DNA of 64,000 nucleotides from an uncultured Methylophilaceae bacterium (GTDB lineage Bacteria; Pseudomonadota; Gammaproteobacteria; Burkholderiales; Methylophilaceae). The position numbers and the translations under genes were made by a program. Below the pieces are notes generated by a model. That model was given only the letters and a program-made list of their open reading frames with translations. It did not search any database and was not told the origin of the DNA. Location: assembly GCA_964620425.1 (NCBI GenBank), contig CAZUGV010000008.1, positions 3,628-67,627 on the forward strand. Direction: 5' to 3'. Shown in pieces: positions 1 through 64,000 of the stretch (positions within the stretch are counted from its first letter, which is position 1; each line of letters begins with the position of its first letter).

Positions 1-789
1 TTGTGGACATTGCTTGCGTTTTCCGCGTGGTAGGTGGGAGGCATGACGACCGCTTTCATACAGTTGCCAACCTTGTTCGTAAGCGCCCATCAATAGGCAA
101 AATATGGAGAAGTTCCAGTGCACTGATGGGTTGTTGGGTTCTAGCAAGAGTGCTTGCATATAGCACTCTTGTGCGGCTTCGTAATTTTGCATGTCTAAAT
201 GCAAATTCGCTAAGTTGCAATAGGCTAATGTGCTTTGTAGGTTTAAATCGAGAATTGTTTGGTAATCTTGTAATGCCTTTTGATGTTGACCTAGCGCATT
301 GAAGACGCTACCGCGATTAAGTAATGCTTCTGCTAGGTTTGGGGCTAAGGCAAGGGCTTGGTTACAGGTGGTTAGCGCATCTTCATATCGTTGCAAACAA
401 TATAAAAGCACTGCGCGGCTGTTTAATGCGGCTAGCGATGTCGGGTTTTTGGTGAGCACAAAGTCATGGTGCGCTAACGCAAATTCAAACTGCTCTAGTT
501 CATACAGCACATTGCCACAGTTAATCAGTGCACTTTCGTCATTAGGGTTAATGGCGAGTGCTTGATTAAAATATTCTAGCGCCTCTGCGAGGTTTTTCTG
601 CGAGTAGAGATACATACCTTGTTGATAAAGCGCTGCAAATCGTCGCGCATTTGAGTCGGTTAGATTCAGGTGTGCACTGTCTTTATGTGGTTCTGTGTCA
701 TTTACAGTTGAATTACTTGTCGTTGAGTTACTTGTAGTTGAGTTATAAGTGGAGTGCTGGGGTGTTACATTGGTCATCTCGGTCAACAT
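1..789 (-). CDS. TPR-repeat protein, N-terminal part (gene runs off the left edge)
   Basis: Absent from the ORF track because it has no stop codon inside the window. My translation of the reverse strand from ATG 789 (alternative ATG 777) stays open to position 1. It reads MTNVTPQHSTYNSTTSNSTTSNSTVNDT...FAALYQQGMYLYSQKNLAEALEYFNQALAINPNDESALINCGNVLYELEQFEFALAHHDFVLTKNP...LNRGSVFNALGQHQKALQDYQTILDLN...NLANLHLDMQNYEAAQECYMQALLLEPNN, which gives several 34-aa TPR units. It starts about 60 nt downstream of fliE on the same strand. The + strand ORFs 3..302 and 299..565 are its antisense shadows. Confidence 0.7.
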   Translation of the reverse strand, partial: MLTEMTNVTPQHSTYNSTTSNSTTSNSTVNDTEPHKDSAHLNLTDSNARRFAALYQQGMYLYSQKNLAEALEYFNQALAINPNDESALINCGNVLYELEQFEFALAHHDFVLTKNPTSLAALNSRAVLLYCLQRYEDALTTCNQALALAPNLAEALLNRGSVFNALGQHQKALQDYQTILDLNLQSTLAYCNLANLHLDMQNYEAAQECYMQALLLEPNNPSVHWNFSIFCLLMGAYEQGWQLYESGRHASHLPRGKRKQCPQ

Positions 790-846
790 TGCATTTATCC
801 ATTCATTTGTTTTGATCAGGTGTTTGATTTTTATTGAACTGACTCA

Positions 847-1209
847 TCAAACCTGCATATTCATAATGTCATGATAGGCGGAAACCAATTTGTTGCGGAC
901 TTGTATAGTCGCTTGCAAGGAGATGTTAGCTTTTTGTCCTGCAATCATCACGTCTGATAAGCTGACACTGTCATCACCCGCTGTAAACTGCTTGCCTAAT
1001 TTGTCTGCACTAGCTTGCATATTATTGACTTGATCTAAAGAAGATTTTAAGGCTTTAGAAAAATCAAGCTTGGTGCTGCTTTGTGTCGATTGAGCCCCAT
1101 GCAAACCTAAACTGCTAGCAACACTATCTGTTTGCGGCTTTTGCGCTGCAGCTCTGAGTTGCGCGAGCATAGACTCTATGCGGCTTGAGTCGATTCCACC
1201 TGCTTTCAT
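847..1209 (-). CDS. fliE: flagellar hook-basal body complex protein FliE
   Basis: 120 aa. The C-terminus SLSDVMIAGQKANISLQATIQVRNKLVSAYHDIMNMQV matches the conserved FliE C-terminus. Strong SD (GGAGGTG) upstream. Divergent from fliF, the usual arrangement. Confidence 0.9.
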   Translation of the reverse strand: MKAGGIDSSRIESMLAQLRAAAQKPQTDSVASSLGLHGAQSTQSSTKLDFSKALKSSLDQVNNMQASADKLGKQFTAGDDSVSLSDVMIAGQKANISLQATIQVRNKLVSAYHDIMNMQV

Positions 1210-1399
1210 CTTACACCTCCACTAACTTTAATTGATGTGACTAATTTAGCATTTTTCAATGTTGACTAGCTTGCAAATAAGCCAAGGAAAATTGCTCTAT
1301 TCCAACCTTTGATTTTTGTAAAAAACGAGATAATGGATTCAAATTATTTGATGTGTTGTCATATACATATTCAGAAGCAAGGTATAACGGAGATTTAAG

Positions 1400-3073
1400 A
1401 TGGCTGAAGCTGTTGTAGATACTGCTAGTACGATTAACCCAACTGGGCCTGGGCAGTTAGGTAACAAATTATTACTCGTTGCAGGCATTGCCGCCGTATT
1501 AGCTGTCATGGTTGTGTTTTGGTTGTGGAGTCAGCAACCAGATTATCGCGTGTTGTTTTCAAACTATGCCGATAAAGACGGTGGTGCAATTGTGGCTGAA
1601 CTTGAGAAAATGAATATCCCTTATAAGTTTTCGGACAGCGGTACTGCGATTCTGGTGCCCGCTGCTGAAGTGCATCAGGCGCGTCTAAAACTCGCATCGC
1701 AAGGCTTGCCCAAAGGCGGCAATATTGGCTTTGAAGTATTAGAAAACCAAAAATTCGGCGTTTCACAATTTGTTGAGCAAGTGAATTTTCAACGCGCTTT
1801 AGAAGGTGAGTTGGAGAAAAGCGTTCAATCAATTGGCGCTGTTGAGGTTGCGCGTATTCATTTGGCGATTCCTAAGCCTTCTGTATTTGTGCGTGATCAA
1901 CAGAAGCCAACGGCTTCTGTGCTACTCAACTTGCGTGCAGGCCGTAGTTTAGATGCGCAGCAGGTGAGCGCTATTGTGCATTTAGTGGCTTCAAGTGTGC
2001 CAGATCTGCCAGCGGGCAACGTGACGGTAGTCGATCAAAATGGCAATTTACTTTCAGACACTAGCAAGAAAAAAGGGCCTAATAACTTAGACCCTGATCA
2101 GCTGAAATACGTTGAGGATATGCAGCAGAGTATTGTTAAACGAGTAGAGTCGATTATAGCACCGATTGTTGGGCAAAAAAACGTGCATGCTGAAGCCAGT
2201 GCAGAGATTGATTTCTCTTCTCTAGAACAAGCCGCAGAAACCTATAAGCCGAATCAAAAACCTGACGAAATAGCCATTCGTAGCCAACAAAGTAATGAGT
2301 CACAAAGTGCGAGTGGAGCAGGCACTTCTGGTGTCACAGGTGCATTGTCAAACCAACCACCCGCTCCCGCGACGGCGCCTCTAGCAACTGATCCGAACGC
2401 GCCAGCAACACCAGCCGCTTCGGCAGCTCCTCCAGTCAATACCCAGAAAAACTCGACTACCAATTATGAGGTAGATAAAACAGTGCGTTATATGCAGCAA
2501 TCGATGGGGGGTATTAAACGCCTGAATGTTGCAGTTGTGGTGAACAACATGCAAGTCATCGACAAAAAAGGCAAAGTGAGTTATCGCCCGTTGACCGAGG
2601 CCGAGAAGAAACAAATTAATGACTTAGCCATGCAAGCGATGGGCTTTAATAAAGAGCGTGGAGACTCACTCACTGTAGTGAATAGTTCTTTTGCCAGCAC
2701 GCCAGAAGAGGTATTGCCAGAAGTGCCGCTTTGGAAGCAGCCAGAAATGATTGAGTACGCAAAAGATGCATTACGTTTCATCATTGGCTTGGTTGTGTTG
2801 ATGATGCTCCATAAAAAATTATTAAAACCCATGTTGGCTAAGCTCACACCACCACCTGCGTTGCCGCCAGTGTCAGAATCTGCACAATTAGAAAATAGTA
2901 CTTCTGGCGATGACGATACGATGGTGACGATTACTAGTGAAGATGGGCAAGTGCGACGTATTGGCAACGCCGAGTACGAGCGGCGAATTGAGGAAGCAAA
3001 ACAAATTGCGAAAGAGAACCCAAGAATGGTAGCGGGGTTAGTCACAGGCTGGGCAAGTGGGAACGATAAATGA
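1400..3073 (+). CDS. fliF: flagellar M-ring protein FliF
   Basis: 557 aa with an N-terminal TM segment, a conserved periplasmic ring region (LENQKFGVSQFVEQVNFQRALEGELEKSV), a Pro/Ala-rich linker and a second TM. First gene of the fliFGHIJK order. Confidence 0.95.
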   Translation: MAEAVVDTASTINPTGPGQLGNKLLLVAGIAAVLAVMVVFWLWSQQPDYRVLFSNYADKDGGAIVAELEKMNIPYKFSDSGTAILVPAAEVHQARLKLASQGLPKGGNIGFEVLENQKFGVSQFVEQVNFQRALEGELEKSVQSIGAVEVARIHLAIPKPSVFVRDQQKPTASVLLNLRAGRSLDAQQVSAIVHLVASSVPDLPAGNVTVVDQNGNLLSDTSKKKGPNNLDPDQLKYVEDMQQSIVKRVESIIAPIVGQKNVHAEASAEIDFSSLEQAAETYKPNQKPDEIAIRSQQSNESQSASGAGTSGVTGALSNQPPAPATAPLATDPNAPATPAASAAPPVNTQKNSTTNYEVDKTVRYMQQSMGGIKRLNVAVVVNNMQVIDKKGKVSYRPLTEAEKKQINDLAMQAMGFNKERGDSLTVVNSSFASTPEEVLPEVPLWKQPEMIEYAKDALRFIIGLVVLMMLHKKLLKPMLAKLTPPPALPPVSESAQLENSTSGDDDTMVTITSEDGQVRRIGNAEYERRIEEAKQIAKENPRMVAGLVTGWASGNDK

Positions 3074-4068
3074 GTGAAGAGGGCGTAATGAAAAGTGCGA
3101 TTCTCATGCTCGCTGTTGGCGAGGATGAGGCCGCTGAGATCATGAAATTTTTGACACCGAAAGAGGTGCAAAAGTTAGGAATGGCAATGGCAACCCTTAA
3201 GGGGGTGGAGCGTGAAAAAGTTTCTGGCGTGATTGAGGAGTTTTTAACATTAGCTGAAAAAAGCAGCGATTTTGGCTTAGATTCTGATGAATATATCCGC
3301 TCTGTATTGAATAAAGCATTAGGTGAAGATAAAGCAGCCAATTTACTAAATCGTATTCTAACCAATCGCGATGCTGGTGGTATTGAAAGTTTGAAGTGGA
3401 TGGATTCGCTCACTGTTTCAGAGTTCATTAAAAATGAACACCCACAAATTATTGCCACAATTTTAGTGCATTTAGAGCCAGATCAAGCAGCGGAGGTGAT
3501 TGGGCATTTTACTGATCGATTACGTCAAGATGTGATGCTGCGAATTGCCACCTTAGACGGTGTAAAACCATTGGCACTTAAAGAGTTGAATGATGTGATG
3601 GCAAAAGTGTTGGCGGGCAATGAAGGTGTGAAGAAGCAGAAAATGGGCGGGATTAAAGTAGCCGCTGAGATTATGAATTATATGAATGGCGAAACTGAAT
3701 CTGTCGTGATGGATGGTTTGAAAAGCTATGACGCCGATATTGCCGACAAGATTATGGGCGAAATGTTTGTATTTGATGACATCATTGATATTGATGATAA
3801 AGGGATTCAAGTGATGTTGCGCGAAGTGCAATCCGAAACCTTGATTGTTGCTTTAAAAGGCACTACTGCTGAAATGCGCGACAAAATCTTTAAAAATATG
3901 TCTTCTCGTGCGGCTGAAATGATGCGTGAGGACTTGGAAAGTAAAGGGCCAGTTAAGTTGTCTGAGGTTGAGGCGCAACAAAAACAAATCCTGCAGGTTG
4001 TCCGTAGGCTTGCCGATGAAGGTCAAATCATGTTAGGCGGTAAAGGCGGAGACGATCAATATGTCTAG
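3070..4068 (+). CDS. fliG: flagellar motor switch protein FliG
   Basis: 332 aa with an ATGA overlap with fliF. Typical FliG sequence (AAILMLAVGEDEAAEIMKFL..., MFVFDDI, C-terminal torque helix region). Confidence 0.95.
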   Translation: MSEEGVMKSAILMLAVGEDEAAEIMKFLTPKEVQKLGMAMATLKGVEREKVSGVIEEFLTLAEKSSDFGLDSDEYIRSVLNKALGEDKAANLLNRILTNRDAGGIESLKWMDSLTVSEFIKNEHPQIIATILVHLEPDQAAEVIGHFTDRLRQDVMLRIATLDGVKPLALKELNDVMAKVLAGNEGVKKQKMGGIKVAAEIMNYMNGETESVVMDGLKSYDADIADKIMGEMFVFDDIIDIDDKGIQVMLREVQSETLIVALKGTTAEMRDKIFKNMSSRAAEMMREDLESKGPVKLSEVEAQQKQILQVVRRLADEGQIMLGGKGGDDQYV

Positions 4069-4714
4069 TATGGCAATGCCCAAAGAACAACAAACCGCTT
4101 ACCAACGTTGGGAAATGTCATCGTTTGCGCCTGATGGCGAAGAGTTGCTTGATGGCAGAACCAAAAAAGAACAGGAAGCAGACTCCAAAAGAATTGCACA
4201 ATTATACGAAAGTGTGCGGAAAGAGGCTTACACCGCAGGCATGCAGGAAGGCTTTGCGGTTGGGATGGCAAAGGCCAGAGAGTGCGCGGAAGACGATAGA
4301 CAAAGTTTTATTCGGTTGATGCAGTCGTTTGAAAAGTCATTAGGCACTGCCGATGAAAAAATTGCCGAGAACTTACTCGCGCTTGCGTTGGATATTGCCA
4401 AAGCGATGATTAAAACTAAACTGAATGTTGACCCAGCAAGCGTGATTCCCGTGGTGCAAGACGCCATTCATTACCTACCACATGTGCAAAAACCCGCCAG
4501 AATTACCGTAAATCATGAAGACGCACAGTTGCTTAGAGCTTATTTGGGTGAAGAGTTGTCCGAGAGTGTGTGGCAAGTGCAAGAAGATGATCAAATTGAG
4601 CGCGGTGGTTGCACTGTAGAAACTGGTGCGAATCAAATTGACGCAACGAATGATGTTAGGTGGAAGCGTATTAGTGAATCGCTGGGGCAGCATAATCAAT
4701 GGTTGCTCCCATGA
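4061..4714 (+). CDS. fliH: flagellar assembly protein FliH
   Basis: 217 aa, overlapping the fliG stop by 8 nt. Position between fliG and fliI, with a charged coiled N-terminal half and a FliH-like C-terminal half. Confidence 0.85.
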
Positions 4715-6159
4715 CAACTGAAGCTATTGAATCCACCTTGAAAGAGGATGAACAAATCGCACCTGCGCTGTTACACCAACAACGTTGGGCCAGTCACTTG
4801 CGTGATTGCGCTGAAATTTTGCGTATTGTCGAGCCGCTTGAGGTTGCCGGGCGTATCACAAAGTTGACAGGATTAGTGATGGAGGCTGTAGGCATTAAAT
4901 TACCCGTAGGTTGTGCTTGCTATGTGCCATTGGGAGAAGGACGCCGAGTTGAGGCAGAAGTGGTTGGCTTTGATGGTGAGCGCTTATTGCTAATGCCACA
5001 AAGCAGTGTGGATGGTGTTGTGCCAGGCGCAAAAGTATTTGCGTTGGATGTGGCTGATGCACTACCCAAGCCGCATTACAGCAATCCGCCACGTAGACGT
5101 GTGACTGATCGCGCAAGACATTTACCAGTAGGCTCGTGCCTGCTGGGTCGTGTATTGGATGGAGCAGGCAATCCGCTAGATGGGCTGGGCAAGATTAATG
5201 CAGAACACAGTGCACCCTTGAATGCGCGTCCGTTAAATCCGCTACAACGCGCACCGATTGAAGAGATTTTGGATGTAGGTGTGCGGGCTATCAATAGCAT
5301 GTTAACCGTTGGGCGAGGACAACGTATGGGCTTGTTTGCAGGTTCAGGCGTAGGTAAAAGTGTGTTACTTGGCATGATGGCGCGTTACACCACTGCCGAT
5401 GTCATTGTGGTTGGGCTGATTGGTGAGCGTGGTCGAGAGGTGCAAGAGTTTATTGAGCAAATTTTAGGCGCGGAAGGTTTAGCCCGTTCTGTTGTGGTTG
5501 CGGCGCCCGCTGATGCACCAGCTTTGCTTCGCTTACAAGGTGCTAATTACGCTACTACGATTGCTGAGCGTTTTCGTGATGAAGGCAAAAATGTCTTACT
5601 CATTATGGATTCACTCACCCGCTATGCCATGGCGCAACGCGAAATTGCCTTGGCCATTGGCGAGCCACCTGCGACCAAAGGTTATCCACCGTCAGTATTT
5701 GCTAAATTACCTGCTTTGGTTGAGCGTACGGGCAACGGAAAACGCGGAGAAGGCTCTATTACTGCTTTTTATACAGTATTGACAGAGGGGGATGATCAAC
5801 AAGACCCGATTGCCGATTCGGCGCGTGCGATTTTGGATGGACATATTGTATTAAGCCGTACCTTAGCTGAAAGTGGGCATTATCCTGCAATTGATGTAGA
5901 GCAATCTATTAGCCGCGCCATGCATAACATCACTAGCCCAGAGCATCAACAAGCTGCGCGCAAGCTCAAACAGCTTAATTCGCGTTATAGCCGCAGTATT
6001 GATTTAATCAATGTTGGCGCATACCAAGCAGGCAGCGATGCAGTATTAGACGAGGCGATTGCTAAGCATCAAGGCATTGAGAATTTTTTACAGCAAGCCA
6101 TTCATGAGCGTGCTGATGTATCACAGAGTTTGAGTGAACTTTCGGTGCTGATGTATTGA
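4699..6159 (+). CDS. fliI: flagellum-specific ATP synthase FliI
   Basis: 486 aa. Walker A GSGVGKS, a Walker B region [11 protein letters not shown], and F1/T3SS ATPase fold motifs. The start could also be ATG 4711. Confidence 0.95.
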
Positions 6160-6223
6160 GTTTATTGAGAAAAGTTGAATCAATTATGTTTCGTAAGATT
6201 CGTGTGTAAAAGTTAGGTTTGTC

Positions 6224-6670
6224 ATGTCGCAACCGACTGTTCTGGTGACCTTGATTGAAATTGCAACCAAAGAATTGGAGTTGCAAACTGAGCAATTGGG
6301 GCGTGCAACTAAAGTATTAGATGATGCCTATGCTCAAGCAAAACTGTTACGTCAATATCGGCAAGATTATGTCGATAAATTGCAAGCCTCTATGCATGCT
6401 GGATTGAGTAAAGATGGGTATCAGAACTTTCAGAATTTTTTGTATAAATTAGACCAAGCGATTGCGGGTCAAGATGAGTTGGTGGCGCATGCAGAGCTTA
6501 GCTTGCAAGTGCAACGCGAGAAATGGCAAGAGGCGCAGCGTAAAAAATTATCGTATGAAGTGTTAGTGAGTCGTTCTGAGTCAAAAGCGCATAAATTGGA
6601 ATTAAAGCGCGATCAAAAAATGATGGATGAATATGCAATGCGCAGTAAAAGTAAACAGGCAAAGCAGTGA
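6224..6670 (+). CDS. fliJ: flagellar export chaperone FliJ
   Basis: 148 aa, all-helical and charged. Called from its size and its position after fliI. Confidence 0.8.
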   Translation: MSQPTVLVTLIEIATKELELQTEQLGRATKVLDDAYAQAKLLRQYRQDYVDKLQASMHAGLSKDGYQNFQNFLYKLDQAIAGQDELVAHAELSLQVQREKWQEAQRKKLSYEVLVSRSESKAHKLELKRDQKMMDEYAMRSKSKQAKQ

Positions 6671-6758
6671 AAAGCGCAACGCACTGTGTAGCTAGGCTGT
6701 GATCAACTTGCCTGCTAAACATTAGCGCTTTAATGAGGTTTAATAGAGGAAACAGAAT

Positions 6759-8276
6759 ATGCAAAACTCAAACATGATTTCGTCAAAAAGCTTGGCTTTA
6801 TCCAGCTTGGTGGATAATTCGAAGGGTAATAAGTCTGAGGTTAATGCGGTAAACGCAGCAGAGTCGCCCAATAGTTTTCAGCATATGTTTTCTAAAAAGC
6901 TACAGCAAGAGCAAGCCAATAAGCTTGCGAATCAACAGCAAGTGAATCAGAGCCAAGCAAATAAAACTTTAGAAAACCAGAAGACCAATACAAAAGCACA
7001 ACAAGCCAACGCGGAGTCTGCAAACGCAAGCCAAGTTGAAAAGCCCAATGCAACTGCAACTGCAACTGCAACCCAAGCCAATTTAGAGCCACCCAAAAAA
7101 CAAAATGCAGATGAAAATGCCAAGACTCAGGATGCAAGCGCAAAAGAGACGGCTGAGGATGCAGCCAATATGCAAGCGACGAAAATTGCGCTGGCTAAAA
7201 AAATCACCACCGCAGATTTAGTGGCTGATTTGAAATTAGCACAATCAAAAGGTAAAGCAGATGCCACTGTTGATGAAGCTAGTGAGGATGAGGCGTCAGT
7301 TAAAGATAAGACCAAAACCAACGTACAAGATATTTTGACTCAAGAGGCGTTGCAAGCAGCCGCACTGGTCGCAACACAGCTGGTTTCGCAAAAGCCGATG
7401 CCAGAGATGACCAACGCTGCTATTAAATCAGCGGTAGATTCAATTGAGGGTGATGGGGCACAAAAGTTAGCGCAGTCTAGTCAGATTGGCGCAGACTTAA
7501 ACCTAACAGCAAAGCCAAATGCGACTAGCACTGACCAAGATGCTAGCTTAGATCAAGAGAGCCTAAACAAACAAAGTGAACAATCAGAGTTAAGCAAACA
7601 AGCTTGGGTAGACGGGGTAGCGGGCAAATCTTCACAAGCCAATGCAGATAAACAAGCTGCCAATTTTGCGGAAAACTTAGCAGAAAAAGCGATGCAAGCC
7701 AACTTACAGAACGCAACTTTACAGAATGCAACAATGAAAAACGCGGAGCAGGTAAGTGCGCCTGTTAGTATGTCGCAGGTCAGTGCTTATCAATCCACAG
7801 CCAACAATCTGAATGCTTCCACCGCTGCCAATGGCGCAAGCAACTATATTGCGGCTTCGCCTGGTAAATCAGGTTGGGATCAAGCCTTGAGCCAAAAAGT
7901 GGTCTGGATGGTGGGTGCGGGTGAGCAGTCTGCTACGCTGAATTTAAATCCACCTGATTTAGGGCCATTGCAAGTGGTGATTAATGTGAATAATGACAAA
8001 GCAGATACTACGTTTATTTCACAAAATGTCGAGGTACGTAAGGCCTTAGAAGAGAGCATGTCTACGCTGCGCGATATGATGCAACAAGCGGGTGTCGAGC
8101 TAGGGCAGGCAAATGTCAGCACCAATAGTCAAGCACAGCAAAATTTTGAGCAGGCAAGCAAACAGGCAGGAAAATCATTGGCTAATCACGGCACATCAAA
8201 CGCCGTGCCTGAAAATCTGATGGGTTCGGCTGCGGTGGTACGCAGTACCAATGGTTTGGTCGATACCTTCGCGTAG
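6759..8276 (+). CDS. fliK: flagellar hook-length control protein FliK
   Basis: 505 aa. Q/A/N-rich low-complexity N-terminal ruler region and a conserved C-terminal domain (LNLNPPDLGPLQVVINVNNDKADTTFISQNVEVRKALE). Confidence 0.8.
   Translation: MQNSNMISSKSLALSSLVDNSKGNKSEVNAVNAAESPNSFQHMFSKKLQQEQANKLANQQQVNQSQANKTLENQKTNTKAQQANAESANASQVEKPNATATATATQANLEPPKKQNADENAKTQDASAKETAEDAANMQATKIALAKKITTADLVADLKLAQSKGKADATVDEASEDEASVKDKTKTNVQDILTQEALQAAALVATQLVSQKPMPEMTNAAIKSAVDSIEGDGAQKLAQSSQIGADLNLTAKPNATSTDQDASLDQESLNKQSEQSELSKQAWVDGVAGKSSQANADKQAANFAENLAEKAMQANLQNATLQNATMKNAEQVSAPVSMSQVSAYQSTANNLNASTAANGASNYIAASPGKSGWDQALSQKVVWMVGAGEQSATLNLNPPDLGPLQVVINVNNDKADTTFISQNVEVRKALEESMSTLRDMMQQAGVELGQANVSTNSQAQQNFEQASKQAGKSLANHGTSNAVPENLMGSAAVVRSTNGLVDTFA
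7050..7072 (+). repeat. GCAACT hexanucleotide tandem repeat (about 3.8 copies) inside fliK
   Basis: gcaactgcaactgcaactgcaac read directly from the sequence. It encodes the ATATATA run in the FliK ruler region and is in frame. Confidence 0.9.
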
Positions 8277-8456
8277 CCCTGGCTATATCATCGTTTCTGC
8301 ATTTGGGGATGCTATCGCCCAGTGCTATCGCCAAGTGCAACGTTTTCTTAAGCTATTCGTTCACAATCATGCTGTAATTTTATATTTCACAAATATGAAA
8401 TGAAACATTCCGTGTAAAATCATGGTCAATGCAAGATTGGCAATGAAAGCAAAAGA

Positions 8457-9761
8457 ATGTTTGATTTAAACGAGTTTAAACAGCGCAGGTTGAGTCTTAT
8501 TCAGGGCATGGCAGAGGGCGTCGCCATTATTCCAACATCCACTGAGTGTATACGCAATCGCGATAGCCATTATCCTTTCCGATTTGATAGCTACTTTTAT
8601 TACCTCACTGGTTTTAAAGAACCTGAATCTTTGCTAGTGTTAATCGCTGGGGCTGAACCGAAATCCATTTTATTTTGCCGTAATAAAGACCTAGACCGCG
8701 AAATTTGGGATGGTTTTCGTTATGGGCCAGAAGCAGCGAAAGTTGAGTTTGGCTTTGATGAGGCCTATTCGATAGATGAATTAGATGAGGTGATCCCTAA
8801 GTTGATGGGCAACCAACCTAAGTTATATTTTAGTTTAGGTGCAGATGCTAAGTGGGATACAAATACCACAGCTTGGTTGAATCAAATACGTGAGCAGGCT
8901 CGATCTGGAGTTCGGGTTCCAGATGCGGTACTTGATGTGCGTCAACTGGTGGATGCGTTGCGTTTGCTAAAATCGCCCTATGAGTTAGATTTAATGCGCC
9001 GCTCGGCAACCATCGCGGCAGGTGCACATTTACGCGCCATGCAAAAAACCAAAGTCGGCAAGATGGAATATGAAATTGAGGCGGAATTTCTGCACGAATT
9101 TTATCGCAAAGGTGCGCAAGCCCCAGCTTACACCAGCATTGTCGCAGGTGGAGCTAATGCGTGTACCTTGCATTACAACGCAAATAACGCTGTGCTAAAG
9201 GATGGTGATTTGTTGTTGATTGATGCTGGTTGTGAGTTGGATGGGTATGCCTCTGATATTACGCGCACTTTCCCCATCAACGGAAAATTTAGTGCGCCAC
9301 AAAAAGATTTATACGAATTGGTGCTTGCATCGCAAGCGGCGGCAATCAGCAAAGTGAATCCACAAAACCATTGGAATGCCCCACACGAAGCGGCTTTAGA
9401 TGTCTTGGTAGATGGCTTTATTCACTACGGCTTATGCAAAGGTACACGCGAACAAGTGCTGGAAAATGGAAGCTATCGCCAGTTTTACATGCATCGCACA
9501 GGGCATTGGCTAGGGTTGGATGTGCATGATGCAGGTGAGTATAAAGACCAAGCTGGGCAATGGCGTATGCTGCAAGCGGGCAATGTATTAACTGTCGAGC
9601 CAGGTTGCTATGTGCGCCCTGCGGAGAATGTGCCAGAACACTTTTGGAATATTGGCATCCGTATTGAAGATGATGCTGTTGTCACGGAAAGTGGTTACGA
9701 AATTATCACCGCAGGAGCGCCGAAAACCGTGGTTGAAATTGAAAGCCTGATGGCGCAATGA
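8457..9761 (+). CDS. pepP: Xaa-Pro aminopeptidase (aminopeptidase P)
   Basis: 434 aa. M24 pita-bread motifs (DAGCELDGYASDITRTFP, HRTGHWLGLDVHD, GIRIEDD). Followed by ubiH as in the E. coli pepP-ubiH-visC operon. Confidence 0.9.
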   Translation: MFDLNEFKQRRLSLIQGMAEGVAIIPTSTECIRNRDSHYPFRFDSYFYYLTGFKEPESLLVLIAGAEPKSILFCRNKDLDREIWDGFRYGPEAAKVEFGFDEAYSIDELDEVIPKLMGNQPKLYFSLGADAKWDTNTTAWLNQIREQARSGVRVPDAVLDVRQLVDALRLLKSPYELDLMRRSATIAAGAHLRAMQKTKVGKMEYEIEAEFLHEFYRKGAQAPAYTSIVAGGANACTLHYNANNAVLKDGDLLLIDAGCELDGYASDITRTFPINGKFSAPQKDLYELVLASQAAAISKVNPQNHWNAPHEAALDVLVDGFIHYGLCKGTREQVLENGSYRQFYMHRTGHWLGLDVHDAGEYKDQAGQWRMLQAGNVLTVEPGCYVRPAENVPEHFWNIGIRIEDDAVVTESGYEIITAGAPKTVVEIESLMAQ

Positions 9762-10939
9762 ATGCAGATTTAATCAATCACCAAGGTAATGTCATTGTGG
9801 GTGGAGGGCCTGTGGGCGCGACACTTGCATTGGCATTGGCTCAAAAAGGCGTTGCGGCAACACTTTTGGAGGCGCGTGCCAAAGGCGTTGGCTACCCCGA
9901 TGGACGTGCGTTAGCTTTGTCTTACGGCACAAAAATGATTTTGGAGCGCTTAGGCGTGTGGGATGCTCTCGTGCCTAAAGTTACAGCTATCAACACCATT
10001 CACGTCTCGCAAAAGGGCAGCTTGGGTCGTTCTGTATTAAAAGCGCATGAGCATGATTTACCTTCGCTCGGCTATGTGGTTTCTTATGGTGTGTTAAGTG
10101 CTGCTTTGGATGAGGCTTTGCTGAAGCATGCTGAGATTGAAATTCTGTACCAAGCTGAGGTAACCTCAATTGAGCCACAGCTAGAATTTGCCCATATCCA
10201 TTACCAATCGCGAGGCAATACTTACAAGCTCCAAGCGCAACTTGCAGCATTGGCCGATGGCGGACGCAGCTTAAATGATATTGCGGGTTTAAAGCGCGAG
10301 GTGAAAGAATATGGCGATGATGCGCTGGTCGCCAAAGTAAAAACTGAGCTGGCGCATAACAATATTGCCTACGAGCGTTTTACTGCACAAGGTCCCATGG
10401 CTTTACTACCCAATGGTGAAGAATTTTCGTTGGTTTGGACAGGTAAATCCGCAGAAATTCAGCCGTTGTTGGCTTTGGATGATGCCACCTTTTTAGCGCA
10501 ACTTCATAGCCATTTTGGTGACCGTGTGGGCAAGTTTACCCATGTGGGCAAACGCATGACATTTCCACTCAAGTTGGCAACGCTGAGCGCTGCAACCGCA
10601 CCGCATCTTGCGGTGATTGGCAATGCCGCGCAAACGATGCATCCCGTGGCGGGGCAGGGCTTTAATGTAGGCTTGCGTGATGCCTTTGAATTGGGGCAAC
10701 AAATTGTGGCGACGCATCCAGCCGATTATGGCAGTGCGCAAATGCTCAAAGCCTATCAGCAAGGCAGACAAACCGATACCAAGCGTGGTTTGTTATTTAC
10801 CGATTTTTTAGTCAATGTGTTCTCGAATGATATTGTAGGTTTATCCACGTTGCGTGGGGTTGGCTTAGGCTTGTTTGACTTAGCTAAACCTCTGAAACGC
10901 AAACTCGTCAACAAAATGAGTTTTGGCAGCCATGGCTAA
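9758..10939 (+). CDS. ubiH: FAD-dependent ubiquinone biosynthesis hydroxylase (UbiH-like)
   Basis: 393 aa with an ATGA overlap with pepP. N-terminal GGGPVG dinucleotide fold and the motif GNAAQTMHPVAGQGFNVGLRD typical of the UbiH/UbiF/VisC/COQ6 family. Confidence 0.85.
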   Translation: MNADLINHQGNVIVGGGPVGATLALALAQKGVAATLLEARAKGVGYPDGRALALSYGTKMILERLGVWDALVPKVTAINTIHVSQKGSLGRSVLKAHEHDLPSLGYVVSYGVLSAALDEALLKHAEIEILYQAEVTSIEPQLEFAHIHYQSRGNTYKLQAQLAALADGGRSLNDIAGLKREVKEYGDDALVAKVKTELAHNNIAYERFTAQGPMALLPNGEEFSLVWTGKSAEIQPLLALDDATFLAQLHSHFGDRVGKFTHVGKRMTFPLKLATLSAATAPHLAVIGNAAQTMHPVAGQGFNVGLRDAFELGQQIVATHPADYGSAQMLKAYQQGRQTDTKRGLLFTDFLVNVFSNDIVGLSTLRGVGLGLFDLAKPLKRKLVNKMSFGSHG

Positions 10940-12098
10940 TTTAAGTTTTGATATTGTGATTGTAGGTGCAGGCTTAGTCGGTGCAGTGGCGGCGGTCGCA
11001 CTGGCCGAACAAGGATATTCCGTTGCCATCGTCGATAGAAAAGTCCCCGTTTTTAATGACAACCCAGCCGAATGGGATAGTCGCATCTACGCCATCAGCC
11101 CTGGTAATGTGGCGTGGTTGAAAAAATTAGAGGTTTGGCCGTTGGTCGATACCACACGCTTATGCGACATCGACCAAATGCAAGTGTGGGGTGACGATAC
11201 AGCGCAGCCGCTCATTTTTGATGCCTATGCAAGTAATGCCGCAAACTTGGGGGTGATTGTAGAAAGCCAACAAATTCACCAAGCGCTCTGGCAGCGATTG
11301 CAAGCCTTGGATGTGCATACGCAGTTTGGCATTGAGTGCGAAAAATTAGCGCAATTACCAGAAAAAGCTATTTTGCATTTAGCCGACGGAACCGAGTTGC
11401 ACGCCGAGTTGGTGATTGGGGCAGATAGCGGCAACTCATGGGTACGTGCGCAAGCGGGTATTGGCGTGCAAGTGCATCAATATGCGCAACAAGCGGTAGT
11501 CGCAAACTTTACCACTGCTTTGCCACACGGCAAGATCGCAAGGCAATGGTTTAGGGGTAACGACATCATGGCGTATTTGCCGATGGCGGAAAATCGTATG
11601 TCCATTGTTTGGTCAACGCCGCAAGCTGAGCAATTACTGAGTTTGCCAGAAGCTCAGTTTGTTGAAGCAGTAGCGCAAGCTGGTCAACATTGTTTGGGGG
11701 AATTAAGTTTATTAACACCCGCCGCAAAATTCACTTTAGTGAAACAAAGCGCTGTTAACATGGTGCAAGCTAGACTCGCTTTGATGGGCGATGCTGCACA
11801 CCGCATCCATCCGCTTGCAGGGCAGGGTGTAAATCTTGGCTTTCGAGATGTGATTGGGTTGGTTGAAGCATTAAGTCGGCGTAATCGCTATCAATCTGTG
11901 GGTGATGTTGCTCTTCTCCGCGCCTATGAACGTGCGAGAAAAGCTGACATGCTGAGTTTGGGCAGTTTAACGCATGGTTTGCAGTGGTTGTTTGAAAATG
12001 AGTTGCCCAGTATTAAAAAAATACGTAATGTAGGCATGGAGTTAACGAATCAGCAAGCGTGGCTAAAACGCTTATTGGTGAAACATGCCATTATCTAA
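10923..12098 (+). CDS. UbiH/UbiF/VisC(UbiI)/COQ6-family FAD-dependent hydroxylase, second paralog
   Basis: 391 aa. Motifs VGAGLVG and GDAAHRIHPLAGQGVNLGFRD. Its position corresponds to visC/ubiI in E. coli, but which hydroxylation step it performs cannot be read from the sequence. Confidence 0.8.
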   Translation: MAAMANLSFDIVIVGAGLVGAVAAVALAEQGYSVAIVDRKVPVFNDNPAEWDSRIYAISPGNVAWLKKLEVWPLVDTTRLCDIDQMQVWGDDTAQPLIFDAYASNAANLGVIVESQQIHQALWQRLQALDVHTQFGIECEKLAQLPEKAILHLADGTELHAELVIGADSGNSWVRAQAGIGVQVHQYAQQAVVANFTTALPHGKIARQWFRGNDIMAYLPMAENRMSIVWSTPQAEQLLSLPEAQFVEAVAQAGQHCLGELSLLTPAAKFTLVKQSAVNMVQARLALMGDAAHRIHPLAGQGVNLGFRDVIGLVEALSRRNRYQSVGDVALLRAYERARKADMLSLGSLTHGLQWLFENELPSIKKIRNVGMELTNQQAWLKRLLVKHAII

Positions 12099-12137
12099 AT
12101 CACAGTTTTTTGTTTGAATTTATTAAGAAAGCTATAT

Positions 12138-12860
12138 ATGTTTAAAAGAATCGTAGTCGGTTTGTTAGGTTTGTTATTGAGTAGCGCTTGTACAGCTGAT
12201 GAGGCGTCATTACGCAAAGCGATTACAGACACCTACCCAAAAGCAGAAGTAAAAAGCATAGTTAAAACCAACTATGCTGGTTTATATGAAGTGTTTATTG
12301 GCGGTCAAATTATTTATACCGATGAGAAGTTCAGCTTTTTAATCGCTGAAGGGCATATGGTAGACCCCAAAACAAAACGCGATCTTACTGGTGAGCGAAT
12401 GGAAGAGTTGAGCAAAATTGATTTCTCAGTATTGCCACTTAAAGATGCAGTTAAAGTTGTTAAAGGTAACGGTAGTCGTACTGTAGTGGTATTTTCTGAC
12501 CCGGATTGCCCTTACTGCAAAAAGTTAGAGCAGAGTGAATTAGCTAATATTGATAATGTAACCATTTACACTTTCCTATACCCACTGACAGATTTGCATC
12601 CAGATGCAGTGAACAAATCTAAAGCGATTTGGTGTGATGCAGATAAAGCGAAAGCTTGGACAAACTGGGTATTAAAAGGAGAGCTCGCCAAGAATGATGC
12701 TAAGTGCGATACACCTTTAGAAAGAAATTTACAGCTTGGTCTTAAAGTGGGTGTAAGTAGCACGCCTACCATGTTTTTTGCGGATGGCCGTCGTATGACA
12801 GGTGCTTATCCAGCTAAAGATATTGAAGCCGCGCTAGAGAAAGTTGCAGCTAAAAAATAA
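12138..12860 (+). CDS. dsbC: thiol:disulfide interchange protein DsbC-like
   Basis: Signal peptide MFKRIVVGLLGLLLSSAC, an N-terminal dimerisation domain and a thioredoxin fold with CPYC. I prefer ATG 12138 over the track's TTG 12114. Confidence 0.85.
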   Translation: MFKRIVVGLLGLLLSSACTADEASLRKAITDTYPKAEVKSIVKTNYAGLYEVFIGGQIIYTDEKFSFLIAEGHMVDPKTKRDLTGERMEELSKIDFSVLPLKDAVKVVKGNGSRTVVVFSDPDCPYCKKLEQSELANIDNVTIYTFLYPLTDLHPDAVNKSKAIWCDADKAKAWTNWVLKGELAKNDAKCDTPLERNLQLGLKVGVSSTPTMFFADGRRMTGAYPAKDIEAALEKVAAKK

Positions 12861-12885
12861 GCTGGTTAGGTTTGATTCATTGAAA

Positions 12886-12915
12886 ATAGCCCAAGGTAAC
12901 TTGGGCTATTTTTTT
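12886..12915 (+). terminator. rho-independent terminator after dsbC
   Basis: atagcccaag-gtaa-cttgggctat forms a 10-bp perfect stem, followed by a T7 run. Confidence 0.85.
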
Positions 12916-13097
12916 GTGAGAAACTGGCTAAAAGAACTTTGGATATAGTTTTTTCGACTTGATTGAGAATGGTTTTTATTGAGATTTATATTTAAATTAA
13001 CCATTAAAATCATATAGATACATTATTTTATTTTGCAATACTTTTTTGTGGATTTCAGTTATCATGGCAACGTCAATGGTAAGCGTGGAGAACAGAA

Positions 13098-13583
13098 ATG
13101 AAAGGTGATAAAAAAATTATTGAGGTGCTGAATGGGTTGCTTGCTGGTGAACTAGCGGCGACTGATCAATACCTAATTCATGGTGAAATGTATGCCGATT
13201 TTGGCTTGCATCATCTTGCAGAAAAAAGCCTACATGAGTCAGAACATGAGCGCAGTCACGCACGTGCCATCATTCAGCGCATCTTGTTTCTTGAAGGCAA
13301 GCCCAATATGGAAAAGCGCACGCCAATTACCATCGGTAAGACGGTGCCTGAGATGATACAAGCGGATTTAGATGTTGAGTACCACGTGGTAGGCGAGCTC
13401 AAAAAAGCCATGGCTTTGTGTGAAAAACTACAAGATTACGTCACTCGTGATATGTTGCTTGTGCAACTGGATGATACAGAAATGGATCACGCGTATTGGT
13501 TAGAGAAACAGCTTGGTTTAATTAAGCTGGTAGGCCTAGCCAACTATCAACAAAGCCAAATGAGTGTTGGCGGCGCAGCTTAA
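13098..13583 (+). CDS. bfr: bacterioferritin subunit, ferroxidase-competent but lacking the haem-ligand Met52
   Basis: 161 aa starting [13 protein letters not shown]18, Y25, E51-x-x-H54, E94 and E128-x-x-H131 are present, but position 52 is Arg. Confidence 0.9.
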
Positions 13584-13593
13584 GGAGCAAACA

Positions 13594-14070
13594 ATGCAGG
13601 GCGATAAAAAAGTCATAGCACTACTCAATAGCGTACTTAAAAATGAATTAACCTCGATTAATCAATATTTTTTACATGCGCGTATGTTTCGCAATTGGGG
13701 TTTAGAGAAGCTCAACGATTACCAATATAAACAATCCATCCGTGTGATGAAAGAAGCCGATAAAATCATTGAGCGTGTGTTGTTTTTAGAGGGGCTTCCC
13801 AATTTGCAAAATCTTGGCAAGCTACTGATTGGTGAAAATGTAGTGGAATGTCTGAAAGGTGATCTGCAATACGAAAAAGAAATCCAACGCCCGTTATTGA
13901 TTGAAGGAATTGCTTTGTGCGAGACCCTACAAGATTTTGTGTCGCGTGATTTGTTAGAAGAGTTATTAGAGCATTGTGAAGAAGCGATAGATTGGCTAGA
14001 AACACAACAGTCTTTAATTGCTGAAGTAACACTACCTAATTACTTACAAGCCCACATTGAGGCTTCATAA
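13594..14070 (+). CDS. bfr: bacterioferritin subunit, haem-binding type with degenerate ferroxidase centre
   Basis: Start ATG 13594 with AAGGAG 7 nt upstream; the track's 13564 start overlaps the previous gene. [40 protein letters not shown] is canonical Bfr. M52 is present, but E51 is Val, H54 is Glu, and the second ExxH motif is replaced (C128, A131). Confidence 0.9.
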
Positions 14071-14127
14071 ATCGTTGTTGGCATTGAGAAGCTAAATTAT
14101 TTCAATCATTTAGCTGTGATTTTCAAT

Positions 14128-14169
14128 CAGACAAGGTAGTGCAAAATTATTTGCGCTACCCTGTGTCTG
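14128..14169. terminator. long imperfect hairpin between convergent bfr and bfd (bidirectional terminator candidate)
   Basis: cagacaaggtagtgcaaa ... tttgcgctaccctgtgtctg read as near-complementary arms. Confidence 0.5.
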
Positions 14170-14191
14170 GTTAACAATATTGTTTGATTAA

Positions 14192-14422
14192 CTATATTGT
14201 TAATGCAGTAATCTGAATACTTTTATGCTTGTTTGCCTTACCGCTATTCACTGCCAAAGCTTTTTTGGCGTCACTTAAGCAGTTTTTTGCGCATGTTGAG
14301 CAACGTCCACATTCGCTTGCAACACCCAACTCTTTTTTTAAATCATTGATGTGTTTTGCCCCAGCTTGTACGGCTTGAAAAATTTGTTTTTCAGTGACGG
14401 CTTTACATACGCAAATATACAT
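14192..14422 (-). CDS. bfd: bacterioferritin-associated ferredoxin (Bfd, [2Fe-2S])
   Basis: 76 aa. MYICVCKAVTEKQI...SECGRCSTCAKN gives the C-x-C...C-x2-C Bfd pattern. Adjacent to the bfr genes. Confidence 0.9.
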   Translation of the reverse strand: MYICVCKAVTEKQIFQAVQAGAKHINDLKKELGVASECGRCSTCAKNCLSDAKKALAVNSGKANKHKSIQITALTI

Positions 14423-14452
14423 ATTGGTTCGCTACTATTCCAAATTGGTTTT

Positions 14453-14471
14453 TTTAATGAGAATCATTATC
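14453..14471. promoter_or_regulatory. Fur box upstream of bfd
   Basis: tttaatgagaatcattatc matches the 19-bp Fur consensus GATAATGATAATCATTATC at 16 of 19 positions. It lies 31-49 nt upstream of the bfd ATG. Confidence 0.7.
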
Positions 14472-14976
14472 ATTGTATATGATGTTTGTTGTCAAGAATA
14501 GTTCCTATTTAGATTTATTCTTATGCAAATTTCCGTCACCCCTTAAGCGCAAAAGCCCGTACAAAAGAAAATGTGATTATTAAAGTGTAATGGGTATCCT
14601 AGTTTAACTGCGTAATCGTTTAAAAATTCGTTTGTAAAGTTATGCAGCTATGGTGTATCAAAATACTTCAATCTGTCGCCAATTCAGGTGAACACAAGTT
14701 CAAATGAAATGATAGATTTTCTCATGTTAACCCTCATGAATCCTATGTTTCGCCAATAATTCACTTATAACTGTACTGCTAAATTTTAGCGTATCTGTGT
14801 CTAATAATGGATGATAAAAACCAGTACAGTTGCATCATCAAAATAATTTATTGCTTATCAATTTAAAGCTTTTATCTTCTGTTGCCGTTAAGTTTTATAC
14901 CGTGCATTACAAACGGAAATGAAATTTGGCTGGAAAAAGAAATAAGTGCGTGAAAAATACAAACTCAAGGTTCAAT

Positions 14977-17277
14977 ATGACAGACAATACAAAAGTTGTG
15001 CGACACTACCCACACCCTGCTGCTGGCTGGGGTGCGCTTAAAAATGTGGCGCATCAACTTATTCATCATCGCATTCCCGCTAAAGGCGTTATTACGCTTT
15101 TTTCTCAGAATCAGCCTGATGGTTTCGATTGTCCTGGTTGTGCTTGGCCTGACAAAGAGCACACGTCAACTTTTGAGTTTTGTGAAAATGGTGTCAAGGC
15201 GGTTGCGGCAGAAGCTACTGCTAAACGCGTAACCCCCAGTTTTTTTGAAAAGCATACCGTGACTGAATTAATGGCTTGGAGCGATCATGCGCTTGAAGAT
15301 TCAGGTCGCTTAACCGAGCCAATGCGCTATAACAGTGCTACTGATAAGTATGTCCCCATTACTTGGGATGCCGCATTTAATTTAGTGGCGGAGCAGTTAA
15401 ATGCTTTAAGCAACCCAAATGAAGCCGTGTTTTATACATCGGGTCGCGCTAGTAATGAAGCTGCATTTTTATACCAATTGTTTGGTCGCGAGTTTGGGAC
15501 TAATAACTTTCCTGATTGTTCCAATATGTGCCATGAATCAACCAGTGTAGGCTTGCCTGAAATGGTTGGGATTGGTAAGGGTTCCGTCACTTTAGAAGAT
15601 TTTGAGCATGCAGATACCTTACTGCTGTTCGGTCACAACCCTGCTACTAACCACCCTCGTATGTTGGGTGAGTTGCGTGAATGCTCACGCCGTGGTGCGC
15701 GTATTGTTTCTATCAATCCTTTAAAAGAGCGTGGTTTAGAAAAGTTTGCCGATCCGCAAAGCCCGCTGGAAATGATTACTTTTGGCGGTACAAAAATCAG
15801 CGAACATTTTGTACAGCCTAAACTAGGCGGTGATTTGGCGCTGGTTAAAGGCATGATTAAGTTCGTGATTGAGTGGGATGACCAAGCAAAATCCACAGGC
15901 GCAGAGCGCGTGGTAGATGTGGATTTCATCAACCAACACACTAGTGATTTTGAGCGTATGGCGCAAGATGCACGCGATGAAGATTGGGCGGTGATTGTTG
16001 AAGAATCTGGCGTATCTAAAGAGCAGATTGAAACCGTTGCACGTATTTATGCGGCTGGTAAGGCGGTTATCTCAACTTGGGGCATGGGTATTACCCAGCA
16101 CAAACATTCTGTTGCCACAGTGCAGATGATTACTAACTTAATGTTGCTACGTGGCAATATTGGCAAGCCTGGTGCGGGATTATGCCCAATGCGCGGTCAC
16201 AGTAATGTGCAAGGTAACCGCACCATTGGTATTTACGAAAAACCATCGCCACAGTTTTTAGATAGCCTTAGTCGCGTGTATGGTTTTGAACCGCCACGTG
16301 AAGATGGGCATGACGTGGTTGATGCGATTCGGGGCATGTTAGATGGTCACGTTAAAGTGTTTATGGCGTTGGGCGGCAATTTCTCTATTGCTACGCCAGA
16401 TACTGACCAAACCTGGAAAGGTTTGCGCCAGTGTGAGTTGACCGTCAACATCACCACCAAACTCAATCGTAGCCATTTGGTGCATGGCAAACACGCCTTA
16501 ATTTTACCGTGTTTAGGTCGCACCGAAGTCGATCAGCAAGCCAGCGGCGCACAAGGGATTACGGTAGAAGATTCCATGAGCATGGTGCATATTTCTTACG
16601 GCATGAACAAACCAGCTTCTCCCCATTTACGTTCTGAGACCAGCATTGTTGCTGGGGTTGCTCACGCCACTCTCAAAAATAGCCGAACACCTTGGTTGTG
16701 GTATGTAGAAGACTACGACCGAATTCGTAGTGACATCGAAAAAGTATTGCCCGATTTTGCGAATTACAATGAACGCATCAAAGTGCCGGGTGGGTTTAGG
16801 TTGCCCGTGCCTTCAAGTGTACGCCTGTGGAAAACCGCAAGCGGCAAAGCTACTTTTATGACGCATGCTGTTCCGCGTGATTTACCTATACATAAAGCGC
16901 GAAAATTGCATGGCGACGAAGTGTTCAACCTCATGACTACGCGTTCACATGATCAATACAACACGACAATTTATGGCATGGATGACCGTTATCGCGGCAT
17001 TTTTGGCGAACGCCGTGTGATATTTATCAACCGTGAAGACATGGCTGCAAAAGGATTAAAAGCTGGTGATTGGGTAGATCTCATCAGTATTTGGGATGAC
17101 GGACTGACACGCCGAGCCAATAAATTTATGTTAGTGGAGTATGACATTCCACGTGGCTGCTTAGGTGGCTATTACCCTGAAACAAACAATTTAGTACCGT
17201 TAGATAGCGTAGCGGATCTTTCGCATACGCCTACGTCAAAATCGGTAGCTGTTAGATTGGAGAAATCACATGCTTAA
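14977..17277 (+). CDS. FdhF/YdeP-family molybdopterin oxidoreductase
   Basis: Start ATG 14977 (AAGG SD). HYPHPAAGWGALKNV..., the Cys cluster FDCPGCAWPD...FCENG, and the overall length (about 766 aa) are typical of the YdeP family. Confidence 0.85.
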   Translation: MTDNTKVVRHYPHPAAGWGALKNVAHQLIHHRIPAKGVITLFSQNQPDGFDCPGCAWPDKEHTSTFEFCENGVKAVAAEATAKRVTPSFFEKHTVTELMAWSDHALEDSGRLTEPMRYNSATDKYVPITWDAAFNLVAEQLNALSNPNEAVFYTSGRASNEAAFLYQLFGREFGTNNFPDCSNMCHESTSVGLPEMVGIGKGSVTLEDFEHADTLLLFGHNPATNHPRMLGELRECSRRGARIVSINPLKERGLEKFADPQSPLEMITFGGTKISEHFVQPKLGGDLALVKGMIKFVIEWDDQAKSTGAERVVDVDFINQHTSDFERMAQDARDEDWAVIVEESGVSKEQIETVARIYAAGKAVISTWGMGITQHKHSVATVQMITNLMLLRGNIGKPGAGLCPMRGHSNVQGNRTIGIYEKPSPQFLDSLSRVYGFEPPREDGHDVVDAIRGMLDGHVKVFMALGGNFSIATPDTDQTWKGLRQCELTVNITTKLNRSHLVHGKHALILPCLGRTEVDQQASGAQGITVEDSMSMVHISYGMNKPASPHLRSETSIVAGVAHATLKNSRTPWLWYVEDYDRIRSDIEKVLPDFANYNERIKVPGGFRLPVPSSVRLWKTASGKATFMTHAVPRDLPIHKARKLHGDEVFNLMTTRSHDQYNTTIYGMDDRYRGIFGERRVIFINREDMAAKGLKAGDWVDLISIWDDGLTRRANKFMLVEYDIPRGCLGGYYPETNNLVPLDSVADLSHTPTSKSVAVRLEKSHA

Positions 17278-17548
17278 TAGTGAATTACATCAAATTAACA
17301 CCTACGCACCCAACCCGATTTGGGCGCAAATCTTAGAGCAAATGTTTGCAGAAGCAAAAAAAGGTCGTGCTACTATACCGATGGCCGCACTATGCAAGCG
17401 TTTGGATATTCGCATGAGTTCATTGCAGCGCCACCTAACTGCATTGGCTGAACATGCGCTAGTCGATATGCGCTGCGATGATGCTGGTCGATGGACAACA
17501 TGGTTAACCATCGACGGTATTGAATTTTGTGAGTCTGTGGAAGCTTAG
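17270..17548 (+). CDS. small helix-turn-helix-like protein, translationally coupled to the ydeP-like gene
   Basis: 92 aa. Its ATG overlaps the upstream stop by 8 nt. The segment IPMAALCKRLDIRMSSLQRHLTALAEHALV looks like a winged-HTH recognition unit. No family name recognised. Confidence 0.55.
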   Translation: MLNSELHQINTYAPNPIWAQILEQMFAEAKKGRATIPMAALCKRLDIRMSSLQRHLTALAEHALVDMRCDDAGRWTTWLTIDGIEFCESVEA

Positions 17549-17616
17549 TAAGCAATTGTTGTTAGGTGTTTCATGGTGTTGGATTGTAATGCCAGGTGAT
17601 TGAAGTATAGGCAGAT

Positions 17617-18792
17617 TTACAGTATTGATGAAGAATCAGCCCATGAAAAACCACCTACCCCCGTCATTTTTGCCTTATACATCGCCAAATCTGCGGCCGC
17701 TATTAACTGATCTGCTGCTAGACCTTGCCGCCCAACAGCAAGTCCAATCGAAGCGCCTAATTGGCAAGCGTGTTGGTTAATTAAGAAAGGTTGTTCAAAA
17801 GCCGCTAGGCATTTTTGAGCAACCAACTCAACCGCCTCTTTAATATGCTCACTTACCTCAGAAATAAGAATCACAAATTCGTCACCGCCAACGCGTGCTA
17901 ATGTGTCGCTTGTACGGATTGCTTTGCTCAATCTTTTTGATACCTCGCGCAAAGCGGCATCTCCCGCATCATGCCCCAACTTGTCATTGATTGGCTTAAA
18001 GCCATTCAAATCGATATATAGCACCGCCACTTCTTTTTGATTTTGCTGGTTCATGGCAATAGCCTGTTGCATACGGTGCGCCAATAACATGCGATTAGGA
18101 AGCCCCGTGAGTGGCTCGTGATAGGCGGCATGATTCAACTCCATATTTTGAGTCGAAATTCTAGCGTTGGCTTCGCTGAGTGAGTGGATGAGGTCTTCTT
18201 TCTCGAATGTGGTACGACTGCTTTTGCGAAGAGATTTATTGAATTGCAGTGCAATGCTAATCATCAATCCAAAAAAGATTGCGCTGTACACGCCAAGTAT
18301 CATGTTCACTGTGCCACCGCTGAGGATAAACACAACAATCATAGGAATGATGGCTGGGATAGCAAAAGCAAAAAACGCCGGTATAAAACTACCCAAGGTC
18401 AAAATCCCGCCCATGACCATTGCCAAACTGGAAGTTGTGACGATAATGACAGTGGTGTGAGGTGCATCTATCATCAGTAACGAGGCAGCGCCCCAAGCAA
18501 TGCCAGATAGCGCTGAGGTCAGCGAATACTGTATTGCTGATTTCGGCTCATAGCCAATCGTTTTTAGTTTTTGTTTTGCTCGGAAGGTTAACCATGTACG
18601 AATTGCAATGGTGATATAAACTAATTCAAGCCAATAGAATAGGAGTGAGTTGGTGCTTGTGGTGGCAAGTGCAATTGTTACAAGAATGCTTCCAAGCGCA
18701 CTGCCAATGAGCGGGATGTGTGAGGTTGAAATAAGTTGTCTAAATAACGTTTCATCAACACGGTTTTCTATATTTATTACTGATTGTTGCAT
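17617..18792 (-). CDS. membrane-anchored diguanylate cyclase (GGDEF domain)
   Basis: 391 aa. About six N-terminal hydrophobic helices, then a GGDEF domain with an intact active site (RVGGDEFVIL) and an RxxD I-site (RTSD) five residues upstream. Confidence 0.9.
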   Translation of the reverse strand: MQQSVINIENRVDETLFRQLISTSHIPLIGSALGSILVTIALATTSTNSLLFYWLELVYITIAIRTWLTFRAKQKLKTIGYEPKSAIQYSLTSALSGIAWGAASLLMIDAPHTTVIIVTTSSLAMVMGGILTLGSFIPAFFAFAIPAIIPMIVVFILSGGTVNMILGVYSAIFFGLMISIALQFNKSLRKSSRTTFEKEDLIHSLSEANARISTQNMELNHAAYHEPLTGLPNRMLLAHRMQQAIAMNQQNQKEVAVLYIDLNGFKPINDKLGHDAGDAALREVSKRLSKAIRTSDTLARVGGDEFVILISEVSEHIKEAVELVAQKCLAAFEQPFLINQHACQLGASIGLAVGRQGLAADQLIAAADLAMYKAKMTGVGGFSWADSSSIL

Positions 18793-19017
18793 ACATTTAA
18801 TAGTGTTAAATTCGTTAACCCATTCTAGGGCATGGTGGTTTTTAGGTAAAGCCTTAAAAACTGTCGCTTGAACTATCGCGATGTTTTATGTGGCTGTGTG
18901 ATGTTAAGACGTTTATATATTGCGCTATAGTTAACCCTGAAACTGCATTAAAATAACTGTACTGTATTTTTAGATATTCCTCATTTCTAGATTCGCTACA
19001 GATTTTAAGGCACTTAC

Positions 19018-20451
19018 ATGAAGTTATACTTATCGCTCGTCGCACGCATGCGAGCCCTCATTGATGAAGGCGTATTTAAGGCAGGTGGGAAAGTATTTTC
19101 ATTACGCCATGCTAGTCAGCATTTCAATTGTAGTATTAGCTCTGTGCTCAAAGCCTACGAAATTTTAGAAGCCGATGGCATTATCGCAAGTCATCCGCAA
19201 TCTGGTTATTATGTAGCACATCGTGAACCCAACAAAACGTCAGCAAATAAAAAAACGACATCACTTGTAGCTAAAAACCTCAATATTCTTGATATGGATC
19301 CTAGTAGGTTAGTGCTTACTACGCTTAAAGCAATTCGTGAGTCTGGCACTATTCCGTTGGGCTCCCCTTTTCCTGATCCGCATTTATTCCCGCTTAAACA
19401 AATTCGGCGATATGAAAAAGCACTTAGTGCCGACGATACAGAGTGGGGCGTGCTCAATGATCTACCGCCCGGCAATAAAAATCTACGCCAACAAATCGCG
19501 CGGCGCTATCAGTTTCTGGGGCTAGATATTTCACCGGATGATATTGTCATCACGCATGGTGCAACTGAAGCTATTAGCCTTTGCTTGCAGGCAGTGGCTA
19601 AAGCAGGAGACACCATTGCATTAGAAACCCCAGGATATTACGCATTAGCCAACGTAGTAGAGCGAATGGGAATGAAGGTGGCCGAAGTGCGTACTCACCC
19701 AACCGAAGGTATAGAGATCGATGCCTTATTAGCACTCACTCAAAATGTAAGCGTTTCTGCTGTGTTGTTAACGGCTAACTTTCAAAACCCGCTTGGTGGC
19801 ATCATGCCAGAAGCCAAAAAGAAAATGTTAGTCGATTTTTTAGCCGAGCATAACATTCCCTTGATTGAAGATGACGTATATCAAGAGCTCTATTTTAGTG
19901 AACTAGCCCCCAAACCAGCGAAAGCCTACGATAAAGCTGGTTTGGTAATGCACTGCGGATCCTTCTCAAAATCACTTGCTCCAGGGTATAGAATCGGCTG
20001 GACAGTTCCTGGTCAATATCGCGCTGATGTTGAAAAACTCATGTTTGTGAATAGCCTATCTATTCCATCCGCCCCGCAAATAGCCATTGCAAAACTGATG
20101 ATGCGCGCTAGCTACCAAGCGCACCTAAAAAACCTGCGCCACACGCTTAAATCAAACGCAGTGTTGATGCGCACCGTCATTGCCGAAAGCTTCCCGCAGG
20201 GCACAATCCAATCAACCCCATGTGGCGGCTACGTGATATGGGTGCAATTGCCAGAGGGCCTAGATTCACTAGCGCTATACCGCCAATGTATCGATCAAGG
20301 AATTAGCATCGCCCCCGGACCTATTTTTACCCGCAAAAAATCGTTGGTTAACTATATTCGTCTGAACTACAGTCACCAATGGGCGCCTGAAATTGAACAA
20401 GCGGTCAGAGAGGTCGGGCGACTAGCAAAGGTGATGCTAGGTGGCTCATAG
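19018..20451 (+). CDS. MocR/GabR-type regulator (GntR wHTH fused to a PLP aminotransferase-like domain)
   Basis: 477 aa. N-terminal GntR-like HTH (LRHASQHFNCSISSVLKAYEILEADGII) and a C-terminal fold-type I aminotransferase domain (SFSKSLAPGYRIGW carries the PLP lysine). Confidence 0.85.
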   Translation: MKLYLSLVARMRALIDEGVFKAGGKVFSLRHASQHFNCSISSVLKAYEILEADGIIASHPQSGYYVAHREPNKTSANKKTTSLVAKNLNILDMDPSRLVLTTLKAIRESGTIPLGSPFPDPHLFPLKQIRRYEKALSADDTEWGVLNDLPPGNKNLRQQIARRYQFLGLDISPDDIVITHGATEAISLCLQAVAKAGDTIALETPGYYALANVVERMGMKVAEVRTHPTEGIEIDALLALTQNVSVSAVLLTANFQNPLGGIMPEAKKKMLVDFLAEHNIPLIEDDVYQELYFSELAPKPAKAYDKAGLVMHCGSFSKSLAPGYRIGWTVPGQYRADVEKLMFVNSLSIPSAPQIAIAKLMMRASYQAHLKNLRHTLKSNAVLMRTVIAESFPQGTIQSTPCGGYVIWVQLPEGLDSLALYRQCIDQGISIAPGPIFTRKKSLVNYIRLNYSHQWAPEIEQAVREVGRLAKVMLGGS

Positions 20452-20512
20452 ATCTGCACGGGATGGGAATTCACATTGACCGCCCCCAATACAACCACGT
20501 ATCATCAGCCTC

Positions 20513-21385
20513 ATGAAAACCCCTAAGAGATTAGAACCACTGCTTGAAGATGGCATTATTGATGAAGTGATGCGCCAATTGATGAGTGGTAAAGAAGCAA
20601 CCGTATACGTAGTGCGTTGCGGAGACGAAGTGCGCTGCGCCAAAGTATATAAAGAAGCAAATAAACGCAGCTTTCGACAAAGTGTGGATTACACTGAAGG
20701 TCGAAAAGTCAAAAGTAGCCGTCAAGCGCGCGCAATGGCAAAAGGCTCAAAATACGGCAAGCAAGCGCAAGAAGAAGCATGGCAAAGCGCGGAAGTGGAT
20801 GCCTTGTATCGGCTGGCCAATGCAGGTGTCAGGGTGCCCAAACCCCATCAGTTTTACGAAGGCGTATTGATTATGGAACTCGTTGCAGATGCCGATGGCA
20901 ATGCTGCACCTAGGCTCAACGATCTAGTATTTACCGCTGAAGAAGCACAACAGCACCACCAAACACTACTCAATGAAGTAGTGCGCATGCTGTGCGCTGG
21001 CATTGTACATGGCGACCTTTCTGAATTTAATATCCTACTCAGCGCCACTGGTCCTGTGATTATCGATTTGCCCCAAGCGGTAGATGCAGCGGGCAATAAT
21101 CACGCAAAAAGCATGTTGGAACGCGATGTCCGAAATTTGGCTACATTTTTTGGGCAATTTGCACCCGATTTACTTGCCACAGAATATGGCAAAGAAATTT
21201 GGGCCTTATATGCACAAGGTACACTCACCCCAGAGATCGAACTGACTGGAAAATTTAAAGAAAATTTAAAACCAGTCGATTTAAAAAGTGTAGTGCGTGT
21301 GATTGATGCAGCGCGAGAAGATGAAGCCGCGCGACAAATGCGTTTAGCCGAGGCAAAAGCCACCCTCAACCACAAACACCGATAA
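20513..21385 (+). CDS. RIO1-like atypical protein kinase
   Basis: 290 aa. SGKEATVYVV (P-loop-like), CAKVYK (catalytic Lys region), IVHGDLSEFNIL (catalytic loop) and IIDLPQAV (metal-binding) follow the RIO kinase pattern. Confidence 0.8.
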   Translation: MKTPKRLEPLLEDGIIDEVMRQLMSGKEATVYVVRCGDEVRCAKVYKEANKRSFRQSVDYTEGRKVKSSRQARAMAKGSKYGKQAQEEAWQSAEVDALYRLANAGVRVPKPHQFYEGVLIMELVADADGNAAPRLNDLVFTAEEAQQHHQTLLNEVVRMLCAGIVHGDLSEFNILLSATGPVIIDLPQAVDAAGNNHAKSMLERDVRNLATFFGQFAPDLLATEYGKEIWALYAQGTLTPEIELTGKFKENLKPVDLKSVVRVIDAAREDEAARQMRLAEAKATLNHKHR

Positions 21386-21500
21386 TCTGTGCGGATCATC
21401 CGTCAATATTACATCCCCCGCAGATAAATTTAACTCAAACATTAAACCCATAAAAATTGCGCGAATTTAGAATATTTTGATTAAATTTGAACGGTTTTTG

Positions 21501-21529
21501 TTGACCAATCGGCCGATAGTCATTATTAT
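21501..21529 (+). promoter_or_regulatory. sigma70-type promoter for tRNA-Asn
   Basis: TTGACC (21501-21506), a 17-nt spacer, then TATTAT (21524-21529), followed by a GC-rich discriminator (cacgcc). The tRNA starts at 21545. Confidence 0.6.
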
Positions 21530-21544
21530 CACGCCTTCACCGAT

Positions 21545-21620
21545 TCCTCGATAGCTCAGTCGGTAGAGCGCCGGACTGTTAATCCGTAGGTCCCTGGTTC
21601 GAGCCCAGGTCGAGGAGCCA
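21545..21620 (+). tRNA. tRNA-Asn (anticodon GTT)
   Basis: The cloverleaf folds by hand. Acceptor tcctcga/tcgagga, D-arm gctc...gagc, anticodon loop ctGTTaa, T-arm cctgg-ttcgagc-ccagg, encoded CCA. Very close to E. coli tRNA-Asn. Confidence 0.95.
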
Positions 21621-21630
21621 ATTAGATATA

Positions 21631-21662
21631 AAAATGGACACTTTTTGAGTGTCCATTTTTAT
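21631..21662 (+). terminator. rho-independent terminator after tRNA-Asn
   Basis: atggacac-tttttga-gtgtccat followed by a T run. Confidence 0.85.
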
Positions 21663-21758
21663 TTATACGGTAGCAAGCATTTAAACGGTATCAACGCCAA
21701 CAGAATCCACACAATCAATAGCTTAAACGGATTCACTATCCAAAAGTAGACAACCGCC

Positions 21759-21788
21759 TTGTCCAAGTATATTGCACAGTGTTATAAT
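21759..21788 (+). promoter_or_regulatory. sigma70-type promoter for tRNA-Met
   Basis: TTGTCC (21759-21764), an 18-nt spacer, then TATAAT (21783-21788), followed by the GC-rich discriminator gcgcggc. Confidence 0.55.
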
Positions 21789-21840
21789 GCGCGGCTAAGC
21801 TTTTAGGCTACGTATGTTCTAGGCTAAAAGCAAACAAAAC

Positions 21841-21917
21841 GGTGATGTAGCTCAGCTGGTTAGAGCACAGGATTCATAATCCTGGGGTCGAGGGTTCAAG
21901 TCCCTCTTTCACCACCA
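21841..21917 (+). tRNA. tRNA-Met (anticodon CAT; elongator type; Ile2-lysidine type not excluded)
   Basis: ggtgatg-ta-gctc-agctggtta-gagc-a-cagga-ttCATaa-tcctg-gggtc-gaggg-ttcaagt-ccctc-tttcacc-a-cca. One U-U mismatch in the acceptor stem. The D-arm and variable region resemble elongator tRNA-Met. Confidence 0.9.
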
Positions 21918-21923
21918 ATAACC

Positions 21924-21956
21924 AAAAAAGCCACATCCATTGGGTGTGGCTTTTTT
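21924..21956 (+). terminator. rho-independent terminator after tRNA-Met
   Basis: gccacatcc-att-gggtgtggc stem followed by T6. It overlaps the track's GTG 21944 start for hsdM, which argues for the ATG 22001 start. Confidence 0.85.
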
Positions 21957-22000
21957 ATTGCCACGTGCATAATGATGTAAGCAAAAATATTGGGGTATTC

Positions 22001-23458
22001 ATGTTTGAGCAAACCTTTAAAAACATCGACGACATTCTGCATAAAGACGCAGGCGCAACCAGCGAGCTAGATTACACCGAGCAAACCTCTTGGATTTTGT
22101 TTTTAAAGTATCTGGATGCTTTAGAGCAAACCAAAGCGATGGAAGCCGAGCTAGAAGGTAAAGCCTACAGCTTTATTATTGACGACGCTTATCGCTGGCC
22201 GACATGGGCAGCACCTAAAACCGCTGATGGTAAGTTTGACCACAACAATGCTTTAACGGGTGATGACCTTAAAGATTTTGTGAATCTTAGACTTTTTCCC
22301 TACCTAAAAGGCTTTAAGCAACGCGCCACTAGCCCCAACACCATTGAATATAAAATCGGTGAAATTTTTGGCGAGATTAACAACAAAATTCAAAGTGGCT
22401 ATAACCTGCGTGAAGTGATTGAGCGCATTGATGAACTCAGCTTTAATACCCAAGCAGAAAAGCACGAGCTTTCACATCTGTACGAAGCCAAAATTAAAAA
22501 CATGGGCAACGCAGGCCGTAACGGCGGCGAATATTACACACCGCGCCCATTGATTCGCGCCATGATACAAGTGGTTAACCCAAAAATTGGTGAGACGATA
22601 TATGACGGCGCAGTTGGCAGTGCAGGCTTTTTATGCGAAGCGTTTGATTATTTGCGTAGTCAGCCTAATTTATCCACCAGTGATTTAAGCACCTTACAAA
22701 CCAGCACGTTTTACGGCAAAGAGAAAAAGAGCCTTGCCTACGTCATCGCCATCATGAACATGATTCTGCATGGCATAGAAGCGCCCAATATCATCCACAC
22801 CAACACGTTGGCGGAAAATATTAGCGATATTCAAGAAAAAGACCGCTTTGATATTATTCTCGCCAACCCACCGTTTGGCGGAAAAGAGCGTGCTGAGGTG
22901 CAACAAAACTTCCCCATCAAAACAGGCGAAACCGCCTTTTTGTTTTTACAGCACTTTATTAAAACCTTACGTGCTGGCGGCCGCGCTGCGGTCGTGATTA
23001 AAAACACCTTTTTAAGCAATACCGACAACGCCTCAGTCAGCCTGCGTAAACTGTTGCTAGAAAGTTGCAATCTGCACACCGTGCTCGATTGCCCAAGCGG
23101 CACGTTTCAAGGCGCAGGCGTAAAAACCGTGGTGCTGTTTTTTGAAAAAGGCGCGCCTACCCGCAACACTTGGTTTTATGTCCTAGACCCAGGCCGCAAT
23201 ATGGGCAAAACCAAACCGCTCAATGATAATGACTTGGCAGAATTTATAGCCCTACAAAAAACCTTTGCCGATTCCCCCAAAAGCTGGAGCGTTAACACAC
23301 AAGCCATCACCGAAGCCCAAGGCTACGATTTATCCGTGAAAAACCCCAACGGCAATGAAGAAGTCGCGCACCGCAGCCCGCAAGCGATTATGGAAGAAAT
23401 TGCCAAGCTGGATGCGGAAAGTGAGGAAGTGTTGGCAGGGATTAAGGCGTTGCTATGA
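22001..23458 (+). CDS. hsdM: type I restriction-modification system methyltransferase subunit HsdM (N6-adenine)
   Basis: MFEQTFKNIDDILHKDAG... is a typical HsdM N-terminus. SAM motif DGAVGSAGFL and catalytic motif LANPPFGGK. Confidence 0.95.
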   Translation: MFEQTFKNIDDILHKDAGATSELDYTEQTSWILFLKYLDALEQTKAMEAELEGKAYSFIIDDAYRWPTWAAPKTADGKFDHNNALTGDDLKDFVNLRLFPYLKGFKQRATSPNTIEYKIGEIFGEINNKIQSGYNLREVIERIDELSFNTQAEKHELSHLYEAKIKNMGNAGRNGGEYYTPRPLIRAMIQVVNPKIGETIYDGAVGSAGFLCEAFDYLRSQPNLSTSDLSTLQTSTFYGKEKKSLAYVIAIMNMILHGIEAPNIIHTNTLAENISDIQEKDRFDIILANPPFGGKERAEVQQNFPIKTGETAFLFLQHFIKTLRAGGRAAVVIKNTFLSNTDNASVSLRKLLLESCNLHTVLDCPSGTFQGAGVKTVVLFFEKGAPTRNTWFYVLDPGRNMGKTKPLNDNDLAEFIALQKTFADSPKSWSVNTQAITEAQGYDLSVKNPNGNEEVAHRSPQAIMEEIAKLDAESEEVLAGIKALL

Positions 23459-24657
23459 AGGCAGGGTGGCAGACTGAAAAACTAGGTGAAGTATGCTCAT
23501 TTCTGAATCGAGGTATTTCACCTAAATATATAGATACCAGCGGCATTTGCGTACTCAACCAAAAATGTATTCGCGACCATCGTGTTAGTTATGAACAAGC
23601 ACGTAGGCATGATTTTTCTGCAAAATCAGTTTCAGCAGAAAGATTGATTCAGCTTGGGGATGTACTGGTTAACTCGACTGGAACTGGAACACTTGGACGT
23701 GTGGCACAAGTGAGAGAAACCCCAAAAGAACCAACTACTGTTGATTCTCACGTTACCATTGTTCGCCCAAGAGAAGGTAAGTTCTACCAAGACTTCTTTG
23801 GTTATATGCTTATTTTAATTGAGGAAGCAATTAAAGAGGCTGGTGAAGGATGTGGTGGTCAAACAGAGCTTGCTCGTTCAGTTTTGGCAGAAAAGTTTTC
23901 AGTTAGTTATCCAACATCTATTGATCAACAACAACGCATCGTAGCCATACTCGACCAAGCGTTTGAGAGCATTGCCAAAGCGCGCGCAAATGCAGAACAA
24001 AACCGGCAAAATGCCCGCGCCTTGTTTGAAAGCCACCTACAATCGGTATTCACTCGGCGCGGTGATTGCTGGGTTGATAAAACCTTAGACCAAGTTTGCA
24101 TTGTTGAGAGAGGTAGTTCGCCAAGACCGATTAAAGACTTTTTTACTACAGAGCCTGATGGAGTCAACTGGATTAAAATTGGGGATACTGAAGAAGGCGG
24201 AAAGTACGTTTTTAAAACCGCTCAGAAAATTACACCTGAAGGCGCTAAACAATCGCGGTTTGTTAAAGAAGGAGATTTTATCCTAACAAACTCGATGTCT
24301 TATGGGCGACCTTACATCATGAAAACTAGCGGATGCATCCATGACGGATGGTTTGTTTTACGGTTGAATTTAGAAATCAACAGTGATTATTTTTATTATT
24401 TATTATCTTCTAGTTTTGTTCAATCGCAGTTCACTAGATTGGCAAGTGGTTCAGTGGTAAAAAACATCAGTGGTGATTTGGTTAAAATGGTAAATCTTCC
24501 TATCCCGCCAATTGAACAGCAAATTTCCATAGTTGATAAACTTTTGGGTCTGTCAAAAGAAACCCAACGCCTAGAAGCCCTCTACCAACGCAAAATCGCC
24601 TGCCTCGATGAACTGAAAAAATCCCTCTTGCAACAGGCTTTTGCTGGGGAGTTGTAG
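23455..24657 (+). CDS. hsdS: type I restriction-modification system specificity subunit HsdS
   Basis: 400 aa with an ATGA overlap with hsdM. Two target-recognition domains separated by a conserved helical spacer (QQQRIVAILDQAFESIAKARANAEQNRQNARALFESHL). A second conserved helix sits at the C-terminus (EQQISIVDKLLGLSKETQRLEALYQRKIACLDELKKSLLQQAF). Confidence 0.95.
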   Translation: MKAGWQTEKLGEVCSFLNRGISPKYIDTSGICVLNQKCIRDHRVSYEQARRHDFSAKSVSAERLIQLGDVLVNSTGTGTLGRVAQVRETPKEPTTVDSHVTIVRPREGKFYQDFFGYMLILIEEAIKEAGEGCGGQTELARSVLAEKFSVSYPTSIDQQQRIVAILDQAFESIAKARANAEQNRQNARALFESHLQSVFTRRGDCWVDKTLDQVCIVERGSSPRPIKDFFTTEPDGVNWIKIGDTEEGGKYVFKTAQKITPEGAKQSRFVKEGDFILTNSMSYGRPYIMKTSGCIHDGWFVLRLNLEINSDYFYYLLSSSFVQSQFTRLASGSVVKNISGDLVKMVNLPIPPIEQQISIVDKLLGLSKETQRLEALYQRKIACLDELKKSLLQQAFAGEL

Positions 24658-24666
24658 CCTCCATCC

Positions 24667-24698
24667 CCTTATATGCTATTTGCATATAGCATATAAGG
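24667..24698 (+). terminator. perfect 13-bp stem hairpin 10 nt after the hsdS stop (terminator/insulator candidate, no T tract)
   Basis: ccttatatgctat-ttgcat-atagcatataagg; the arms are exact reverse complements. Confidence 0.5.
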
Positions 24699-24703
24699 CG
24701 CAC

Positions 24704-24723
24704 ATTCTCTATTCGCGAATAGC
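24704..24723. promoter_or_regulatory. operator-like repeat 1 (contains the 14-bp perfect palindrome ctattcgcgaatag)
   Basis: attctctattcgcgaatagc is repeated with 19 of 20 identity at 24769-24788. Confidence 0.6.
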
Positions 24724-24768
24724 AATTATTTATAATAAGCTATTGTTATATTTATAAATTATGTTTAT

Positions 24769-24788
24769 ATTCTCTATTCGCGAACAGC
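24769..24788. promoter_or_regulatory. operator-like repeat 2, overlapping candidate -10/TSS of the wHTH-NTase operon
   Basis: attctctattcgcgaacagc (also tattcgc-gaaca-gcgaata). The AT-rich spacer between the repeats carries TATAAT (24731-24736) and TTGTTA-17 nt-TATATT (24743-24771). The AAGGA RBS and ATG 24807 follow. Confidence 0.6.
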
Positions 24789-24806
24789 GAATAAAAGGAA
24801 ATAAAC

Positions 24807-25352
24807 ATGGCTAGACCAATCACTAACCCACAAATTGCCTTAAAGCCACAAGATTTGGTGGTGTTGTTACGTCTGTCACTTTGCCAAGACGCTATGCCGA
24901 CTTATGCGCAATTGGCGGATGAGTTGGGGATTACTGCTTCTGAGATTCATGCTAGTTTAGGGCGTGCGCAACAGGCGCAATTGGTGTTTAAAGGTGAAGA
25001 TGGCAAGCCGCGTTTGGTACGCGAGGCTTTAAAACAGTTTGTGCTATATGGGGCGCGTTATGCTTTCCCTACTCTTCATGGTGAGTTGACACGCGGCTTG
25101 CCTACTTTGTATGCCGCCTCGCCAATTAAAGAGAAAATAATCGCAACCACCGATTTACCGCCTGTGTGGCCTGATAAAAACGGCAAAGTACGCGGTATGG
25201 CGCTTTATCCGCTTTACCCTAGCGTACCCGATGCCGCAAACCGTAACCCTGACTTGTATGAGTTGCTGGTGTTGTTTGATGCTTTGCGCGCGGGTAGCGC
25301 ACGTGAGCGCAATTTGGCGCAAGAGATGTTGAGTGAACGGTTGAGCGCATGA
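24807..25352 (+). CDS. winged-HTH protein, AbiEi-like antitoxin/regulator candidate
   Basis: 181 aa. HTH-like PTYAQLADELGITASEIHASLGRAQQAQLV near the N-terminus. C-terminal part ends NPDLYELLVLFDALRAGSARERNLAQEML. 4-nt ATGA overlap with the next gene. Confidence 0.6.
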   Translation: MARPITNPQIALKPQDLVVLLRLSLCQDAMPTYAQLADELGITASEIHASLGRAQQAQLVFKGEDGKPRLVREALKQFVLYGARYAFPTLHGELTRGLPTLYAASPIKEKIIATTDLPPVWPDKNGKVRGMALYPLYPSVPDAANRNPDLYELLVLFDALRAGSARERNLAQEMLSERLSA

Positions 25353-26059
25353 GTATAAACGCCAATGACCCCAATGTGATGTTGCTAGAAGTAGTTGCCC
25401 AGCATTTGGGCGCGGAGCTACTTGAGCGCATGGTGTTTGTGGGTGGCGCGGTGGCGGGCTTATTGATTACCGACCCTGCGATGCCTAGCATACGCCCAAC
25501 AGAGGATGTGGATTTAGTGGTGCAAGCGACGGTGTTGCGCGAGTACCATGCTGCAGAGGCCGCTTTGAAGGCGCAAGGGTTTGTGCAGGATATGTCAGCC
25601 GATGCGCCCATTTGCCGTTGGCGTATTGGCTTGCTCACAGTCGATGTGATGCCGATGGAAAAAACAGTGCTAGGCTTTGCTAACCGCTGGTATCCCTTAG
25701 CCGTGGCGACGGCGCAACCTTTTGCTCTGCCGAGTGGCAAAGTTATTAAGCTGATTATTGCACCCGTATTTGTAGCAACAAAATTGGAAGCTTTTGCAGA
25801 CCGTGGCAAGGGCGACTTTTTGTTTAGCCATGATTTAGGCGATATTATTGCCATTGTGGATGGGCGCGACAGTTTGCTGGATGAGTGCAACCAAGCAACC
25901 CCTGAGCTAAAGGCGTATTTACAATTAAAATTTGCTGAGTTGATGAATAACCCATCGTTTAGACAAGCATTGTCTGGGCATTTATCACCCGATGCCGCAA
26001 GCCAAAGCCGTTTGCCTTTGCTTGAGCGAAAACTAAACGAACTGGCTAAAACACTTTAG
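25349..26059 (+). CDS. pol-beta-fold nucleotidyltransferase, AbiEii/DUF1814-like toxin candidate
   Basis: 236 aa. Motif I FVGGAVAGLL, motif II RPTEDVDLVV, third acidic position TVDVMP, and motif III-like KLEAFADRGKGDFLFSHDLGDIIAIV. Confidence 0.6.
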   Translation: MSINANDPNVMLLEVVAQHLGAELLERMVFVGGAVAGLLITDPAMPSIRPTEDVDLVVQATVLREYHAAEAALKAQGFVQDMSADAPICRWRIGLLTVDVMPMEKTVLGFANRWYPLAVATAQPFALPSGKVIKLIIAPVFVATKLEAFADRGKGDFLFSHDLGDIIAIVDGRDSLLDECNQATPELKAYLQLKFAELMNNPSFRQALSGHLSPDAASQSRLPLLERKLNELAKTL

Positions 26060-26061
26060 AC

Positions 26062-26084
26062 AGTGACAAGCTTGTCACTTTTTT
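26062..26084 (+). terminator. rho-independent terminator after the nucleotidyltransferase gene
   Basis: agtgacaag/cttgtcact palindromic stem followed by T6, starting 3 nt after the stop codon. Confidence 0.8.
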
Positions 26085-26134
26085 ATTATCTCGCCGCCAT
26101 CAACACACCCTAAAAGTCGGCAAATTATGCTGGA

Positions 26135-26158
26135 GCTTGCGTTTACTGTTACGCAAGC
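26135..26158. promoter_or_regulatory. 8-bp-arm palindrome upstream of the HipA-like gene (operator candidate)
   Basis: gcttgcgt-ttactgtt-acgcaagc, ending 45 nt upstream of ATG 26203. The track's TTG 26137 start lies inside it. Confidence 0.4.
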
Positions 26159-26202
26159 ACATAATATCTATTCATTTAACTATTCAATTTGTATTCACTT
26201 TT

Positions 26203-27546
26203 ATGTCAGCGCATCTTGATGCTCTTCGTTTGTTACTGGCAGCGGGCCCTCAATCAGCGTTGCAACTGATTGAAAATATAGGGATTAGCCAGCCTACCTT
26301 ATCGCGTGCGCTTAGTCGCCTTGGCGATGAGGTGGTGCGTCTGGGGGCGGCGAGATCTATTCAATATACCTTGCGAGACACAGCGCGCGGCATCTCTGAT
26401 ATTCCTGTTTATCGGGTGACTACCGAGGGACAAATACGCAATTTGGGTACCTTAGTGCCAGTACGCCCGCAGGGTTTTGTGATGCGGCAGTTGGATGGTG
26501 CAACCTTGCACAGTGACGGTTTGCCATGGTGGTTATTTGATATGCGTCCTCTGGGGTTTCTTGGTCGGGCTTATGCCGCACACCATGCCGCAGCACTAGG
26601 GCTGCCAGCAAAACTGAACGAGTGGCGCGATGAGCATGCCCTGCGCGCACTACTGGCGCATGGCCATGATGTGGTGGGCAACTTGCTGCTAGGCGATTTG
26701 GCGCGTGACCGCTTTCTTTCTGCGCCACTACCTAACCCTGTTGCCCAGCAGGATAAAGCTGAGGTTTATCGTCAACTTGCTTTGGATGCAGCGAGTGGTG
26801 AGGTGGCGGGTTCTTCAGCGGGTGGTGAGCAGCCAAAATTTACGGTGTTTGCAGACACGTCCGCTGGAGCGCGTCATTTGTTGGTGAAATTTAGCGAGTC
26901 AGAGGATAACTCGGTGAGTGAGCGTTGGCGCGATTTATTGTTGGCTGAGCACTTGGCACTGGAAACTTTGCGTGGCGCGAATATTTCTGCTGCACAGACC
27001 TATGTATTTGACCATGGCGGACAGCGATTTCTTGAAGTGGAGCGATTTGACCGTGTGGGCAGTTTAGGGCGACGCGCATTGCACTCATTGACTGCACTGG
27101 ATGCCGAGTTTGTGGGGTCAGGTAATGGAAACTGGCCGCAGATTTCAAGTCGCCTTGCAGAATCAGGTCAGATTGAACCTCAGGCAGTGGAGCTTGCTGC
27201 ATTGCTATGGGCGTTTGGTACGCTAATAGGCAATACGGATATGCACAACGGTAATTTATCTTTTATTGCTGAGCATGGAAGACCTTACGCCATTGCACCC
27301 GCGTATGACATGACCACCATGGGGTTTGCACCACGTAGCGGCGGAGGTTTGCCAGATAGCGTTGCCCAAGCAAGCATAATTGCCGATGTTCCAAACCATA
27401 TTTGGCAACGCGCAGGGGTGTTGGCGGGCGAGTTTCTAATTCGCGTTCGTAACTCAGATGCCTTTAGCCAGCGCTTTGCTGTATGTATTGCAGCGCTTGC
27501 AAACCGACTCGATATGGCGCGAGCAGCGATTGCCAGATTGGGTTAG
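26203..27546 (+). CDS. single-chain HTH + HipA-family Ser/Thr kinase (YjjJ/HipH-like toxin candidate)
   Basis: 447 aa from ATG 26203. N-terminal HTH (GPQSALQLIENIGISQPTLSRALSRLG). HipA kinase motifs: SSAGGEQPKFTV (P-loop equivalent), ERFDR, NTDMHNGNLSF (catalytic D-x-H-x-x-N) and APAYDM (Mg-binding Asp). Confidence 0.8.
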   Translation: MSAHLDALRLLLAAGPQSALQLIENIGISQPTLSRALSRLGDEVVRLGAARSIQYTLRDTARGISDIPVYRVTTEGQIRNLGTLVPVRPQGFVMRQLDGATLHSDGLPWWLFDMRPLGFLGRAYAAHHAAALGLPAKLNEWRDEHALRALLAHGHDVVGNLLLGDLARDRFLSAPLPNPVAQQDKAEVYRQLALDAASGEVAGSSAGGEQPKFTVFADTSAGARHLLVKFSESEDNSVSERWRDLLLAEHLALETLRGANISAAQTYVFDHGGQRFLEVERFDRVGSLGRRALHSLTALDAEFVGSGNGNWPQISSRLAESGQIEPQAVELAALLWAFGTLIGNTDMHNGNLSFIAEHGRPYAIAPAYDMTTMGFAPRSGGGLPDSVAQASIIADVPNHIWQRAGVLAGEFLIRVRNSDAFSQRFAVCIAALANRLDMARAAIARLG

Positions 27547-27590
27547 CACAGAAATGCTAAAGCGGATAATTTAAGGTATATTACAGAGCT

Positions 27591-29927
27591 ATGAACGAAG
27601 CCGAAACACGCGCAGAACATATAGACCCAGCCCTGAAGGCCGCTGGTTGGGGCGTGGTAGCTGGCAGTTATATCAAGCGCGAGTACATCACACTTGGGCG
27701 TTTGCAGGGCGGCGGCAAGCGTAGCAAACAAGAAATTGCCGATTATGTGTTGGTGTATAAAAACCATAAATTGGCGGTGATTGAGGCAAAGGCTTGGGAT
27801 AAACCTTACACCGAGGGTGTGGCGCAGGCTAAGACTTACGCGCAAAAGCTGAATAGCCGTTTTGCTTATGCAACCAATGGGCAACGGATTTATGGCATTG
27901 ATATGCACACGGGTAAAGAGGCGGATGTTGCTAAATACCCCAGCCCAGACGAATTATGGAGTTTAACCTTTGCGGAGCAAAATGCATGGCGCGATAAGTT
28001 TGCTGAGATTCCGTTTGAAGATAAAGGCGGTTATTTTGGTGCGCGTTATTATCAGCACAATGCGATTGAGGCAGTGCTTGAGGCAATAGCGAATAACCAA
28101 GCGCGCATATTGCTCACCCTAGCGACTGGCACAGGCAAAACCTTTATTGCCTTTCAGTTAGCTTGGAAGTTGTTTTATAGCCGCTGGAATTTAAGCCGTG
28201 AACTCAATGGTGATAAACCACGCCGACCGCGTATTTTGTTTTTAGCTGACCGCAATGGTTTGGCAGACCAAGCGTATAACGCGTTTTCTGCTTTCCCTGA
28301 AGATGCCTTGGTACGCATTGCGCCTGATGAAATTAGCAAAAAAGGCCGCGTACCCAAGAACGGCAATATCTTTTTTACGATTTTCCAAACCTTTATGAGC
28401 GGCACGGATGCTGAAGGAAACCCTGCGCCTAACTTTGGTGAATATCCACCCGACTTTTTTGATTTTATTATCATCGACGAATGCCACCGTGGCGGTGCGA
28501 ATGATGAGGGTAATTGGCGCGGAATTTTGGAGTATTTCTCGCCCGCGGTTCAGTTAGGCTTAACCGCTACGCCTAAGCGTAAAGACAATGTAGATACTTA
28601 TGCGTACTTTGGTGAGCCTGTGTATGTGTACTCACTTAAAGAAGGCATTAACGATGGCTTTTTAACGCCATTTAAAGTGAAGCAAATTGCAACCACGATG
28701 GATGAATATATCTATACGCCAGGGGATGGCGTGGTGGTACAAGGTGAGGCTGAACCTGGCAGACTTTATAAAGAAAGCGATTTTAATCGGATTATTAAAA
28801 TCCCCGCGCGTGAGCAATACCGAGTGAAATTGTTTATGGAGTTAATCAATCAGCGTGAAAAAACCTTGGTGTTTTGCGCATCGCAAGACCACGCGTTAGA
28901 AGTACGCGACTACATTAATCAGATTAAAACGAGCAAAGACCCAGACTACTGCGTGCGGGTTACAGCAGCAGATGGCGCACGTGGCGATGAATATCTGAGA
29001 GCGTTTCAAGACAATGAAAATGCGATCCCCACCATTTTGACCACATCACAAAAGCTTTCAACTGGTGTAGATGCACGTAACGTGCGCAATATTGTGCTGA
29101 TGCGTGAAGTGAATAGCATGATTGAGTTTAAGCAGATTATTGGGCGTGGTACTCGACTATACGATGGCAAAGACTACTTTACGATTTATGATTTTGTAAA
29201 AGCACATCATCACTTTTCCGACCCTGAGTGGGATGGCGAGCCTGAGCCGCCTGAGTCAACAGCACCAAATGCACATGTGACCAAACCAAATACGGTTGAG
29301 CAACCTCAACAACCTTATACTCCTGAGCCTAAACCTGAGAAAATTTTGATTAAACTGTCTGATGGAAAAACTCGTCAGATTCAACATATGATGGCGACTA
29401 GTTTTTGGGGCGCAGATGGTAAGCCTATGTCGAGTGCTCAGTTTTTAGAAAGCTTATTTGGTGTTTTACCTGAGTTCTTTAGAGATGAAGATACATTGCG
29501 TGAAATTTGGAGCGCCCCCGAAACGCGCAAAAAGCTGTTGGATGGCTTGAGCGAAAAAGGCTTTAATAAAGAAGTATTGGCCGAAATGCAACGCATTATT
29601 GATGCAGAAAATAGTGATCTGTTTGATGTGTTAGCGCACGTAGCTTTTGCGTTGCAACCACTTACGCGCAGCAATCGTGCTGCCATCGCAAAAAATGAAA
29701 TTCACCAACACTTTGCTGATAAACAATCCGCTTTTATTGATTTTGTTTTAGGGCAATATATTAAGCAAGGTGTGGATGAGTTAAGCCAAGAAAAACTAAA
29801 GGATTTGATAGGTCTGAAATACCAATCTATTCACGATGCTACTTCAGAGTTAGGTAACACCACAGAAATTAGGCAACTATTTGTTAGATTTCAAAAATAC
29901 TTATATCAACAAAGTGATGTCATTTAA
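27591..29927 (+). CDS. hsdR: type I restriction enzyme endonuclease/translocase subunit HsdR
   Basis: 778 aa. N-terminal PD-(D/E)xK nuclease (DYVLVYKNHKLAVIEAKAWDK). SF2 helicase motifs LATGTGKT, IIIDECHRG, LTATP and QIIGRGTR. Confidence 0.95.
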   Translation: MNEAETRAEHIDPALKAAGWGVVAGSYIKREYITLGRLQGGGKRSKQEIADYVLVYKNHKLAVIEAKAWDKPYTEGVAQAKTYAQKLNSRFAYATNGQRIYGIDMHTGKEADVAKYPSPDELWSLTFAEQNAWRDKFAEIPFEDKGGYFGARYYQHNAIEAVLEAIANNQARILLTLATGTGKTFIAFQLAWKLFYSRWNLSRELNGDKPRRPRILFLADRNGLADQAYNAFSAFPEDALVRIAPDEISKKGRVPKNGNIFFTIFQTFMSGTDAEGNPAPNFGEYPPDFFDFIIIDECHRGGANDEGNWRGILEYFSPAVQLGLTATPKRKDNVDTYAYFGEPVYVYSLKEGINDGFLTPFKVKQIATTMDEYIYTPGDGVVVQGEAEPGRLYKESDFNRIIKIPAREQYRVKLFMELINQREKTLVFCASQDHALEVRDYINQIKTSKDPDYCVRVTAADGARGDEYLRAFQDNENAIPTILTTSQKLSTGVDARNVRNIVLMREVNSMIEFKQIIGRGTRLYDGKDYFTIYDFVKAHHHFSDPEWDGEPEPPESTAPNAHVTKPNTVEQPQQPYTPEPKPEKILIKLSDGKTRQIQHMMATSFWGADGKPMSSAQFLESLFGVLPEFFRDEDTLREIWSAPETRKKLLDGLSEKGFNKEVLAEMQRIIDAENSDLFDVLAHVAFALQPLTRSNRAAIAKNEIHQHFADKQSAFIDFVLGQYIKQGVDELSQEKLKDLIGLKYQSIHDATSELGNTTEIRQLFVRFQKYLYQQSDVI

Positions 29928-29970
29928 TTAATGTTTATTTATTTCTGATGTTCACGTAAGCTGATGAATA

Positions 29971-30171
29971 TTAGTGGGTGTCATCGTAAATTGAATTGAA
30001 GTCACTATCACTAAATGCAAAATCAGAAAAACTCTCATCTAAATCTGCGTCATCGTCACTATCTTCAATCGCTTTAGCGTAGCGACTTTTTTTTGCGCCA
30101 ATCGCTTCTTGTTCAACTATTTCGTCAATATAGAGATCCTTGTTAGCGTTTGTAGTTTTTGATGTATCCAT
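29971..30171 (-). CDS. small highly acidic hypothetical protein
   Basis: 66 aa with 19 Asp/Glu against 6 Lys/Arg. The C-terminal half is EDSDDDADLDESFSDFAFSDSDFNSIYDD. Good SD (AAGAGG) 7 nt upstream of the ATG. Convergent with hsdR. Confidence 0.55.
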   Translation of the reverse strand: MDTSKTTNANKDLYIDEIVEQEAIGAKKSRYAKAIEDSDDDADLDESFSDFAFSDSDFNSIYDDTH

Positions 30172-30474
30172 ATAAACCTCTTAGTTACTTTGTATGTATT
30201 ACTTTTACGGATGCCGTAAGTGAAAACTTTAGTGGGTTTAAACGGGGGTGCGAAAAATAAATGGCGAGTTTTGGATACATTCGCATCATTTTTTAGAGGT
30301 TATGGGGGGGCGTTACCACTAATACAAAAAGAGCAAGAGGCGCTATCACAATCAGAAGCGCTATTGAGCAAAATTACTGAGAAGCTTAAGCGTGTATTTG
30401 GATTCAATCAATCGAATCTGAGGTGCCCCGCTTTACACTGAAGCACTGAATTAAGCAGATTTTTGGCTGGTAGC

Positions 30475-31653
30475 TCAAGCGGCTTGCGCGCCCCAAATCT
30501 GCTCTGCGGTAAACGGAATGTCGTTTACTTCTAACGCCACGCCTTCTTTAATAGCAAAAGCCTCTGCTTCAGTTTTTCTAAGCTCTGGAGAAGGCAAGAC
30601 ATCTCCATTGGCGTTTTTAATGACCATTACATCAGGGGTGGTAGTAGAGCCTCCCTTAGCCATGACAACCGCTGTTTCCCCGCTAGCTAGTTTCACACAA
30701 CAGCCAGGAGGATACATACCCAACTCTTGGATGAAAAACGTAGTAATTTTGGCATCAAAAATTTTATCGTTATCAACTAACAGACTGCCTAATGCTTGGG
30801 CTGGGTGTATGCCTTTACGCACTTTTCTAGGCGCTATCATGGCGGTATAGCGATCCGCCAGCGCAATAATCTTGGCACCAAGCGGAATGCTATTTCCCGA
30901 GATGCCTGCTGGGTATCCGCTGCCATCCAGCTGTTCGTGATGGTTAAGCACATAGGACAGCCAGGCCAGATTGGTGACCCCCGCCTCTTTTAACAATGCC
31001 ACAGATAATTGAGGATGCTTGCGAATCAATGCACGCTCTTCCTCAGTAGGCGGCGTAGCGCGATTTTGTAAATCTTCCTGCAAAAACAACATGCCGATAT
31101 TCATGGTGAGCGCGGCGGCGGTAATGGCTTCTACTTCGGTCTCAGACATTTGCATGGCTTTTGCCACAATCAGGCTCAAAACCGCGGTATCAATCAAGTG
31201 TCTATTTGCATAGCCTTCTGGTGTTTGCTTGAAATGAATGTTGGCAATTGCAATGTCAGGGTTGGTAGAGACCGATTCATTCAGCACCCGCACCACTTGC
31301 ATCACCATTTCAGGGACTTGGGGCAATGGCGCATTGGCAACTACCCCTAGGTTAACGTTTTGAATGATGGTGAGTGCGTTGCCCAGTTTGCTTAATACCT
31401 GATGCCCTACAGCCGTACTTGTATTTTTGGTGGCATGCCCTCGTGCGCTTGCGCCCTGTGCACTGGATTGTCTGTATTCTGCCTCATTCACAAACAGCCC
31501 TCGCTCAATCAAGGTTTCCAGTTGCTTTTCTGATTGTGGAATAAAGCCTACACGCGCAAGTAATCGACCATTCGCATCATAGACATTCCATAGTATAGGG
31601 CTGCCTATTTCTAGGTCTTTTAGAGATATTTTATGGAAATCTGATTCGGTCAT
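30475..31653 (-). CDS. HD-GYP-family protein with degenerate HD dyad (MN-GYP)
   Basis: 392 aa. HHEQLDGSGYP and the downstream ALADRYTAM are intact, but the position aligned to LHDIGK reads TMNIGM (M184 N185, nt 31099-31104). Confidence 0.85.
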   Translation of the reverse strand: MTESDFHKISLKDLEIGSPILWNVYDANGRLLARVGFIPQSEKQLETLIERGLFVNEAEYRQSSAQGASARGHATKNTSTAVGHQVLSKLGNALTIIQNVNLGVVANAPLPQVPEMVMQVVRVLNESVSTNPDIAIANIHFKQTPEGYANRHLIDTAVLSLIVAKAMQMSETEVEAITAAALTMNIGMLFLQEDLQNRATPPTEEERALIRKHPQLSVALLKEAGVTNLAWLSYVLNHHEQLDGSGYPAGISGNSIPLGAKIIALADRYTAMIAPRKVRKGIHPAQALGSLLVDNDKIFDAKITTFFIQELGMYPPGCCVKLASGETAVVMAKGGSTTTPDVMVIKNANGDVLPSPELRKTEAEAFAIKEGVALEVNDIPFTAEQIWGAQAA

Positions 31654-31683
31654 TTATGCTTCTTTTACTGTAGAAACAGCTAA

Positions 31684-33691
31684 TTAGTTTTGATTAAAGC
31701 TAAGTGCAAACTGTTTAGCCTCGTTTGCAGGCAATGCTTTAGAAAAGTACCAGCCTTGCACAAACTGAACGCCCGCTTGCTTGACAATATTCAGCTGCGC
31801 TTCTGTTTCCACCCCTTCAGAAACCACAACAAAACCTAAATCAGCACACATTTTGCTACTGTGCATGTATATTTTACAACCACTATCAGATTTCGCCATA
31901 TCGATTAACTGCTTGTCAAATTTAATGGTTTTTGCCGTTGTAATATGCAAGTGTTCCAGACTTGAATATCCTGTACCAAAGTCATCAATCACCAGCTGGA
32001 ACCCATTATTTCGTAGCAACTGTATATTTTTATCTGCTTTTTCACGGAGTAAAAATGCGCGCTCAATCACCTCAAATTGCACATCAAAACCTGACAAGAT
32101 TTCTACAACCGTATTCATCGCCTTTTCATCCAAAATAGTATCAGGGTGAAGATTGATGCTAATAAATGGGGAATATCCCTCGTTATGCCACGCCTCTAGG
32201 TTTAAGCGCACTTGCTTGCACACCCATAGGTCAATCACGGTTGAAAGCCCCGCGCGTTCTAATGTTGGAATAAAGTAAGGGCCAACAATTTTTCCATCCT
32301 GCATTTTGAGCCGCAGAAGTGCTTCAAAGCTGTTACATTGTTGATTTTCAATATCAATAATCGGCTGATAGAACATGATAAGCTCATTATTCACAATCAA
32401 ATCAATGATGCGATGCGTATCCAAATGGGCATTCACCAAAAAAGTTTGCGCCTCTTGAAACTTGAGCCCCTGCTTTGTTTGTATGCTTTCGGATAAGTGT
32501 AGCTTTTCTTTAAGTAACTCTAAATGTGCAGTAGTACTTTGCGTATTGACGTAGGTACGAACAAATAACACGTAAATACCTATATCTACACTCAATAATA
32601 AGGCTTGAAACAGAACAGCTGTCCAATCTCCATTCGTCGCCAGATAGCCACTGACAAAGATAGGCGTTGTCCATGGAAGCTCTGTGGCCGAGAACGTAAA
32701 AAATCCAGCATGCACAACGAACAAGGCAACAGCCAGATTCATTAAGGGCACCAGTATAAATGGAACCAATATTTTTCGGTTTAATACGATGGGCAAGCCA
32801 TACAGCAAAATTTCTGTCACATTAAACACCAAGAAAGGGAGTGCAATTTTTGAGACTCGAATGGCGTGACCATCTTTTGCAACAATTAAAATCGCAATAG
32901 CAAGCGACAAGCTCGCACCAACACCGCCAAAAATCACAAAAGTATCTATTAGGTTTTTAGCCGTGAGATTCGGCATAATCAGCTGGCTGAGTTGGCTAGT
33001 ACCAAAGATTAAATCAAAAATATTGGTGCCATGCACACCAACAAATGTGAGTAAATGAGAACAAACTGTTCTAAACGCAATCATCTGCTCAGGGTGGTTA
33101 GCAAACTGCAGAGTGGTCAAGCTAGCCATGCTAGTTACCTGATTAAAAGTAATATGGATAAACTCAAACACAATCAAGCTTGTCGCGTAGCTAAGAATAA
33201 AAGCTGGCGTATGACGATAAATCATGCGAACACTACCAGCTAATTGGATTGTTTGTGGATAGAGCATCCATTTGCAATTTAAAAATTTGGCAAATATTAA
33301 GGGTAGAAACAACAGGAATTAAAATTGAGAAAACAGAAAAACTGCTAGAACTGAATGCAGCATTGATTAAAGTTATTTTGAATGGGAATATGGTAATTAG
33401 CAGTGCCACTGACAGCGTAATAGCACCAGCACTGTCAATATTTTTCAGTTTCGATAGCTGAAAAGAAATCGCTATCAACAAGAACACTGGTAGCGCATCT
33501 TGCATCAACTTTGCGCCCAAGTGCAGTGTTGTTAAGTGACGGGAGCTTCCCCAAAGGGGTAATACTTGCAACAATAATGTTGCGATTGATGAAAGTACGA
33601 GAAATGGGATTAGCGAAACAAACGCCTCTCTAAGCGCGTATATAATGAGCTCAAGTTGATTGCGCAACTTCGCCACGAGCTGCCATCTCAT
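31684..33691 (-). pseudogene. polytopic membrane (PTS EIIC-like) / EAL-domain c-di-GMP phosphodiesterase gene, reading frame interrupted
   Basis: Two overlapping ORFs in different frames, 33691->33233 (152 aa, membrane) and 33312->31684 (542 aa). The second contains further TM helices with a GVHG motif and a complete EAL domain: EALLRL, SINLH, DDFGTGYSSL, KFDK, SEGVETEAQ, QGWYF. The overlap contains a T3A5T3 run (33278-33288). Confidence 0.55.
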
Positions 33692-33900
33692 TGAATGCTC
33701 TGCCTGATACTAAGAATATTAAAACCTCCAGCATAAGTGAATGCCATTGAGAAACTGAACATCAATACCATTGGGAGCCATGCAGCGACACAAAGCGACT
33801 GATGCCCTAGCATAGAAAAACCTTATCCTCATGTTTTTCAAATCATGCGATGGATTCTAACTCAACTAAAAATCTCAAACCATAAGAAAGTACAAGCGAA

Positions 33901-34383
33901 TTACTTGGCAGAAACCCAATGGCCTGATTTTCCACCCTGTTTTTCTAGCAGTTTAACCTCACTAATCACCATACCCCTATCTACAGCTTTGCACATATCG
34001 TAAATCGTAAGCAAGGCGGCACTGGTGGCTGTTAGTGCTTCCATTTCCACCCCTGTACGGCCTACGGTTTCGGTAGTTACAGTGCAGTGAACGCTACATT
34101 TTGCTTCGTCAATTTCAAATGCTACGCTTACTTTAGTCAGCGCAATGGGGTGACACAGCGGGATTAAATCTGCAGTGCGTTTGGCACCTTGAATGGCGGC
34201 AATGCGAGCTATACCAAGCACATCGCCTTTTTTTGCGTCGCCATTGATAATCAGTTGCAGGGTGGCGGGTAGCATGTGGATATACCCAGTGGCAATGGCA
34301 ATTCGGTGTGTTTCATGTTTTGTGCCGACATCCACCATATGGGCTTGTCCGCTTTGATCAAAGTGGGTGAGTTCGTTCATCAA
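33901..34383 (-). CDS. moaC: cyclic pyranopterin monophosphate synthase MoaC
   Basis: 160 aa. [25 protein letters not shown]...IPLCHPI...GVEMEALTA matches conserved MoaC sequence. Confidence 0.9.
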
Positions 34384-34480
34384 TTAAAGTCTTTGTGGTT
34401 AAATGTGGGTAGTTAAAATATCTGATGATTACATTGCATGAAGTAAGAACTTGCTAGCGAATATCGCTATCATAACAATC

Positions 34481-35956
34481 ATGATGAGATTATCTACTAA
34501 TTTACACACAAAAATAATGCGTGTTGTTTTATGTTTAGCCTTGTTTTGCACTGCTATGTTGAGTGTTGGCGATGAGAATGACTTGCCCGATTTGGGTGAT
34601 TCATCTGCAACCGTTTTGTCGCCATTGCAAGAACAGCGTATTGCCGATGAGATTATGCGTGAAGTGATGGCGAGTGATGATGTGGTTGGCGATACGGAGG
34701 TCACTGATTATGTACAGGCACTGGGAAATCGGTTGGCGGAGAGTGGGCCTGATAAAAATCAAAAATTTAACTTTTTTGTGTTAAATGAGAAATCCATCAA
34801 TGCGTTTGCGATGCCTGGCGGTGTAATTGGGGTGCATACGGGGTTAATTTTGGCAGCAAGCAGTGAATCTGAGGTGGCGGGCGTATTGGGGCATGAGATT
34901 GGGCATGTGGTGCAGCGCCATATGGCACGTATGGTTGCGAAACAAAAGCAAGATTCGGTTATCAATATGGTGGGGATGGCTGCGGCAATTTTAGTGGCGC
35001 GCGGTAGCCCGCAGTTGGCTTCTGGGGCGTTGACTGCATCAATGGCAAATGGCGTTCAGCAGCGGTTAGACTATACACGCGAGCATGAACGCGAGGCGGA
35101 TCGTGTGGGGATGCAAATCTTAGAAAAAGCGGGTTTTGATACGCATGCCATGGCAACTTTTTTTGAAACTTTGCAGAAAGGTTCACGCTTTGCGGAGGGT
35201 AATTCACCTTCGTTTTTGCGCACTCACCCGTTAACCGTTGAGCGGATTGCGGATGTGAAAAGTCGTGAATCAAACGCCAATTTTAGAATGATGGCATATA
35301 GCCCAGATTTTGATTATGTAAAGGCTAAACTGATTGCGAGCTTGAGTAACCCCGTGCTTGCAATTGAGATATTTAAGGGTAATTTAGAGCAAAAAAAATA
35401 CAACAACGAAGCATCGCAGCATTATGGTTTAGCACTTGCTTATCTCCGCAAAAACGATTTAATTGCAGCGGATAAAGCGTTGCAATGGCTTAAGCAAAAT
35501 GCACCTAAACATGCTATGTTTGCAGTATTGACAGCGAATCTTGAAGTGGCAAAAAATCGACCAGAATATGCTGCCAAAGCCTATGTGGCAGGCTTGGCCG
35601 ATTACCCAACAAACCGTGCCTTGATTGATGGCTATGCAGAGCACATGATAAGAACCAATCAACTAGAGCTTGCTCTAACATTCATCGAAAGTAAGCAGAG
35701 CCTTTATTTAGACGATCCTATTTTTTATGAATTAAAATCTCGCATTTACACGATGCAAGGCAAAAATTTATTGCGTCACCAAGCCCAAGCTGAGGCGTAT
35801 TTTAGGCGTTACAATTTACCAAAAGCGATTGAGCAGATGGAGCTAGCGACTAAAGCGGGCGATGGCGATTTTTATCAACAATCTATCGTAGAAGCACGCT
35901 TGAAAGAGCTGAAGCTAAAAGTGGTCGCGCCCGAGAAAAAAGGGGTTTTTTGGTGA
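34481..35956 (+). CDS. M48-family metalloprotease with C-terminal TPR region (BepA/YfgC-like)
   Basis: HEIGHVVQRH zinc motif with a downstream EREADRVG, then TPR-like helices. The start is ATG 34481 or ATG 34517 (signal peptide MRVVLCLALFCTAMLSVG). Confidence 0.85.
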   Translation: MMRLSTNLHTKIMRVVLCLALFCTAMLSVGDENDLPDLGDSSATVLSPLQEQRIADEIMREVMASDDVVGDTEVTDYVQALGNRLAESGPDKNQKFNFFVLNEKSINAFAMPGGVIGVHTGLILAASSESEVAGVLGHEIGHVVQRHMARMVAKQKQDSVINMVGMAAAILVARGSPQLASGALTASMANGVQQRLDYTREHEREADRVGMQILEKAGFDTHAMATFFETLQKGSRFAEGNSPSFLRTHPLTVERIADVKSRESNANFRMMAYSPDFDYVKAKLIASLSNPVLAIEIFKGNLEQKKYNNEASQHYGLALAYLRKNDLIAADKALQWLKQNAPKHAMFAVLTANLEVAKNRPEYAAKAYVAGLADYPTNRALIDGYAEHMIRTNQLELALTFIESKQSLYLDDPIFYELKSRIYTMQGKNLLRHQAQAEAYFRRYNLPKAIEQMELATKAGDGDFYQQSIVEARLKELKLKVVAPEKKGVFW

Positions 35957-35976
35957 GTTTAAACATTTGAGGCAAT

Positions 35977-36444
35977 ATGAAAATTCAAAACAATATCCAG
36001 CATACGCGTAGGCAGTTTTTAGGTCGCATCTGCGCTTTGAGTGCAGCGATGCTGTTGTTGCCGATGAAGGCATTGGCTAATGTTTGGAATAAATCAGCAT
36101 TCGATTCTGTAACGCTTGCTGAAGCTACCAAAAATCTCAATATAAAATCAGAAATCCAGAGTTCTAAAATTGAAATTATTGCGCCAGATAAAGCCGAAAA
36201 CGGCGCAGTGGTGCAGGTGGAAATTAACAGTCATATTGCCAATACAGAATCTATTTCACTCTTTTCTGAGAAAAATCCCACCCCTTTTGTGGCGGAATAT
36301 GTGTTTAGTATCGGAGCGTTACCTTATGTGGTTACGCGCATCAAAATGGCAGAAACATGCGATTTAAAAGTGGTGGTTAAGGCAAATAATCAATATTTTA
36401 CTGCCAGCAAGCGCGTTGAAGTGCTTGAGAATGGGTGCGGTTAA
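35977..36444 (+). CDS. soxY: thiosulfate-oxidation carrier protein SoxY
   Basis: 155 aa. Tat signal (TRRQFLGRICALSAAMLLLP) and a C-terminal swinging-arm cysteine (VLENGCG-stop). Followed by soxZ. Confidence 0.75.
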   Translation: MKIQNNIQHTRRQFLGRICALSAAMLLLPMKALANVWNKSAFDSVTLAEATKNLNIKSEIQSSKIEIIAPDKAENGAVVQVEINSHIANTESISLFSEKNPTPFVAEYVFSIGALPYVVTRIKMAETCDLKVVVKANNQYFTASKRVEVLENGCG

Positions 36445-36448
36445 GGCG

Positions 36449-36766
36449 ATGGCAAACGATATTAAAATGCGTGCCCAATTCAAAGGCGATTTCACTGAGG
36501 TGAAAGTGCTGATGAGCCACCCAATGGAAACTGGTCGCCGCAAAAATGAAGCGAATGAAGTCATCCCCGCGCATTTTGTGCAACTTGTCACCGCCACCCT
36601 CAACGGCAAAACAGTGCTTGAAGCGCAATGGGGTACTGGCGTTTCTAAAAACCCTTACCTAACTTTTAGGCTGGCAAACGCAAAAGTGGGCGATACGGTT
36701 GCGGTGAATTGGATGGATAATTTAGGTCAAACTAGTAGCCAGCAAATTCAGGTAGTGCTGGCGTAG
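36449..36766 (+). CDS. soxZ: thiosulfate-oxidation carrier complex protein SoxZ
   Basis: Start ATG 36449, 5 nt after the soxY stop. MANDIKMRAQFKGDFTEVKVLMSHPMETGRRK...PAHFV is SoxZ-like. Confidence 0.75.
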   Translation: MANDIKMRAQFKGDFTEVKVLMSHPMETGRRKNEANEVIPAHFVQLVTATLNGKTVLEAQWGTGVSKNPYLTFRLANAKVGDTVAVNWMDNLGQTSSQQIQVVLA

Positions 36767-36768
36767 CG

Positions 36769-37389
36769 TCATTCTAAATTAAGCGGAAACTGCAAAAGTT
36801 GTTTCAGCAACGGAATGGTCACTGTGCGCTTGTAGGTAAGTGACCACTCATCTAAAGCGTTAATGGTAGCGACTAACGATGGTAAATCTCTACGCAAATA
36901 ACGCAAGCAGTATTCAATCACTTCATCGGGTAGTTTCATGTTGCGCGCATTGGCGTAGTTTTTAAGCGCTTGCGCTTTTTCTTCGTCACTTAGCGGGTGT
37001 AGTTGATAGGTTAAGCCCCAAGCCAAGCGCGTGGCTAAATCATCACGCAACCCCATTTGCGTGGGGGCGGCGATGCCAGCGGTAATGAGTGTGCCGCCAT
37101 TTTCACGTAGTTGGTTGTAGGTATTGAATAATTCAATCTGTTGCTCATCTGATAACTTGTGTACGTCATCGGCAAAGTGAATGTTTTGAATTTGCGCTCT
37201 TTGCTTAACGGCTTCTAACAAATGTGTTTTGCCACTGCCCTTTTCACCCCAAAGATAAATAAATGGTGTTTGTGCGTTACTGCTGATGGCAAGCTGCAAG
37301 CTGTTCAGCGCTTCTGCATTGCGACCGATAACAAAGTTCTCTAAACTGGGTTTGGGAGGTGGGGCTATATCTAACAATAACTGCTTCAT
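36769..37389 (-). CDS. hda: DnaA regulatory inactivator Hda
   Basis: 206 aa. AAA+ Walker A GEKGSGKTHLL, DnaA-domain-III-like. Position next to perM/purM. Confidence 0.8.
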   Translation of the reverse strand: MKQLLLDIAPPPKPSLENFVIGRNAEALNSLQLAISSNAQTPFIYLWGEKGSGKTHLLEAVKQRAQIQNIHFADDVHKLSDEQQIELFNTYNQLRENGGTLITAGIAAPTQMGLRDDLATRLAWGLTYQLHPLSDEEKAQALKNYANARNMKLPDEVIEYCLRYLRRDLPSLVATINALDEWSLTYKRTVTIPLLKQLLQFPLNLE

Positions 37390-37411
37390 GTGTGGAGGTG
37401 CTTATTTGAGG

Positions 37412-37560
37412 TAAGGAAAGACGGAATAAGTCGTTGAGCGTGATGAAGTGCGAGGCGCACGGAACGCAGAAGCCGAGATAGTATGTATGATACAGCGAGG
37501 TTGCGAGTACCGCGCAACGAAGCAATTTGCACGCGTAGACACTTATTCAGTCTTTCCGTA
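37412..37560. repeat. about 150-nt intergenic element bracketed by a 16-bp (15/16) inverted repeat, GC-rich core
   Basis: ggaaagacggaataag (37415-37430) against cttattcagtctttcc (37542-37557). The right arm includes the perM stop codon. The core has local hairpins (tgcg-agg-cgca; gttgcg-agtaccg-cgcaac). Confidence 0.6.
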
Positions 37561-38670
37561 AAAGTCGCTTTGAAAATAGTGTTGTTTGGCGTGACGCAAA
37601 CCAACGGCAATGGCAGCGCTCACTGGCAATGCGACCAAGATGCCAGTAAAACCAAATAATTGCCCACCTGCCAATAAGGCGAATATGACTGCCACTGGGT
37701 GCAAGCCGATGCGATCACCCACTAAGCAAGGTGTAAGCCACATACTTTCCACCACTTGTCCTGCACCAAAAACGGCGAGTACTGGTATCAAATGATCTAA
37801 GCTGGAATATTGCAAAATAGCGGCCATGATGGCGAGTGAAACGCCTGTAATGATGCCCAAATACGGTACAAAACCAAGTAGCCCTGATAGTAAACCAATG
37901 GGGATGGCGAGTTCTAAACCTGTGAATAATAGCCCGACCGAATATAAAAAGCTCATGGTGAGCATGACAGAAAGTTGACCACGTAAAAAACCTGAAAGCA
38001 CTTGGTCGATTTCCTGCGCTATTTCTGTAGTTTTATCGAGCCAACAGCGTGGAATGGTTTCGGCAATATTGGCAACTAGCGCGTGCCAATCGCGCAATAA
38101 GTAAAACAGCACCACAGGCAATAACAATAAATTCGCCAGCCAGCCGATAAGCGCTAATCCATGATTGCTCAGTGCGAGTAAAAATTGTCCAAGATAATTT
38201 GAGGCACTTTTCCAATTTTTGGTGAGTACCTCTTGTAGTTGCGCAGTATCAAAAATTGGGCTGATGCCAAAGTGTTGCATCAACCATGGTTCTACTTGCA
38301 CACGAAAGTTGTTGAGGTAATAAGGTAGGCGCTCAATAACGGTATTGGTTTCTTTTTGTAAGAGGGGGGTCACAATTAACAATAGTGCCAACAGCACCAG
38401 CGCCAACAGTAACATGACAGCAAGACTCGCGCATATGCGACCAATTTTTCGTTTAGCTATTTGCACTTGCGCCAATGTATCGACAAGTGGATTGCAAATG
38501 TACGACAGAATAACTGCAATTAAAAAAGGCGAAAGTATGGGCAAAAGCAAGTAAACAAGCCACAAACAGGCGACCGCGAGCAAAATCAAGCGGTAATCTG
38601 GTAATCCTTTTTCATTTTTTTGAGGCATTTCGGGTAAAATTGTCATCTTAGTTAAAATTATAGTATTCAA
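37543..38670 (-). CDS. AI-2E family transporter (PerM/YhhT-like permease)
   Basis: 375 aa polytopic membrane protein with the typical family layout. The start is TTG 38670 or ATG 38646. Confidence 0.8.
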
Positions 38671-38714
38671 ACAACCTTTTAGCTCGGCTATTTTTAGTAT
38701 GGGCTGTTTTTATC

Positions 38715-39797
38715 TTGTGGAAAGCGAGACGCAACTTGAATTCTGACCAATCAAACAATCAATCTGCAAACCCTTCAATCAGCTATCGTGATGCTGGCGT
38801 GGACATTGAGGCAGGCGATGCTTTGGTCGAGCAAATTAAGCCTTTTGCCAAGCGTACCATGCGCCCAGAAGTTTTGGGTGGGATTGGTGGCTTTGGCTCA
38901 CTTTTTGAAATGCCGAAAAAATTTAAAAACCCTGTGCTGGTTTCGGGTACGGATGGCGTGGGTACAAAGCTAAAGCTAGCTTTCCAACTCAATAAGCACG
39001 ATACCGTTGGCATTGATTTAGTCGCCATGAGCGTGAACGATATTTTAGTGCAAGGCGCAGAACCGCTGTTTTTCTTGGATTATTTTGCATGCGGCAAACT
39101 AGAAGTAGGTACGGCTGCTGACGTGATTAAGGGCATCGCCCAAGGTTGCGAGCAATCTGGTTGCGCGTTGGTGGGTGGCGAAACGGCTGAAATGCCAGGC
39201 ATGTACCCCGCTGGTGAATACGACTTAGCAGGCTTTGCAGTAGGTTGCGTAGATAAAGAAAAAATCATTAACGGCACTACGATTGCAGAAGGCGATGTGG
39301 TGCTTGGCTTGGCTTCAAGTGGTGCGCATTCAAATGGTTATTCACTTATTCGCAAATTGATTGAAAAATCAGGCATTGATATGGATAGCGATTTTAACGG
39401 TAAGCCATTCCGCGATGTGGTGATGGCACCAACACGTATTTACGTAAAACCTTTGTTAAAACTAATCGAAACCATGTCTGTAAAAGGCATGGCGCATATC
39501 ACAGGTGGCGGCATTACCGAAAACGTACCGCGTGTATTGCCAGAAGGCTTAACAGCGGAAGTGAAAAAAGGCAGTTGGGAAATGCCGCCTTTGTTCACGT
39601 GGTTGCAAGCACAAGGCAATGTGGCAGATTCTGAAATGTATAAAACCTTTAACTGCGGCATTGGCATGGTAGTGATTATGTCTGCTGAAAACGCACAAGC
39701 TGCCTATGATTTATTATTGTCTGAAGGTGAGCAAGTCTGGAAAATCGGTCACATTCGCAAGCAAGCTGCTGGGGAACATGCAACTGTAGTGATTTAA
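38715..39797 (+). CDS. purM: phosphoribosylformylglycinamidine cyclo-ligase (AIR synthetase) PurM
   Basis: [22 protein letters not shown]...[12 protein letters not shown]...[11 protein letters not shown] is canonical PurM. The start is uncertain (TTG 38715 or TTG 38736). Confidence 0.9.
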
Positions 39798-39871
39798 TCG
39801 CCAACCAAAATTTGGCTGGTGCGTTGAATTTCTCACAGTAAACAATTCTTACCTTATTTTTGAGGAAAAAC

Positions 39872-40597
39872 ATGAGAACACTTCCGCACCGTTATTTGCT
39901 AAGTTTGTATTTGTTGAGTTTGACTTTTAGTAGCAATGCTTGCTTTGCAGCGGATAAAGTAGTTGCAACACCGCAAAAAATTGAGATGGAGTATCAGGTC
40001 ACAAGAAATGGTCAACCTTTTGCCACGCTGAATGAGCGATTTGTGATTGAAAATGGCCGATACACGCTCGAAAGCGTAACCAAGGGTAAAGGTGTTTACG
40101 TGTTATTCGGCAAGCGTGTGTTGACGAGCGAAGGCGAAGTCACTGCTGAAGGCCTGAAACCAAGCCATTTTGAGGCATTGCAAAATAATGTCAAAAAGCA
40201 AATAGCAGATTTTGATTGGCAAGCGAATGTCTTGACCTTAAACAACAAAGGCAATATCGAAACAGTCGCCTTAGAGAAAGGCGCACAAGATTTAGCCAGC
40301 TTTTCTTACCAGTTTATGTTTAGCCCTGTAAAAGCTGACGAGGTTAATTTGCCACTCACTACAGGTAGAAATTTACGCAGGTATCACTACAAAGTGCTTG
40401 AGCGAAATGTGGTTTTAGAAACCCCTGTCGCAAATTATAAAACAGTGCATTTAATCAATGCGAGTACCGACCCAAAAGATGATAAAAAAGAGTTCTGGTT
40501 AGGTGCGGAAAATCATCACCTGCCAGTCAAAATTGTTTTGCATGACGACACTGGCGCGACGATTGAGCAAGTGCTCTCTAGCGTCACTATTGAGTAG
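39872..40597 (+). CDS. DUF3108-like secreted protein
   Basis: Start ATG 39872 (GAGGA SD) with a signal peptide. Clearly paralogous to the C-terminal half of the next gene (GLKPSHFE / ADFDWQANVL / GAQDLASFSYQFMF / FWLGAENHHLPVKI). Confidence 0.65.
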   Translation: MRTLPHRYLLSLYLLSLTFSSNACFAADKVVATPQKIEMEYQVTRNGQPFATLNERFVIENGRYTLESVTKGKGVYVLFGKRVLTSEGEVTAEGLKPSHFEALQNNVKKQIADFDWQANVLTLNNKGNIETVALEKGAQDLASFSYQFMFSPVKADEVNLPLTTGRNLRRYHYKVLERNVVLETPVANYKTVHLINASTDPKDDKKEFWLGAENHHLPVKIVLHDDTGATIEQVLSSVTIE

Positions 40598-40642
40598 TTC
40601 CCCCATTTTTTGCTTGGGAACATTGATAAAGCGACAACCTTG

Positions 40643-41731
40643 ATGGATATGCAAAACCTGAAACGGCTTGCAGTTGCGGTGTTGATTTCTGCGCTTTTAC
40701 ATTGGTTGCTTCTGGATAGTTTTAATTGGCAATTAGCGAGTAGTGCGTTAGTGCATGATGAGATTGACGTTGTGTTGATACCACCGCTAATTGCGCCCGC
40801 GGGTAATGCGTCTGAACCTAGCGCCGAAAAGTTAACCCAAGCAAAACCTAGTAAGCTTAAACCGACTAGTAAGATTACATCGAACAAAACAGCCCAACCA
40901 ACTCACCAATCAACGCCATCGCCTGATCCCATTGGGGGGGATGTGCAAAATAGTTTGGTTGCCGCGCCTGAGGTGTCAGGAGATAACGCAATTCATCAAG
41001 CTGAGGTGGGTTTAGATAGCAAAAGTTCGACAGAGTCAGTAGCGCAGACAGGTGATCCGAAGCTAGCAGATAGTGGGGTGGTTGAGCAGTTGCAACCACC
41101 ACCAACGCAAATCGATATGCTATTTGATGTGCTACACAAAGGTAAAATCGGTGAAGCAGAAGTGCATTTTGTGAATAGCACAGATGGGCATTATCGACTC
41201 ACCAGCGAACGGCGGGCGACTGGTGTTGCGGCATTTTTTGTTAAATCGAAAGATATAGAAGTGAGTGAGGGCTTGGTAACAGCGAGAGGGTTATCCCCTA
41301 CCAGCTTCACGCATCAATTTGGTAAAAATGGTCAAAAAGTCCATCATGCGGATTTTGATTGGGCAACAACCCAACTAAGTATGCAAAATAACGGTGTAAG
41401 CAATTCCGTGACGCTGCCACAAGGCACGCAAGATATGCTGAGTTTTATGTTTCAATTTATCTATGTGCCACCACTCACCGAGATGCAAGTGTTTATCACG
41501 AATGGACGAAAACTAAATCAATATGCCTACCGCTTTGAGGGGGAAGAGGAAATTGAAACCAGTCTGGGCAAAGTTAGAACTTTACACATTGCGAAAAACA
41601 GCAATGAAAGTGAAGGTAAGCTTGATCTTTGGCTGGGCGTAGATTATCACTATTTACCCATGAAAATCCGTAAAATAGACAAAGATGACAAAGTGTATGA
41701 GCAAGTGATTACTTCGCTTAAAGCTAAATAG
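40643..41731 (+). CDS. DUF3108-like protein with N-terminal TM anchor and Pro/Ser/Thr-rich linker
   Basis: TM helix LAVAVLISALLHWLLL, then a P/S/T/K-rich linker, then GLSPTSFTHQF / ADFDWATTQLS / GTQDMLSFMFQFIY / LWLGVDYHYLPMKI. Confidence 0.65.
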   Translation: MDMQNLKRLAVAVLISALLHWLLLDSFNWQLASSALVHDEIDVVLIPPLIAPAGNASEPSAEKLTQAKPSKLKPTSKITSNKTAQPTHQSTPSPDPIGGDVQNSLVAAPEVSGDNAIHQAEVGLDSKSSTESVAQTGDPKLADSGVVEQLQPPPTQIDMLFDVLHKGKIGEAEVHFVNSTDGHYRLTSERRATGVAAFFVKSKDIEVSEGLVTARGLSPTSFTHQFGKNGQKVHHADFDWATTQLSMQNNGVSNSVTLPQGTQDMLSFMFQFIYVPPLTEMQVFITNGRKLNQYAYRFEGEEEIETSLGKVRTLHIAKNSNESEGKLDLWLGVDYHYLPMKIRKIDKDDKVYEQVITSLKAK

Positions 41732-41760
41732 CAGCAATAACCATTTAATCGAGAACAACA

Positions 41761-43080
41761 ATGCAAAGTATCAACCCCAATTTATTACGCCTCGCGGGCA
41801 TGGCGTTAGCCGATGTGCTGACTAATACAGGCCCAGCCGATGCCAAGTTAGGCTGGTTTTTTAAACAAAATCGGGAGCTAGGCACTAAAGACCGCGCTTT
41901 TGTGGCGGAATCAGTCTATGGCGTGTTGCGCCGCAAATCTTACCTCGAGTATGTGTGCGATGGCGATGACCCGCGTAAGCTCCTATTGGCTTTGCTATTG
42001 CGCGTGCAAGGCATGAGCATGCGTGATTTAGAGGAAACGCTCAACAGCCAGCAAAAAGAGTGGGCGAAAGAAATTAAAGCGAAAAATACCGATAACTTAC
42101 CTAAGTATATGCAAGCTGACTTGCCTGAATGGTTTTGGGATACTTTGGTGACCCAATATGGTGAAGAGCAAGCACTCACCATAGCGCGTAGCATGCACCA
42201 GCCAGCACCTTTAGATTTGCGTGTGAACACCCTGAAAGCTAGCAGAGAAGATATATTGGCTTTGTTTGCTAAAGAAAACACCGCACCAACGCTCACACCA
42301 TTTTCACCGCTCGGTTTGCGTATGCCGCAAAAAATGACGATTAGCCGCCATAAAATGTTTACCGATGGCAAAATTGAAGTGCAAGATGAAGGTAGCCAAA
42401 TTCTAGCGCAAATTGTCGCCCCAAGACGCGGTGAAATGATTGCAGATTTTTGCGCAGGCGCAGGCGGAAAAACATTAGCGATGGGCGCAATCATGCGCAA
42501 CACGGGGCGTTTATATGCCTTCGATGTGTCTGAAAAACGATTGGATAACTTAGGTGTGCGTCTCAAGCGTTCGGGCTTATCCAACTTGCATGCGCAGGTC
42601 ATTACGAGTGAGGCGGATCCTAAATTAAAACGCTTAAATGGTAAGTTTGACCGAGTGTTGGTGGATGCGCCGTGTAGTGGCTTGGGTACGCTACGCCGCA
42701 ACCCCGATTTAAAATGGCGTCAAACCCCACAAGATATTATTGAGCTAACCGCGAAACAAACCCGAATTTTAGAACGCGCTGCAAAATTGGTAAAAGCAGG
42801 TGGACGCTTGGTTTACGCGACGTGTAGTTTGATAAAAGAAGAAAACGAGCAAATTGCAGAAGCGTTTTTAGCCAGCCACGCCGAGTTCAAACTTGTGCCA
42901 GCGCATGAAGTGTTGGCACAACAACAAATTGATTTAAATACAGGCGACTATTTAAAAATGTTGCCGCATTTACATCAAACTGATGGTTTCTTTGCGGCTG
43001 TTTTTGAAAAGGCCGCCGCAGTTAAAAAAACGGCGGAAGCTAAGAGTGATGCGTTATCTGATACAAAGGAAGTAGATTGA
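41761..43080 (+). CDS. RsmB/NOP2/Sun-family SAM-dependent RNA cytosine-C5 methyltransferase
   Basis: 439 aa. NusB-like N-terminus, the SAM motif DFCAGAGGKT, and the catalytic motifs DAPCSGLGTLRRNPD and YATCS. Confidence 0.85.
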   Translation: MQSINPNLLRLAGMALADVLTNTGPADAKLGWFFKQNRELGTKDRAFVAESVYGVLRRKSYLEYVCDGDDPRKLLLALLLRVQGMSMRDLEETLNSQQKEWAKEIKAKNTDNLPKYMQADLPEWFWDTLVTQYGEEQALTIARSMHQPAPLDLRVNTLKASREDILALFAKENTAPTLTPFSPLGLRMPQKMTISRHKMFTDGKIEVQDEGSQILAQIVAPRRGEMIADFCAGAGGKTLAMGAIMRNTGRLYAFDVSEKRLDNLGVRLKRSGLSNLHAQVITSEADPKLKRLNGKFDRVLVDAPCSGLGTLRRNPDLKWRQTPQDIIELTAKQTRILERAAKLVKAGGRLVYATCSLIKEENEQIAEAFLASHAEFKLVPAHEVLAQQQIDLNTGDYLKMLPHLHQTDGFFAAVFEKAAAVKKTAEAKSDALSDTKEVD

Positions 43081-44312
43081 AATCTGCCAGCTTAAGCCTC
43101 AATGTACAAATCCTTATCGGTGCAGTGATTGGCGTGCTGTTAGGGGTGTATTTTCACAGCTTGGGGGCTGAGCATCATGCAGTAAAAAGCGGCCTATATG
43201 CCGCTAACATTATCGGCACGCTGTTTGTCGATTTGCTGAAAATGATTTTGATACCCTTAGTTTTTTGTAGTATTGCTTGCGGCATAGCGAATTTGCGCCA
43301 GCACCAGCAAATGCACAAAGTTTGGGTGACGACACTTATCTTTTTTGCAAGCAGCATGGCGATCGCCATGCTGGTGGGGATGAGCGCAAGTCTTTACTTT
43401 AAACCGGGCAGTGGCTTAACCGTTGGGCTGTTTCAAGAGGCGATGCAAAACTTTGAGGCAAAACAAATGCCGTTGCCCGAATTTCTCACGACATTTTTAC
43501 ATGGCTTGTTTGTGAATCCATTCAAAGCGTTGGCTGAAGGGAATGTCTTAGCCGTGCTCATATTCGCGATATTCTTGGGAATTGCATTAGTGGTGGGTGG
43601 CGAGCGCTATAAAAATATTTTAAGCTTGCTGCAAGAGGCGTTGGACATTACCATGCAAATCGTTCATTGGGTGATGCGGCTGGCGCCTTATGGAATTGCG
43701 GCTTTATTGATTAAGCTGATCGCCGTGCAAGATGTTGCGATGTTGGGTACTTTGGCTAAATTCGTGGCGCTTATTGCAGGGACATTGCTATTACATGGCG
43801 CTGTTATTTTACCGTTGATTCTGTTTCTATTCACAGGCAAAACACCGTTATGGTTTTGGCGTGGCGCAAGAGAGTCGCTAGTCACGGCATTTGCCACCAG
43901 CTCAAGCTCAGCCACTTTGCCAGTTACCTTGCGTTGCACCACTCAGCATTTACATGTGAAACCTGAAATTGCGGGCTTTGTGATCCCGCTCGGCGCAACC
44001 GTGAACATGGATGGCACCGCGCTATATGAAGCCGCAGCCGCACTATTTATTGCTAATTTGATGGGCATAGATCTCAGCTTTTCCCAACAAGTGGTGGTTT
44101 TTATCACAGCGATGATTGCCGCGATTGGTGCCCCTGGCATCCCAAGCGCAGGCATGGTGACCATGGTGATGGTGTTGCAATCCGTTGGTTTGCCCGCCGA
44201 AGCGATTGCCATTTTACTGCCCGTAGACCGCATACTCGATACCTTGCGAACTGCTGTCAATGTTGAAGGTGATATGGTCGGTAGTTTAATCGTGCAGAAA
44301 CTCTTGAAATAA
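43077..44312 (+). CDS. dicarboxylate/amino acid:cation symporter (DAACS family)
   Basis: 411 aa polytopic protein with the signature TSSSSATLPVTL and the motif VNMDGTALYEA. Confidence 0.85.
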   Translation: MKSASLSLNVQILIGAVIGVLLGVYFHSLGAEHHAVKSGLYAANIIGTLFVDLLKMILIPLVFCSIACGIANLRQHQQMHKVWVTTLIFFASSMAIAMLVGMSASLYFKPGSGLTVGLFQEAMQNFEAKQMPLPEFLTTFLHGLFVNPFKALAEGNVLAVLIFAIFLGIALVVGGERYKNILSLLQEALDITMQIVHWVMRLAPYGIAALLIKLIAVQDVAMLGTLAKFVALIAGTLLLHGAVILPLILFLFTGKTPLWFWRGARESLVTAFATSSSSATLPVTLRCTTQHLHVKPEIAGFVIPLGATVNMDGTALYEAAAALFIANLMGIDLSFSQQVVVFITAMIAAIGAPGIPSAGMVTMVMVLQSVGLPAEAIAILLPVDRILDTLRTAVNVEGDMVGSLIVQKLLK

Positions 44313-44317
44313 GCACT

Positions 44318-44851
44318 ATGCTACAGTTTCACAAAGCAGAACTGGCCGATGCAGAGGCCATCGCGCAGTTGGTAAACAGCGCATATCGTGGCGATGCCAG
44401 CCGTGCTGGCTGGACGACCGAAGCAGATTTGCTTGAAGGTAAGCGCACCACAACGCAAGAAGTGGCGAGCGTGATTAAACGTAAAGATGCGTTCATTTTA
44501 ATTGGCGTAGTGAGAGAGCAAATTGTCGCCACTATCTGTTGCGAATGGCAAGAACTGTCAGGCAGTAACACCGCGCATTTCGGCATGATTGCGGTGAAGC
44601 CCACCATGCAAAATAAAGGCTACGGCAAGTCACTCATTCAAGCCGCAGAAGCCATTTGCCAGCGCGAGTGGCGAGTGATTGGCTTTTACATGGAAGTAAT
44701 TTCGCTACGCCACGAGTTAATCGCTTTTTATGAGCGTATGGGTTATGTGCGCACTGGGGAATTTAGAGACTTTCCAGAAAACCCCAGCTTATGGCAACCC
44801 AAGCTTGATGGCTTGAATTTACAGTATCTCGCCAAACTGATTGTTAAATAG
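44318..44851 (+). CDS. GNAT-family N-acetyltransferase
   Basis: 177 aa. Acetyl-CoA motif IAVKPTMQNKGYGKSLI. Confidence 0.8.
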   Translation: MLQFHKAELADAEAIAQLVNSAYRGDASRAGWTTEADLLEGKRTTTQEVASVIKRKDAFILIGVVREQIVATICCEWQELSGSNTAHFGMIAVKPTMQNKGYGKSLIQAAEAICQREWRVIGFYMEVISLRHELIAFYERMGYVRTGEFRDFPENPSLWQPKLDGLNLQYLAKLIVK

Positions 44852-44885
44852 GTTGGGATGCCGACTTTAACTCAGCATGCCAACC
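44851..44885. terminator. hairpin between convergent GNAT gene and leuA
   Basis: ggttgggatgc ... gcatgccaacc, with 10 of 11 positions paired and a 13-nt loop. No clear T tract. Confidence 0.4.
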
Positions 44886-44944
44886 TATGCCTACTTACGA
44901 ACATTTAATTGTCAAAAATGAACGTAATTATAGATTTACTTAAT

Positions 44945-46495
44945 TTAGACTTGCGGATGTGCACGTTCAGACTTGGCGCATATTTTGTTTAGGCCGTTTA
45001 AATAAGCCTTTGCAGAAGCAATCACAATATCGGTATCCGCGCCTTGTCCGTTCACAATCCGATCGCCTTTAGCAAGACGCACCGTTACCTCACCTTGCGC
45101 ATCCGTACCGCTGGTGATGTTATTGACTGAGTATAAAAGCAATTGAACGCCGCTATTCACGATATGTTCTATCGCTTTAAATGCCGCATCGACTGGACCA
45201 CCGCCATCAGATTCTGATTTTTTCTCGGTACCGGCATCGCTGATAGTGATTTGTGCATGCGGTACTTCACCTGTTTGCGAGGTTACTTGTAAGTAGACCA
45301 GCTTATAATTTTCAGCGGCCTCAGAAATAAACTCATCGCTAACCAAAGCATGCAAGTCTTCGTCAAAAATCTCAGATTTTTTATCCGCCAATATTTTAAA
45401 GCGCGCAAATGCTGCGTTTAAAGCTTCTTCACTGTCTAACTCAATGCCTAGTTCTTTCAGGCGGCTTCTAAATGCATTACGGCCAGACAACTTGCCCAAG
45501 GTGAGTTTGTTTGCGCCCCAACCAACGTCTTCCGCTCGCATAATTTCATAAGTTTCGCGATGCTTTAATACGCCGTCTTGGTGAATACCGCTTTCGTGAG
45601 AGAAAGCGTTAGCGCCAACTACCGCTTTATTGGGTTGTACTGGGTAGCCCGTGATTGTAGAAACCAACTTTGATGCAGCTACAATCTGTGTAGTGTCGAT
45701 ACTGGTTTCTAAGTTAAAAATGTCACGGCGTGTTCTTACCGCCATGACAATTTCTTCTAAGCTTGCATTGCCTGCACGCTCACCCAAGCCATTAATTGTG
45801 CACTCTACTTGACGTGCGCCAGCCATCACTGCCGCCAAGGAGTTGGCGACAGCCATACCCAAATCGTTATGACAGTGTGTTGACCAAACCACTTTGTCAG
45901 CATTTTTGACGCGTGCAATCAATTGTTGCATACGCTCGCCCCACAAGGCTGGGATAGAGTAGCCCACAGTATCTGGCACATTGATGGTTTTTGCGCCAGC
46001 TTCAATCACGGCATCAAACACCTGCACTAAAAAATCCATTTCAGAGCGCACGGCGTCTTCTGCCGAAAATTCGACATCCTCTGTATATTCAAGTGCCCAT
46101 TTCACTGCTTGAACTGCACGTTCTAATACCTGCTCTGGTGTCATGCGTAATTTGTTTTGCATGTGAATAGGCGAGGTGGCAATAAACGTATGAATGCGAC
46201 CTTTTTTAGCTGGCTTGATTGCTTCGCCTGCACGTCGTATGTCGTTCTCATTGGCGCGCGCTAAAGAGCATACGGTAGATTCTTTAATGACTTCTGCAAC
46301 TGCGTGAATTGCGTCAAAGTCGCCAGGGCTGGCAGCCGCAAAGCCTGCCTCAATTACGTTGACGCCCAACTTTTCTAATTGGCGCGCAATACGGATTTTT
46401 TCTTCTTTGGTCATGGCCGCACCTGGGCTTTGTTCGCCATCGCGCAAAGTAGTATCAAAAATAATTAATTGATTGTTTTGAGTATTTTTCATCAT
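44945..46495 (-). CDS. leuA: 2-isopropylmalate synthase
   Basis: 516 aa. [26 protein letters not shown] and the C-terminal LeuA regulatory domain. Confidence 0.95.
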
Positions 46496-46784
46496 GTTCT
46501 TTCAACGAGCCAATATCAAATTCAAGTTTTGATATTTTATAGATTATATCCATCATTCAATGATGATGGCGTGCAAAATAAGTACGATATTACAACAAGT
46601 TAGGTAATTAGCGCGCCATGCGCAGTGGAATAATGCGCAGAAATGCTAGGCACAGAAAACAAAGGCGTGATAACGCATTATCAAAGCGTAATGCCAACAG
46701 TGCTTGAAGTGGAAGTGATTTGGATTGAAAAATCATGCTTCAAATATAATCATTTTTGAAAGTTTTTGCAATATGAACAATGCG

Positions 46785-47576
46785 TTAGATGGCGGTTTTT
46801 TTCTTGTCTAATTTGCGCATTATCCACAAAATATAACCAGAAATGCCATAGATAAAGGCCACCATGAATAAAACTTCAGCAGGGCTGTATGAAATTAATA
46901 CAAAGCCGAGCACGATAAGCAATATCACTACAAAGGGCACACTGCTCTTCAGATTGATGTCTTTGCCACTATAAAACTTAAGATCGCTGACCATGGTAAG
47001 CCCTGCAAATAAAGTCACTGACCATGCTATCCATTTGATTTTAAGCCAGCTAAAAAACACGGTATCGCCAGCAATGCCGTTATCATTTGAAACCCATATT
47101 AACCCTGCCAATAACGCAGCAGCAGCAGGGCTAGGCAATCCCTGAAAATAACGTTTGTCACTTTCATCCAATTTGGTATTGAAACGGGCGAGGCGTAATG
47201 CAGCACAAGCGCAGTAAATAAATGCGGCAATCCAACCAAGTTTGTGCATGGGTTTTAGCGCCCATACATACATTACCAATGCTGGCGCAACGCCAAAAGA
47301 AACCATGTCAGAGAGGCTATCATACTCAGCACCAAAAGCACTTTGTGTGTTGGTCATGCGGGCAACGCGACCATCTAAACCATCCAACACCATGGCAATA
47401 AATATGGCAATGGCAGATTGCTCATAATTGCCACTCATGGCTTGTACGATAGCGTAGAAGCCACCAAATAGGGCTGCAGTGGTAAATAAGTTGGGGAGTA
47501 AATAAATACTGCGTTCGCGCAAGTTTGGCTTTAAAAGGTCTTGTCTTCTTCGGTTACGTGGCACTGGTTCAGCCAT
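46785..47576 (-). CDS. pssA: CDP-diacylglycerol--serine O-phosphatidyltransferase
   Basis: Start ATG 47576 (MAEPVPRNRR...IYLLPNLFTTAALFGGFYAIV). CDP-alcohol phosphatidyltransferase motif DGLDGRVARMTNTQSAFGAEYDSLSD. The track's longer N-terminus is unlikely to be real. Confidence 0.9.
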   Translation of the reverse strand: MAEPVPRNRRRQDLLKPNLRERSIYLLPNLFTTAALFGGFYAIVQAMSGNYEQSAIAIFIAMVLDGLDGRVARMTNTQSAFGAEYDSLSDMVSFGVAPALVMYVWALKPMHKLGWIAAFIYCACAALRLARFNTKLDESDKRYFQGLPSPAAAALLAGLIWVSNDNGIAGDTVFFSWLKIKWIAWSVTLFAGLTMVSDLKFYSGKDINLKSSVPFVVILLIVLGFVLISYSPAEVLFMVAFIYGISGYILWIMRKLDKKKTAI

Positions 47577-47818
47577 ATTTAATTTAATCCTTGTGTGCTT
47601 CCGAAATATGAGTATGCAAGTATAGCAAAGCTTTGGTGACAAAGTTGGGGTTAAACATTTCAAATATCAATTCTAAGAAATTGTAAATATTTTTGATCTC
47701 AGTCAAAATCTATAGGAATGAAATGTGCTTGATTAAAAGTGTGACTTAAGGAATTGTTGCGAAAATATTAAATGCATATTTCCTTACAAATGACATCGAG
47801 TTTAATAAGGGGAATAGT

Positions 47819-50431
47819 TTGAAATTAGAAAAAAGCCGTCTAGAAGCCTATATGAGTAGGCTGAATCAACATCGCAATTCAATATTTCAATTACAATCTG
47901 TATGGGATAATCTTTCATTGCTTGCACAGTTGTCGGGTACGGGCACCGATATGACGCAAACTAGAGCTGCATTCGGTGCGGTGACTAATGATGTGATTGA
48001 TGATCTGTCACAAGAAATGTTAAAAAAAGCCATCAATCGATTGGCATCTAAAGCCTATGTCACTATCAATATCGTGATTCGTAATTTGTTTGAAAGAACT
48101 GCAGATATAGGTTTTTTAGCAACGGATGATGATATACGCGATTTTTTGACCAAGCATTTGAATGGGATATCCACTCCGTCAGACAAAATCAAGCTATTAG
48201 AGCGATTTGATGAGTATGTCAAAAAATATTCGGTGTATTCCAATATTATTTTATTGGATACGAAAAGCAACGTAATTGCACAATTGGACAAAAGTAATAC
48301 TGTCACTAAGTCAGAGGATATTTTGATACAAGAGTCCATTAGAACTGAGCAAGCCTATGTGGAAACTTATCGTCATTCTGACCTGCTTCCCGATGAGGCG
48401 AAATCATTGATTTACTCATATCGAGTAACCAGTGCGGGTGGCGGTGAAATATTGGGTGTGCTCTGTTTGTGCTTCCGGTTTGAAGATGAAATGGAGGGGG
48501 TGTTTCAAGACATTACCACAAAAGATGATTGGGCTGTAGGGGTTATGCTTGACCACGAACATTCTGTAATTGCAACCAGTGATAAGTATCAAATCCCATT
48601 GGGGGCTAAGTTAGAGGTTACGGAAGAAAAGCAGGATTGGATTTTGACAAAATTCGCAGGGCGTGAGTATATTGCCGTTACACGCAAGACTTCTGGTTAT
48701 CAAGGCTATATTGGGCCAGGTTGGCTTGGTCATTCGATGATTCCTTTAGAGCATATGTTTGAAAATGATTTAATGGATACTATTGGCGGTATTGATAGCA
48801 AGTTGCTAACAAAAGTGATGAGAAGCCCATCACTATTCACTCAAAAGCTATTGGATATCCCTAAGCAAGCAGCCAGCATTCAAAGTAAGTTGAATCAATC
48901 AGTATGGAACGGCAATATTTGGCAAACCAAGCAATCTGACGCACGTCAAAATAGTTTTTCTAAAGCATTGTTATGGGAAATTAGTAATACAGGCTTTAAA
49001 ACTCAAAATGTAATTGAAACAACTGTGACAGAACTTTACCAAACAGTGGTCTCTGTTATGCTGGAAAATTCAAGTTTTTTTGCTTTTCTCGCGGTTGATA
49101 TTATGGATAGAAACCTATACGAGCGAGCCAACGATTGCCGCTGGTGGGCTCTGACGACCTCATTTAGAAAGATTTTGTCAAAGCCCGCTAATGCTTCGGA
49201 AAAATTGGGTTACAGTAAAGTCGATCTGTCTGAAATTGAGAAAATATTAAAATATATCAATCAGTTGTATACTGTATATGATAATTTGGTTATTTTTGAT
49301 CGCTATGGCAAAGTGCTTGCTTGCTCAAACTCCAATTACAATGAATGTGTAGGCTCTATTATTGAAAGCGAATGGGTGAGTAGGGTAAAGGGCTTAAGAA
49401 CATCGCAGGAATACGTGGTTTCAAGATTTGAGCCATCACCACTTTATAAGGATAAGCACACCTATATTTATTCTGCGCCTATTCGCTCACCCGATAACTT
49501 ATCAATTGTAGGTGGTATCGGTATTGTGTTCGATAGTGAGCCCCAGTTTAAGGCAATTTTGAAAGATATTGTACCTAGAGATGACAATGGTAAGTTGATT
49601 GAAGGCAGTTTTACTCTATTTGTTGATGGTAATTTAAACGTTGTTTCTTCATCATCTAAAGAGTTTGCTGTAGGTAGTGAATTTAAAATTCATCCTGCGC
49701 TATGTAAAATGGATCCAGGTAACTCGGCGTTTGATATAGCTGTTTATCAGGGGAACTATTATGCGATTGGTGCGCGAGCATCTTCTGGTTATCGCGAATA
49801 CAAGGGTGTTGGAGATGACTATAAAAATCAAATGACGGCGATGATTTTTATCCCATTGGGGAATGCAGAAACAATTGATGACCTGATTCAGGCAGATTTA
49901 GCGATTCAGCACAATGAGTTTAAGCCAACCTCAACCAGCGTGGTCGGCACTAACACTAAAGAGTATGCGACTTTTTATGTTAATGGTCAGTGGTTAGGGA
50001 TCCCAACAAACAACGTGGTAGAGGCGCTGCAAGATGTCCATGTGCGTTCTATTCCAGATACGATTAGCAGTGTTGAAGGGGTATTCCAATACCAAGGTAA
50101 GGTAATTCCTGCGGTTAACTTGGCGAAAATGATGGGGATGAAAAATTCGAAGATCTCAGAAAATATGCAAATGATTGTGATACAAGCTAATGATAATTCA
50201 TCTGAAACGGCAATTTTAGTGAATGCGTTAGGTGAGATTCCGCCTATTGACGAGGCAAAGATAGAACCTATTACCAATATTTTTAATAACACCAAAAATA
50301 ATGTGGTTGTTGGGGTCACGCCCGTGGCGACACATGATGGTGACTCGAAAATGCTGACAGTGCTCTCGGCAGAAAATCTTTTAGTTAGAAGTAATGCTCA
50401 GTTCGGAAGAGAGGAGCTTTTTCAGACCTAA
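47819..50431 (+). CDS. soluble multi-sensor protein: two tandem double-Cache-like modules fused to a C-terminal CheW domain
   Basis: 870 aa with a TTG start and an AAGGGGA SD. The internal duplication is visible by eye (RNLFERTADIGFLATD at aa 88 against RNLYERANDCRWWALT at aa 431, with following blocks also matching). The CheW-like domain runs from about aa 715 (EYATFYVNGQWLGIPTNNVVEAL...VFQYQGKVIPAVNLAKMMG). No hydrophobic stretch is long enough for a TM helix. Confidence 0.75.
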   Translation: MKLEKSRLEAYMSRLNQHRNSIFQLQSVWDNLSLLAQLSGTGTDMTQTRAAFGAVTNDVIDDLSQEMLKKAINRLASKAYVTINIVIRNLFERTADIGFLATDDDIRDFLTKHLNGISTPSDKIKLLERFDEYVKKYSVYSNIILLDTKSNVIAQLDKSNTVTKSEDILIQESIRTEQAYVETYRHSDLLPDEAKSLIYSYRVTSAGGGEILGVLCLCFRFEDEMEGVFQDITTKDDWAVGVMLDHEHSVIATSDKYQIPLGAKLEVTEEKQDWILTKFAGREYIAVTRKTSGYQGYIGPGWLGHSMIPLEHMFENDLMDTIGGIDSKLLTKVMRSPSLFTQKLLDIPKQAASIQSKLNQSVWNGNIWQTKQSDARQNSFSKALLWEISNTGFKTQNVIETTVTELYQTVVSVMLENSSFFAFLAVDIMDRNLYERANDCRWWALTTSFRKILSKPANASEKLGYSKVDLSEIEKILKYINQLYTVYDNLVIFDRYGKVLACSNSNYNECVGSIIESEWVSRVKGLRTSQEYVVSRFEPSPLYKDKHTYIYSAPIRSPDNLSIVGGIGIVFDSEPQFKAILKDIVPRDDNGKLIEGSFTLFVDGNLNVVSSSSKEFAVGSEFKIHPALCKMDPGNSAFDIAVYQGNYYAIGARASSGYREYKGVGDDYKNQMTAMIFIPLGNAETIDDLIQADLAIQHNEFKPTSTSVVGTNTKEYATFYVNGQWLGIPTNNVVEALQDVHVRSIPDTISSVEGVFQYQGKVIPAVNLAKMMGMKNSKISENMQMIVIQANDNSSETAILVNALGEIPPIDEAKIEPITNIFNNTKNNVVVGVTPVATHDGDSKMLTVLSAENLLVRSNAQFGREELFQT

Positions 50432-50461
50432 TGCTACTTCTGTAAACCAGAGTTCGAATGA

Positions 50462-51622
<1,161 letters not shown>

Positions 51623-51759
51623 AGTGCTTAAATGTCAGATGGTGTGTTAAAATCCAGCACTTTATTGAAGTAGCACAAATTTTCTGTGGCGTTATATTTT
51701 GTGTGTCGTTCAAATTTCAAAAAATGCAGTTTTAAAAAGATAAATAGAAAGATTAAATT

Positions 51760-52077
51760 ATGTTGATTAGTTCTGCATATGCAGCCTCTGGTACTCCAGC
51801 GCAAGACTGGATGAGCCTTGCGCCTATGGTGATTATTTTTGTATTGTTTTACTTTATGCTAATCCGCCCACAAATGAAGCAAGCTAAAGAAACCAAAGCG
51901 ATGATTGATGCCTTACAAAAAGGCGATGAAGTGGTGACCACAGGTGGTGTTGTTGGCAGGATTACAAAAGTAAGCAACGATTTTGTGGTGCTTGAAATTA
52001 CGGACAATGTAACCATCAATGTACAGAAACAAGCCGTACAAACCTTGCTGCCAAAAGGTACGATTAAGGCAATTTAG
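51760..52077 (+). CDS. yajC: preprotein translocase subunit YajC
   Basis: 105 aa with a single TM. IRPQMKQAKE...LQKGDEVVTTGGVVGRI is typical. tgt-yajC-secD-secF order. Confidence 0.9.
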   Translation: MLISSAYAASGTPAQDWMSLAPMVIIFVLFYFMLIRPQMKQAKETKAMIDALQKGDEVVTTGGVVGRITKVSNDFVVLEITDNVTINVQKQAVQTLLPKGTIKAI

Positions 52078-52140
52078 TATTTAAATTATCAATACACCCC
52101 ACGGACTAAGTGGGGTTTAACATAAAACACGAGCCGCGTT

Positions 52141-53970
52141 ATGAACCGTTATCCGATGTGGAAGTATCTTTTAGTACTTGCTGTGATTATTTTAGGCTTT
52201 GTCTACTCACTACCGAATATGTTTGGTGAGTCGCCAGCTGTGCAAATTACTGCTGCAAAAAACAGCAATGTATTACAGCCTGGACTACTTGGACAGGTGG
52301 AAGCGGCACTGAAAGATGAAAAAATTCAATATGATCGCGTGTTTGTTGATAAAAACAGCATCAAAGCCACCTTTGCCAATGTGGATGTGCAAGGTCGAGC
52401 AAAAGATGTTTTGTTAAAAAAACTAGGTAAAGATTATGTTGTCGCTTTGAATCTGCTTTCTCGCTCACCAGCTTGGTTGTCTAGCATTGGTGCGATGCCC
52501 ATGTACCTAGGTCTGGATTTGCGTGGTGGTGTTCACTTCTTGTTGCAGGTCGATATGAAAGCCGCGTTAGACAAAGCCGCAGATCGATTTGTGGGGGATT
52601 TTCGCACGGTATTGCGTAAAGAGCGTGTTGAGTATTTGGGCGTTGCGAGAGAAGGCCAAACTGTGCAATTACGTTTTAGTAATCAAGCTGAAATGTCAAA
52701 AGCCTTCAAAATTATCGCTAAAGATTACCCAGATTTAATACTGAAAGAAACTGATAACGGCACTGATAAGTTATTGATAGTTAGCCTTAGTCCAGCCTCA
52801 CAAAAACAAACTCAAGAGTTTGCATTAAAGCAAAACATTCAAACTCTGCACAATCGAATTAATGAGCTGGGGGTTGCCGAGCCTATTATTCAGCAACAAG
52901 GCGCAGATCGCATTGTGGTGCAGTTGCCTGGAGTGCAAGATACCGCTAAAGCGAAAGAGATTTTGGGTCGAACCGCGACGCTTGAAATCCGCATGGTGGA
53001 TGAAGAGAAGAGTGATCCAGCCACGCTAGAAAAAGCCAGTCAAGGTCAAGTGCCATTCGGTGATGAGTTCTTTGTAGATCGCTCGCAACAGCCAATTTTG
53101 GTCAAAAAAGGGGTTGTCCTAACTGGAGACTATATTACCGATGCAGGCCCAGGAATGGATCAGCAAGCTGGTCGTGCTGTCGTGCATGTCACCTTGGATG
53201 GTCGTGGTGCTCGCATTTTCAAACAAGTGACCAAAGAAAATGTTGGCAAGCGTATGGCAATTTTATTGGTTGAAAAAGGGCAAGCGGAAGTCATTACCGC
53301 ACCAGTGATTAACGAAGAAATTGGCGGTGGTCGCGTACAAATTTCTGGCATGGCTAATACGCAAGAGGCTACAGACATTTCATTGCTATTGCGCGCAGGG
53401 GCTTTGGCAGCGCCTATGGAAATCGTTGAAGAGCGTACAGTTGGGCCTAGCATGGGTGAAGAGAATATCAAACGGGGCATGCATTCCACACTTTGGGGGT
53501 TTGCGGCGATTGCCGTGTTTATGGTCATCTACTACCTAGTATTTGGTGGAATATCAGTGGTTGCATTGGGCATTAACTTATTATTGTTACTCGCTTTGCT
53601 GTCAATGTTGCAAGCGACGCTAACATTACCAGGGTTAGCCGCGATCGCACTGACCTTGGGGATGGCGATTGACGCGAACGTCCTCGTGAATGAGCGTGTT
53701 CGTGAAGAGTTGCGCAATGGCAACACACCGCAAGCCGCTATTCATGCTGGCTATGATCGGGCTTTTGATACAATTTTAGACTCCAACGTGACGACATTTA
53801 TTGTTGGTATGATGTTATTCAGTTTTGGTTCAGGGCCGATTAAAGGATTTGCTGTGGTGCATATGTTGGGGATTTTGACATCAATGTTCAGTGCGGTTGT
53901 CGTCTCCCGTGTGTTAGTCAATTTAATGTACGGTTATCGTCGTAAAATCAGTAAGTTAGCAATTGGCTAA
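52141..53970 (+). CDS. secD: protein translocase subunit SecD
   Basis: 609 aa with a large periplasmic domain and a C-terminal 6-TM bundle (GLDLRGGVHFLLQVD..., AIDANVLVNERVREE). Confidence 0.95.
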   Translation: MNRYPMWKYLLVLAVIILGFVYSLPNMFGESPAVQITAAKNSNVLQPGLLGQVEAALKDEKIQYDRVFVDKNSIKATFANVDVQGRAKDVLLKKLGKDYVVALNLLSRSPAWLSSIGAMPMYLGLDLRGGVHFLLQVDMKAALDKAADRFVGDFRTVLRKERVEYLGVAREGQTVQLRFSNQAEMSKAFKIIAKDYPDLILKETDNGTDKLLIVSLSPASQKQTQEFALKQNIQTLHNRINELGVAEPIIQQQGADRIVVQLPGVQDTAKAKEILGRTATLEIRMVDEEKSDPATLEKASQGQVPFGDEFFVDRSQQPILVKKGVVLTGDYITDAGPGMDQQAGRAVVHVTLDGRGARIFKQVTKENVGKRMAILLVEKGQAEVITAPVINEEIGGGRVQISGMANTQEATDISLLLRAGALAAPMEIVEERTVGPSMGEENIKRGMHSTLWGFAAIAVFMVIYYLVFGGISVVALGINLLLLLALLSMLQATLTLPGLAAIALTLGMAIDANVLVNERVREELRNGNTPQAAIHAGYDRAFDTILDSNVTTFIVGMMLFSFGSGPIKGFAVVHMLGILTSMFSAVVVSRVLVNLMYGYRRKISKLAIG

Positions 53971-54025
53971 ACAGTTAAAAAAACAAATGTGTCATTTGAT
54001 AGATTGAATATTAAGAGTAGATTCC

Positions 54026-54964
54026 ATGGAAATTTTTAAAATAAAGCGTGATATTCCGTTTATGAGTTATGGTCGAGTTACCACGGCTATCTCATTAATT
54101 ACCTTTCTATTGGCGGTGTTTTTTCTTGTGCAAAAAGGGCTTAACCTAGGGGTAGATTTCACAGGCGGCACTTTGATGGAAGTCAGCTACCCGAAAGCGG
54201 CAGATGTACAGAAAATTCGTGAAGCCGTAGATAGTATCGGTTTGAAAGATGCGACCGTACAAAATTTCGGCACCAGTCATGATGTGCTGATCCGTCTCCC
54301 ATTAAAATCAAACCTCTCAATATCGCAACTATCTGAGCAGGTCTTGGCCACGCTTCAAAAGGCAGACCCAACTGTTAAAATGAGCCGTGTTGAATCTGTC
54401 GGTGCGCAAGTTGGGCAAGAGTTATATGAAAGTGGTGCGCTAGCGTTGCTGCTGGTCTCGTTTGGTATTGTTGCGTATCTAGCTTTGCGGTTTGAGTGGC
54501 GTTTTGCGGTGGCGGCTATCCTCGCCAATATGCATGACGTTGTGATTATTCTTGGTTTTTTTGCGTTTTTTCAATGGGAGTTTAACCTAACTGTACTCGC
54601 GGCGATTTTGGCTGTACTTGGATACTCAGTCAATGAGTCAGTCGTGGTGTTTGATCGCGTCCGTGAGAACTTCCGCAAAATGCGCAAAGCTACAGTAACG
54701 CATGTGATTGATAACGCGATCACACGTACTATGTCACGTACCGTGATTACTCACTTTTGTACACAGCTGATGGTGCTTTCGATGTTTTTGTTCGGTGGTG
54801 AAGTGTTGCATAACTTCTCATTAGCACTGACCATCGGTATTGTATTTGGTATTTACTCCTCAGTATTAGTTGCTTGTCCAATCGCGATGTACTTGGGTGT
54901 TTCGCGCGCCAATCTCATGAGTGGCGTAGAGAAAAAGCCCGAAGACATTGACGGAAAGCCTTAA
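54026..54964 (+). CDS. secF: protein translocase subunit SecF
   Basis: 312 aa. GVDFTGGTLMEV and SVNESVVVFDRVREN. Confidence 0.95.
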   Translation: MEIFKIKRDIPFMSYGRVTTAISLITFLLAVFFLVQKGLNLGVDFTGGTLMEVSYPKAADVQKIREAVDSIGLKDATVQNFGTSHDVLIRLPLKSNLSISQLSEQVLATLQKADPTVKMSRVESVGAQVGQELYESGALALLLVSFGIVAYLALRFEWRFAVAAILANMHDVVIILGFFAFFQWEFNLTVLAAILAVLGYSVNESVVVFDRVRENFRKMRKATVTHVIDNAITRTMSRTVITHFCTQLMVLSMFLFGGEVLHNFSLALTIGIVFGIYSSVLVACPIAMYLGVSRANLMSGVEKKPEDIDGKP

Positions 54965-55009
54965 TTGGATCTGTTTGTAAAACCATAGACGTTAAAACTT
55001 GACAACACC

Positions 55010-55041
55010 ATGAGATAACGCAGAAACTAACGTTATCTCAT
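55010..55041 (+). terminator. hairpin after secF (11-bp stem)
   Basis: atgagataacg-cagaaacta-cgttatctcat. Only a weak T tract follows. Confidence 0.5.
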
Positions 55042-55057
55042 TCACTATCGAAATTAA

Positions 55058-56317
55058 TTGGATTCCATTCCCATACCCCTGCAGTTTGGTATTTTAATCA
55101 TACTGCTTCTGATTTCCGCATTTTTCTCCATTGCTGAAACTAGCTTAATGTCGCTCAACCGATATCGGATGCGCCATTTAGCGAATGAAGGTCATCGTGG
55201 CGCAAAATTAGCGCGCAAGCTCCTATCCCAAACGGATAAGTTGTTGGGCGTTATTTTATTAGGTAATACGCTCTGTATTGCTGCCTCATCCACAATTGTT
55301 ACTTTGCTTACTGTGCAGTTATTTGGTGAGGGTGAGTTAATATTAATGCTGGGTACATTGGTTATTACTTTTGCTATTTTAGTCTTTAGCGAAATCTCAC
55401 CTAAGGTCATTGCTGCAGCCTACCCTGAAAAAATTGGTTTTGCCTGCAGTTATTTGCTTTATCCTTTGTTGTGGCTGTTTAACCCTGTGGTCACTTTTGT
55501 CAATTTATTCGTGAGTGCATTCGTTCGTTTACTGGGGATTAGACTCAATTTTAGCGAAAGTCTGCATGCTGTAACTACAGAAGAACTTAAAAGTATCGTC
55601 ACAGAAGCGGGCAATTATATCCCCCAAAAAAATCGTACTATTCTGCTCAATCTGTTTGACTTGGAAAGTGCTACCGTTGATGACGTAATGACAGCACATA
55701 CGCAAATTGAAGCGGTTGATTTAGACCAGCCGCTTGAAGATATTTTGCAAAAGTTAAGTACCAGTAACCACACGCGCTTGCCAGTTCGGAGAAGTAGTGG
55801 TGAGGAAATTGTAGGCATCCTTCATCTAAGAAAAATCATGACACGTTTACGGGATGGCGATCTTTCGGTTGAAGATATTGAAGAGGTAATGAAAGAGCCC
55901 TATTTTATTCCGGCTAGTACACCGCTCTATACCCAAATGCAGCAATTTCAAGAGCATCACCGCCGCATTGCTTTAGTGGTGGATGAATATGGCGAACTAA
56001 AAGGTTTGATTACTATCGAAGATATACTGGAAGAAATTATTGGTGACTTTACCACGCAATCTCCACTAAAACATGGTAGTTATCGTCAGGAAGAAGATGG
56101 TAGCTGGATTGTAGACGGAAGTGCTAGTTTGCGGGATCTCAATAAAAAGCTTGGCTTTGATTTCCCCTTAGATGGCCCCAAGACAATGAATGGATTAGTG
56201 TTGGAGCATTTTGAAGATATTCCTGAACCGAATACCAGTTTTAAAATAGGGGTTCATGCCCTTGAGATATTACAAACGCAAGATCGAGTAGTTAAAAGTG
56301 TGCGAATTTACGCGTAA
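55058..56317 (+). CDS. HlyC/CorC-family transporter (DUF21-CBS pair-CorC_HlyC)
   Basis: 419 aa with a TTG start. N-terminal 4-TM DUF21 (SAFFSIAETSLMSLNRYRMRHLA), a CBS pair and a C-terminal transporter-associated domain. Confidence 0.85.
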   Translation: MDSIPIPLQFGILIILLLISAFFSIAETSLMSLNRYRMRHLANEGHRGAKLARKLLSQTDKLLGVILLGNTLCIAASSTIVTLLTVQLFGEGELILMLGTLVITFAILVFSEISPKVIAAAYPEKIGFACSYLLYPLLWLFNPVVTFVNLFVSAFVRLLGIRLNFSESLHAVTTEELKSIVTEAGNYIPQKNRTILLNLFDLESATVDDVMTAHTQIEAVDLDQPLEDILQKLSTSNHTRLPVRRSSGEEIVGILHLRKIMTRLRDGDLSVEDIEEVMKEPYFIPASTPLYTQMQQFQEHHRRIALVVDEYGELKGLITIEDILEEIIGDFTTQSPLKHGSYRQEEDGSWIVDGSASLRDLNKKLGFDFPLDGPKTMNGLVLEHFEDIPEPNTSFKIGVHALEILQTQDRVVKSVRIYA

Positions 56318-56400
56318 AACAAACTTTTAGAAAAAACATCAATAACTAGGCTTAATTAGGGCTTGAAATTTTTACAATTAGGCTCACAATAGATACAAAT

Positions 56401-56712
56401 ATGGCAAGTACTCGGCATCAAGAAAATATACTAGAGCAGTCTAAAGAGGAGAAAATTAAACCTCCCTCTATGTATAAAGTTATTCTTTTTAATGACGATT
56501 ACACACCTATGGAGTTTGTTGTTGATGTCATTCAGCGATTCTTTCTTAAGAGCCGCGAACAAGCGACGCAAATTATGTTGAAAGTACACACTGAAGGCAT
56601 GGGCGTTTGCGGTGTATATCCGCGTGATATTGCTGATACCAAGGTGAATCAAGTAATGAGCTACGCACAAGAACATCAACATCCTCTCCAGTGTGGCATG
56701 GAAGAAGCATAA
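56401..56712 (+). CDS. clpS: ATP-dependent Clp protease adaptor ClpS
   Basis: 103 aa. [28 protein letters not shown]...[12 protein letters not shown]. Confidence 0.95.
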
Positions 56713-56846
56713 TTTTATAGTTTCGTGCCTTCTGCATGGAATTAAAATTGCTTCTGAATATGCAAGCTAAATAAACGTACTTTTGATTCCTGCGGTTTTT
56801 ATTTGTGGGGAAAAGTAGTAATTTTGATCTTACCAAGGTGTACAAA

Positions 56847-59132
56847 ATGATTGCTCAAGAACTCGAAGTATCACTACATATGGCCTTTATGGATGCTCGT
56901 CAAAAACGCCATGAACTCATTACCGTTGAGCACTTACTGCTGGCTATGATTGACAATCCGACAGCGGCAGATGTTTTGCGCTCTTGCGGTGCAAATCTTG
57001 ATAACTTGCGATCTGAATTGGTGAGTTATATAGAGGAGCACACGCCAACCGTAGACGGTAGCGATGAAGTGGATACGCAGCCAACACTGGGTTTTCAGCG
57101 CGTCATTCAACGCGCCATTTTGCATGTGCAATCATCAGGCAAAAAAGAAGTCACTGGCGCGAACGTGCTGGTTGCTATTTATGGTGAAAAAGATTCTCAC
57201 GCAGTATTTTTCTTGCATCAGCAAGGTGTCACACGTCTTGATGTGGTGAACTTTATCTCTCACGGTGTCGCTAAAGTGGCGGATAACAGTACAACAAAAC
57301 GCGTTGAGAATGAGCAAGAAACTGAGGCAGAACCAGCGCCAGCAGGTGCATTGGAAAATTTTACCGAGAATTTAAATCAACAAGTATTGGCTGGCAAAAT
57401 TGACCCACTCATCGGGCGTGAACATGAACTGGAACGTGTGATTCAAACACTTTGCCGTCGTCGCAAAAATAACCCATTACTAGTGGGTGAGGCGGGCGTT
57501 GGTAAAACGGCTATTGCAGAAGGTTTGGCGCGCCGTATCGTTGAAGGTAATGTGCCTGAAGTGTTAGCAAAAGCCGTTATTTACTCGCTCGATATGGGAG
57601 CTTTATTGGCGGGTACTAAATACCGCGGTGATTTTGAGCAACGCTTAAAAGCGGTGATGAAAAAACTATCAGAGCAGCCAGATGCTGTGTTGTTTATTGA
57701 TGAAATTCACACATTGATTGGTGCTGGCGCTGCGAGCGGTGGCACATTGGATGCGTCTAACTTACTCAAGCCGGCACTTTCAAATGGCTCACTCAAGTGC
57801 ATCGGTGCTACTACTTACCAAGAGTATCGCGGCATTTTTGAAAAAGACCATGCGCTTTCACGTCGATTCCAAAAGGTGGATGTAGTAGAGCCTAGCATTC
57901 CAGAAACCATTGAAATTCTAAAAGGTTTGAAATCTCGCTTTGAAAAACATCATAGCGTTAAATACACCGCTTCTGCATTAAGTACAGCGGTAGAGCTTTC
58001 AGCTAAATATATTAACGACCGTCATTTGCCAGATAAGGCGATTGATATTATTGATGAAGCGGGTGCGGCGCAACGTATTTTGCCTAAATCAAAACAGAAA
58101 AAAGTCATCGGTAATAAAGAGATTGAGGACATTATCGCGAAAGTGGCGCGCATTCCGCCCAAAAATATTACAGCGGATGATCGTAGTGCACTCAAAACAC
58201 TTGATCGTGATTTGAAAGCCACTGTGTTTGGGCAAGATAAAGCGATTGATGCTTTGGCATCCGCAATCAAAATGGCGCGTAGCGGTTTGGGTAGCTCGAC
58301 TAAACCAATCGGCTCTTTCTTGTTCTCAGGCCCAACTGGCGTGGGGAAAACAGAGGTGGCGCGTCAATTGGCTTATACCTTAGGTATTGAGTTGATTCGC
58401 TTTGATATGTCTGAATACATGGAGCGTCATGCAGTTTCACGCTTAATCGGCGCGCCTCCAGGTTATGTTGGTTTTGAACAAGGCGGTTTGTTGACGGAAG
58501 CCATTACCAAACATCCATACTGCGTGTTGCTATTGGACGAAATTGAAAAAGCGCACCCTGATATTTTCAATATCTTGTTGCAAGTGATGGATCACGGCAC
58601 ATTAACTGACAACAATGGACGCAAAGCAGATTTCCGCAATGTGACCATTATTATGACAACCAACGCAGGTGCAGAAGCGATTTCTAAAACTAGCATCGGC
58701 TTTACCCTTGGCAAACACGAGGGCGATGAAATGGCGGATATTAAACGCATGTTTACCCCTGAGTTCCGTAACCGTCTAGATGCTACCGTATCATTTGCGC
58801 CATTGTCTGAAGAAATCATCATGCGCGTGGTAGATAAATTCTTGATGCAGCTTGAAGACCAGCTACATGAGAAAAAAGTGGAAGCAACCTTTACCGATAA
58901 ACTTAAAGCCTATCTCGGCAAAAAAGGCTTCGATCCACTCATGGGTGCCCGCCCCATGTCTCGTTTGATTCAAGATACCATTCGCCGTGCATTGGCTGAT
59001 GAGCTGTTGTTCGGGCGTTTAGCCAACGGTGGTAACGTGAAAGTTGATGTAAATGACCAAGACGAAATCAGACTGGTCTTTGATGATGCAGGTATTAACG
59101 AGGTAAAACCATTGGTAGAAGATATCGTTTAG
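56847..59132 (+). CDS. clpA: ATP-dependent Clp protease ATP-binding subunit ClpA
   Basis: Start ATG 56847 (AAGGTG SD). [14 protein letters not shown]..., two AAA+ modules ([15 protein letters not shown]; [15 protein letters not shown]). Confidence 0.95.
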
Positions 59133-59153
59133 TATCTGTTCAGATGTAATCAA

Positions 59154-59185
59154 TAAAAAAGGTGAACTTAGGTTCACTTTTTTTA
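59154..59185 (+). terminator. rho-independent terminator after clpA
   Basis: A-run, then gtgaac-ttag-gttcac, then T7. Confidence 0.8.
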
Positions 59186-59206
59186 CACCCGCCAATATGT
59201 TTCAGC

Positions 59207-59310
59207 CCCTTAGTTCGTCAAACCCTTAGAACCCAAACTATTTAGTACTTAAACCACTTAGTACTCAAAGCGCTTAGTACTCAAAGCGCTTAGTACTCAT
59301 AAGTAAGTGG
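59207..59310. repeat. degenerate-to-perfect tandem repeat array (unit CTTAGTACTCAAAGCG)
   Basis: Two perfect 16-bp units (59257-59272, 59273-59288), a partial third (59289-59299), and three decayed TTAG-containing units upstream. Flanked by the 7-bp inverted repeat ccactta/taagtgg. Confidence 0.85.
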
Positions 59311-59316
59311 TTAAGA

Positions 59317-60531
59317 TTAAACTGCTTGCCCCATCTTGAATATCGGTAAGTACATTGCAACCACTAAGCCGCCAATTAATGTACCAAGCACAACCATAAT
59401 GACAGGCTCCATCAAGCTTGATAAGCCTTCCACTGCGTCATCAACTTCTGCTTCGTAAAAGTCTGCAACTTTGGATAGCATTGAATCCAGCGCGCCTGAT
59501 TCTTCACCAATTGCAACCATTTGGATGACCATATTAGGGAATACGCCTGAGTTTTGCATAGCAACGGTTAAGCTGGTGCCAGTGCTAATTTCGCTTTGTA
59601 CTTTTTTTGTGGCATCGTAATACACGCGGTTGCCTGAGGCCCCTGCGACTGAGTCTAGCGCTTCTACTAATGGCACGCCTGCTGCAAACATGGTAGAAAG
59701 CGTACGTGAAAATCTGGCTACAGTGGCTTTGCGAATGAGCTCACCAAAAATAGGGAGCTTGAGCAACAATCTATCCATGGTGTATTGCATTTGTTCTGAT
59801 CGCTTCCAGGTGTAAAAGAAGAACCAAATGCCACCAACGATTGAGCCAAAAATTGCCCACCAATAGGCAACAAAAAAGTCTGACATCGCCATGACCATAA
59901 GTGTTGGTGCGGGCAGATCTGCGCCAAAACTGCTGAAAAGCTCTTTAAACGCAGGGATAACGAAAATCATAATCACAGCTGTGATGACGAACGCGACCAC
60001 GATAATTGAGACTGGGTAAAACAAGGCGGATTTGATTTTGCCTTTAATGGCTTGAATTTTTTCTTTGTAGGTGGCGAGGCGGTCTAGCAGGGAGTCTAAA
60101 ATACCAGCTTGTTCCCCAGCACCGACTAAATTGCAAAATAAAGCATCGAAATGCAGTGGATATTTGCGAAACGCTTGGCTTAAACTGCTACCTGTTTCTA
60201 CGTCGCCCTTAATATCACCCAGTAAGCGAGAAACCGCAGGGTTGTGGTGGCCTTTTCCAACAATATCAAAAGCTTGTAGTAGCGGTACGCCCGCTTTCAT
60301 CATAGTGGCGAGTTGGCGAGTAAATAAAGTGACATCTTTATCGGTAACTTTCCCCTTGGCTTGCAAGCCGCTTTGCTTCTTGATTTTAGTGACGTTAATG
60401 CCTTGGCGACGTAAAGTGGCATTGACAAAAGCTTCGCCGCCAGCTTTTATTTCGCCTTTGACTTTTTTGCCTTTTTTGTCAGTGCCTTCCCACTGGAAAG
60501 TGACTTCTTTTGTCGGTTTTGCTGCAGCCAT
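59317..60531 (-). CDS. pilC: type IV pilus assembly platform protein PilC (GspF family)
   Basis: 404 aa with two GspF repeats and 3 TM segments. Follows pilB. Confidence 0.9.
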   Translation of the reverse strand: MAAAKPTKEVTFQWEGTDKKGKKVKGEIKAGGEAFVNATLRRQGINVTKIKKQSGLQAKGKVTDKDVTLFTRQLATMMKAGVPLLQAFDIVGKGHHNPAVSRLLGDIKGDVETGSSLSQAFRKYPLHFDALFCNLVGAGEQAGILDSLLDRLATYKEKIQAIKGKIKSALFYPVSIIVVAFVITAVIMIFVIPAFKELFSSFGADLPAPTLMVMAMSDFFVAYWWAIFGSIVGGIWFFFYTWKRSEQMQYTMDRLLLKLPIFGELIRKATVARFSRTLSTMFAAGVPLVEALDSVAGASGNRVYYDATKKVQSEISTGTSLTVAMQNSGVFPNMVIQMVAIGEESGALDSMLSKVADFYEAEVDDAVEGLSSLMEPVIMVVLGTLIGGLVVAMYLPIFKMGQAV

Positions 60532-60562
60532 TCGGCGCTCCTTAACGTTTTTTTCTTACGTA

Positions 60563-62287
60563 TTATTCATTGGTGACTGCTTCTACTTCTGCGATAGAGG
60601 TCAGCCCTTGTTTTACCTTTAATAAGCCTGAAGCACGCAAATCTTTTACGCCTTCACGTCTGGCTTGGTCGGCAATATCATGTGCCGTTCCATTTTTCAT
60701 GATAATACGGCTCATGGCATCTGTCACGGGCATTACTTGATAAATCCCTACGCGTCCTTTGTAACCTGCGGTACATTGGTCGCAGCCGTCATCATTTGGA
60801 CCATATAATTGCCAGCTGCCATCAAGATCCGCCTCTTGAAAGCCAATATTGAGTAGGGCTTCTCTTGGCAAGTCTAGTGGCACTCTGCAGTGCTTGCACA
60901 ACCTTCTCGCCAACCGCTGCGCAGTAATCAGTGAGACCGCTGATGCGATATTAAAAGGCGCTACCCCCATGTTCATCAATCGTGTCAAGGTTGAGGGTGC
61001 GTCATTGGTGTGTAGAGTTGATAACACCATATGTCCTGTGGATGCCGCTTTAATGGCCATGTCCGCAGTTTCTAAATCGCGAATCTCGCCGATCATAATA
61101 ATATCTGGATCTTGTCGCAAAAATGCTTTTAACGCAGAAGCGAAAGTTAAGCCTTGTTTATCGTTGACATTCACTTGATTGATGCCAGGCAGTGGAATCT
61201 CAGCTGGATCTTCTGCAGTTGAAATATTGACGCCTGGATTATTTAAAATGTTCAAACAAGTATAAAGCGAAACTGTCTTTCCAGAACCTGTTGGCCCTGT
61301 CACCAAAACTAATCCATATGGGCGGCTTACGGCAGATAAGAGCGCTTCTTTTTGCTCAGGCTCATAGCCTAGTGCTTCAATCCCAAGTGTTGCACTGGTG
61401 GGGTCTAAAATACGCATGACGATTTTTTCACCATTAATCATGGGCAACGTGCTCACCCGAAAATCAATTGTGCGCGTTTTCGACAGCACTAACTTCATGC
61501 GACCGTCTTGCGGGATCCGTTTTTCAGCTATGTCCAAGCTTGAGATCACTTTAATGCGTGATGCCATTTTATCTTTGAAGGCCAATGGTGGCTGGGCAAT
61601 TTCACGTAACATGCCATCAATACGGTAGCGTATGCGGTAATATTTTTCATACGGTTCAAAGTGAATATCTGATGCGCCCATGTTGATGGCATCAAGCAAT
61701 AGTTTTTGTATGTATTTAACAATTGGCGCATCGTCAACCTCAAGAGATTGTTGACTTTCTTGTTCTTGCTTGCTGTCTTCATTCTGAATCTCTAGCGCGA
61801 TATCTTCATCCAAACCAAGCGATGCGAGGCTGGTATCACTGCCTTCAGCGATTTTGTCTATCCATTTTGTAAGCTTGTCATCTTCAACCACCACGGGAGA
61901 GAGTGCCATACCAACCTGAAACTGTACGTCATCTAAAGCGTGAATATTAGTGGGGTCAGAAATTGCGACGAATAAGACGTTGTTGCGGCTTTGTAACGCC
62001 ATCACTCGGCTATTTTGCATGAGTTTTAAATCAATTGACTTGGCAGGCGCGTAATCAATATTCAACGCGTTTAGATCAAATATAGGTAAGCCGAACGCAG
62101 CAGCAGCAGCTTCTGCAACCTTAAGTGGAGATAATATTTTACTCTGCGTTATCCGAGAGATAAATGGTATTTTTAAGTTATTGGCTTCCGCCTGAATACC
62201 ATGTGCTTCATCCTCAGTTAAGAGGTTATCTTGCACAAGCAATCGGGCTAATCCGCCAAGCTTGCTAGGGAGAGTTGTCGCTGCCAT
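60563..62287 (-). CDS. pilB: type IV pilus assembly ATPase PilB (GspE family)
   Basis: 574 aa. Walker A GPTGSGKT, Asp box, tetracysteine motif (CKHC...CDQC), and an N-terminal GSPII_E_N-type domain. Confidence 0.9.
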   Translation of the reverse strand: MAATTLPSKLGGLARLLVQDNLLTEDEAHGIQAEANNLKIPFISRITQSKILSPLKVAEAAAAAFGLPIFDLNALNIDYAPAKSIDLKLMQNSRVMALQSRNNVLFVAISDPTNIHALDDVQFQVGMALSPVVVEDDKLTKWIDKIAEGSDTSLASLGLDEDIALEIQNEDSKQEQESQQSLEVDDAPIVKYIQKLLLDAINMGASDIHFEPYEKYYRIRYRIDGMLREIAQPPLAFKDKMASRIKVISSLDIAEKRIPQDGRMKLVLSKTRTIDFRVSTLPMINGEKIVMRILDPTSATLGIEALGYEPEQKEALLSAVSRPYGLVLVTGPTGSGKTVSLYTCLNILNNPGVNISTAEDPAEIPLPGINQVNVNDKQGLTFASALKAFLRQDPDIIMIGEIRDLETADMAIKAASTGHMVLSTLHTNDAPSTLTRLMNMGVAPFNIASAVSLITAQRLARRLCKHCRVPLDLPREALLNIGFQEADLDGSWQLYGPNDDGCDQCTAGYKGRVGIYQVMPVTDAMSRIIMKNGTAHDIADQARREGVKDLRASGLLKVKQGLTSIAEVEAVTNE

Positions 62288-62612
62288 TGATTTTCAACTA
62301 TCGGTTAAATCACACACTCAGAGGCTCATTATATGAGGCTTGCTTAACAACGCACCTGAGTATTGATGTCGTAAAATAAAGTTTGTCATATATGGTCACT
62401 TAACGACATTTTTTGAGTAATCTTTAAGGGGGATACAGCCAACTTAATAGGTGAGGAGATAAAAATATCTCTTGACTTATGTAAATATATCAAGTGAGAA
62501 TTATAAGCAGGCGAGTTGGCATTTCTTACCCGTTTTGTTATCTACAACGCTAGTTAAAGGGATGCCAAGCCTATCATTATTAATAATCAAGTTTTTGCAA
62601 GGAAGCACTTCA

Positions 62613-62816
62613 ATGGCAACAGGTATCGTAAAGTGGTTTAATGACTCTAAAGGTTTTGGTTTTATTACCCCAGACGAAGGTGGCGACGATTTGTTTGCGC
62701 ACTTCTCCGCGATTGTGGAGTCAGGCTACAAAAGCCTTAAAGAAGGTCAACGTGTTACGTTTGACGTAACTGAAGGGCCTAAGGGTAAGCAAGCTTCAAA
62801 TATTCAAAAAGCTTAG
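62613..62816 (+). CDS. cold-shock protein (CspA family)
   Basis: Start ATG 62613 (AAGGAAG SD). [34 protein letters not shown] carries the RNP1/RNP2 motifs. The track's upstream extension is probably the long 5' UTR typical of csp genes. Confidence 0.9.
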
Positions 62817-62832
62817 GTTTCAGTTTTTTGAA

Positions 62833-62863
62833 AAAATGGCTCAAAAATGAGCCATTTTATTTT
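62833..62863. terminator. bidirectional rho-independent terminator between cspA-like gene and icd
   Basis: A-run, then atggctca-aaaa-tgagccat, then a T-run. Confidence 0.85.
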
Positions 62864-62920
62864 GGGTTTTGGCACATGTAGCTATGCACTGCTACATGCG
62901 CTTAAATGCTAATCTGCAAA

Positions 62921-64000
62921 TTACATATTTGCAATAATCTCATCGCCAAACTGCGCGCTGCCAACTTGTGTTGCGCCTTCCATTTGTGAAGAGAAGTCTA
63001 TTGTCACGCGTTTGCTAGCAATTGCTTTGCCCACGCCAGCCAACACTAAATCAGCCGCTTCTACCCACCCCATATGACGTAACATCATCTCGGCAGACAA
63101 AATCAACGAACTTGGGTTAGCCATGTCCTTGCCTGCAATTTTTGGCGCTGTACCATGCGTCGCTTCAAACATTGCAACGGTATCGCTTAAATTCGCCCCT
63201 GGTGCAATGCCAATACCGCCTACTTGGGCGGCTAGCGCATCGCTCATGTAATCGCCATTTAGATTGAGCGCGGTGACCACATCGTAATCACTTGGGTGCA
63301 ATAAAATTTCTTGCAAAAATGCATCCGCAATACAGTCTTTAATCACAATGCCATTGGGTAATTTACACCATGGACCACCGTCGATTTCCACTGCGCCAAA
63401 TTCTTCTTTTGCTAATTCGTAACCCCAGTTTTTAAAGCCACCTTCGGTGAACTTCATGATATTGCCTTTGTGGGTGATGGTGACTGATTTTCTATTATTA
63501 TCAATCGCGTACTGAATCGCTTTGCGAATTAAGCGTTTGCTGCCATCAATTGATACTGGTTTAATGCCGATTGCTGATGATTCAGGGAAACGAATTTTTT
63601 TACGAGCGCCCATATCACTCAAAAAGTCGATGACTTTTTTCACTTCATCTGAACCAGCTGCCCATTCAATCCCTGCGTAAATGTCTTCAGTGTTTTCACG
63701 AAAAATGACCATATCGACTTTTTCAGGCGCTTTAACAGGGCTCGGTACGCCTGTGAAATATTGAATCGGGCGTAAGCAAACATATAAATCAAGCTCTTGG
63801 CGCAACGTAACATTGAGTGAGCGTATGCCGCCGCCAACTGGCGTGGTGAGCGGACCTTTAATAGAAATTACATATTCTTTTAAAGCTGCCATGGTTTCAT
63901 CAGACAGCCAAGTATCTTTATCGTAAATGTTGGTCGATTTCTCGCCAGCGAATACTTCCATCCAAGAAATTTTGCGTTTACCAGCATAGGCTTTATTGAC
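62921..64000 (-). CDS. icd: NADP-dependent isocitrate dehydrogenase (N-terminus beyond the right edge)
   Basis: [12 protein letters not shown]...[27 protein letters not shown]...[25 protein letters not shown] is canonical Icd. The frame stays open upstream of the track's Met 63961 to the window end. Confidence 0.9.

Follow-up and report, generated by a model that had tools for sequence, protein, structure and literature searches.

Two separately acquired toxin-like modules between hsdS and hsdR of a type I restriction-modification operon

Genes for defence and toxin-antitoxin (TA) systems are known to embed in multi-gene defence operons. One such set comprises 145 PDC candidates, among them PDC-M21, which was defined by embedding in R-M, BREX or DISARM loci (Payne, Hughes, Fineran and Jackson, bioRxiv 10.1101/2024.01.29.577857) and has no published function or fold assignment. 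Several PDC and HEC candidates from that screen were validated, whereas two PDCs assayed in their native host gave no defence. Of the AbiE-type systems, L. lactis AbiE and the DUF1814 system SanaTA protect against phage, whereas the AbiE of S. agalactiae failed to protect against 32 coliphages. E. coli HipH was reported as a kinase whose targets are RpmE and CsrA (PMC9948734) and elsewhere as a DNase antagonised by c-di-GMP (PMC11452175); the activities differ between studies, and the protein has no known defence role. In the prr locus (hsdM-hsdS-prrC-hsdR, EcoprrI), a toxin gene occupies the slot between hsdS and hsdR. Relatives of PDC-M21 and HipH are found here in that same slot.

The hsd operon and its insert

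In the 64,000-nt stretch of DNA analysed (the window), 2.9 kb with three same-strand genes separates hsdS from hsdR in an intact hsdM-hsdS...hsdR operon. An ORF check of the window recovered all of these ORFs, and the 4 nt shared by hsdM and hsdS, at the coordinates given by the initial annotation. Upstream, as context, lie tRNA-Asn (21545-21620, + strand) and, directly before hsdM, tRNA-Met (21841-21917, + strand), both identified with ARAGORN and Rfam. The ORF of the methyltransferase subunit gene hsdM (22001..23458, + strand; Pfam N6_Mtase, 3e-61, and HsdM_N; PADLOC MTase_I, 2e-163) opens at GTG 21944, but ATG 22001 is the more likely start because it yields 485 aa, as in homologues. The specificity subunit gene hsdS (23455..24657, + strand) matches Pfam Methylase_S in two stretches and PADLOC Specificity_I (4.5e-80), and its product has two target-recognition domains. 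The restriction subunit gene hsdR (27591..29927, + strand) matches NCBIfam NF046051 ('EcoAI/FtnUII family') above the cut-off (E = 8e-248), as well as Pfam ResIII and EcoEI_R_C. Judged from these profile matches, the hsd genes are genuine and the operon is a type I R-M operon of the EcoAI family (type IB).

The edges of the insert were placed by blastn against sibling operons at exactly 24657/24658 and 27590/27591. Siblings L087 and L067 keep the tRNA-Met-hsdM junction; the hsdS alignments are confined to the conserved central and C-terminal regions, as expected from variable target-recognition domains. In L087, a sibling carrying only HipH, homology stops at 24657 and restarts at 26135, which delimits a first discrete indel (module 1, 24658..26134, + strand) consisting of a PDC-M21-type gene 1-gene 2 cassette with its control region and terminator. 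The second (module 2, 26135..27590, + strand), a monocistronic hipH that has a promoter and a putative operator to itself, occurs in L087-L090 in the absence of module 1 and is missing from L067, L056 and L073, where homology picks up exactly at the hsdR start (27591). The cargo of the siblings is HipH alone (L087-L090), genes 1 and 2 alone (L067, L073), genes 1 and 2 with Fic (L056), or M78, DUF4411, genes 1 and 2 and HipH (L085/86). Across siblings HsdM and HsdR are 83-96% identical, yet the gene 1 and gene 2 products merely 46 and 55%, respectively; the GC content of the cargo is 0.50-0.53 versus 0.42-0.44 for hsdS, hsdR and the window. By its breakpoints (24657, 26135 and 27591) the insert is composed of two independent modules, each gained or lost separately from the other and from the hsd genes. 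The modularity noticed in the initial annotation is thereby borne out, but its single three-gene cassette is not: HipH was found in none of 80 gene 1-gene 2 loci, and HipH-only siblings exist.

Gene products and control elements

Gene 1 (24807..25352, + strand, 181 aa) and gene 2 (25349..26059, + strand, 236 aa) overlap by 4 nt and match the PADLOC profiles PDC-M21A (3e-42) and PDC-M21B (1e-67), so that the earlier view of a combination belonging to no described defence system no longer holds for this pair. Gene 2 is directly preceded by gene 1 in essentially all of the 80 loci having an upstream region, and no third conserved partner was found in 80 loci. The translation of gene 2 contains the motifs FVGGAVAG, TEDVDLVV, VDVMP and KLEAF...SHDLGDI. 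The window copy reaches no Pfam threshold, that of PF08843 (AbiEii) included, but 50 of 105 family representatives match PF08843 and the family profile picks up MenT1 at 2e-6. MenT1 (8an5_B) was also the best Foldseek match (9e-7) of the AF2 model (pLDDT 92), with moderate structural similarity (TM 0.5-0.64). Residues T51, D53, D55, D99, K145 and D165 are invariant in the family alignment, and T51/D53/D55/K145 align with T39/D41/D43/K137 of MenT1 (PMC11375011). Judged by motifs and predicted fold, gene 2 is a divergent nucleotidyltransferase (NTase) of the MenT/AbiEii superfamily with intact motifs, in agreement with its first description as AbiEii-like.

The product of gene 1 has a winged-HTH (wHTH) over its N-terminal ~85 aa followed by an uncharacterised C-terminal domain. 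Its Pfam matches are weak and to wHTH families only; Foldseek matches of the AF2 model (pLDDT 84) are restricted to the wHTH part, and none was found in the PDB for the C-terminal domain. An AbiEi-like partner, as had been proposed, was rejected, with neither an AbiEi match in Pfam nor an AbiEi fold match with Foldseek. Because gene 1 shows no detectable relation to known MenA or AbiEi antitoxins in profile and structure searches, it is gene order and overlap alone that suggest its role as a putative autorepressor/antitoxin.

Upstream of gene 1 are two putative operator boxes, box 1 (ATTCTCTATTCGCGAATAGCAATT, 24704..24727) and box 2 (ATTCTCTATTCGCGAACAGCGAAT, 24769..24792), with 3 and 2 mismatches, respectively, to the family consensus ATTCGCTATTCGCGAATAGCGAAT. 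This 24-bp palindrome occurs 5' of gene 1 in 60 of 72 loci, against a background of 2 matches in 1.01 Mb, and the position of the box relative to the start codon is the same in most homologous loci. Box 2 ends 14 nt 5' of the gene 1 ATG and overlaps the -10 region of a sigma-70-like promoter candidate for genes 1 and 2 (TTGTTA-17-TATATT, 24743..24771, + strand), which comes from a consensus scan only and is weak alone. A repeat search also found a palindrome of 16+16 nt (CCTTATATGCTATTTG/CATATAGCATATAAGG, 24667..24698, 94% complementary), a degenerate relative of the operator that resembles the palindrome of a second gene 1-gene 2 subfamily; it is conserved at 80-84% in L085, L067 and L056 (blastn), and similar palindromes are present in L016 copy 2 and L028. 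Module 1 is closed by an intrinsic-terminator-like hairpin (AGTGACAAG/CTTGTCACT) followed by TTTTTT (26062..26085, + strand; RNA fold -8.1 kcal/mol, z = -2.4).

Gene 3 (26203..27546, + strand) encodes HipH (YjjJ), a HTH and HipA-type Ser/Thr kinase, as initially annotated, and here a putative toxin. It matches the YjjJ equivalog NCBIfam NF007297 (4.7e-172, 572.7 bits versus a cut-off of 401), Pfam HipA_C (2e-23) and, N-terminally, HTH_5/HTH_24. GSSAGGEQPKF, GNTDMHNGN and APAYDM are present in the translation, and the kinase motifs are invariant across the homologue alignment. The 447 aa match the length of essentially all homologues listed, so that ATG 26203 and not TTG 26137 is the start. The promoter candidate of hipH, read from the sequence (26137..26165, + strand), has a -35 box TTGCGT (26137-26142), a 17-nt spacer and a -10 box CATAAT (26160-26165); the -35 box sits inside a GCTTGCGT...ACGCAAGC palindrome seen in close relatives only. 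Downstream of the -10 box and before the ATG, a repeat search found three direct repeats (CTATTCA, CTATTCA and GTATTCA at 11-12-nt spacing, 26168..26197, + strand), a putative operator for the N-terminal HTH of HipH. The sequence ATCTATTCA lies 5' of hipH in 50 of 80 loci (55-87% protein identity), L134 among them, and distant HipH loci also have a TATAAT-like box right before the repeats.

The end of hipH is 44 nt from the start of hsdR, and a search of this gap (27547-27590) for a terminator-like site found no convincing one. Of the palindromes and terminator initially ascribed to each unit, the gene 1-gene 2 unit has both, but the terminator between gene 3 and hsdR does not stand. Because a terminator closes module 1 and none follows hipH, a transcript shared by hipH and hsdR is probable. 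A consensus scan also noted a promoter-like site at 27543-27570, directly 5' of hsdR.

Possible roles of the modules

The explanation that we prefer, and consider likely as a whole, is that the hsdS-hsdR gap is a variable cargo slot and that both toxin modules in it are autonomous and horizontally acquired, a further case of defence and TA genes embedding in defence operons. We infer for module 1 a MenAT/AbiE-like TA or abortive-infection pair: the gene 2 NTase would block translation through nucleotide addition at the 3' ends of tRNAs, and gene 1 would both repress the operon, through the conserved 24-bp palindromic operators, and neutralise the toxin, possibly via induced auto-phosphorylation of Thr51 beside the catalytic DxD, as in MenA/MenT and AbiEi/AbiEii. 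HipH would be a growth-arresting Ser/Thr kinase whose N-terminal HTH may autoregulate at the three CTATTCA repeats. Most likely, each module would work independently, as a second line of defence (abortive infection) or as a stabilising element, rather than as a latent effector checked by the Hsd complex.

Alternatively, they could be purely selfish or physiological cargo: addiction (TA) elements or physiological regulators that landed in a permissive 'genomic sink' and that keep the hsd islet stable or control growth, with no anti-phage role. We regard this as unlikely. Non-embedded gene 1-gene 2 pairs have housekeeping neighbours as frequently as defence neighbours, gene 2 homologues turned up in 116 plasmids but in no phage, E. 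coli K-12 and Methylophilus medardicus carry HipH as a lone gene on the chromosome, and PMC8978831 reports that HipAB stabilises a genomic island; the negative assays of the two PDCs and of S. agalactiae AbiE fit as well. However, sibling and analogous slots are filled mainly by defence-associated families (Fic/SoFic, TIR, Schlafen/AlbA_2, YhcG, DUF4411 and MNT), and the phage protection by L. lactis AbiE and SanaTA and the validated PDC/HEC candidates also count against it.

The slot and strand match those of prrC, and a PrrC-like guard would have one or both toxins kept latent by association with HsdMSR and fired by a phage anti-restriction protein (Ocr/Stp type), a possibility that the PDC source paper raises for embedded systems generally. 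In its favour, the neighbourhood census gave a strong enrichment of gene 1 and 2 homologues in type I R-M operons: 10 of 35 fully flanked loci (~29%) sit between hsd genes, ~100 times the expectation for a random gene. HipH is hsd-embedded in ~3% of loci (2/80 among more distant ones), but its position 29-60 nt upstream of hsdR, probably in co-transcription, recurs in two unrelated type I families (the window clade and L134), which exceeds pure chance and makes a functional link conceivable. Nevertheless, 23 of the 35 gene 1-gene 2 loci do not adjoin hsd genes and ~95% of HipH loci lie away from them, whereas PrrC is almost exclusively embedded. The embedded pairs occur in at least three gene orders (S-x-R, R-S-x-M and M-x-S) and several hsd families, so that there is no constant Hsd partner, and near-identical hsd operons occur without either module. 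Each module has its own putative regulator or antitoxin and conserved operators, whereas PrrC lacks these and depends on EcoprrI; a PADLOC profile search found no PrrC, RloC or ABC-ATPase homology in the cargo proteins. Weakened by these regulators, locations and varied hsd contexts, a guard appears quite improbable. That HipH controls hsdR, with its HTH setting hsdR transcription in the manner of a C-protein, its kinase modifying HsdR to tune restriction, or both, is very improbable: the terminator-free 29-60 nt gap, the hipH promoter being the nearest for hsdR owing to the terminator upstream, and an adjacency that arose in two hsd families are outweighed by siblings L067 and L073 expressing hsdR without HipH, by most HipH genes being distant from any hsd gene, by the promoter-like site just 5' of hsdR and by the lack, to our knowledge, of any precedent for a kinase controlling a type I enzyme.

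Comparison with described systems

Genes 1 and 2 match the PDC-M21 A and B profiles over nearly their full length and, like that candidate, are adjacent on the same strand inside a type I R-M operon. The source table lists three families (FAM_01665>>FAM_00091>>FAM_01402), whereas just two components were found here. An overlapping bicistron with the putative antitoxin before the putative toxin is shared with MenAT1/MenAT3 of M. tuberculosis and with AbiE. Gene 2 shares with these toxins all four NTase/DUF1814 motifs as well as the phospho-acceptor Thr that precedes the DxD, with MenT1 as its best structural and profile match, but it falls below PF08843. Gene 1 has the N-terminal wHTH of AbiEi, and its promoter has palindromic repeats as in AbiEi autoregulation; beyond the wHTH it shares nothing with AbiEi/COG5340 or MenA1.

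Gene 3 matches HipH/YjjJ of E. coli K-12 (Hip kinase clade X; Gerdes et al. 2021, Gratani et al. 2022) at the equivalog level, with about 53% identity to enterobacterial HipH; PADLOC v2 contains no HipH model. Both have (i) an N-terminal HTH extension of ~100 aa, (ii) a Gly-rich loop with two serines, (iii) the catalytic and Mg-binding motifs and (iv) a monocistronic arrangement with no adjacent antitoxin gene. Unlike E. coli HipH, gene 3 lies between hsdS and hsdR, as do its homologues in a small clade and L134, a context that we did not find described in the HipH literature. With the prr locus the window shares the slot, the strand and a toxin-type payload in a type I operon, and the same kind of slot holds other embedded type I cargo (RloC, Fic, BrxU/GmrSD and others); unlike prrC, the two modules bring their own putative regulators and occur mostly outside hsd operons.

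The hsd operon and the slot between hsdS and hsdR

The locus is defence or toxin-antitoxin cargo embedded in a type I restriction-modification (R-M) operon, and half of this cargo is already catalogued as a defence candidate. Judged from their sequences, the hsd genes of the window form a complete and intact type I R-M system of family IB (EcoAI). The hsdM ORF opens at 21944 and ends at 23458, with an ATG at 22001 giving a 485 amino acid product as in homologues; it carries the Pfam domains N6_Mtase and HsdM_N and overlaps by 4 nt with hsdS (23455-24657), in which Methylase_S is found twice. HsdR (27591-29927, 778 amino acids) matches the EcoAI/FtnUII equivalog of NCBIfam (NF046051; 8.2e-248, 824.7 bits against a cut-off of 550). 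Three genes lie between hsdS and hsdR on the same strand, as noticed in the initial annotation, and the ORF map bore out their coordinates: gene 1 (24807-25352, 181 amino acids), gene 2 (25349-26059, 236 amino acids, overlapping gene 1 by 4 nt) and gene 3, or hipH (26203-27546), whose length of 447 amino acids is the same in essentially all homologues among the matches listed. Rfam models had no match inside the insert. The closest relatives are Methylotenera, Methylophilus and other Methylophilaceae.

Two features flank the operon. Genes for tRNA-Asn and tRNA-Met are situated just 5' of hsdM (21545-21917); since the tRNA-Met-hsdM junction is kept in two sibling operons (L087 and L067) while the outer flanks differ, the hsd operon may move whole as a tRNA-linked islet. 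Directly 3' of hsdR, a minus-strand ORF (29971-30171) encodes a product of 66 amino acids with a very acidic, D/E-rich C-terminal half, the charge of which may recall DNA-mimic anti-restriction proteins. This ORF is called as a gene in identical metagenome contigs and is not conserved after hsdR in the sibling operons.

The exact window locus recurs in several metagenome runs, and its sibling operons differ from it in what the slot contains: HipH alone (hsdM-hsdS-HipH-hsdR, L087-L090), a longer series (hsdM-hsdS-Peptidase_M78-DUF4411-g1-g2-HipH-hsdR, L085/L086, where g1 and g2 are homologues of genes 1 and 2), g1-g2-hsdR (L067 and L073) or g1-g2 followed by a SoFic-like Fic gene and hsdR (L056). 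Blastn comparisons with these siblings give exact breakpoints, one at the stop of hsdS (24657), one at 26135 and one where hsdR begins (27591), delimiting one module with genes 1 and 2 (24658-26134) and another with hipH (26135-27590). Identity to the window amounts to 83-96% for HsdM and HsdR and 86-87% for HipH, whereas the sibling g1/g2 pairs are just 46%/55% identical to the window pair, which argues that the slot has been filled or replaced independently. The GC content of the cargo is 0.50-0.53, against 0.42-0.44 for hsdS, hsdR and the window. In L087 the spacer found in place of g1-g2 (6011-6245) is bounded by inverted repeats, GTCATTCCCGCG...CGCGGGAATGAC, and has a MITE/REP-type look. 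The Peptidase_M78 (ImmA/IrrE-like) and DUF4411 genes of L085 (4416-6033), in the same slot as g1-g2 and HipH, are likely another toxin/antitoxin-type cargo.

Genes 1 and 2: a catalogued pair with a divergent nucleotidyltransferase

The initial annotation could assign the combination of AbiE-like and HipH-like genes inside an hsd operon to no described defence system. Genes 1 and 2, however, match as an adjacent pair the PADLOC profiles PDC-M21A (3.2e-42, residues 35-179 of gene 1) and PDC-M21B (1.1e-67, residues 6-232 of gene 2), and are thus already catalogued, for the very embedding context that had been noticed. Payne et al. obtained the PDCs in their 'guilt-by-embedding' screen, which gathered genes repeatedly found within BREX, DISARM and type I R-M operons and yielded 145 candidates; PDC-M21 is cassette CAS_00093 of that screen, counted 166 times and composed of three families, the third being FAM_01402 (bioRxiv 10.1101/2024.01.29.577857). 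Two PDCs that were tested gave no protection. A literature search for 'PDC-M21' found no paper naming it. No third conserved partner of g1-g2 was found in 80 loci, either when neighbours were clustered all against all or when 140 neighbouring ORFs were scanned with PADLOC.

Direct assignment with Pfam and NCBIfam gave nothing above threshold, and both genes therefore needed family-level scans and structure prediction. Gene 2 itself has no Pfam match at E ≤ 0.1, and no NCBIfam match above threshold. Within its family, PF08843 (AbiEii/DUF1814) is matched by 50 of 105 diverse representatives at 37-60% identity (E ≤ 0.01, best 1.4e-9), and plasmid homologues are named 'AbiEii/AbiGii toxin family' in RefSeq. 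The family comprises 2,644 homologues, with 4,300 clusters at 50% identity. Its profile retrieves MenT1 (8an4, E = 2e-6), a PDB entry deposited as 'AbiEii/AbiGii toxin family'. The AF2 model of gene 2 (pLDDT 92) has as its best Foldseek match in the PDB again MenT1 (8an5_B, E = 8.7e-7, TM 0.51/0.64), followed by ANT(2'')-Ia. The nucleotidyltransferase motifs are intact (hGG, DxD, the third acidic residue and the C-terminal K...D motif); T51, D53, D55, D99, K145 and D165 are invariant in 105 family sequences, and G32 and G33 nearly so. In the profile alignment T51/D53/D55/K145 correspond to T39/D41/D43/K137 of MenT1, which are its phospho-acceptor and catalytic residues (PMC11375011), and T51 in RPTEDVD directly precedes DxD, aligned with RFT(39)RDVD of MenT1. 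From the profile, the fold and the invariant residues, gene 2 is assigned to the MenT/AbiEii nucleotidyltransferase superfamily as a divergent member with an intact active site.

The gene 1 side of the proposed AbiE-like pairing did not hold. The protein gives weak winged-HTH signals only in Pfam (MarR_2 and similar), none of the 43 family members scanned (gene 1 and 42 relatives) matches an AbiEi Pfam family, and its family profile retrieves nothing relevant from the PDB. For its AF2 model (pLDDT 84) the Foldseek match is confined to a winged HTH of about 70 residues; residues ~87-181 match no PDB structure, and AbiEi (6y8q) is absent from the matches. Gene 1 was accordingly rejected as an AbiEi, and its C-terminal domain is apparently new.

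The neighbourhood census called for in the initial annotation was run on 80 genomic loci with a gene 2 homologue. Gene 1 lies directly upstream of gene 2 wherever the upstream region is present, and hsdR, hsdM and hsdS are the only recurrent neighbours of the pair. Where the locus extends at least 3 kb to either side of the pair (35 loci), g1-g2 is embedded between hsd genes in 10 (29%), in three gene orders (S-x-R, R-S-x-M and M-x-S) and across several hsd families; non-embedded pairs have mixed housekeeping and defence surroundings. Homologues of gene 2 occur on 116 plasmids, and a phage search found none on phages. The earlier proposal of a three-gene cassette stands in so far as the insert is modular, but not as a single unit: HipH accompanies g1-g2 in 0 of 80 gene 2 loci, and operons with HipH alone exist (L087-L090).

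Some individual loci deserve mention. In Limnohabitans planktonicus (L043, 1-12000) a defence island after hsdR-hsdS consists of DUF4357, a Schlafen/AlbA_2 ATPase, a HipA_2-family kinase with DUF3037, g1-g2 and a DEDDh exonuclease; here too, and independently of the window, a Hip-like kinase adjoins the pair. On the Aquabacterium olei plasmid pTB101 (L173, 4651-9058), a remnant hsdM-like methyltransferase gene is followed by g1, g2 and an IS3 transposase gene; the remnant adjoins an integron integrase, and its g2 homologue is listed in RefSeq as 'AbiEii/AbiGii toxin family protein'.

HipH and the control regions of the two modules

That gene 3 encodes an HTH-HipA kinase, as initially annotated, was confirmed. 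It matches the YjjJ equivalog NF007297 over its full length (572.7 bits against a cut-off of 401), with HTH_5 and HTH_24 at residues 5-42 and HipA_C (2e-23) in Pfam, and the kinase motifs are all invariant in the homologue alignment (Gly-rich loop, catalytic loop D346/H348/N351 and Mg site D369). HipH has no PADLOC v2 model, and the scan gave only spurious partial matches. The protein has been described as a monocistronic toxin (PMC8262856). One study reports a kinase that acts on RpmE and CsrA (PMC9948734), whereas another reports E. coli HipH to be a DNase antagonised by c-di-GMP (PMC11452175). Beside the operon (30475-33312, minus strand) are an HD-GYP-type (HD_5) gene and a PTS_EIIC+EAL gene, both c-di-GMP phosphodiesterase-like; HipH lacks these neighbours in both L087 and L085, so their proximity to hipH in the window is probably a coincidence.

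HipH was rejected as a generally hsd-embedded gene, since only 2 of 80 metagenomic loci at 55-83% identity have it within hsd operons (L093 and L134). HsdM and HsdR of L134 are ~24% identical to those of the window, and its hsdR carries HSDR_N and SWI2_SNF2; as this is an unrelated type I family, HipH has been placed immediately upstream of hsdR at least twice. Between hsdS and HipH of L134 (2980-5420) there are a TIR_2-domain gene, two HTH_3 genes on the opposite strand and further ORFs. Separately, a yjjJ/HipH homologue 53% identical to that of the window is found as cargo on ~30 E. coli plasmids in the size range ~90-100 kb. The one inspected (pEC258-2, NZ_CP097097.1, gene at 3687-4991) has phage-type genes (holin, lysis protein, lysozyme and SSB).

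In the 149 nt that precede gene 1, a 32-nt palindrome (24667-24698) is accompanied by two copies of ATTCTCTATTCGCGAA(T/C)AGC, at 24704 and 24769, the second ending 14 nt before the ATG. Allowing at most 4 mismatches, the consensus ATTCGCTATTCGCGAATAGCGAAT was found within 200 nt 5' of gene 1 in 60 of 72 homologous loci from Betaproteobacteria, Gammaproteobacteria and cyanobacteria, against 2 matches in the remaining 1.01 Mb of these loci; the flanking DNA is unrelated. This distribution is strong evidence for ATTCGCTATTCGCGAATAGCGAAT as a conserved operator, the predicted ligand of which would most simply be the gene 1 winged HTH. Comparison of upstream sequences suggests that operator subtypes may diverge along with gene 1. 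In each of two loci, L016 (12309-13699) and L059 (1-1060), there are two g1-g2 pairs. Upstream of the second L016 pair the palindrome is a different one, GTATGCTATATGCATACAGCATAC, which resembles the one at 24667-24698 in the window.

Gene 2 is followed by a terminator-like hairpin with T6 (26062-26085; -8.1 kcal/mol, z = -2.4). The hipH gene has its own promoter-like element (TTGCGT-17-CATAAT) and then three CTATTCA/GTATTCA direct repeats with 11-12-nt spacing (26168-26197). The corresponding pattern, ATCTATTCA, precedes hipH in 50 of 80 loci whose HipH proteins are 55-87% identical, L134 included. It is this triple repeat that is conserved; the palindrome GCTTGCGT...ACGCAAGC pointed out in the initial annotation is restricted to close relatives and was discarded as a candidate for the conserved operator of HipH. 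No terminator is present in the 44-nt gap from hipH to hsdR, so hsdR is probably transcribed from the hipH promoter and may share the hipH transcript.

Interpretation and relation to known systems

The reading with the best support is that the insert consists of two toxin modules, autonomous and self-regulated, that sit in a cargo hotspot. The first of them (module 1) would act like MenAT/AbiE: the gene 2 nucleotidyltransferase would block translation via tRNA 3'-end modification, and gene 1, the overlapping upstream winged HTH, would be both autorepressor and neutraliser. Since the Thr before DxD is invariant, antitoxin-induced auto-phosphorylation at this residue is plausible (PMC11375011; bioRxiv 10.64898/2026.01.19.700257). 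Module 2 is the HipH kinase with its HTH in cis. An abortive-infection role for the modules is plausible on account of their neighbours (Fic, TIR, Schlafen/AlbA_2, YhcG and DUF4411) and of the phage defence precedents of L. lactis AbiE and SanaTA; S. agalactiae AbiE gave no protection.

It is conceivable, if improbable, that a neighbouring Ser/Thr kinase (HipH here, HipA_2 in L043) cross-regulates the MenT-like toxin, the off-switch of which would be phosphorylation of the Thr before DxD. The PrrC-like guard proposed initially, in which the Hsd complex keeps a toxin latent, is weakened by several observations: both modules carry their own regulators and conserved operators, most of their homologues are outside hsd operons, they have no constant Hsd partner, and near-identical hsd operons exist without the window modules. 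What keeps the idea alive is one observation, the repeated HipH-hsdR adjacency without a terminator. Because this position is fixed in two unrelated type I families, HipH could conceivably be tied to HsdR as a co-expressed guard or regulator that senses when the restriction subunit is lost or inhibited, in effect a PrrC analogue with kinase activity; we consider this improbable, though if true it would supply HipH, an orphan toxin, with the trigger that has long been sought for it.

That type I R-M operons can carry toxin or defence genes as cargo is well established (PrrC, RloC and the guilt-by-embedding screen), and current views are not overturned by any of these findings. What the analysis adds is, first, that PDC-M21B is a divergent MenT/AbiEii-type nucleotidyltransferase with a conserved Thr phospho-switch residue and a winged-HTH partner whose C-terminal domain is apparently new. 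Sharply conserved operator motifs for the pair and for HipH offer direct handles for EMSA and reporter work. In one Methylophilaceae operon family, the slot between hsdS and hsdR serves as a natural site of cargo exchange, and its five cargo states against nearly constant hsd genes make a ready-made comparative system. Recruitment of HipH beside hsdR at least twice is a testable hint of a defence-related role.

Like prrC, the insert occupies the hsdS-hsdR gap in the orientation of the hsd genes. PrrC itself is described as hardly ever occurring outside type I R-M operons, whereas embedding was seen for g1-g2 in 10 of 35 loci and for HipH in 2 of 80; moreover, the ABC-ATPase N-domain and anticodon-nuclease C-domain of PrrC are in none of the three window proteins, which match no PrrC, RloC or ABC-ATPase model in PADLOC, Pfam and NCBIfam. 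As described for HipH/YjjJ (Hip kinase clade X), the window hipH is monocistronic, without an adjacent antitoxin gene, and its relative is alone in the slot in L087-L090. AbiE shares with module 1 the intact catalytic motifs of the nucleotidyltransferase toxin, but its cognate antitoxin is AbiEi/COG5340 (a winged HTH plus a C-terminal antitoxicity domain), and neither the Pfam nor the Foldseek search matched gene 1 to AbiEi. MenAT shares with gene 2 both the MenT-like fold with its sequence-profile relation and the Thr phospho-acceptor directly before DxD, the invariant T51.

Follow-up and report, generated by a model that had tools for sequence, protein, structure and literature searches.

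A tandem double-Cache protein with a CheW domain from Methylophilaceae as a putative cytoplasmic sensor-bearing coupling protein

Introduction

To our knowledge, the input to chemotaxis arrays is thought to come almost entirely through receptors, and CheWS is the only characterised case so far of a sensor grafted onto a coupling protein. The dCache fold is regarded as mainly extracellular. CheWS of Treponema denticola joins CheW to a CheR-like SAM sensor and resides in the array rings with its sensor lying below them (Muok et al. 2023, PMC10653840), and Methylobacterium has a cytosolic receptor for formaldehyde taxis, MtpA (PMC10613068). Here, we describe a protein of an uncultured Methylophilaceae bacterium in which tandem dCache-like modules precede a CheW domain. 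It is encoded in the window (the whole 64,000-nucleotide stretch of DNA that was analysed) by the following ORF, whose product and gene are both referred to as X in the comparisons below:

47819..50431, forward strand: complete ORF (870 aa) for tandem dCache-like modules and CheW (sequence, HMM, AF2, Foldseek)
47807..47812, forward strand: Shine-Dalgarno sequence AAGGGG, 6 nt 5′ of the TTG start (read from the sequence)

Gene location and domain architecture

The start codon of the ORF is TTG, a choice backed by the N-termini of relatives, which align upstream of the internal Met12 of X. The genes around X are pssA, tgt, leuA and yajC, with X lying between pssA and tgt; a domain search of this contig recovered no CheW-like or MCP domain besides X's own, and the location of X away from che genes, as given in the initial annotation, is upheld. 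From N- to C-terminus, X displays a pair of homologous double-Cache modules, then a variable linker and finally a CheW domain:

47855..48757, forward strand: sensor module 1, aa 13-313 (dCache_1 HMM at aa 88-222; AF2; duplication with E=4e-18)
48758..48940, forward strand: conserved helical stretch between the two modules, aa 314-374, with the LNQSVWNGNIWQ motif (15/61 columns invariant in 52 homologs)
48941..49906, forward strand: sensor module 2, aa 375-696 (Cache_WalK above cut-off; hhalign to the mini-MCP module)
49907..49954, forward strand: variable low-confidence linker, aa 697-712 (pLDDT 56-64; 0/16 columns invariant)
49955..50386, forward strand: CheW domain of the CheW lineage, aa 713-856 (PF01584, PDB matches, Foldseek)

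HMM searches, the AF2 model (pLDDT 83.5, pTM 0.76) and Foldseek agree with the architecture first read from the protein, namely two Cache-like modules and a single CheW domain in a soluble polypeptide. The internal repeat relates aa 33-301 to aa ~396-678 (BLASTP E=4e-18, 24% identity over 291 columns), and all the motif pairs that had been quoted for a duplication fall inside this alignment; the predicted secondary structure likewise runs parallel in the two modules. Each module comprises a long N-terminal helix and two PAS-like lobes in the AF2 model and by Foldseek: module 1 consists of a helical hairpin, a long helix with RNLFERTADIGFLATD at its end, a distal PAS-like lobe and a proximal lobe, and module 2 of a long helix with DRNLYERANDCRWWAL at its end, followed by distal and proximal lobes. 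The Cache-like nature that had been proposed for this region is corroborated by the Cache_WalK profile (PF23846), which scores above its cut-off on module 2 (29.1 vs 27 bits), and by Foldseek matches of the model to the dCache domains of DctB, PctA, Mlp37, Tlp3 and TlpA (TM 0.6-0.71); on module 1, dCache_1 (PF02743) reaches 30.1 bits, below its cut-off of 45. Since the Cache modules mostly fall below Pfam cut-offs, X-type proteins are hidden in databases as "CheW" or "MCP".

No TM helix is apparent in X, as had been expected: the Kyte-Doolittle-19 maximum is 1.57, reached in a segment with E, N and D residues, whereas PssA reaches 2.68. The charged N-terminus contains no signal peptide. Profile searches of X up to E<=10 returned neither HAMP nor MCPsignal (PF00015), in agreement with the reported lack of an MCP signalling domain, and they gave no match to Response_reg or CheR domains either. 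The part of the mini-MCP profile (see below) that covers the tip has no match in X, and the idea that the helical hairpins of X are degenerate MCP tips was rejected, as hhalign lent it no support. The linker shows a majority-residue frequency of 0.39, and its flexibility argues for tethering over rigid signal transmission.

The CheW domain

The proposed C-terminal CheW domain is confirmed by PF01584 (aa 716-856, 73 bits vs a cut-off of 23.5), by PDB CheW matches down to E 5.9e-11 and by Foldseek (2ch4_W, TM 0.84; 6s1k_C, 0.80; 2qdl_B, 0.77). It is nearest to Tt CheW (E=4e-16), followed by the genome's own CheW on C6, the second che cluster (E=3e-13), and CheA-P5 and CheV match it only at E~1; by these sequence comparisons, it stems from the CheW lineage.

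The hydrophobic groove positions of CheW are kept in X, as is the equivalent of E. coli E38 (E735 in X), which is retained by 48 of 52 family members. The equivalent of E. coli R62, the Arg of the NLRG hairpin that partners E38 where receptor and kinase are coupled, is Q759, with QYQG standing in the place of NLRG; across the 52 members, this column holds R in 19, Q in 15, K in 6, G in 5 and E in 4. Six of the seven other CheW-like domains of the genome keep the Arg of the N-x-R-G hairpin, the exception being a ChpA-like P5. In addition, where canonical CheW has the VVD strand, X has LVxALGEIP, a motif specific to its family, and no other domain of X is as poorly conserved as CheW. Given this low conservation and the departure of Q759 from the canonical Arg, binding to CheA or MCPs is not to be assumed, and the sequence leaves room for a partner that could differ from the canonical MCP/CheA.

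The sensor modules and the mini-MCPs

The most conserved segment of X is the helix at aa 375-444 in module 2, with 28/70 columns invariant, and the distal lobes contain numerous invariant aromatic and charged residues. We found the counterpart of module 2 in a family of soluble ~360-aa proteins with over 5,000 clusters, termed here mini-MCPs, in which a minimal MCP tip, scoring above the Pfam cut-off, is joined to a single cytoplasmic Cache module (hhalign of the module to module 2, probability 99.9, E=6.8e-31). They are present in Tardiphaga, Bradyrhizobium and Rhodopseudomonas and are annotated just as "methyl-accepting chemotaxis protein". Several motifs common to module 2 and the mini-MCPs are no longer present in module 1; of the two sensors of X, module 2 is by alignment better conserved, ancestral-like and closer to the mini-MCP sensor. 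A search for other architectures with module 2, based on module-2-only homologs, yielded mostly fragments of the full-length family.

The same Cache module is thus found on CheW and on an MCP tip, i.e., one sensor with two different array-docking anchors. No genome of a 401-genome sample carries both X and a mini-MCP. A primer-derived 21-mer of MtpA from Methylobacterium aquaticum, a short query, had no match in the same 401 genomes; if MtpA proves to be a mini-MCP, the Cache module could be a sensor of C1 metabolites in methylotrophs.

Distribution, selection and co-occurrence

The description of X as an orphan is apt for its distance from che genes but not for its family: a census of the architecture puts the number of full-length relatives above 3,300 and that of the species genomes carrying them at 537 or more. 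The family is large and unstudied, spans several phyla and includes members in tractable methylotrophs (e.g., Methylobacillus flagellatus). Against its nearest relatives, X has a dN/dS of 0.06-0.07 as a whole and of 0.05-0.09 across its three parts, with the lowest values in module 2 (0.045-0.055); the gene is under strong purifying selection, which acts on all three parts.

Co-occurrence was assessed in 121 Methylophilaceae genomes, 32 with X and 89 without it. All 32 genomes with X have at least two MCPsignal matches, and X is found in none of the 19 with a single (PilJ-type) match. The F-type (flagellar-type) CheA is present in 29/32 genomes with X vs 27/89 without it, an association confounded by phylogeny and genome size, as the genomes lacking both X and CheA are mostly small; it is also present in 5/5 distant genomes with X. 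X is accessory: of the chemotactic genomes in its family, roughly half carry it, and it is missing from a congeneric genome that has five MCPs and an F-type CheA. None of the loci examined places X in a che operon. Dependence on C6 was rejected, because some genomes with X possess only an F-type system and Pil-Chp.

Upstream elements and predicted expression

Upstream of X, two elements emerge from alignment with relatives:

47693..47706, forward strand: palindrome TTGATCTCAGTCAA, matching the FNR/CRP-family consensus TTGAT-N4-ATCAA at 9/10 positions (three-way upstream alignment)
47714..47729, forward strand: sigma-54-like -24/-12 element AGGAATGAAATGTGCT with GG-N10-GC spacing, weak in this genome (upstream alignment)

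The two nearest relatives have the palindrome in perfect form. The element AGGAATGAAATGTGCT is orthologous to TGGCCTAA(A/T)TTGTGCT in the relatives L053 and L054, and a strong GGCAC/T-N5-TTGC is found at a fixed distance in 11/11 more distant Methylophilaceae relatives. The possibility that a 3-nt deletion broke the promoter of X was rejected, as the alignment with the two nearest relatives shows a weak but correctly spaced GG-N10-GC. Distant members from other families feature sigma-54 elements scoring 11-12 of 15, which are only suggestive. A genome-wide sigma-54 scan for a regulon gave too few strong sites, with only a pilin gene being prominent. No sigma-28 promoter was found 5′ of X, where the best upstream matches have 4/12 mismatches and a 3-mismatch match falls within the coding start; in contrast, a sigma-28 site with a single mismatch is present at cheV of this genome. 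Expression of X therefore appears to be conditional, under a sigma-54-type promoter predicted in the relatives and outside the FlhDC/sigma-28 cascade.

Proposed function and rival explanations

We posit, with about an even chance of being right, that X is a conditionally expressed cytoplasmic sensor-bearing coupling protein that docks in the array baseplate. Its CheW domain would occupy the CheW position in the CheA-P5/CheW rings of the baseplate, or in CheW-only rings, of the F-type array. The sensor part of ~700 aa would hang under the baseplate as CheA P4 does from P5, since the two occupy matching positions in their chains, ahead of the CheW fold in X and ahead of P5 in CheA. Binding of a cytoplasmic metabolite by the Cache modules may then alter kinase output or array coupling, such that an intracellular signal could bias motility via X without a dedicated receptor. 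We infer this entry through CheW, bypassing an MCP, and the co-occurrence of X with MCPs and F-type CheA, together with the fusion of the sensor to a bare MCP tip, lends indirect support to array input. Weighing against it are the variable groove Arg, the LVxALGEIP motif and low conservation of the CheW domain, the flexible linker, the confounding of the co-occurrence, the position of X outside che operons and its lack of the sigma-28 promoter type seen at cheV.

An alternative that we judge unlikely is that the divergent CheW-like domain serves as a general-purpose adaptor attaching the Cache sensor to a PAS-GGDEF-EAL protein or some other partner outside the array, with c-di-GMP turnover as the output. 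In 21/78 loci, X has a PAS-(PAS)-GGDEF-EAL gene no more than two genes away; in 15 Methylophilus-type loci, such a PAS-GGDEF-EAL gene is directly downstream on the same strand with a gap of 0-57 nt (208 nt in one), and both nearest relatives of the window copy have this neighbour too. The variable groove Arg and the family-specific groove motif would also be in keeping with a non-array partner. However, the window copy and five syntenic relatives have no GGDEF-EAL neighbour, as is the case for 57/78 loci, and some adjacency is expected by chance because GGDEF/EAL genes are numerous. Docking outside the array would also leave unexplained the near-strict restriction of X to genomes with F-type CheA and MCPs and the mini-MCP fusion.

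X might instead act on the array by subtraction: as a regulated decoy, its CheW domain would titrate receptor tips or CheA by binding them outside the lattice, lowering array assembly or kinase coupling upon sensor occupancy or induction. Overexpression of CheW is inhibitory, and a decoy would resemble this effect; the apparently conditional expression in relatives, the divergent CheW surface and the dispensability of X, as seen in the congeneric genome that does without it, fit such a role, and the 700-aa sensor part might be bulky enough to impede ring formation. Yet large appendages are tolerated under the rings by CheWS and CheA (PMC10653840) and the mini-MCP relatives suggest true integration at the tip level; we consider a decoy unlikely. 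A third reading, also unlikely, takes X to be a non-sensing scaffold whose Cache modules would have lost ligand binding and play a structural role, e.g., in array positioning or partitioning like ParP, or in protein recruitment. Conservation does peak in the helices and the inter-module segment rather than in obvious pocket loops, and module 1 has shed several of the shared motifs, but both modules retain the full dCache fold at high model confidence, the distal lobes have their invariant aromatic and charged residues and the Cache module is the sole candidate input domain of the mini-MCPs.

Returning to the sensor-bearing coupling protein, a broader and rather doubtful extension is that one Cache-sensor family with two interchangeable anchors, CheW and a bare receptor tip, might constitute a widespread undescribed input layer that signals an intracellular metabolite to the kinase from beneath the baseplate, and that in this clade would be turned on conditionally via a sigma-54 promoter, independently of the flagellar hierarchy. 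The link between X and the mini-MCPs offers a concrete hypothesis for how metabolic state feeds into motility.

Comparison with known systems

Canonical CheW proteins (E. coli 2ho9/6s1k, T. maritima 1k0s/2ch4 and T. tengcongensis 2qdl) share the fold and the Pfam family of the C-terminal domain of X (TM 0.77-0.84). They consist of CheW alone in ~160 aa, whereas X devotes ~700 of its 870 aa to the sensor part; X shows 22-24% identity with the CheWs encoded elsewhere in its genome. CheV (CheW-REC) resembles X in adding a signalling domain to a CheW-lineage domain, but its addition is a phosphorylatable receiver and that of X is of the ligand-sensor type. With the periplasmic dCache_1 domains (DctB 3e4o, PctA 5t7m/5ltx, Mlp37 5avf and Tlp3 4xmq), the modules of X have in common the long helix and the distal and proximal PAS-like lobes. 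Unlike these domains, which lie extracytoplasmically between two TM helices, the modules of X are cytoplasmic, in tandem and free of flanking TM helices, have family motifs of their own (e.g., RNL[FY]ER..D) and score below the dCache_1 cut-off.

As in CheWS, CheW is covalently joined in X to a cytoplasmic sensor domain within one soluble polypeptide. Therefore, the input route regarded as unusual at the outset has a precedent (PMC10653840), although the sensor of X is of another type: two N-terminal tandem dCache modules, as opposed to the C-terminal CheR-like, SAM-binding domain of CheWS. The two proteins have no sequence relation outside CheW, and array-ring anchoring and intracellular chemotaxis input are demonstrated for CheWS and only predicted for X. 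With thousands of clusters in at least 537 species, the X family is far larger than the CheWS case. The mini-MCPs share with X the same cytoplasmic Cache module, its solubility and the location apart from che genes, and differ in having one module anchored by an N-terminal minimal MCP hairpin tip in place of two modules with a C-terminal CheW.

Architecture and structure of the tandem-Cache-CheW protein

The gene between pssA and tgt encodes a soluble protein in which two tandem double-Cache-like modules (modules 1 and 2) precede a CheW domain, an architecture proposed in the initial annotation and confirmed here by Pfam profiles, a structure model and hydropathy.

47819..50431, + strand: open reading frame of 870 aa with a TTG start
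47807-47812: Shine-Dalgarno sequence AAGGGG of this frame

The TTG start is credible because, in alignment, the nearest relatives begin ahead of the internal Met12. The CheW profile matches aa 716-856 (73 bits; cut-off 23.5) and Cache_WalK matches aa 472-569 above its cut-off (29.1 against 27 bits); dCache_1 is sub-threshold on aa 88-222 (30.1 bits; cut-off 45). Residues 33-301 are homologous to aa ~396-678 (BLASTP E=4e-18), an alignment that encloses every motif pair from which the internal duplication had originally been read. The asserted lack of TM, HAMP and MCP domains likewise holds: HAMP, MCPsignal, REC and kinase profiles of Pfam gave no match even at E<=10, and hydropathy revealed no TM helix, with a maximum KD-19 of 1.57 in a segment holding E, N and D, as against 2.68 for PssA, the adjoining membrane protein. 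The N-terminus carries charged residues.

From 52 homologs AlphaFold2 gave a confident model (mean pLDDT 83.5, pTM 0.76), which renders each repeat as a helical hairpin and a long helix with RNL[FY]ER..D at its end, plus two lobes, one distal (alpha/beta) and one proximal (beta). Module 2 and the CheW domain are connected by a low-confidence linker (aa 697-712). Searches of the PDB with Foldseek recovered CheW structures (2ch4_W, TM 0.84; 6s1k_C, 0.80; 2qdl_B, 0.77) and periplasmic double-Cache domains (DctB 3e4o, 0.66; PctA 5t7m, 0.70; 8w7p, 0.71), along with those of Mlp37, Tlp3 and TlpA.

The best matches of the CheW domain are the T. tengcongensis CheW (E=4e-16) and the CheW of a second CheA/MCP/CheW cluster in the window's own genome (E=3e-13), while CheA-P5 and CheV reach only E~1; by these sequence comparisons the domain belongs to the CheW lineage. 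In an alignment that also took in three PDB CheWs and the seven further CheW-like domains of the genome, E. coli CheW V36, E38, V105 and V108 correspond to V733, E735, L804 and I807, which are conservative or identical; I39 is replaced by a nearly invariant Ala (A736), the NLRG-hairpin arginine R62 by Q759, and the VVD strand by LVNALGEIP. The 52 family members vary in the R62 column (R 19, Q 15, K 6, G 5, E 4), whereas L804, G805, I807 and P808 are invariant; therefore, the groove that in other CheWs normally grips receptor tips bears a family-specific conserved surface, which fits a conserved partner that need not be the canonical one.

A large family at an accessory locus

The protein had been called an orphan, which it is not: it has matches in more than 3,346 clusters (90% identity), and relatives are encoded by at least 537 species-representative genomes. 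Proteins of 855-940 aa make up nearly all of the 120 best-matching clusters, and the named ones read "chemotaxis protein CheW". Carriers include Methylophilaceae (among them Methylobacillus flagellatus), Gallionellaceae, Thiobacillus, Sulfuricellaceae, Rhodocyclaceae, Methylomonas, Deferribacteres, Desulfovibrionaceae, Campylobacterales and one Planctomycete MAG; the family is very large, and it is unstudied. Four proteins on long contigs, P0124 (463 aa), P0240 (407 aa), P0166 and P0188, may have a true architecture of one Cache module plus CheW rather than being fragments.

Majority-residue frequency is 0.60-0.80 in the sensor part as against 0.50 in CheW; conservation peaks in helix 375-444 (28 of 70 columns invariant) and is lowest in the linker (0.39). 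Compared with two relatives at 81-83% identity, dN/dS is 0.05-0.09 with dS near saturation, and all parts of the window copy are under strong purifying selection.

Its neighbors are leuA, pssA, tgt and yajC, and further CheW-like or MCP domains are absent from the contig, in keeping with the original placement away from che genes. The order leuA-pssA-tandem-Cache-CheW-tgt-yajC is kept in five other genomes of three genera, where the protein is 60-63% identical; other relatives lie in unrelated contexts. A congeneric genome (G021) has the order leuA-pssA-tgt (G021:C1; L029 1501-3559), in which pssA and tgt, at 93% identity to their counterparts in the window, adjoin with ~100-150 bp between them, depending on the tgt start; it has no copy of the gene anywhere, a clean presence/absence polymorphism. 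As that genome has five MCPs and a flagellar-type (F-type) CheA, the gene is accessory. GC3 is 0.37 as against 0.42 in the flanks (whole-gene GC 0.37-0.40 against 0.43-0.47), and the closest relatives (81-83% identical) occupy a different locus from the syntenic ones (60-63%); the lower GC and this discordance may reflect replacement or transfer into the same site.

A sensor module shared with minimal MCPs

The sensor part alone, searched against 401 genomes of the phylum, retrieved six full-length members and ten proteins of ~370-460 aa matching one module. Five of the ten were examined and are termed mini-MCPs (~360 aa):

L030 3534-4613, - strand: mini-MCP
L031 3714-4796, - strand: mini-MCP
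L032 3556-4668, - strand: mini-MCP
L033 3378-4475, - strand: mini-MCP
L034 3771-5003, - strand: mini-MCP

All five are soluble and begin with a minimal MCP hairpin tip (…KMLALNALIEAARAGxQGxGFAVVAxEV…; PF00015 at 43.9-72.3 bits, cut-off 34.6), which leads directly into a single module of the tandem-Cache-CheW type (DRNLYERTCDVRWWAT … YTVY.DL … G.VIA … GVLGIHFDW). Only ~65 residues separate tip and Cache helix, leaving scant space for methylation helices. In profile-profile comparison the module matches aa 421-665 of the tandem-Cache-CheW protein (probability 99.9%, E=6.8e-31), and the tip part finds no match there. The mini-MCP family, whose members are annotated simply as MCP, comprises more than 5,000 clusters (Tardiphaga, Bradyrhizobium, Rhodopseudomonas); their genes, too, lie away from che genes, and none of the 401 sampled genomes has both architectures. 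Their module is closer to module 2 (E 1e-19 to 1e-24) than to module 1 (1e-11 to 1e-17), and module 2 shows the lowest dN/dS within the protein; it is probably the ancestral-like sensor. The occurrence of the same module on either of the two kinds of component that dock at the baseplate is the strongest argument for action at the cytoplasmic face of the array.

Regulation

Upstream of the homologs in all 11 more distant Methylophilaceae relatives (L018-L028), across three genomic contexts, there is a sigma-54-type -24/-12 element (GGCAC/T-N5-TTGC; e.g., TGGCACgctagTTGCA, cGGCATagttgTTGCA) at a fixed distance, ~45-75 nt before the start. These score 12-15 out of 15, and the probability that a shuffled sequence of 460 nt scores >=13 is 0.0175; the elements of members from other families are only suggestive. 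The window and its two nearest relatives (L053 and L054) share the following:

47714-47729: weaker, correctly spaced GG-N10-GC element
47693-47706: conserved FNR/CRP-type palindrome TTGAT-N4-(A/G)TCAA

From the palindrome it is 8 nt downstream to the GG-N10-GC element and ~41 nt to the implied transcription start, and no conserved -10 hexamer was seen; given the weak element and the palindrome, the promoter type in this sub-lineage is ambiguous. The window's genome encodes seven true sigma-54 activators and, beside the main che cluster, FlhC (G000:C2:395739-396254). Its cheV (G000:C2:167394) has a near-consensus sigma-28 promoter, TCAA-N15-GCCGATAA, at -31; with FlhC, this places the flagella of this methylotroph under an FlhDC/sigma-28 hierarchy. 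The tandem-Cache-CheW gene has no sigma-28 promoter and is therefore unlike the late genes of flagellar synthesis; some other signal probably induces it.

Proposed association with chemoreceptor arrays

With nine MCP signalling domains in total, the window's genome has an F-type CheA-CheW cluster with MCPs adjoining flhC, the second CheA/MCP/CheW cluster, a Pil-Chp-like cluster and one cheV. Among 121 sampled Methylophilaceae genomes, counts that are phylogenetically non-independent and in which the non-carriers without CheA are mostly small, all 32 carriers have MCPsignal matches (at least two each) as against 57 of 89 non-carriers with at least one, and F-type CheA (PF02895 E<=1e-19) occurs in 29/32 as against 27/89. 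The 19 genomes with just one MCPsignal match, mostly PilJ-type, are all non-carriers. Of the three carriers without F-type CheA, one is an assembly of 88% completeness, one has a different CheA type, and in one, with eight MCPs, ChpA was all that the marker detected; all five carriers from other families have an F-type CheA. A need for the second cluster is ruled out, as some carriers hold only F-type and Pil-Chp systems. This co-occurrence matches the prediction of a necessary-partner relation, short of proof.

The unproven proposal that the protein plugs into arrays through CheW is plausible and better supported than before. The likeliest mechanism, at about even odds, is a conditionally expressed cytoplasmic sensor: the CheW-lineage domain would tether it into the F-type array baseplate, where the Cache modules would sit beneath the rings and modulate kinase output. 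It could instead be a regulated decoy or a non-sensing scaffold, or an array-independent adaptor for c-di-GMP enzymes. The last is motivated by GGDEF/EAL genes within two genes of the homolog in 21 of 78 loci. Fifteen of the 21 represent one conserved Methylophilus-type arrangement (L062-L075, L084), the rest coming from four other lineages; in these fifteen a PAS-PAS-GGDEF-EAL gene comes next downstream of the homolog in the same orientation, with a gap of 0-57 nt in 14 loci and 208 nt in one, and the two are probably co-transcribed. Both nearest relatives also adjoin PAS-GGDEF-EAL genes, in different arrangements. However, this adjacency is not universal, and the window copy has no GGDEF/EAL neighbor.

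Comparison with known systems

The literature texts searched describe neither the tandem-Cache-CheW architecture nor that of the mini-MCPs. In Vass et al. (10.1101/2022.05.07.491035) the CheW fusions mentioned, with PAS and other domains, are all rare; as the Cache modules usually fall below the Pfam cut-off, tandem-Cache-CheW proteins would be counted as plain CheW. MtpA (maq22A_c14925) of Methylobacterium aquaticum, a cytosolic formaldehyde-taxis MCP in which only the MCP signalling domain was detected (PMC10613068), fits the mini-MCP family by this description. According to the text of Muok et al. 2023 (PMC10653840), CheWS is the first CheW-fused sensor to be characterised, and 30 CheW architectures, 12 of which have input domains and which may include dCache-CheW, are unstudied. 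By its architecture the tandem-Cache-CheW protein is a further form of sensor-fused coupling protein.
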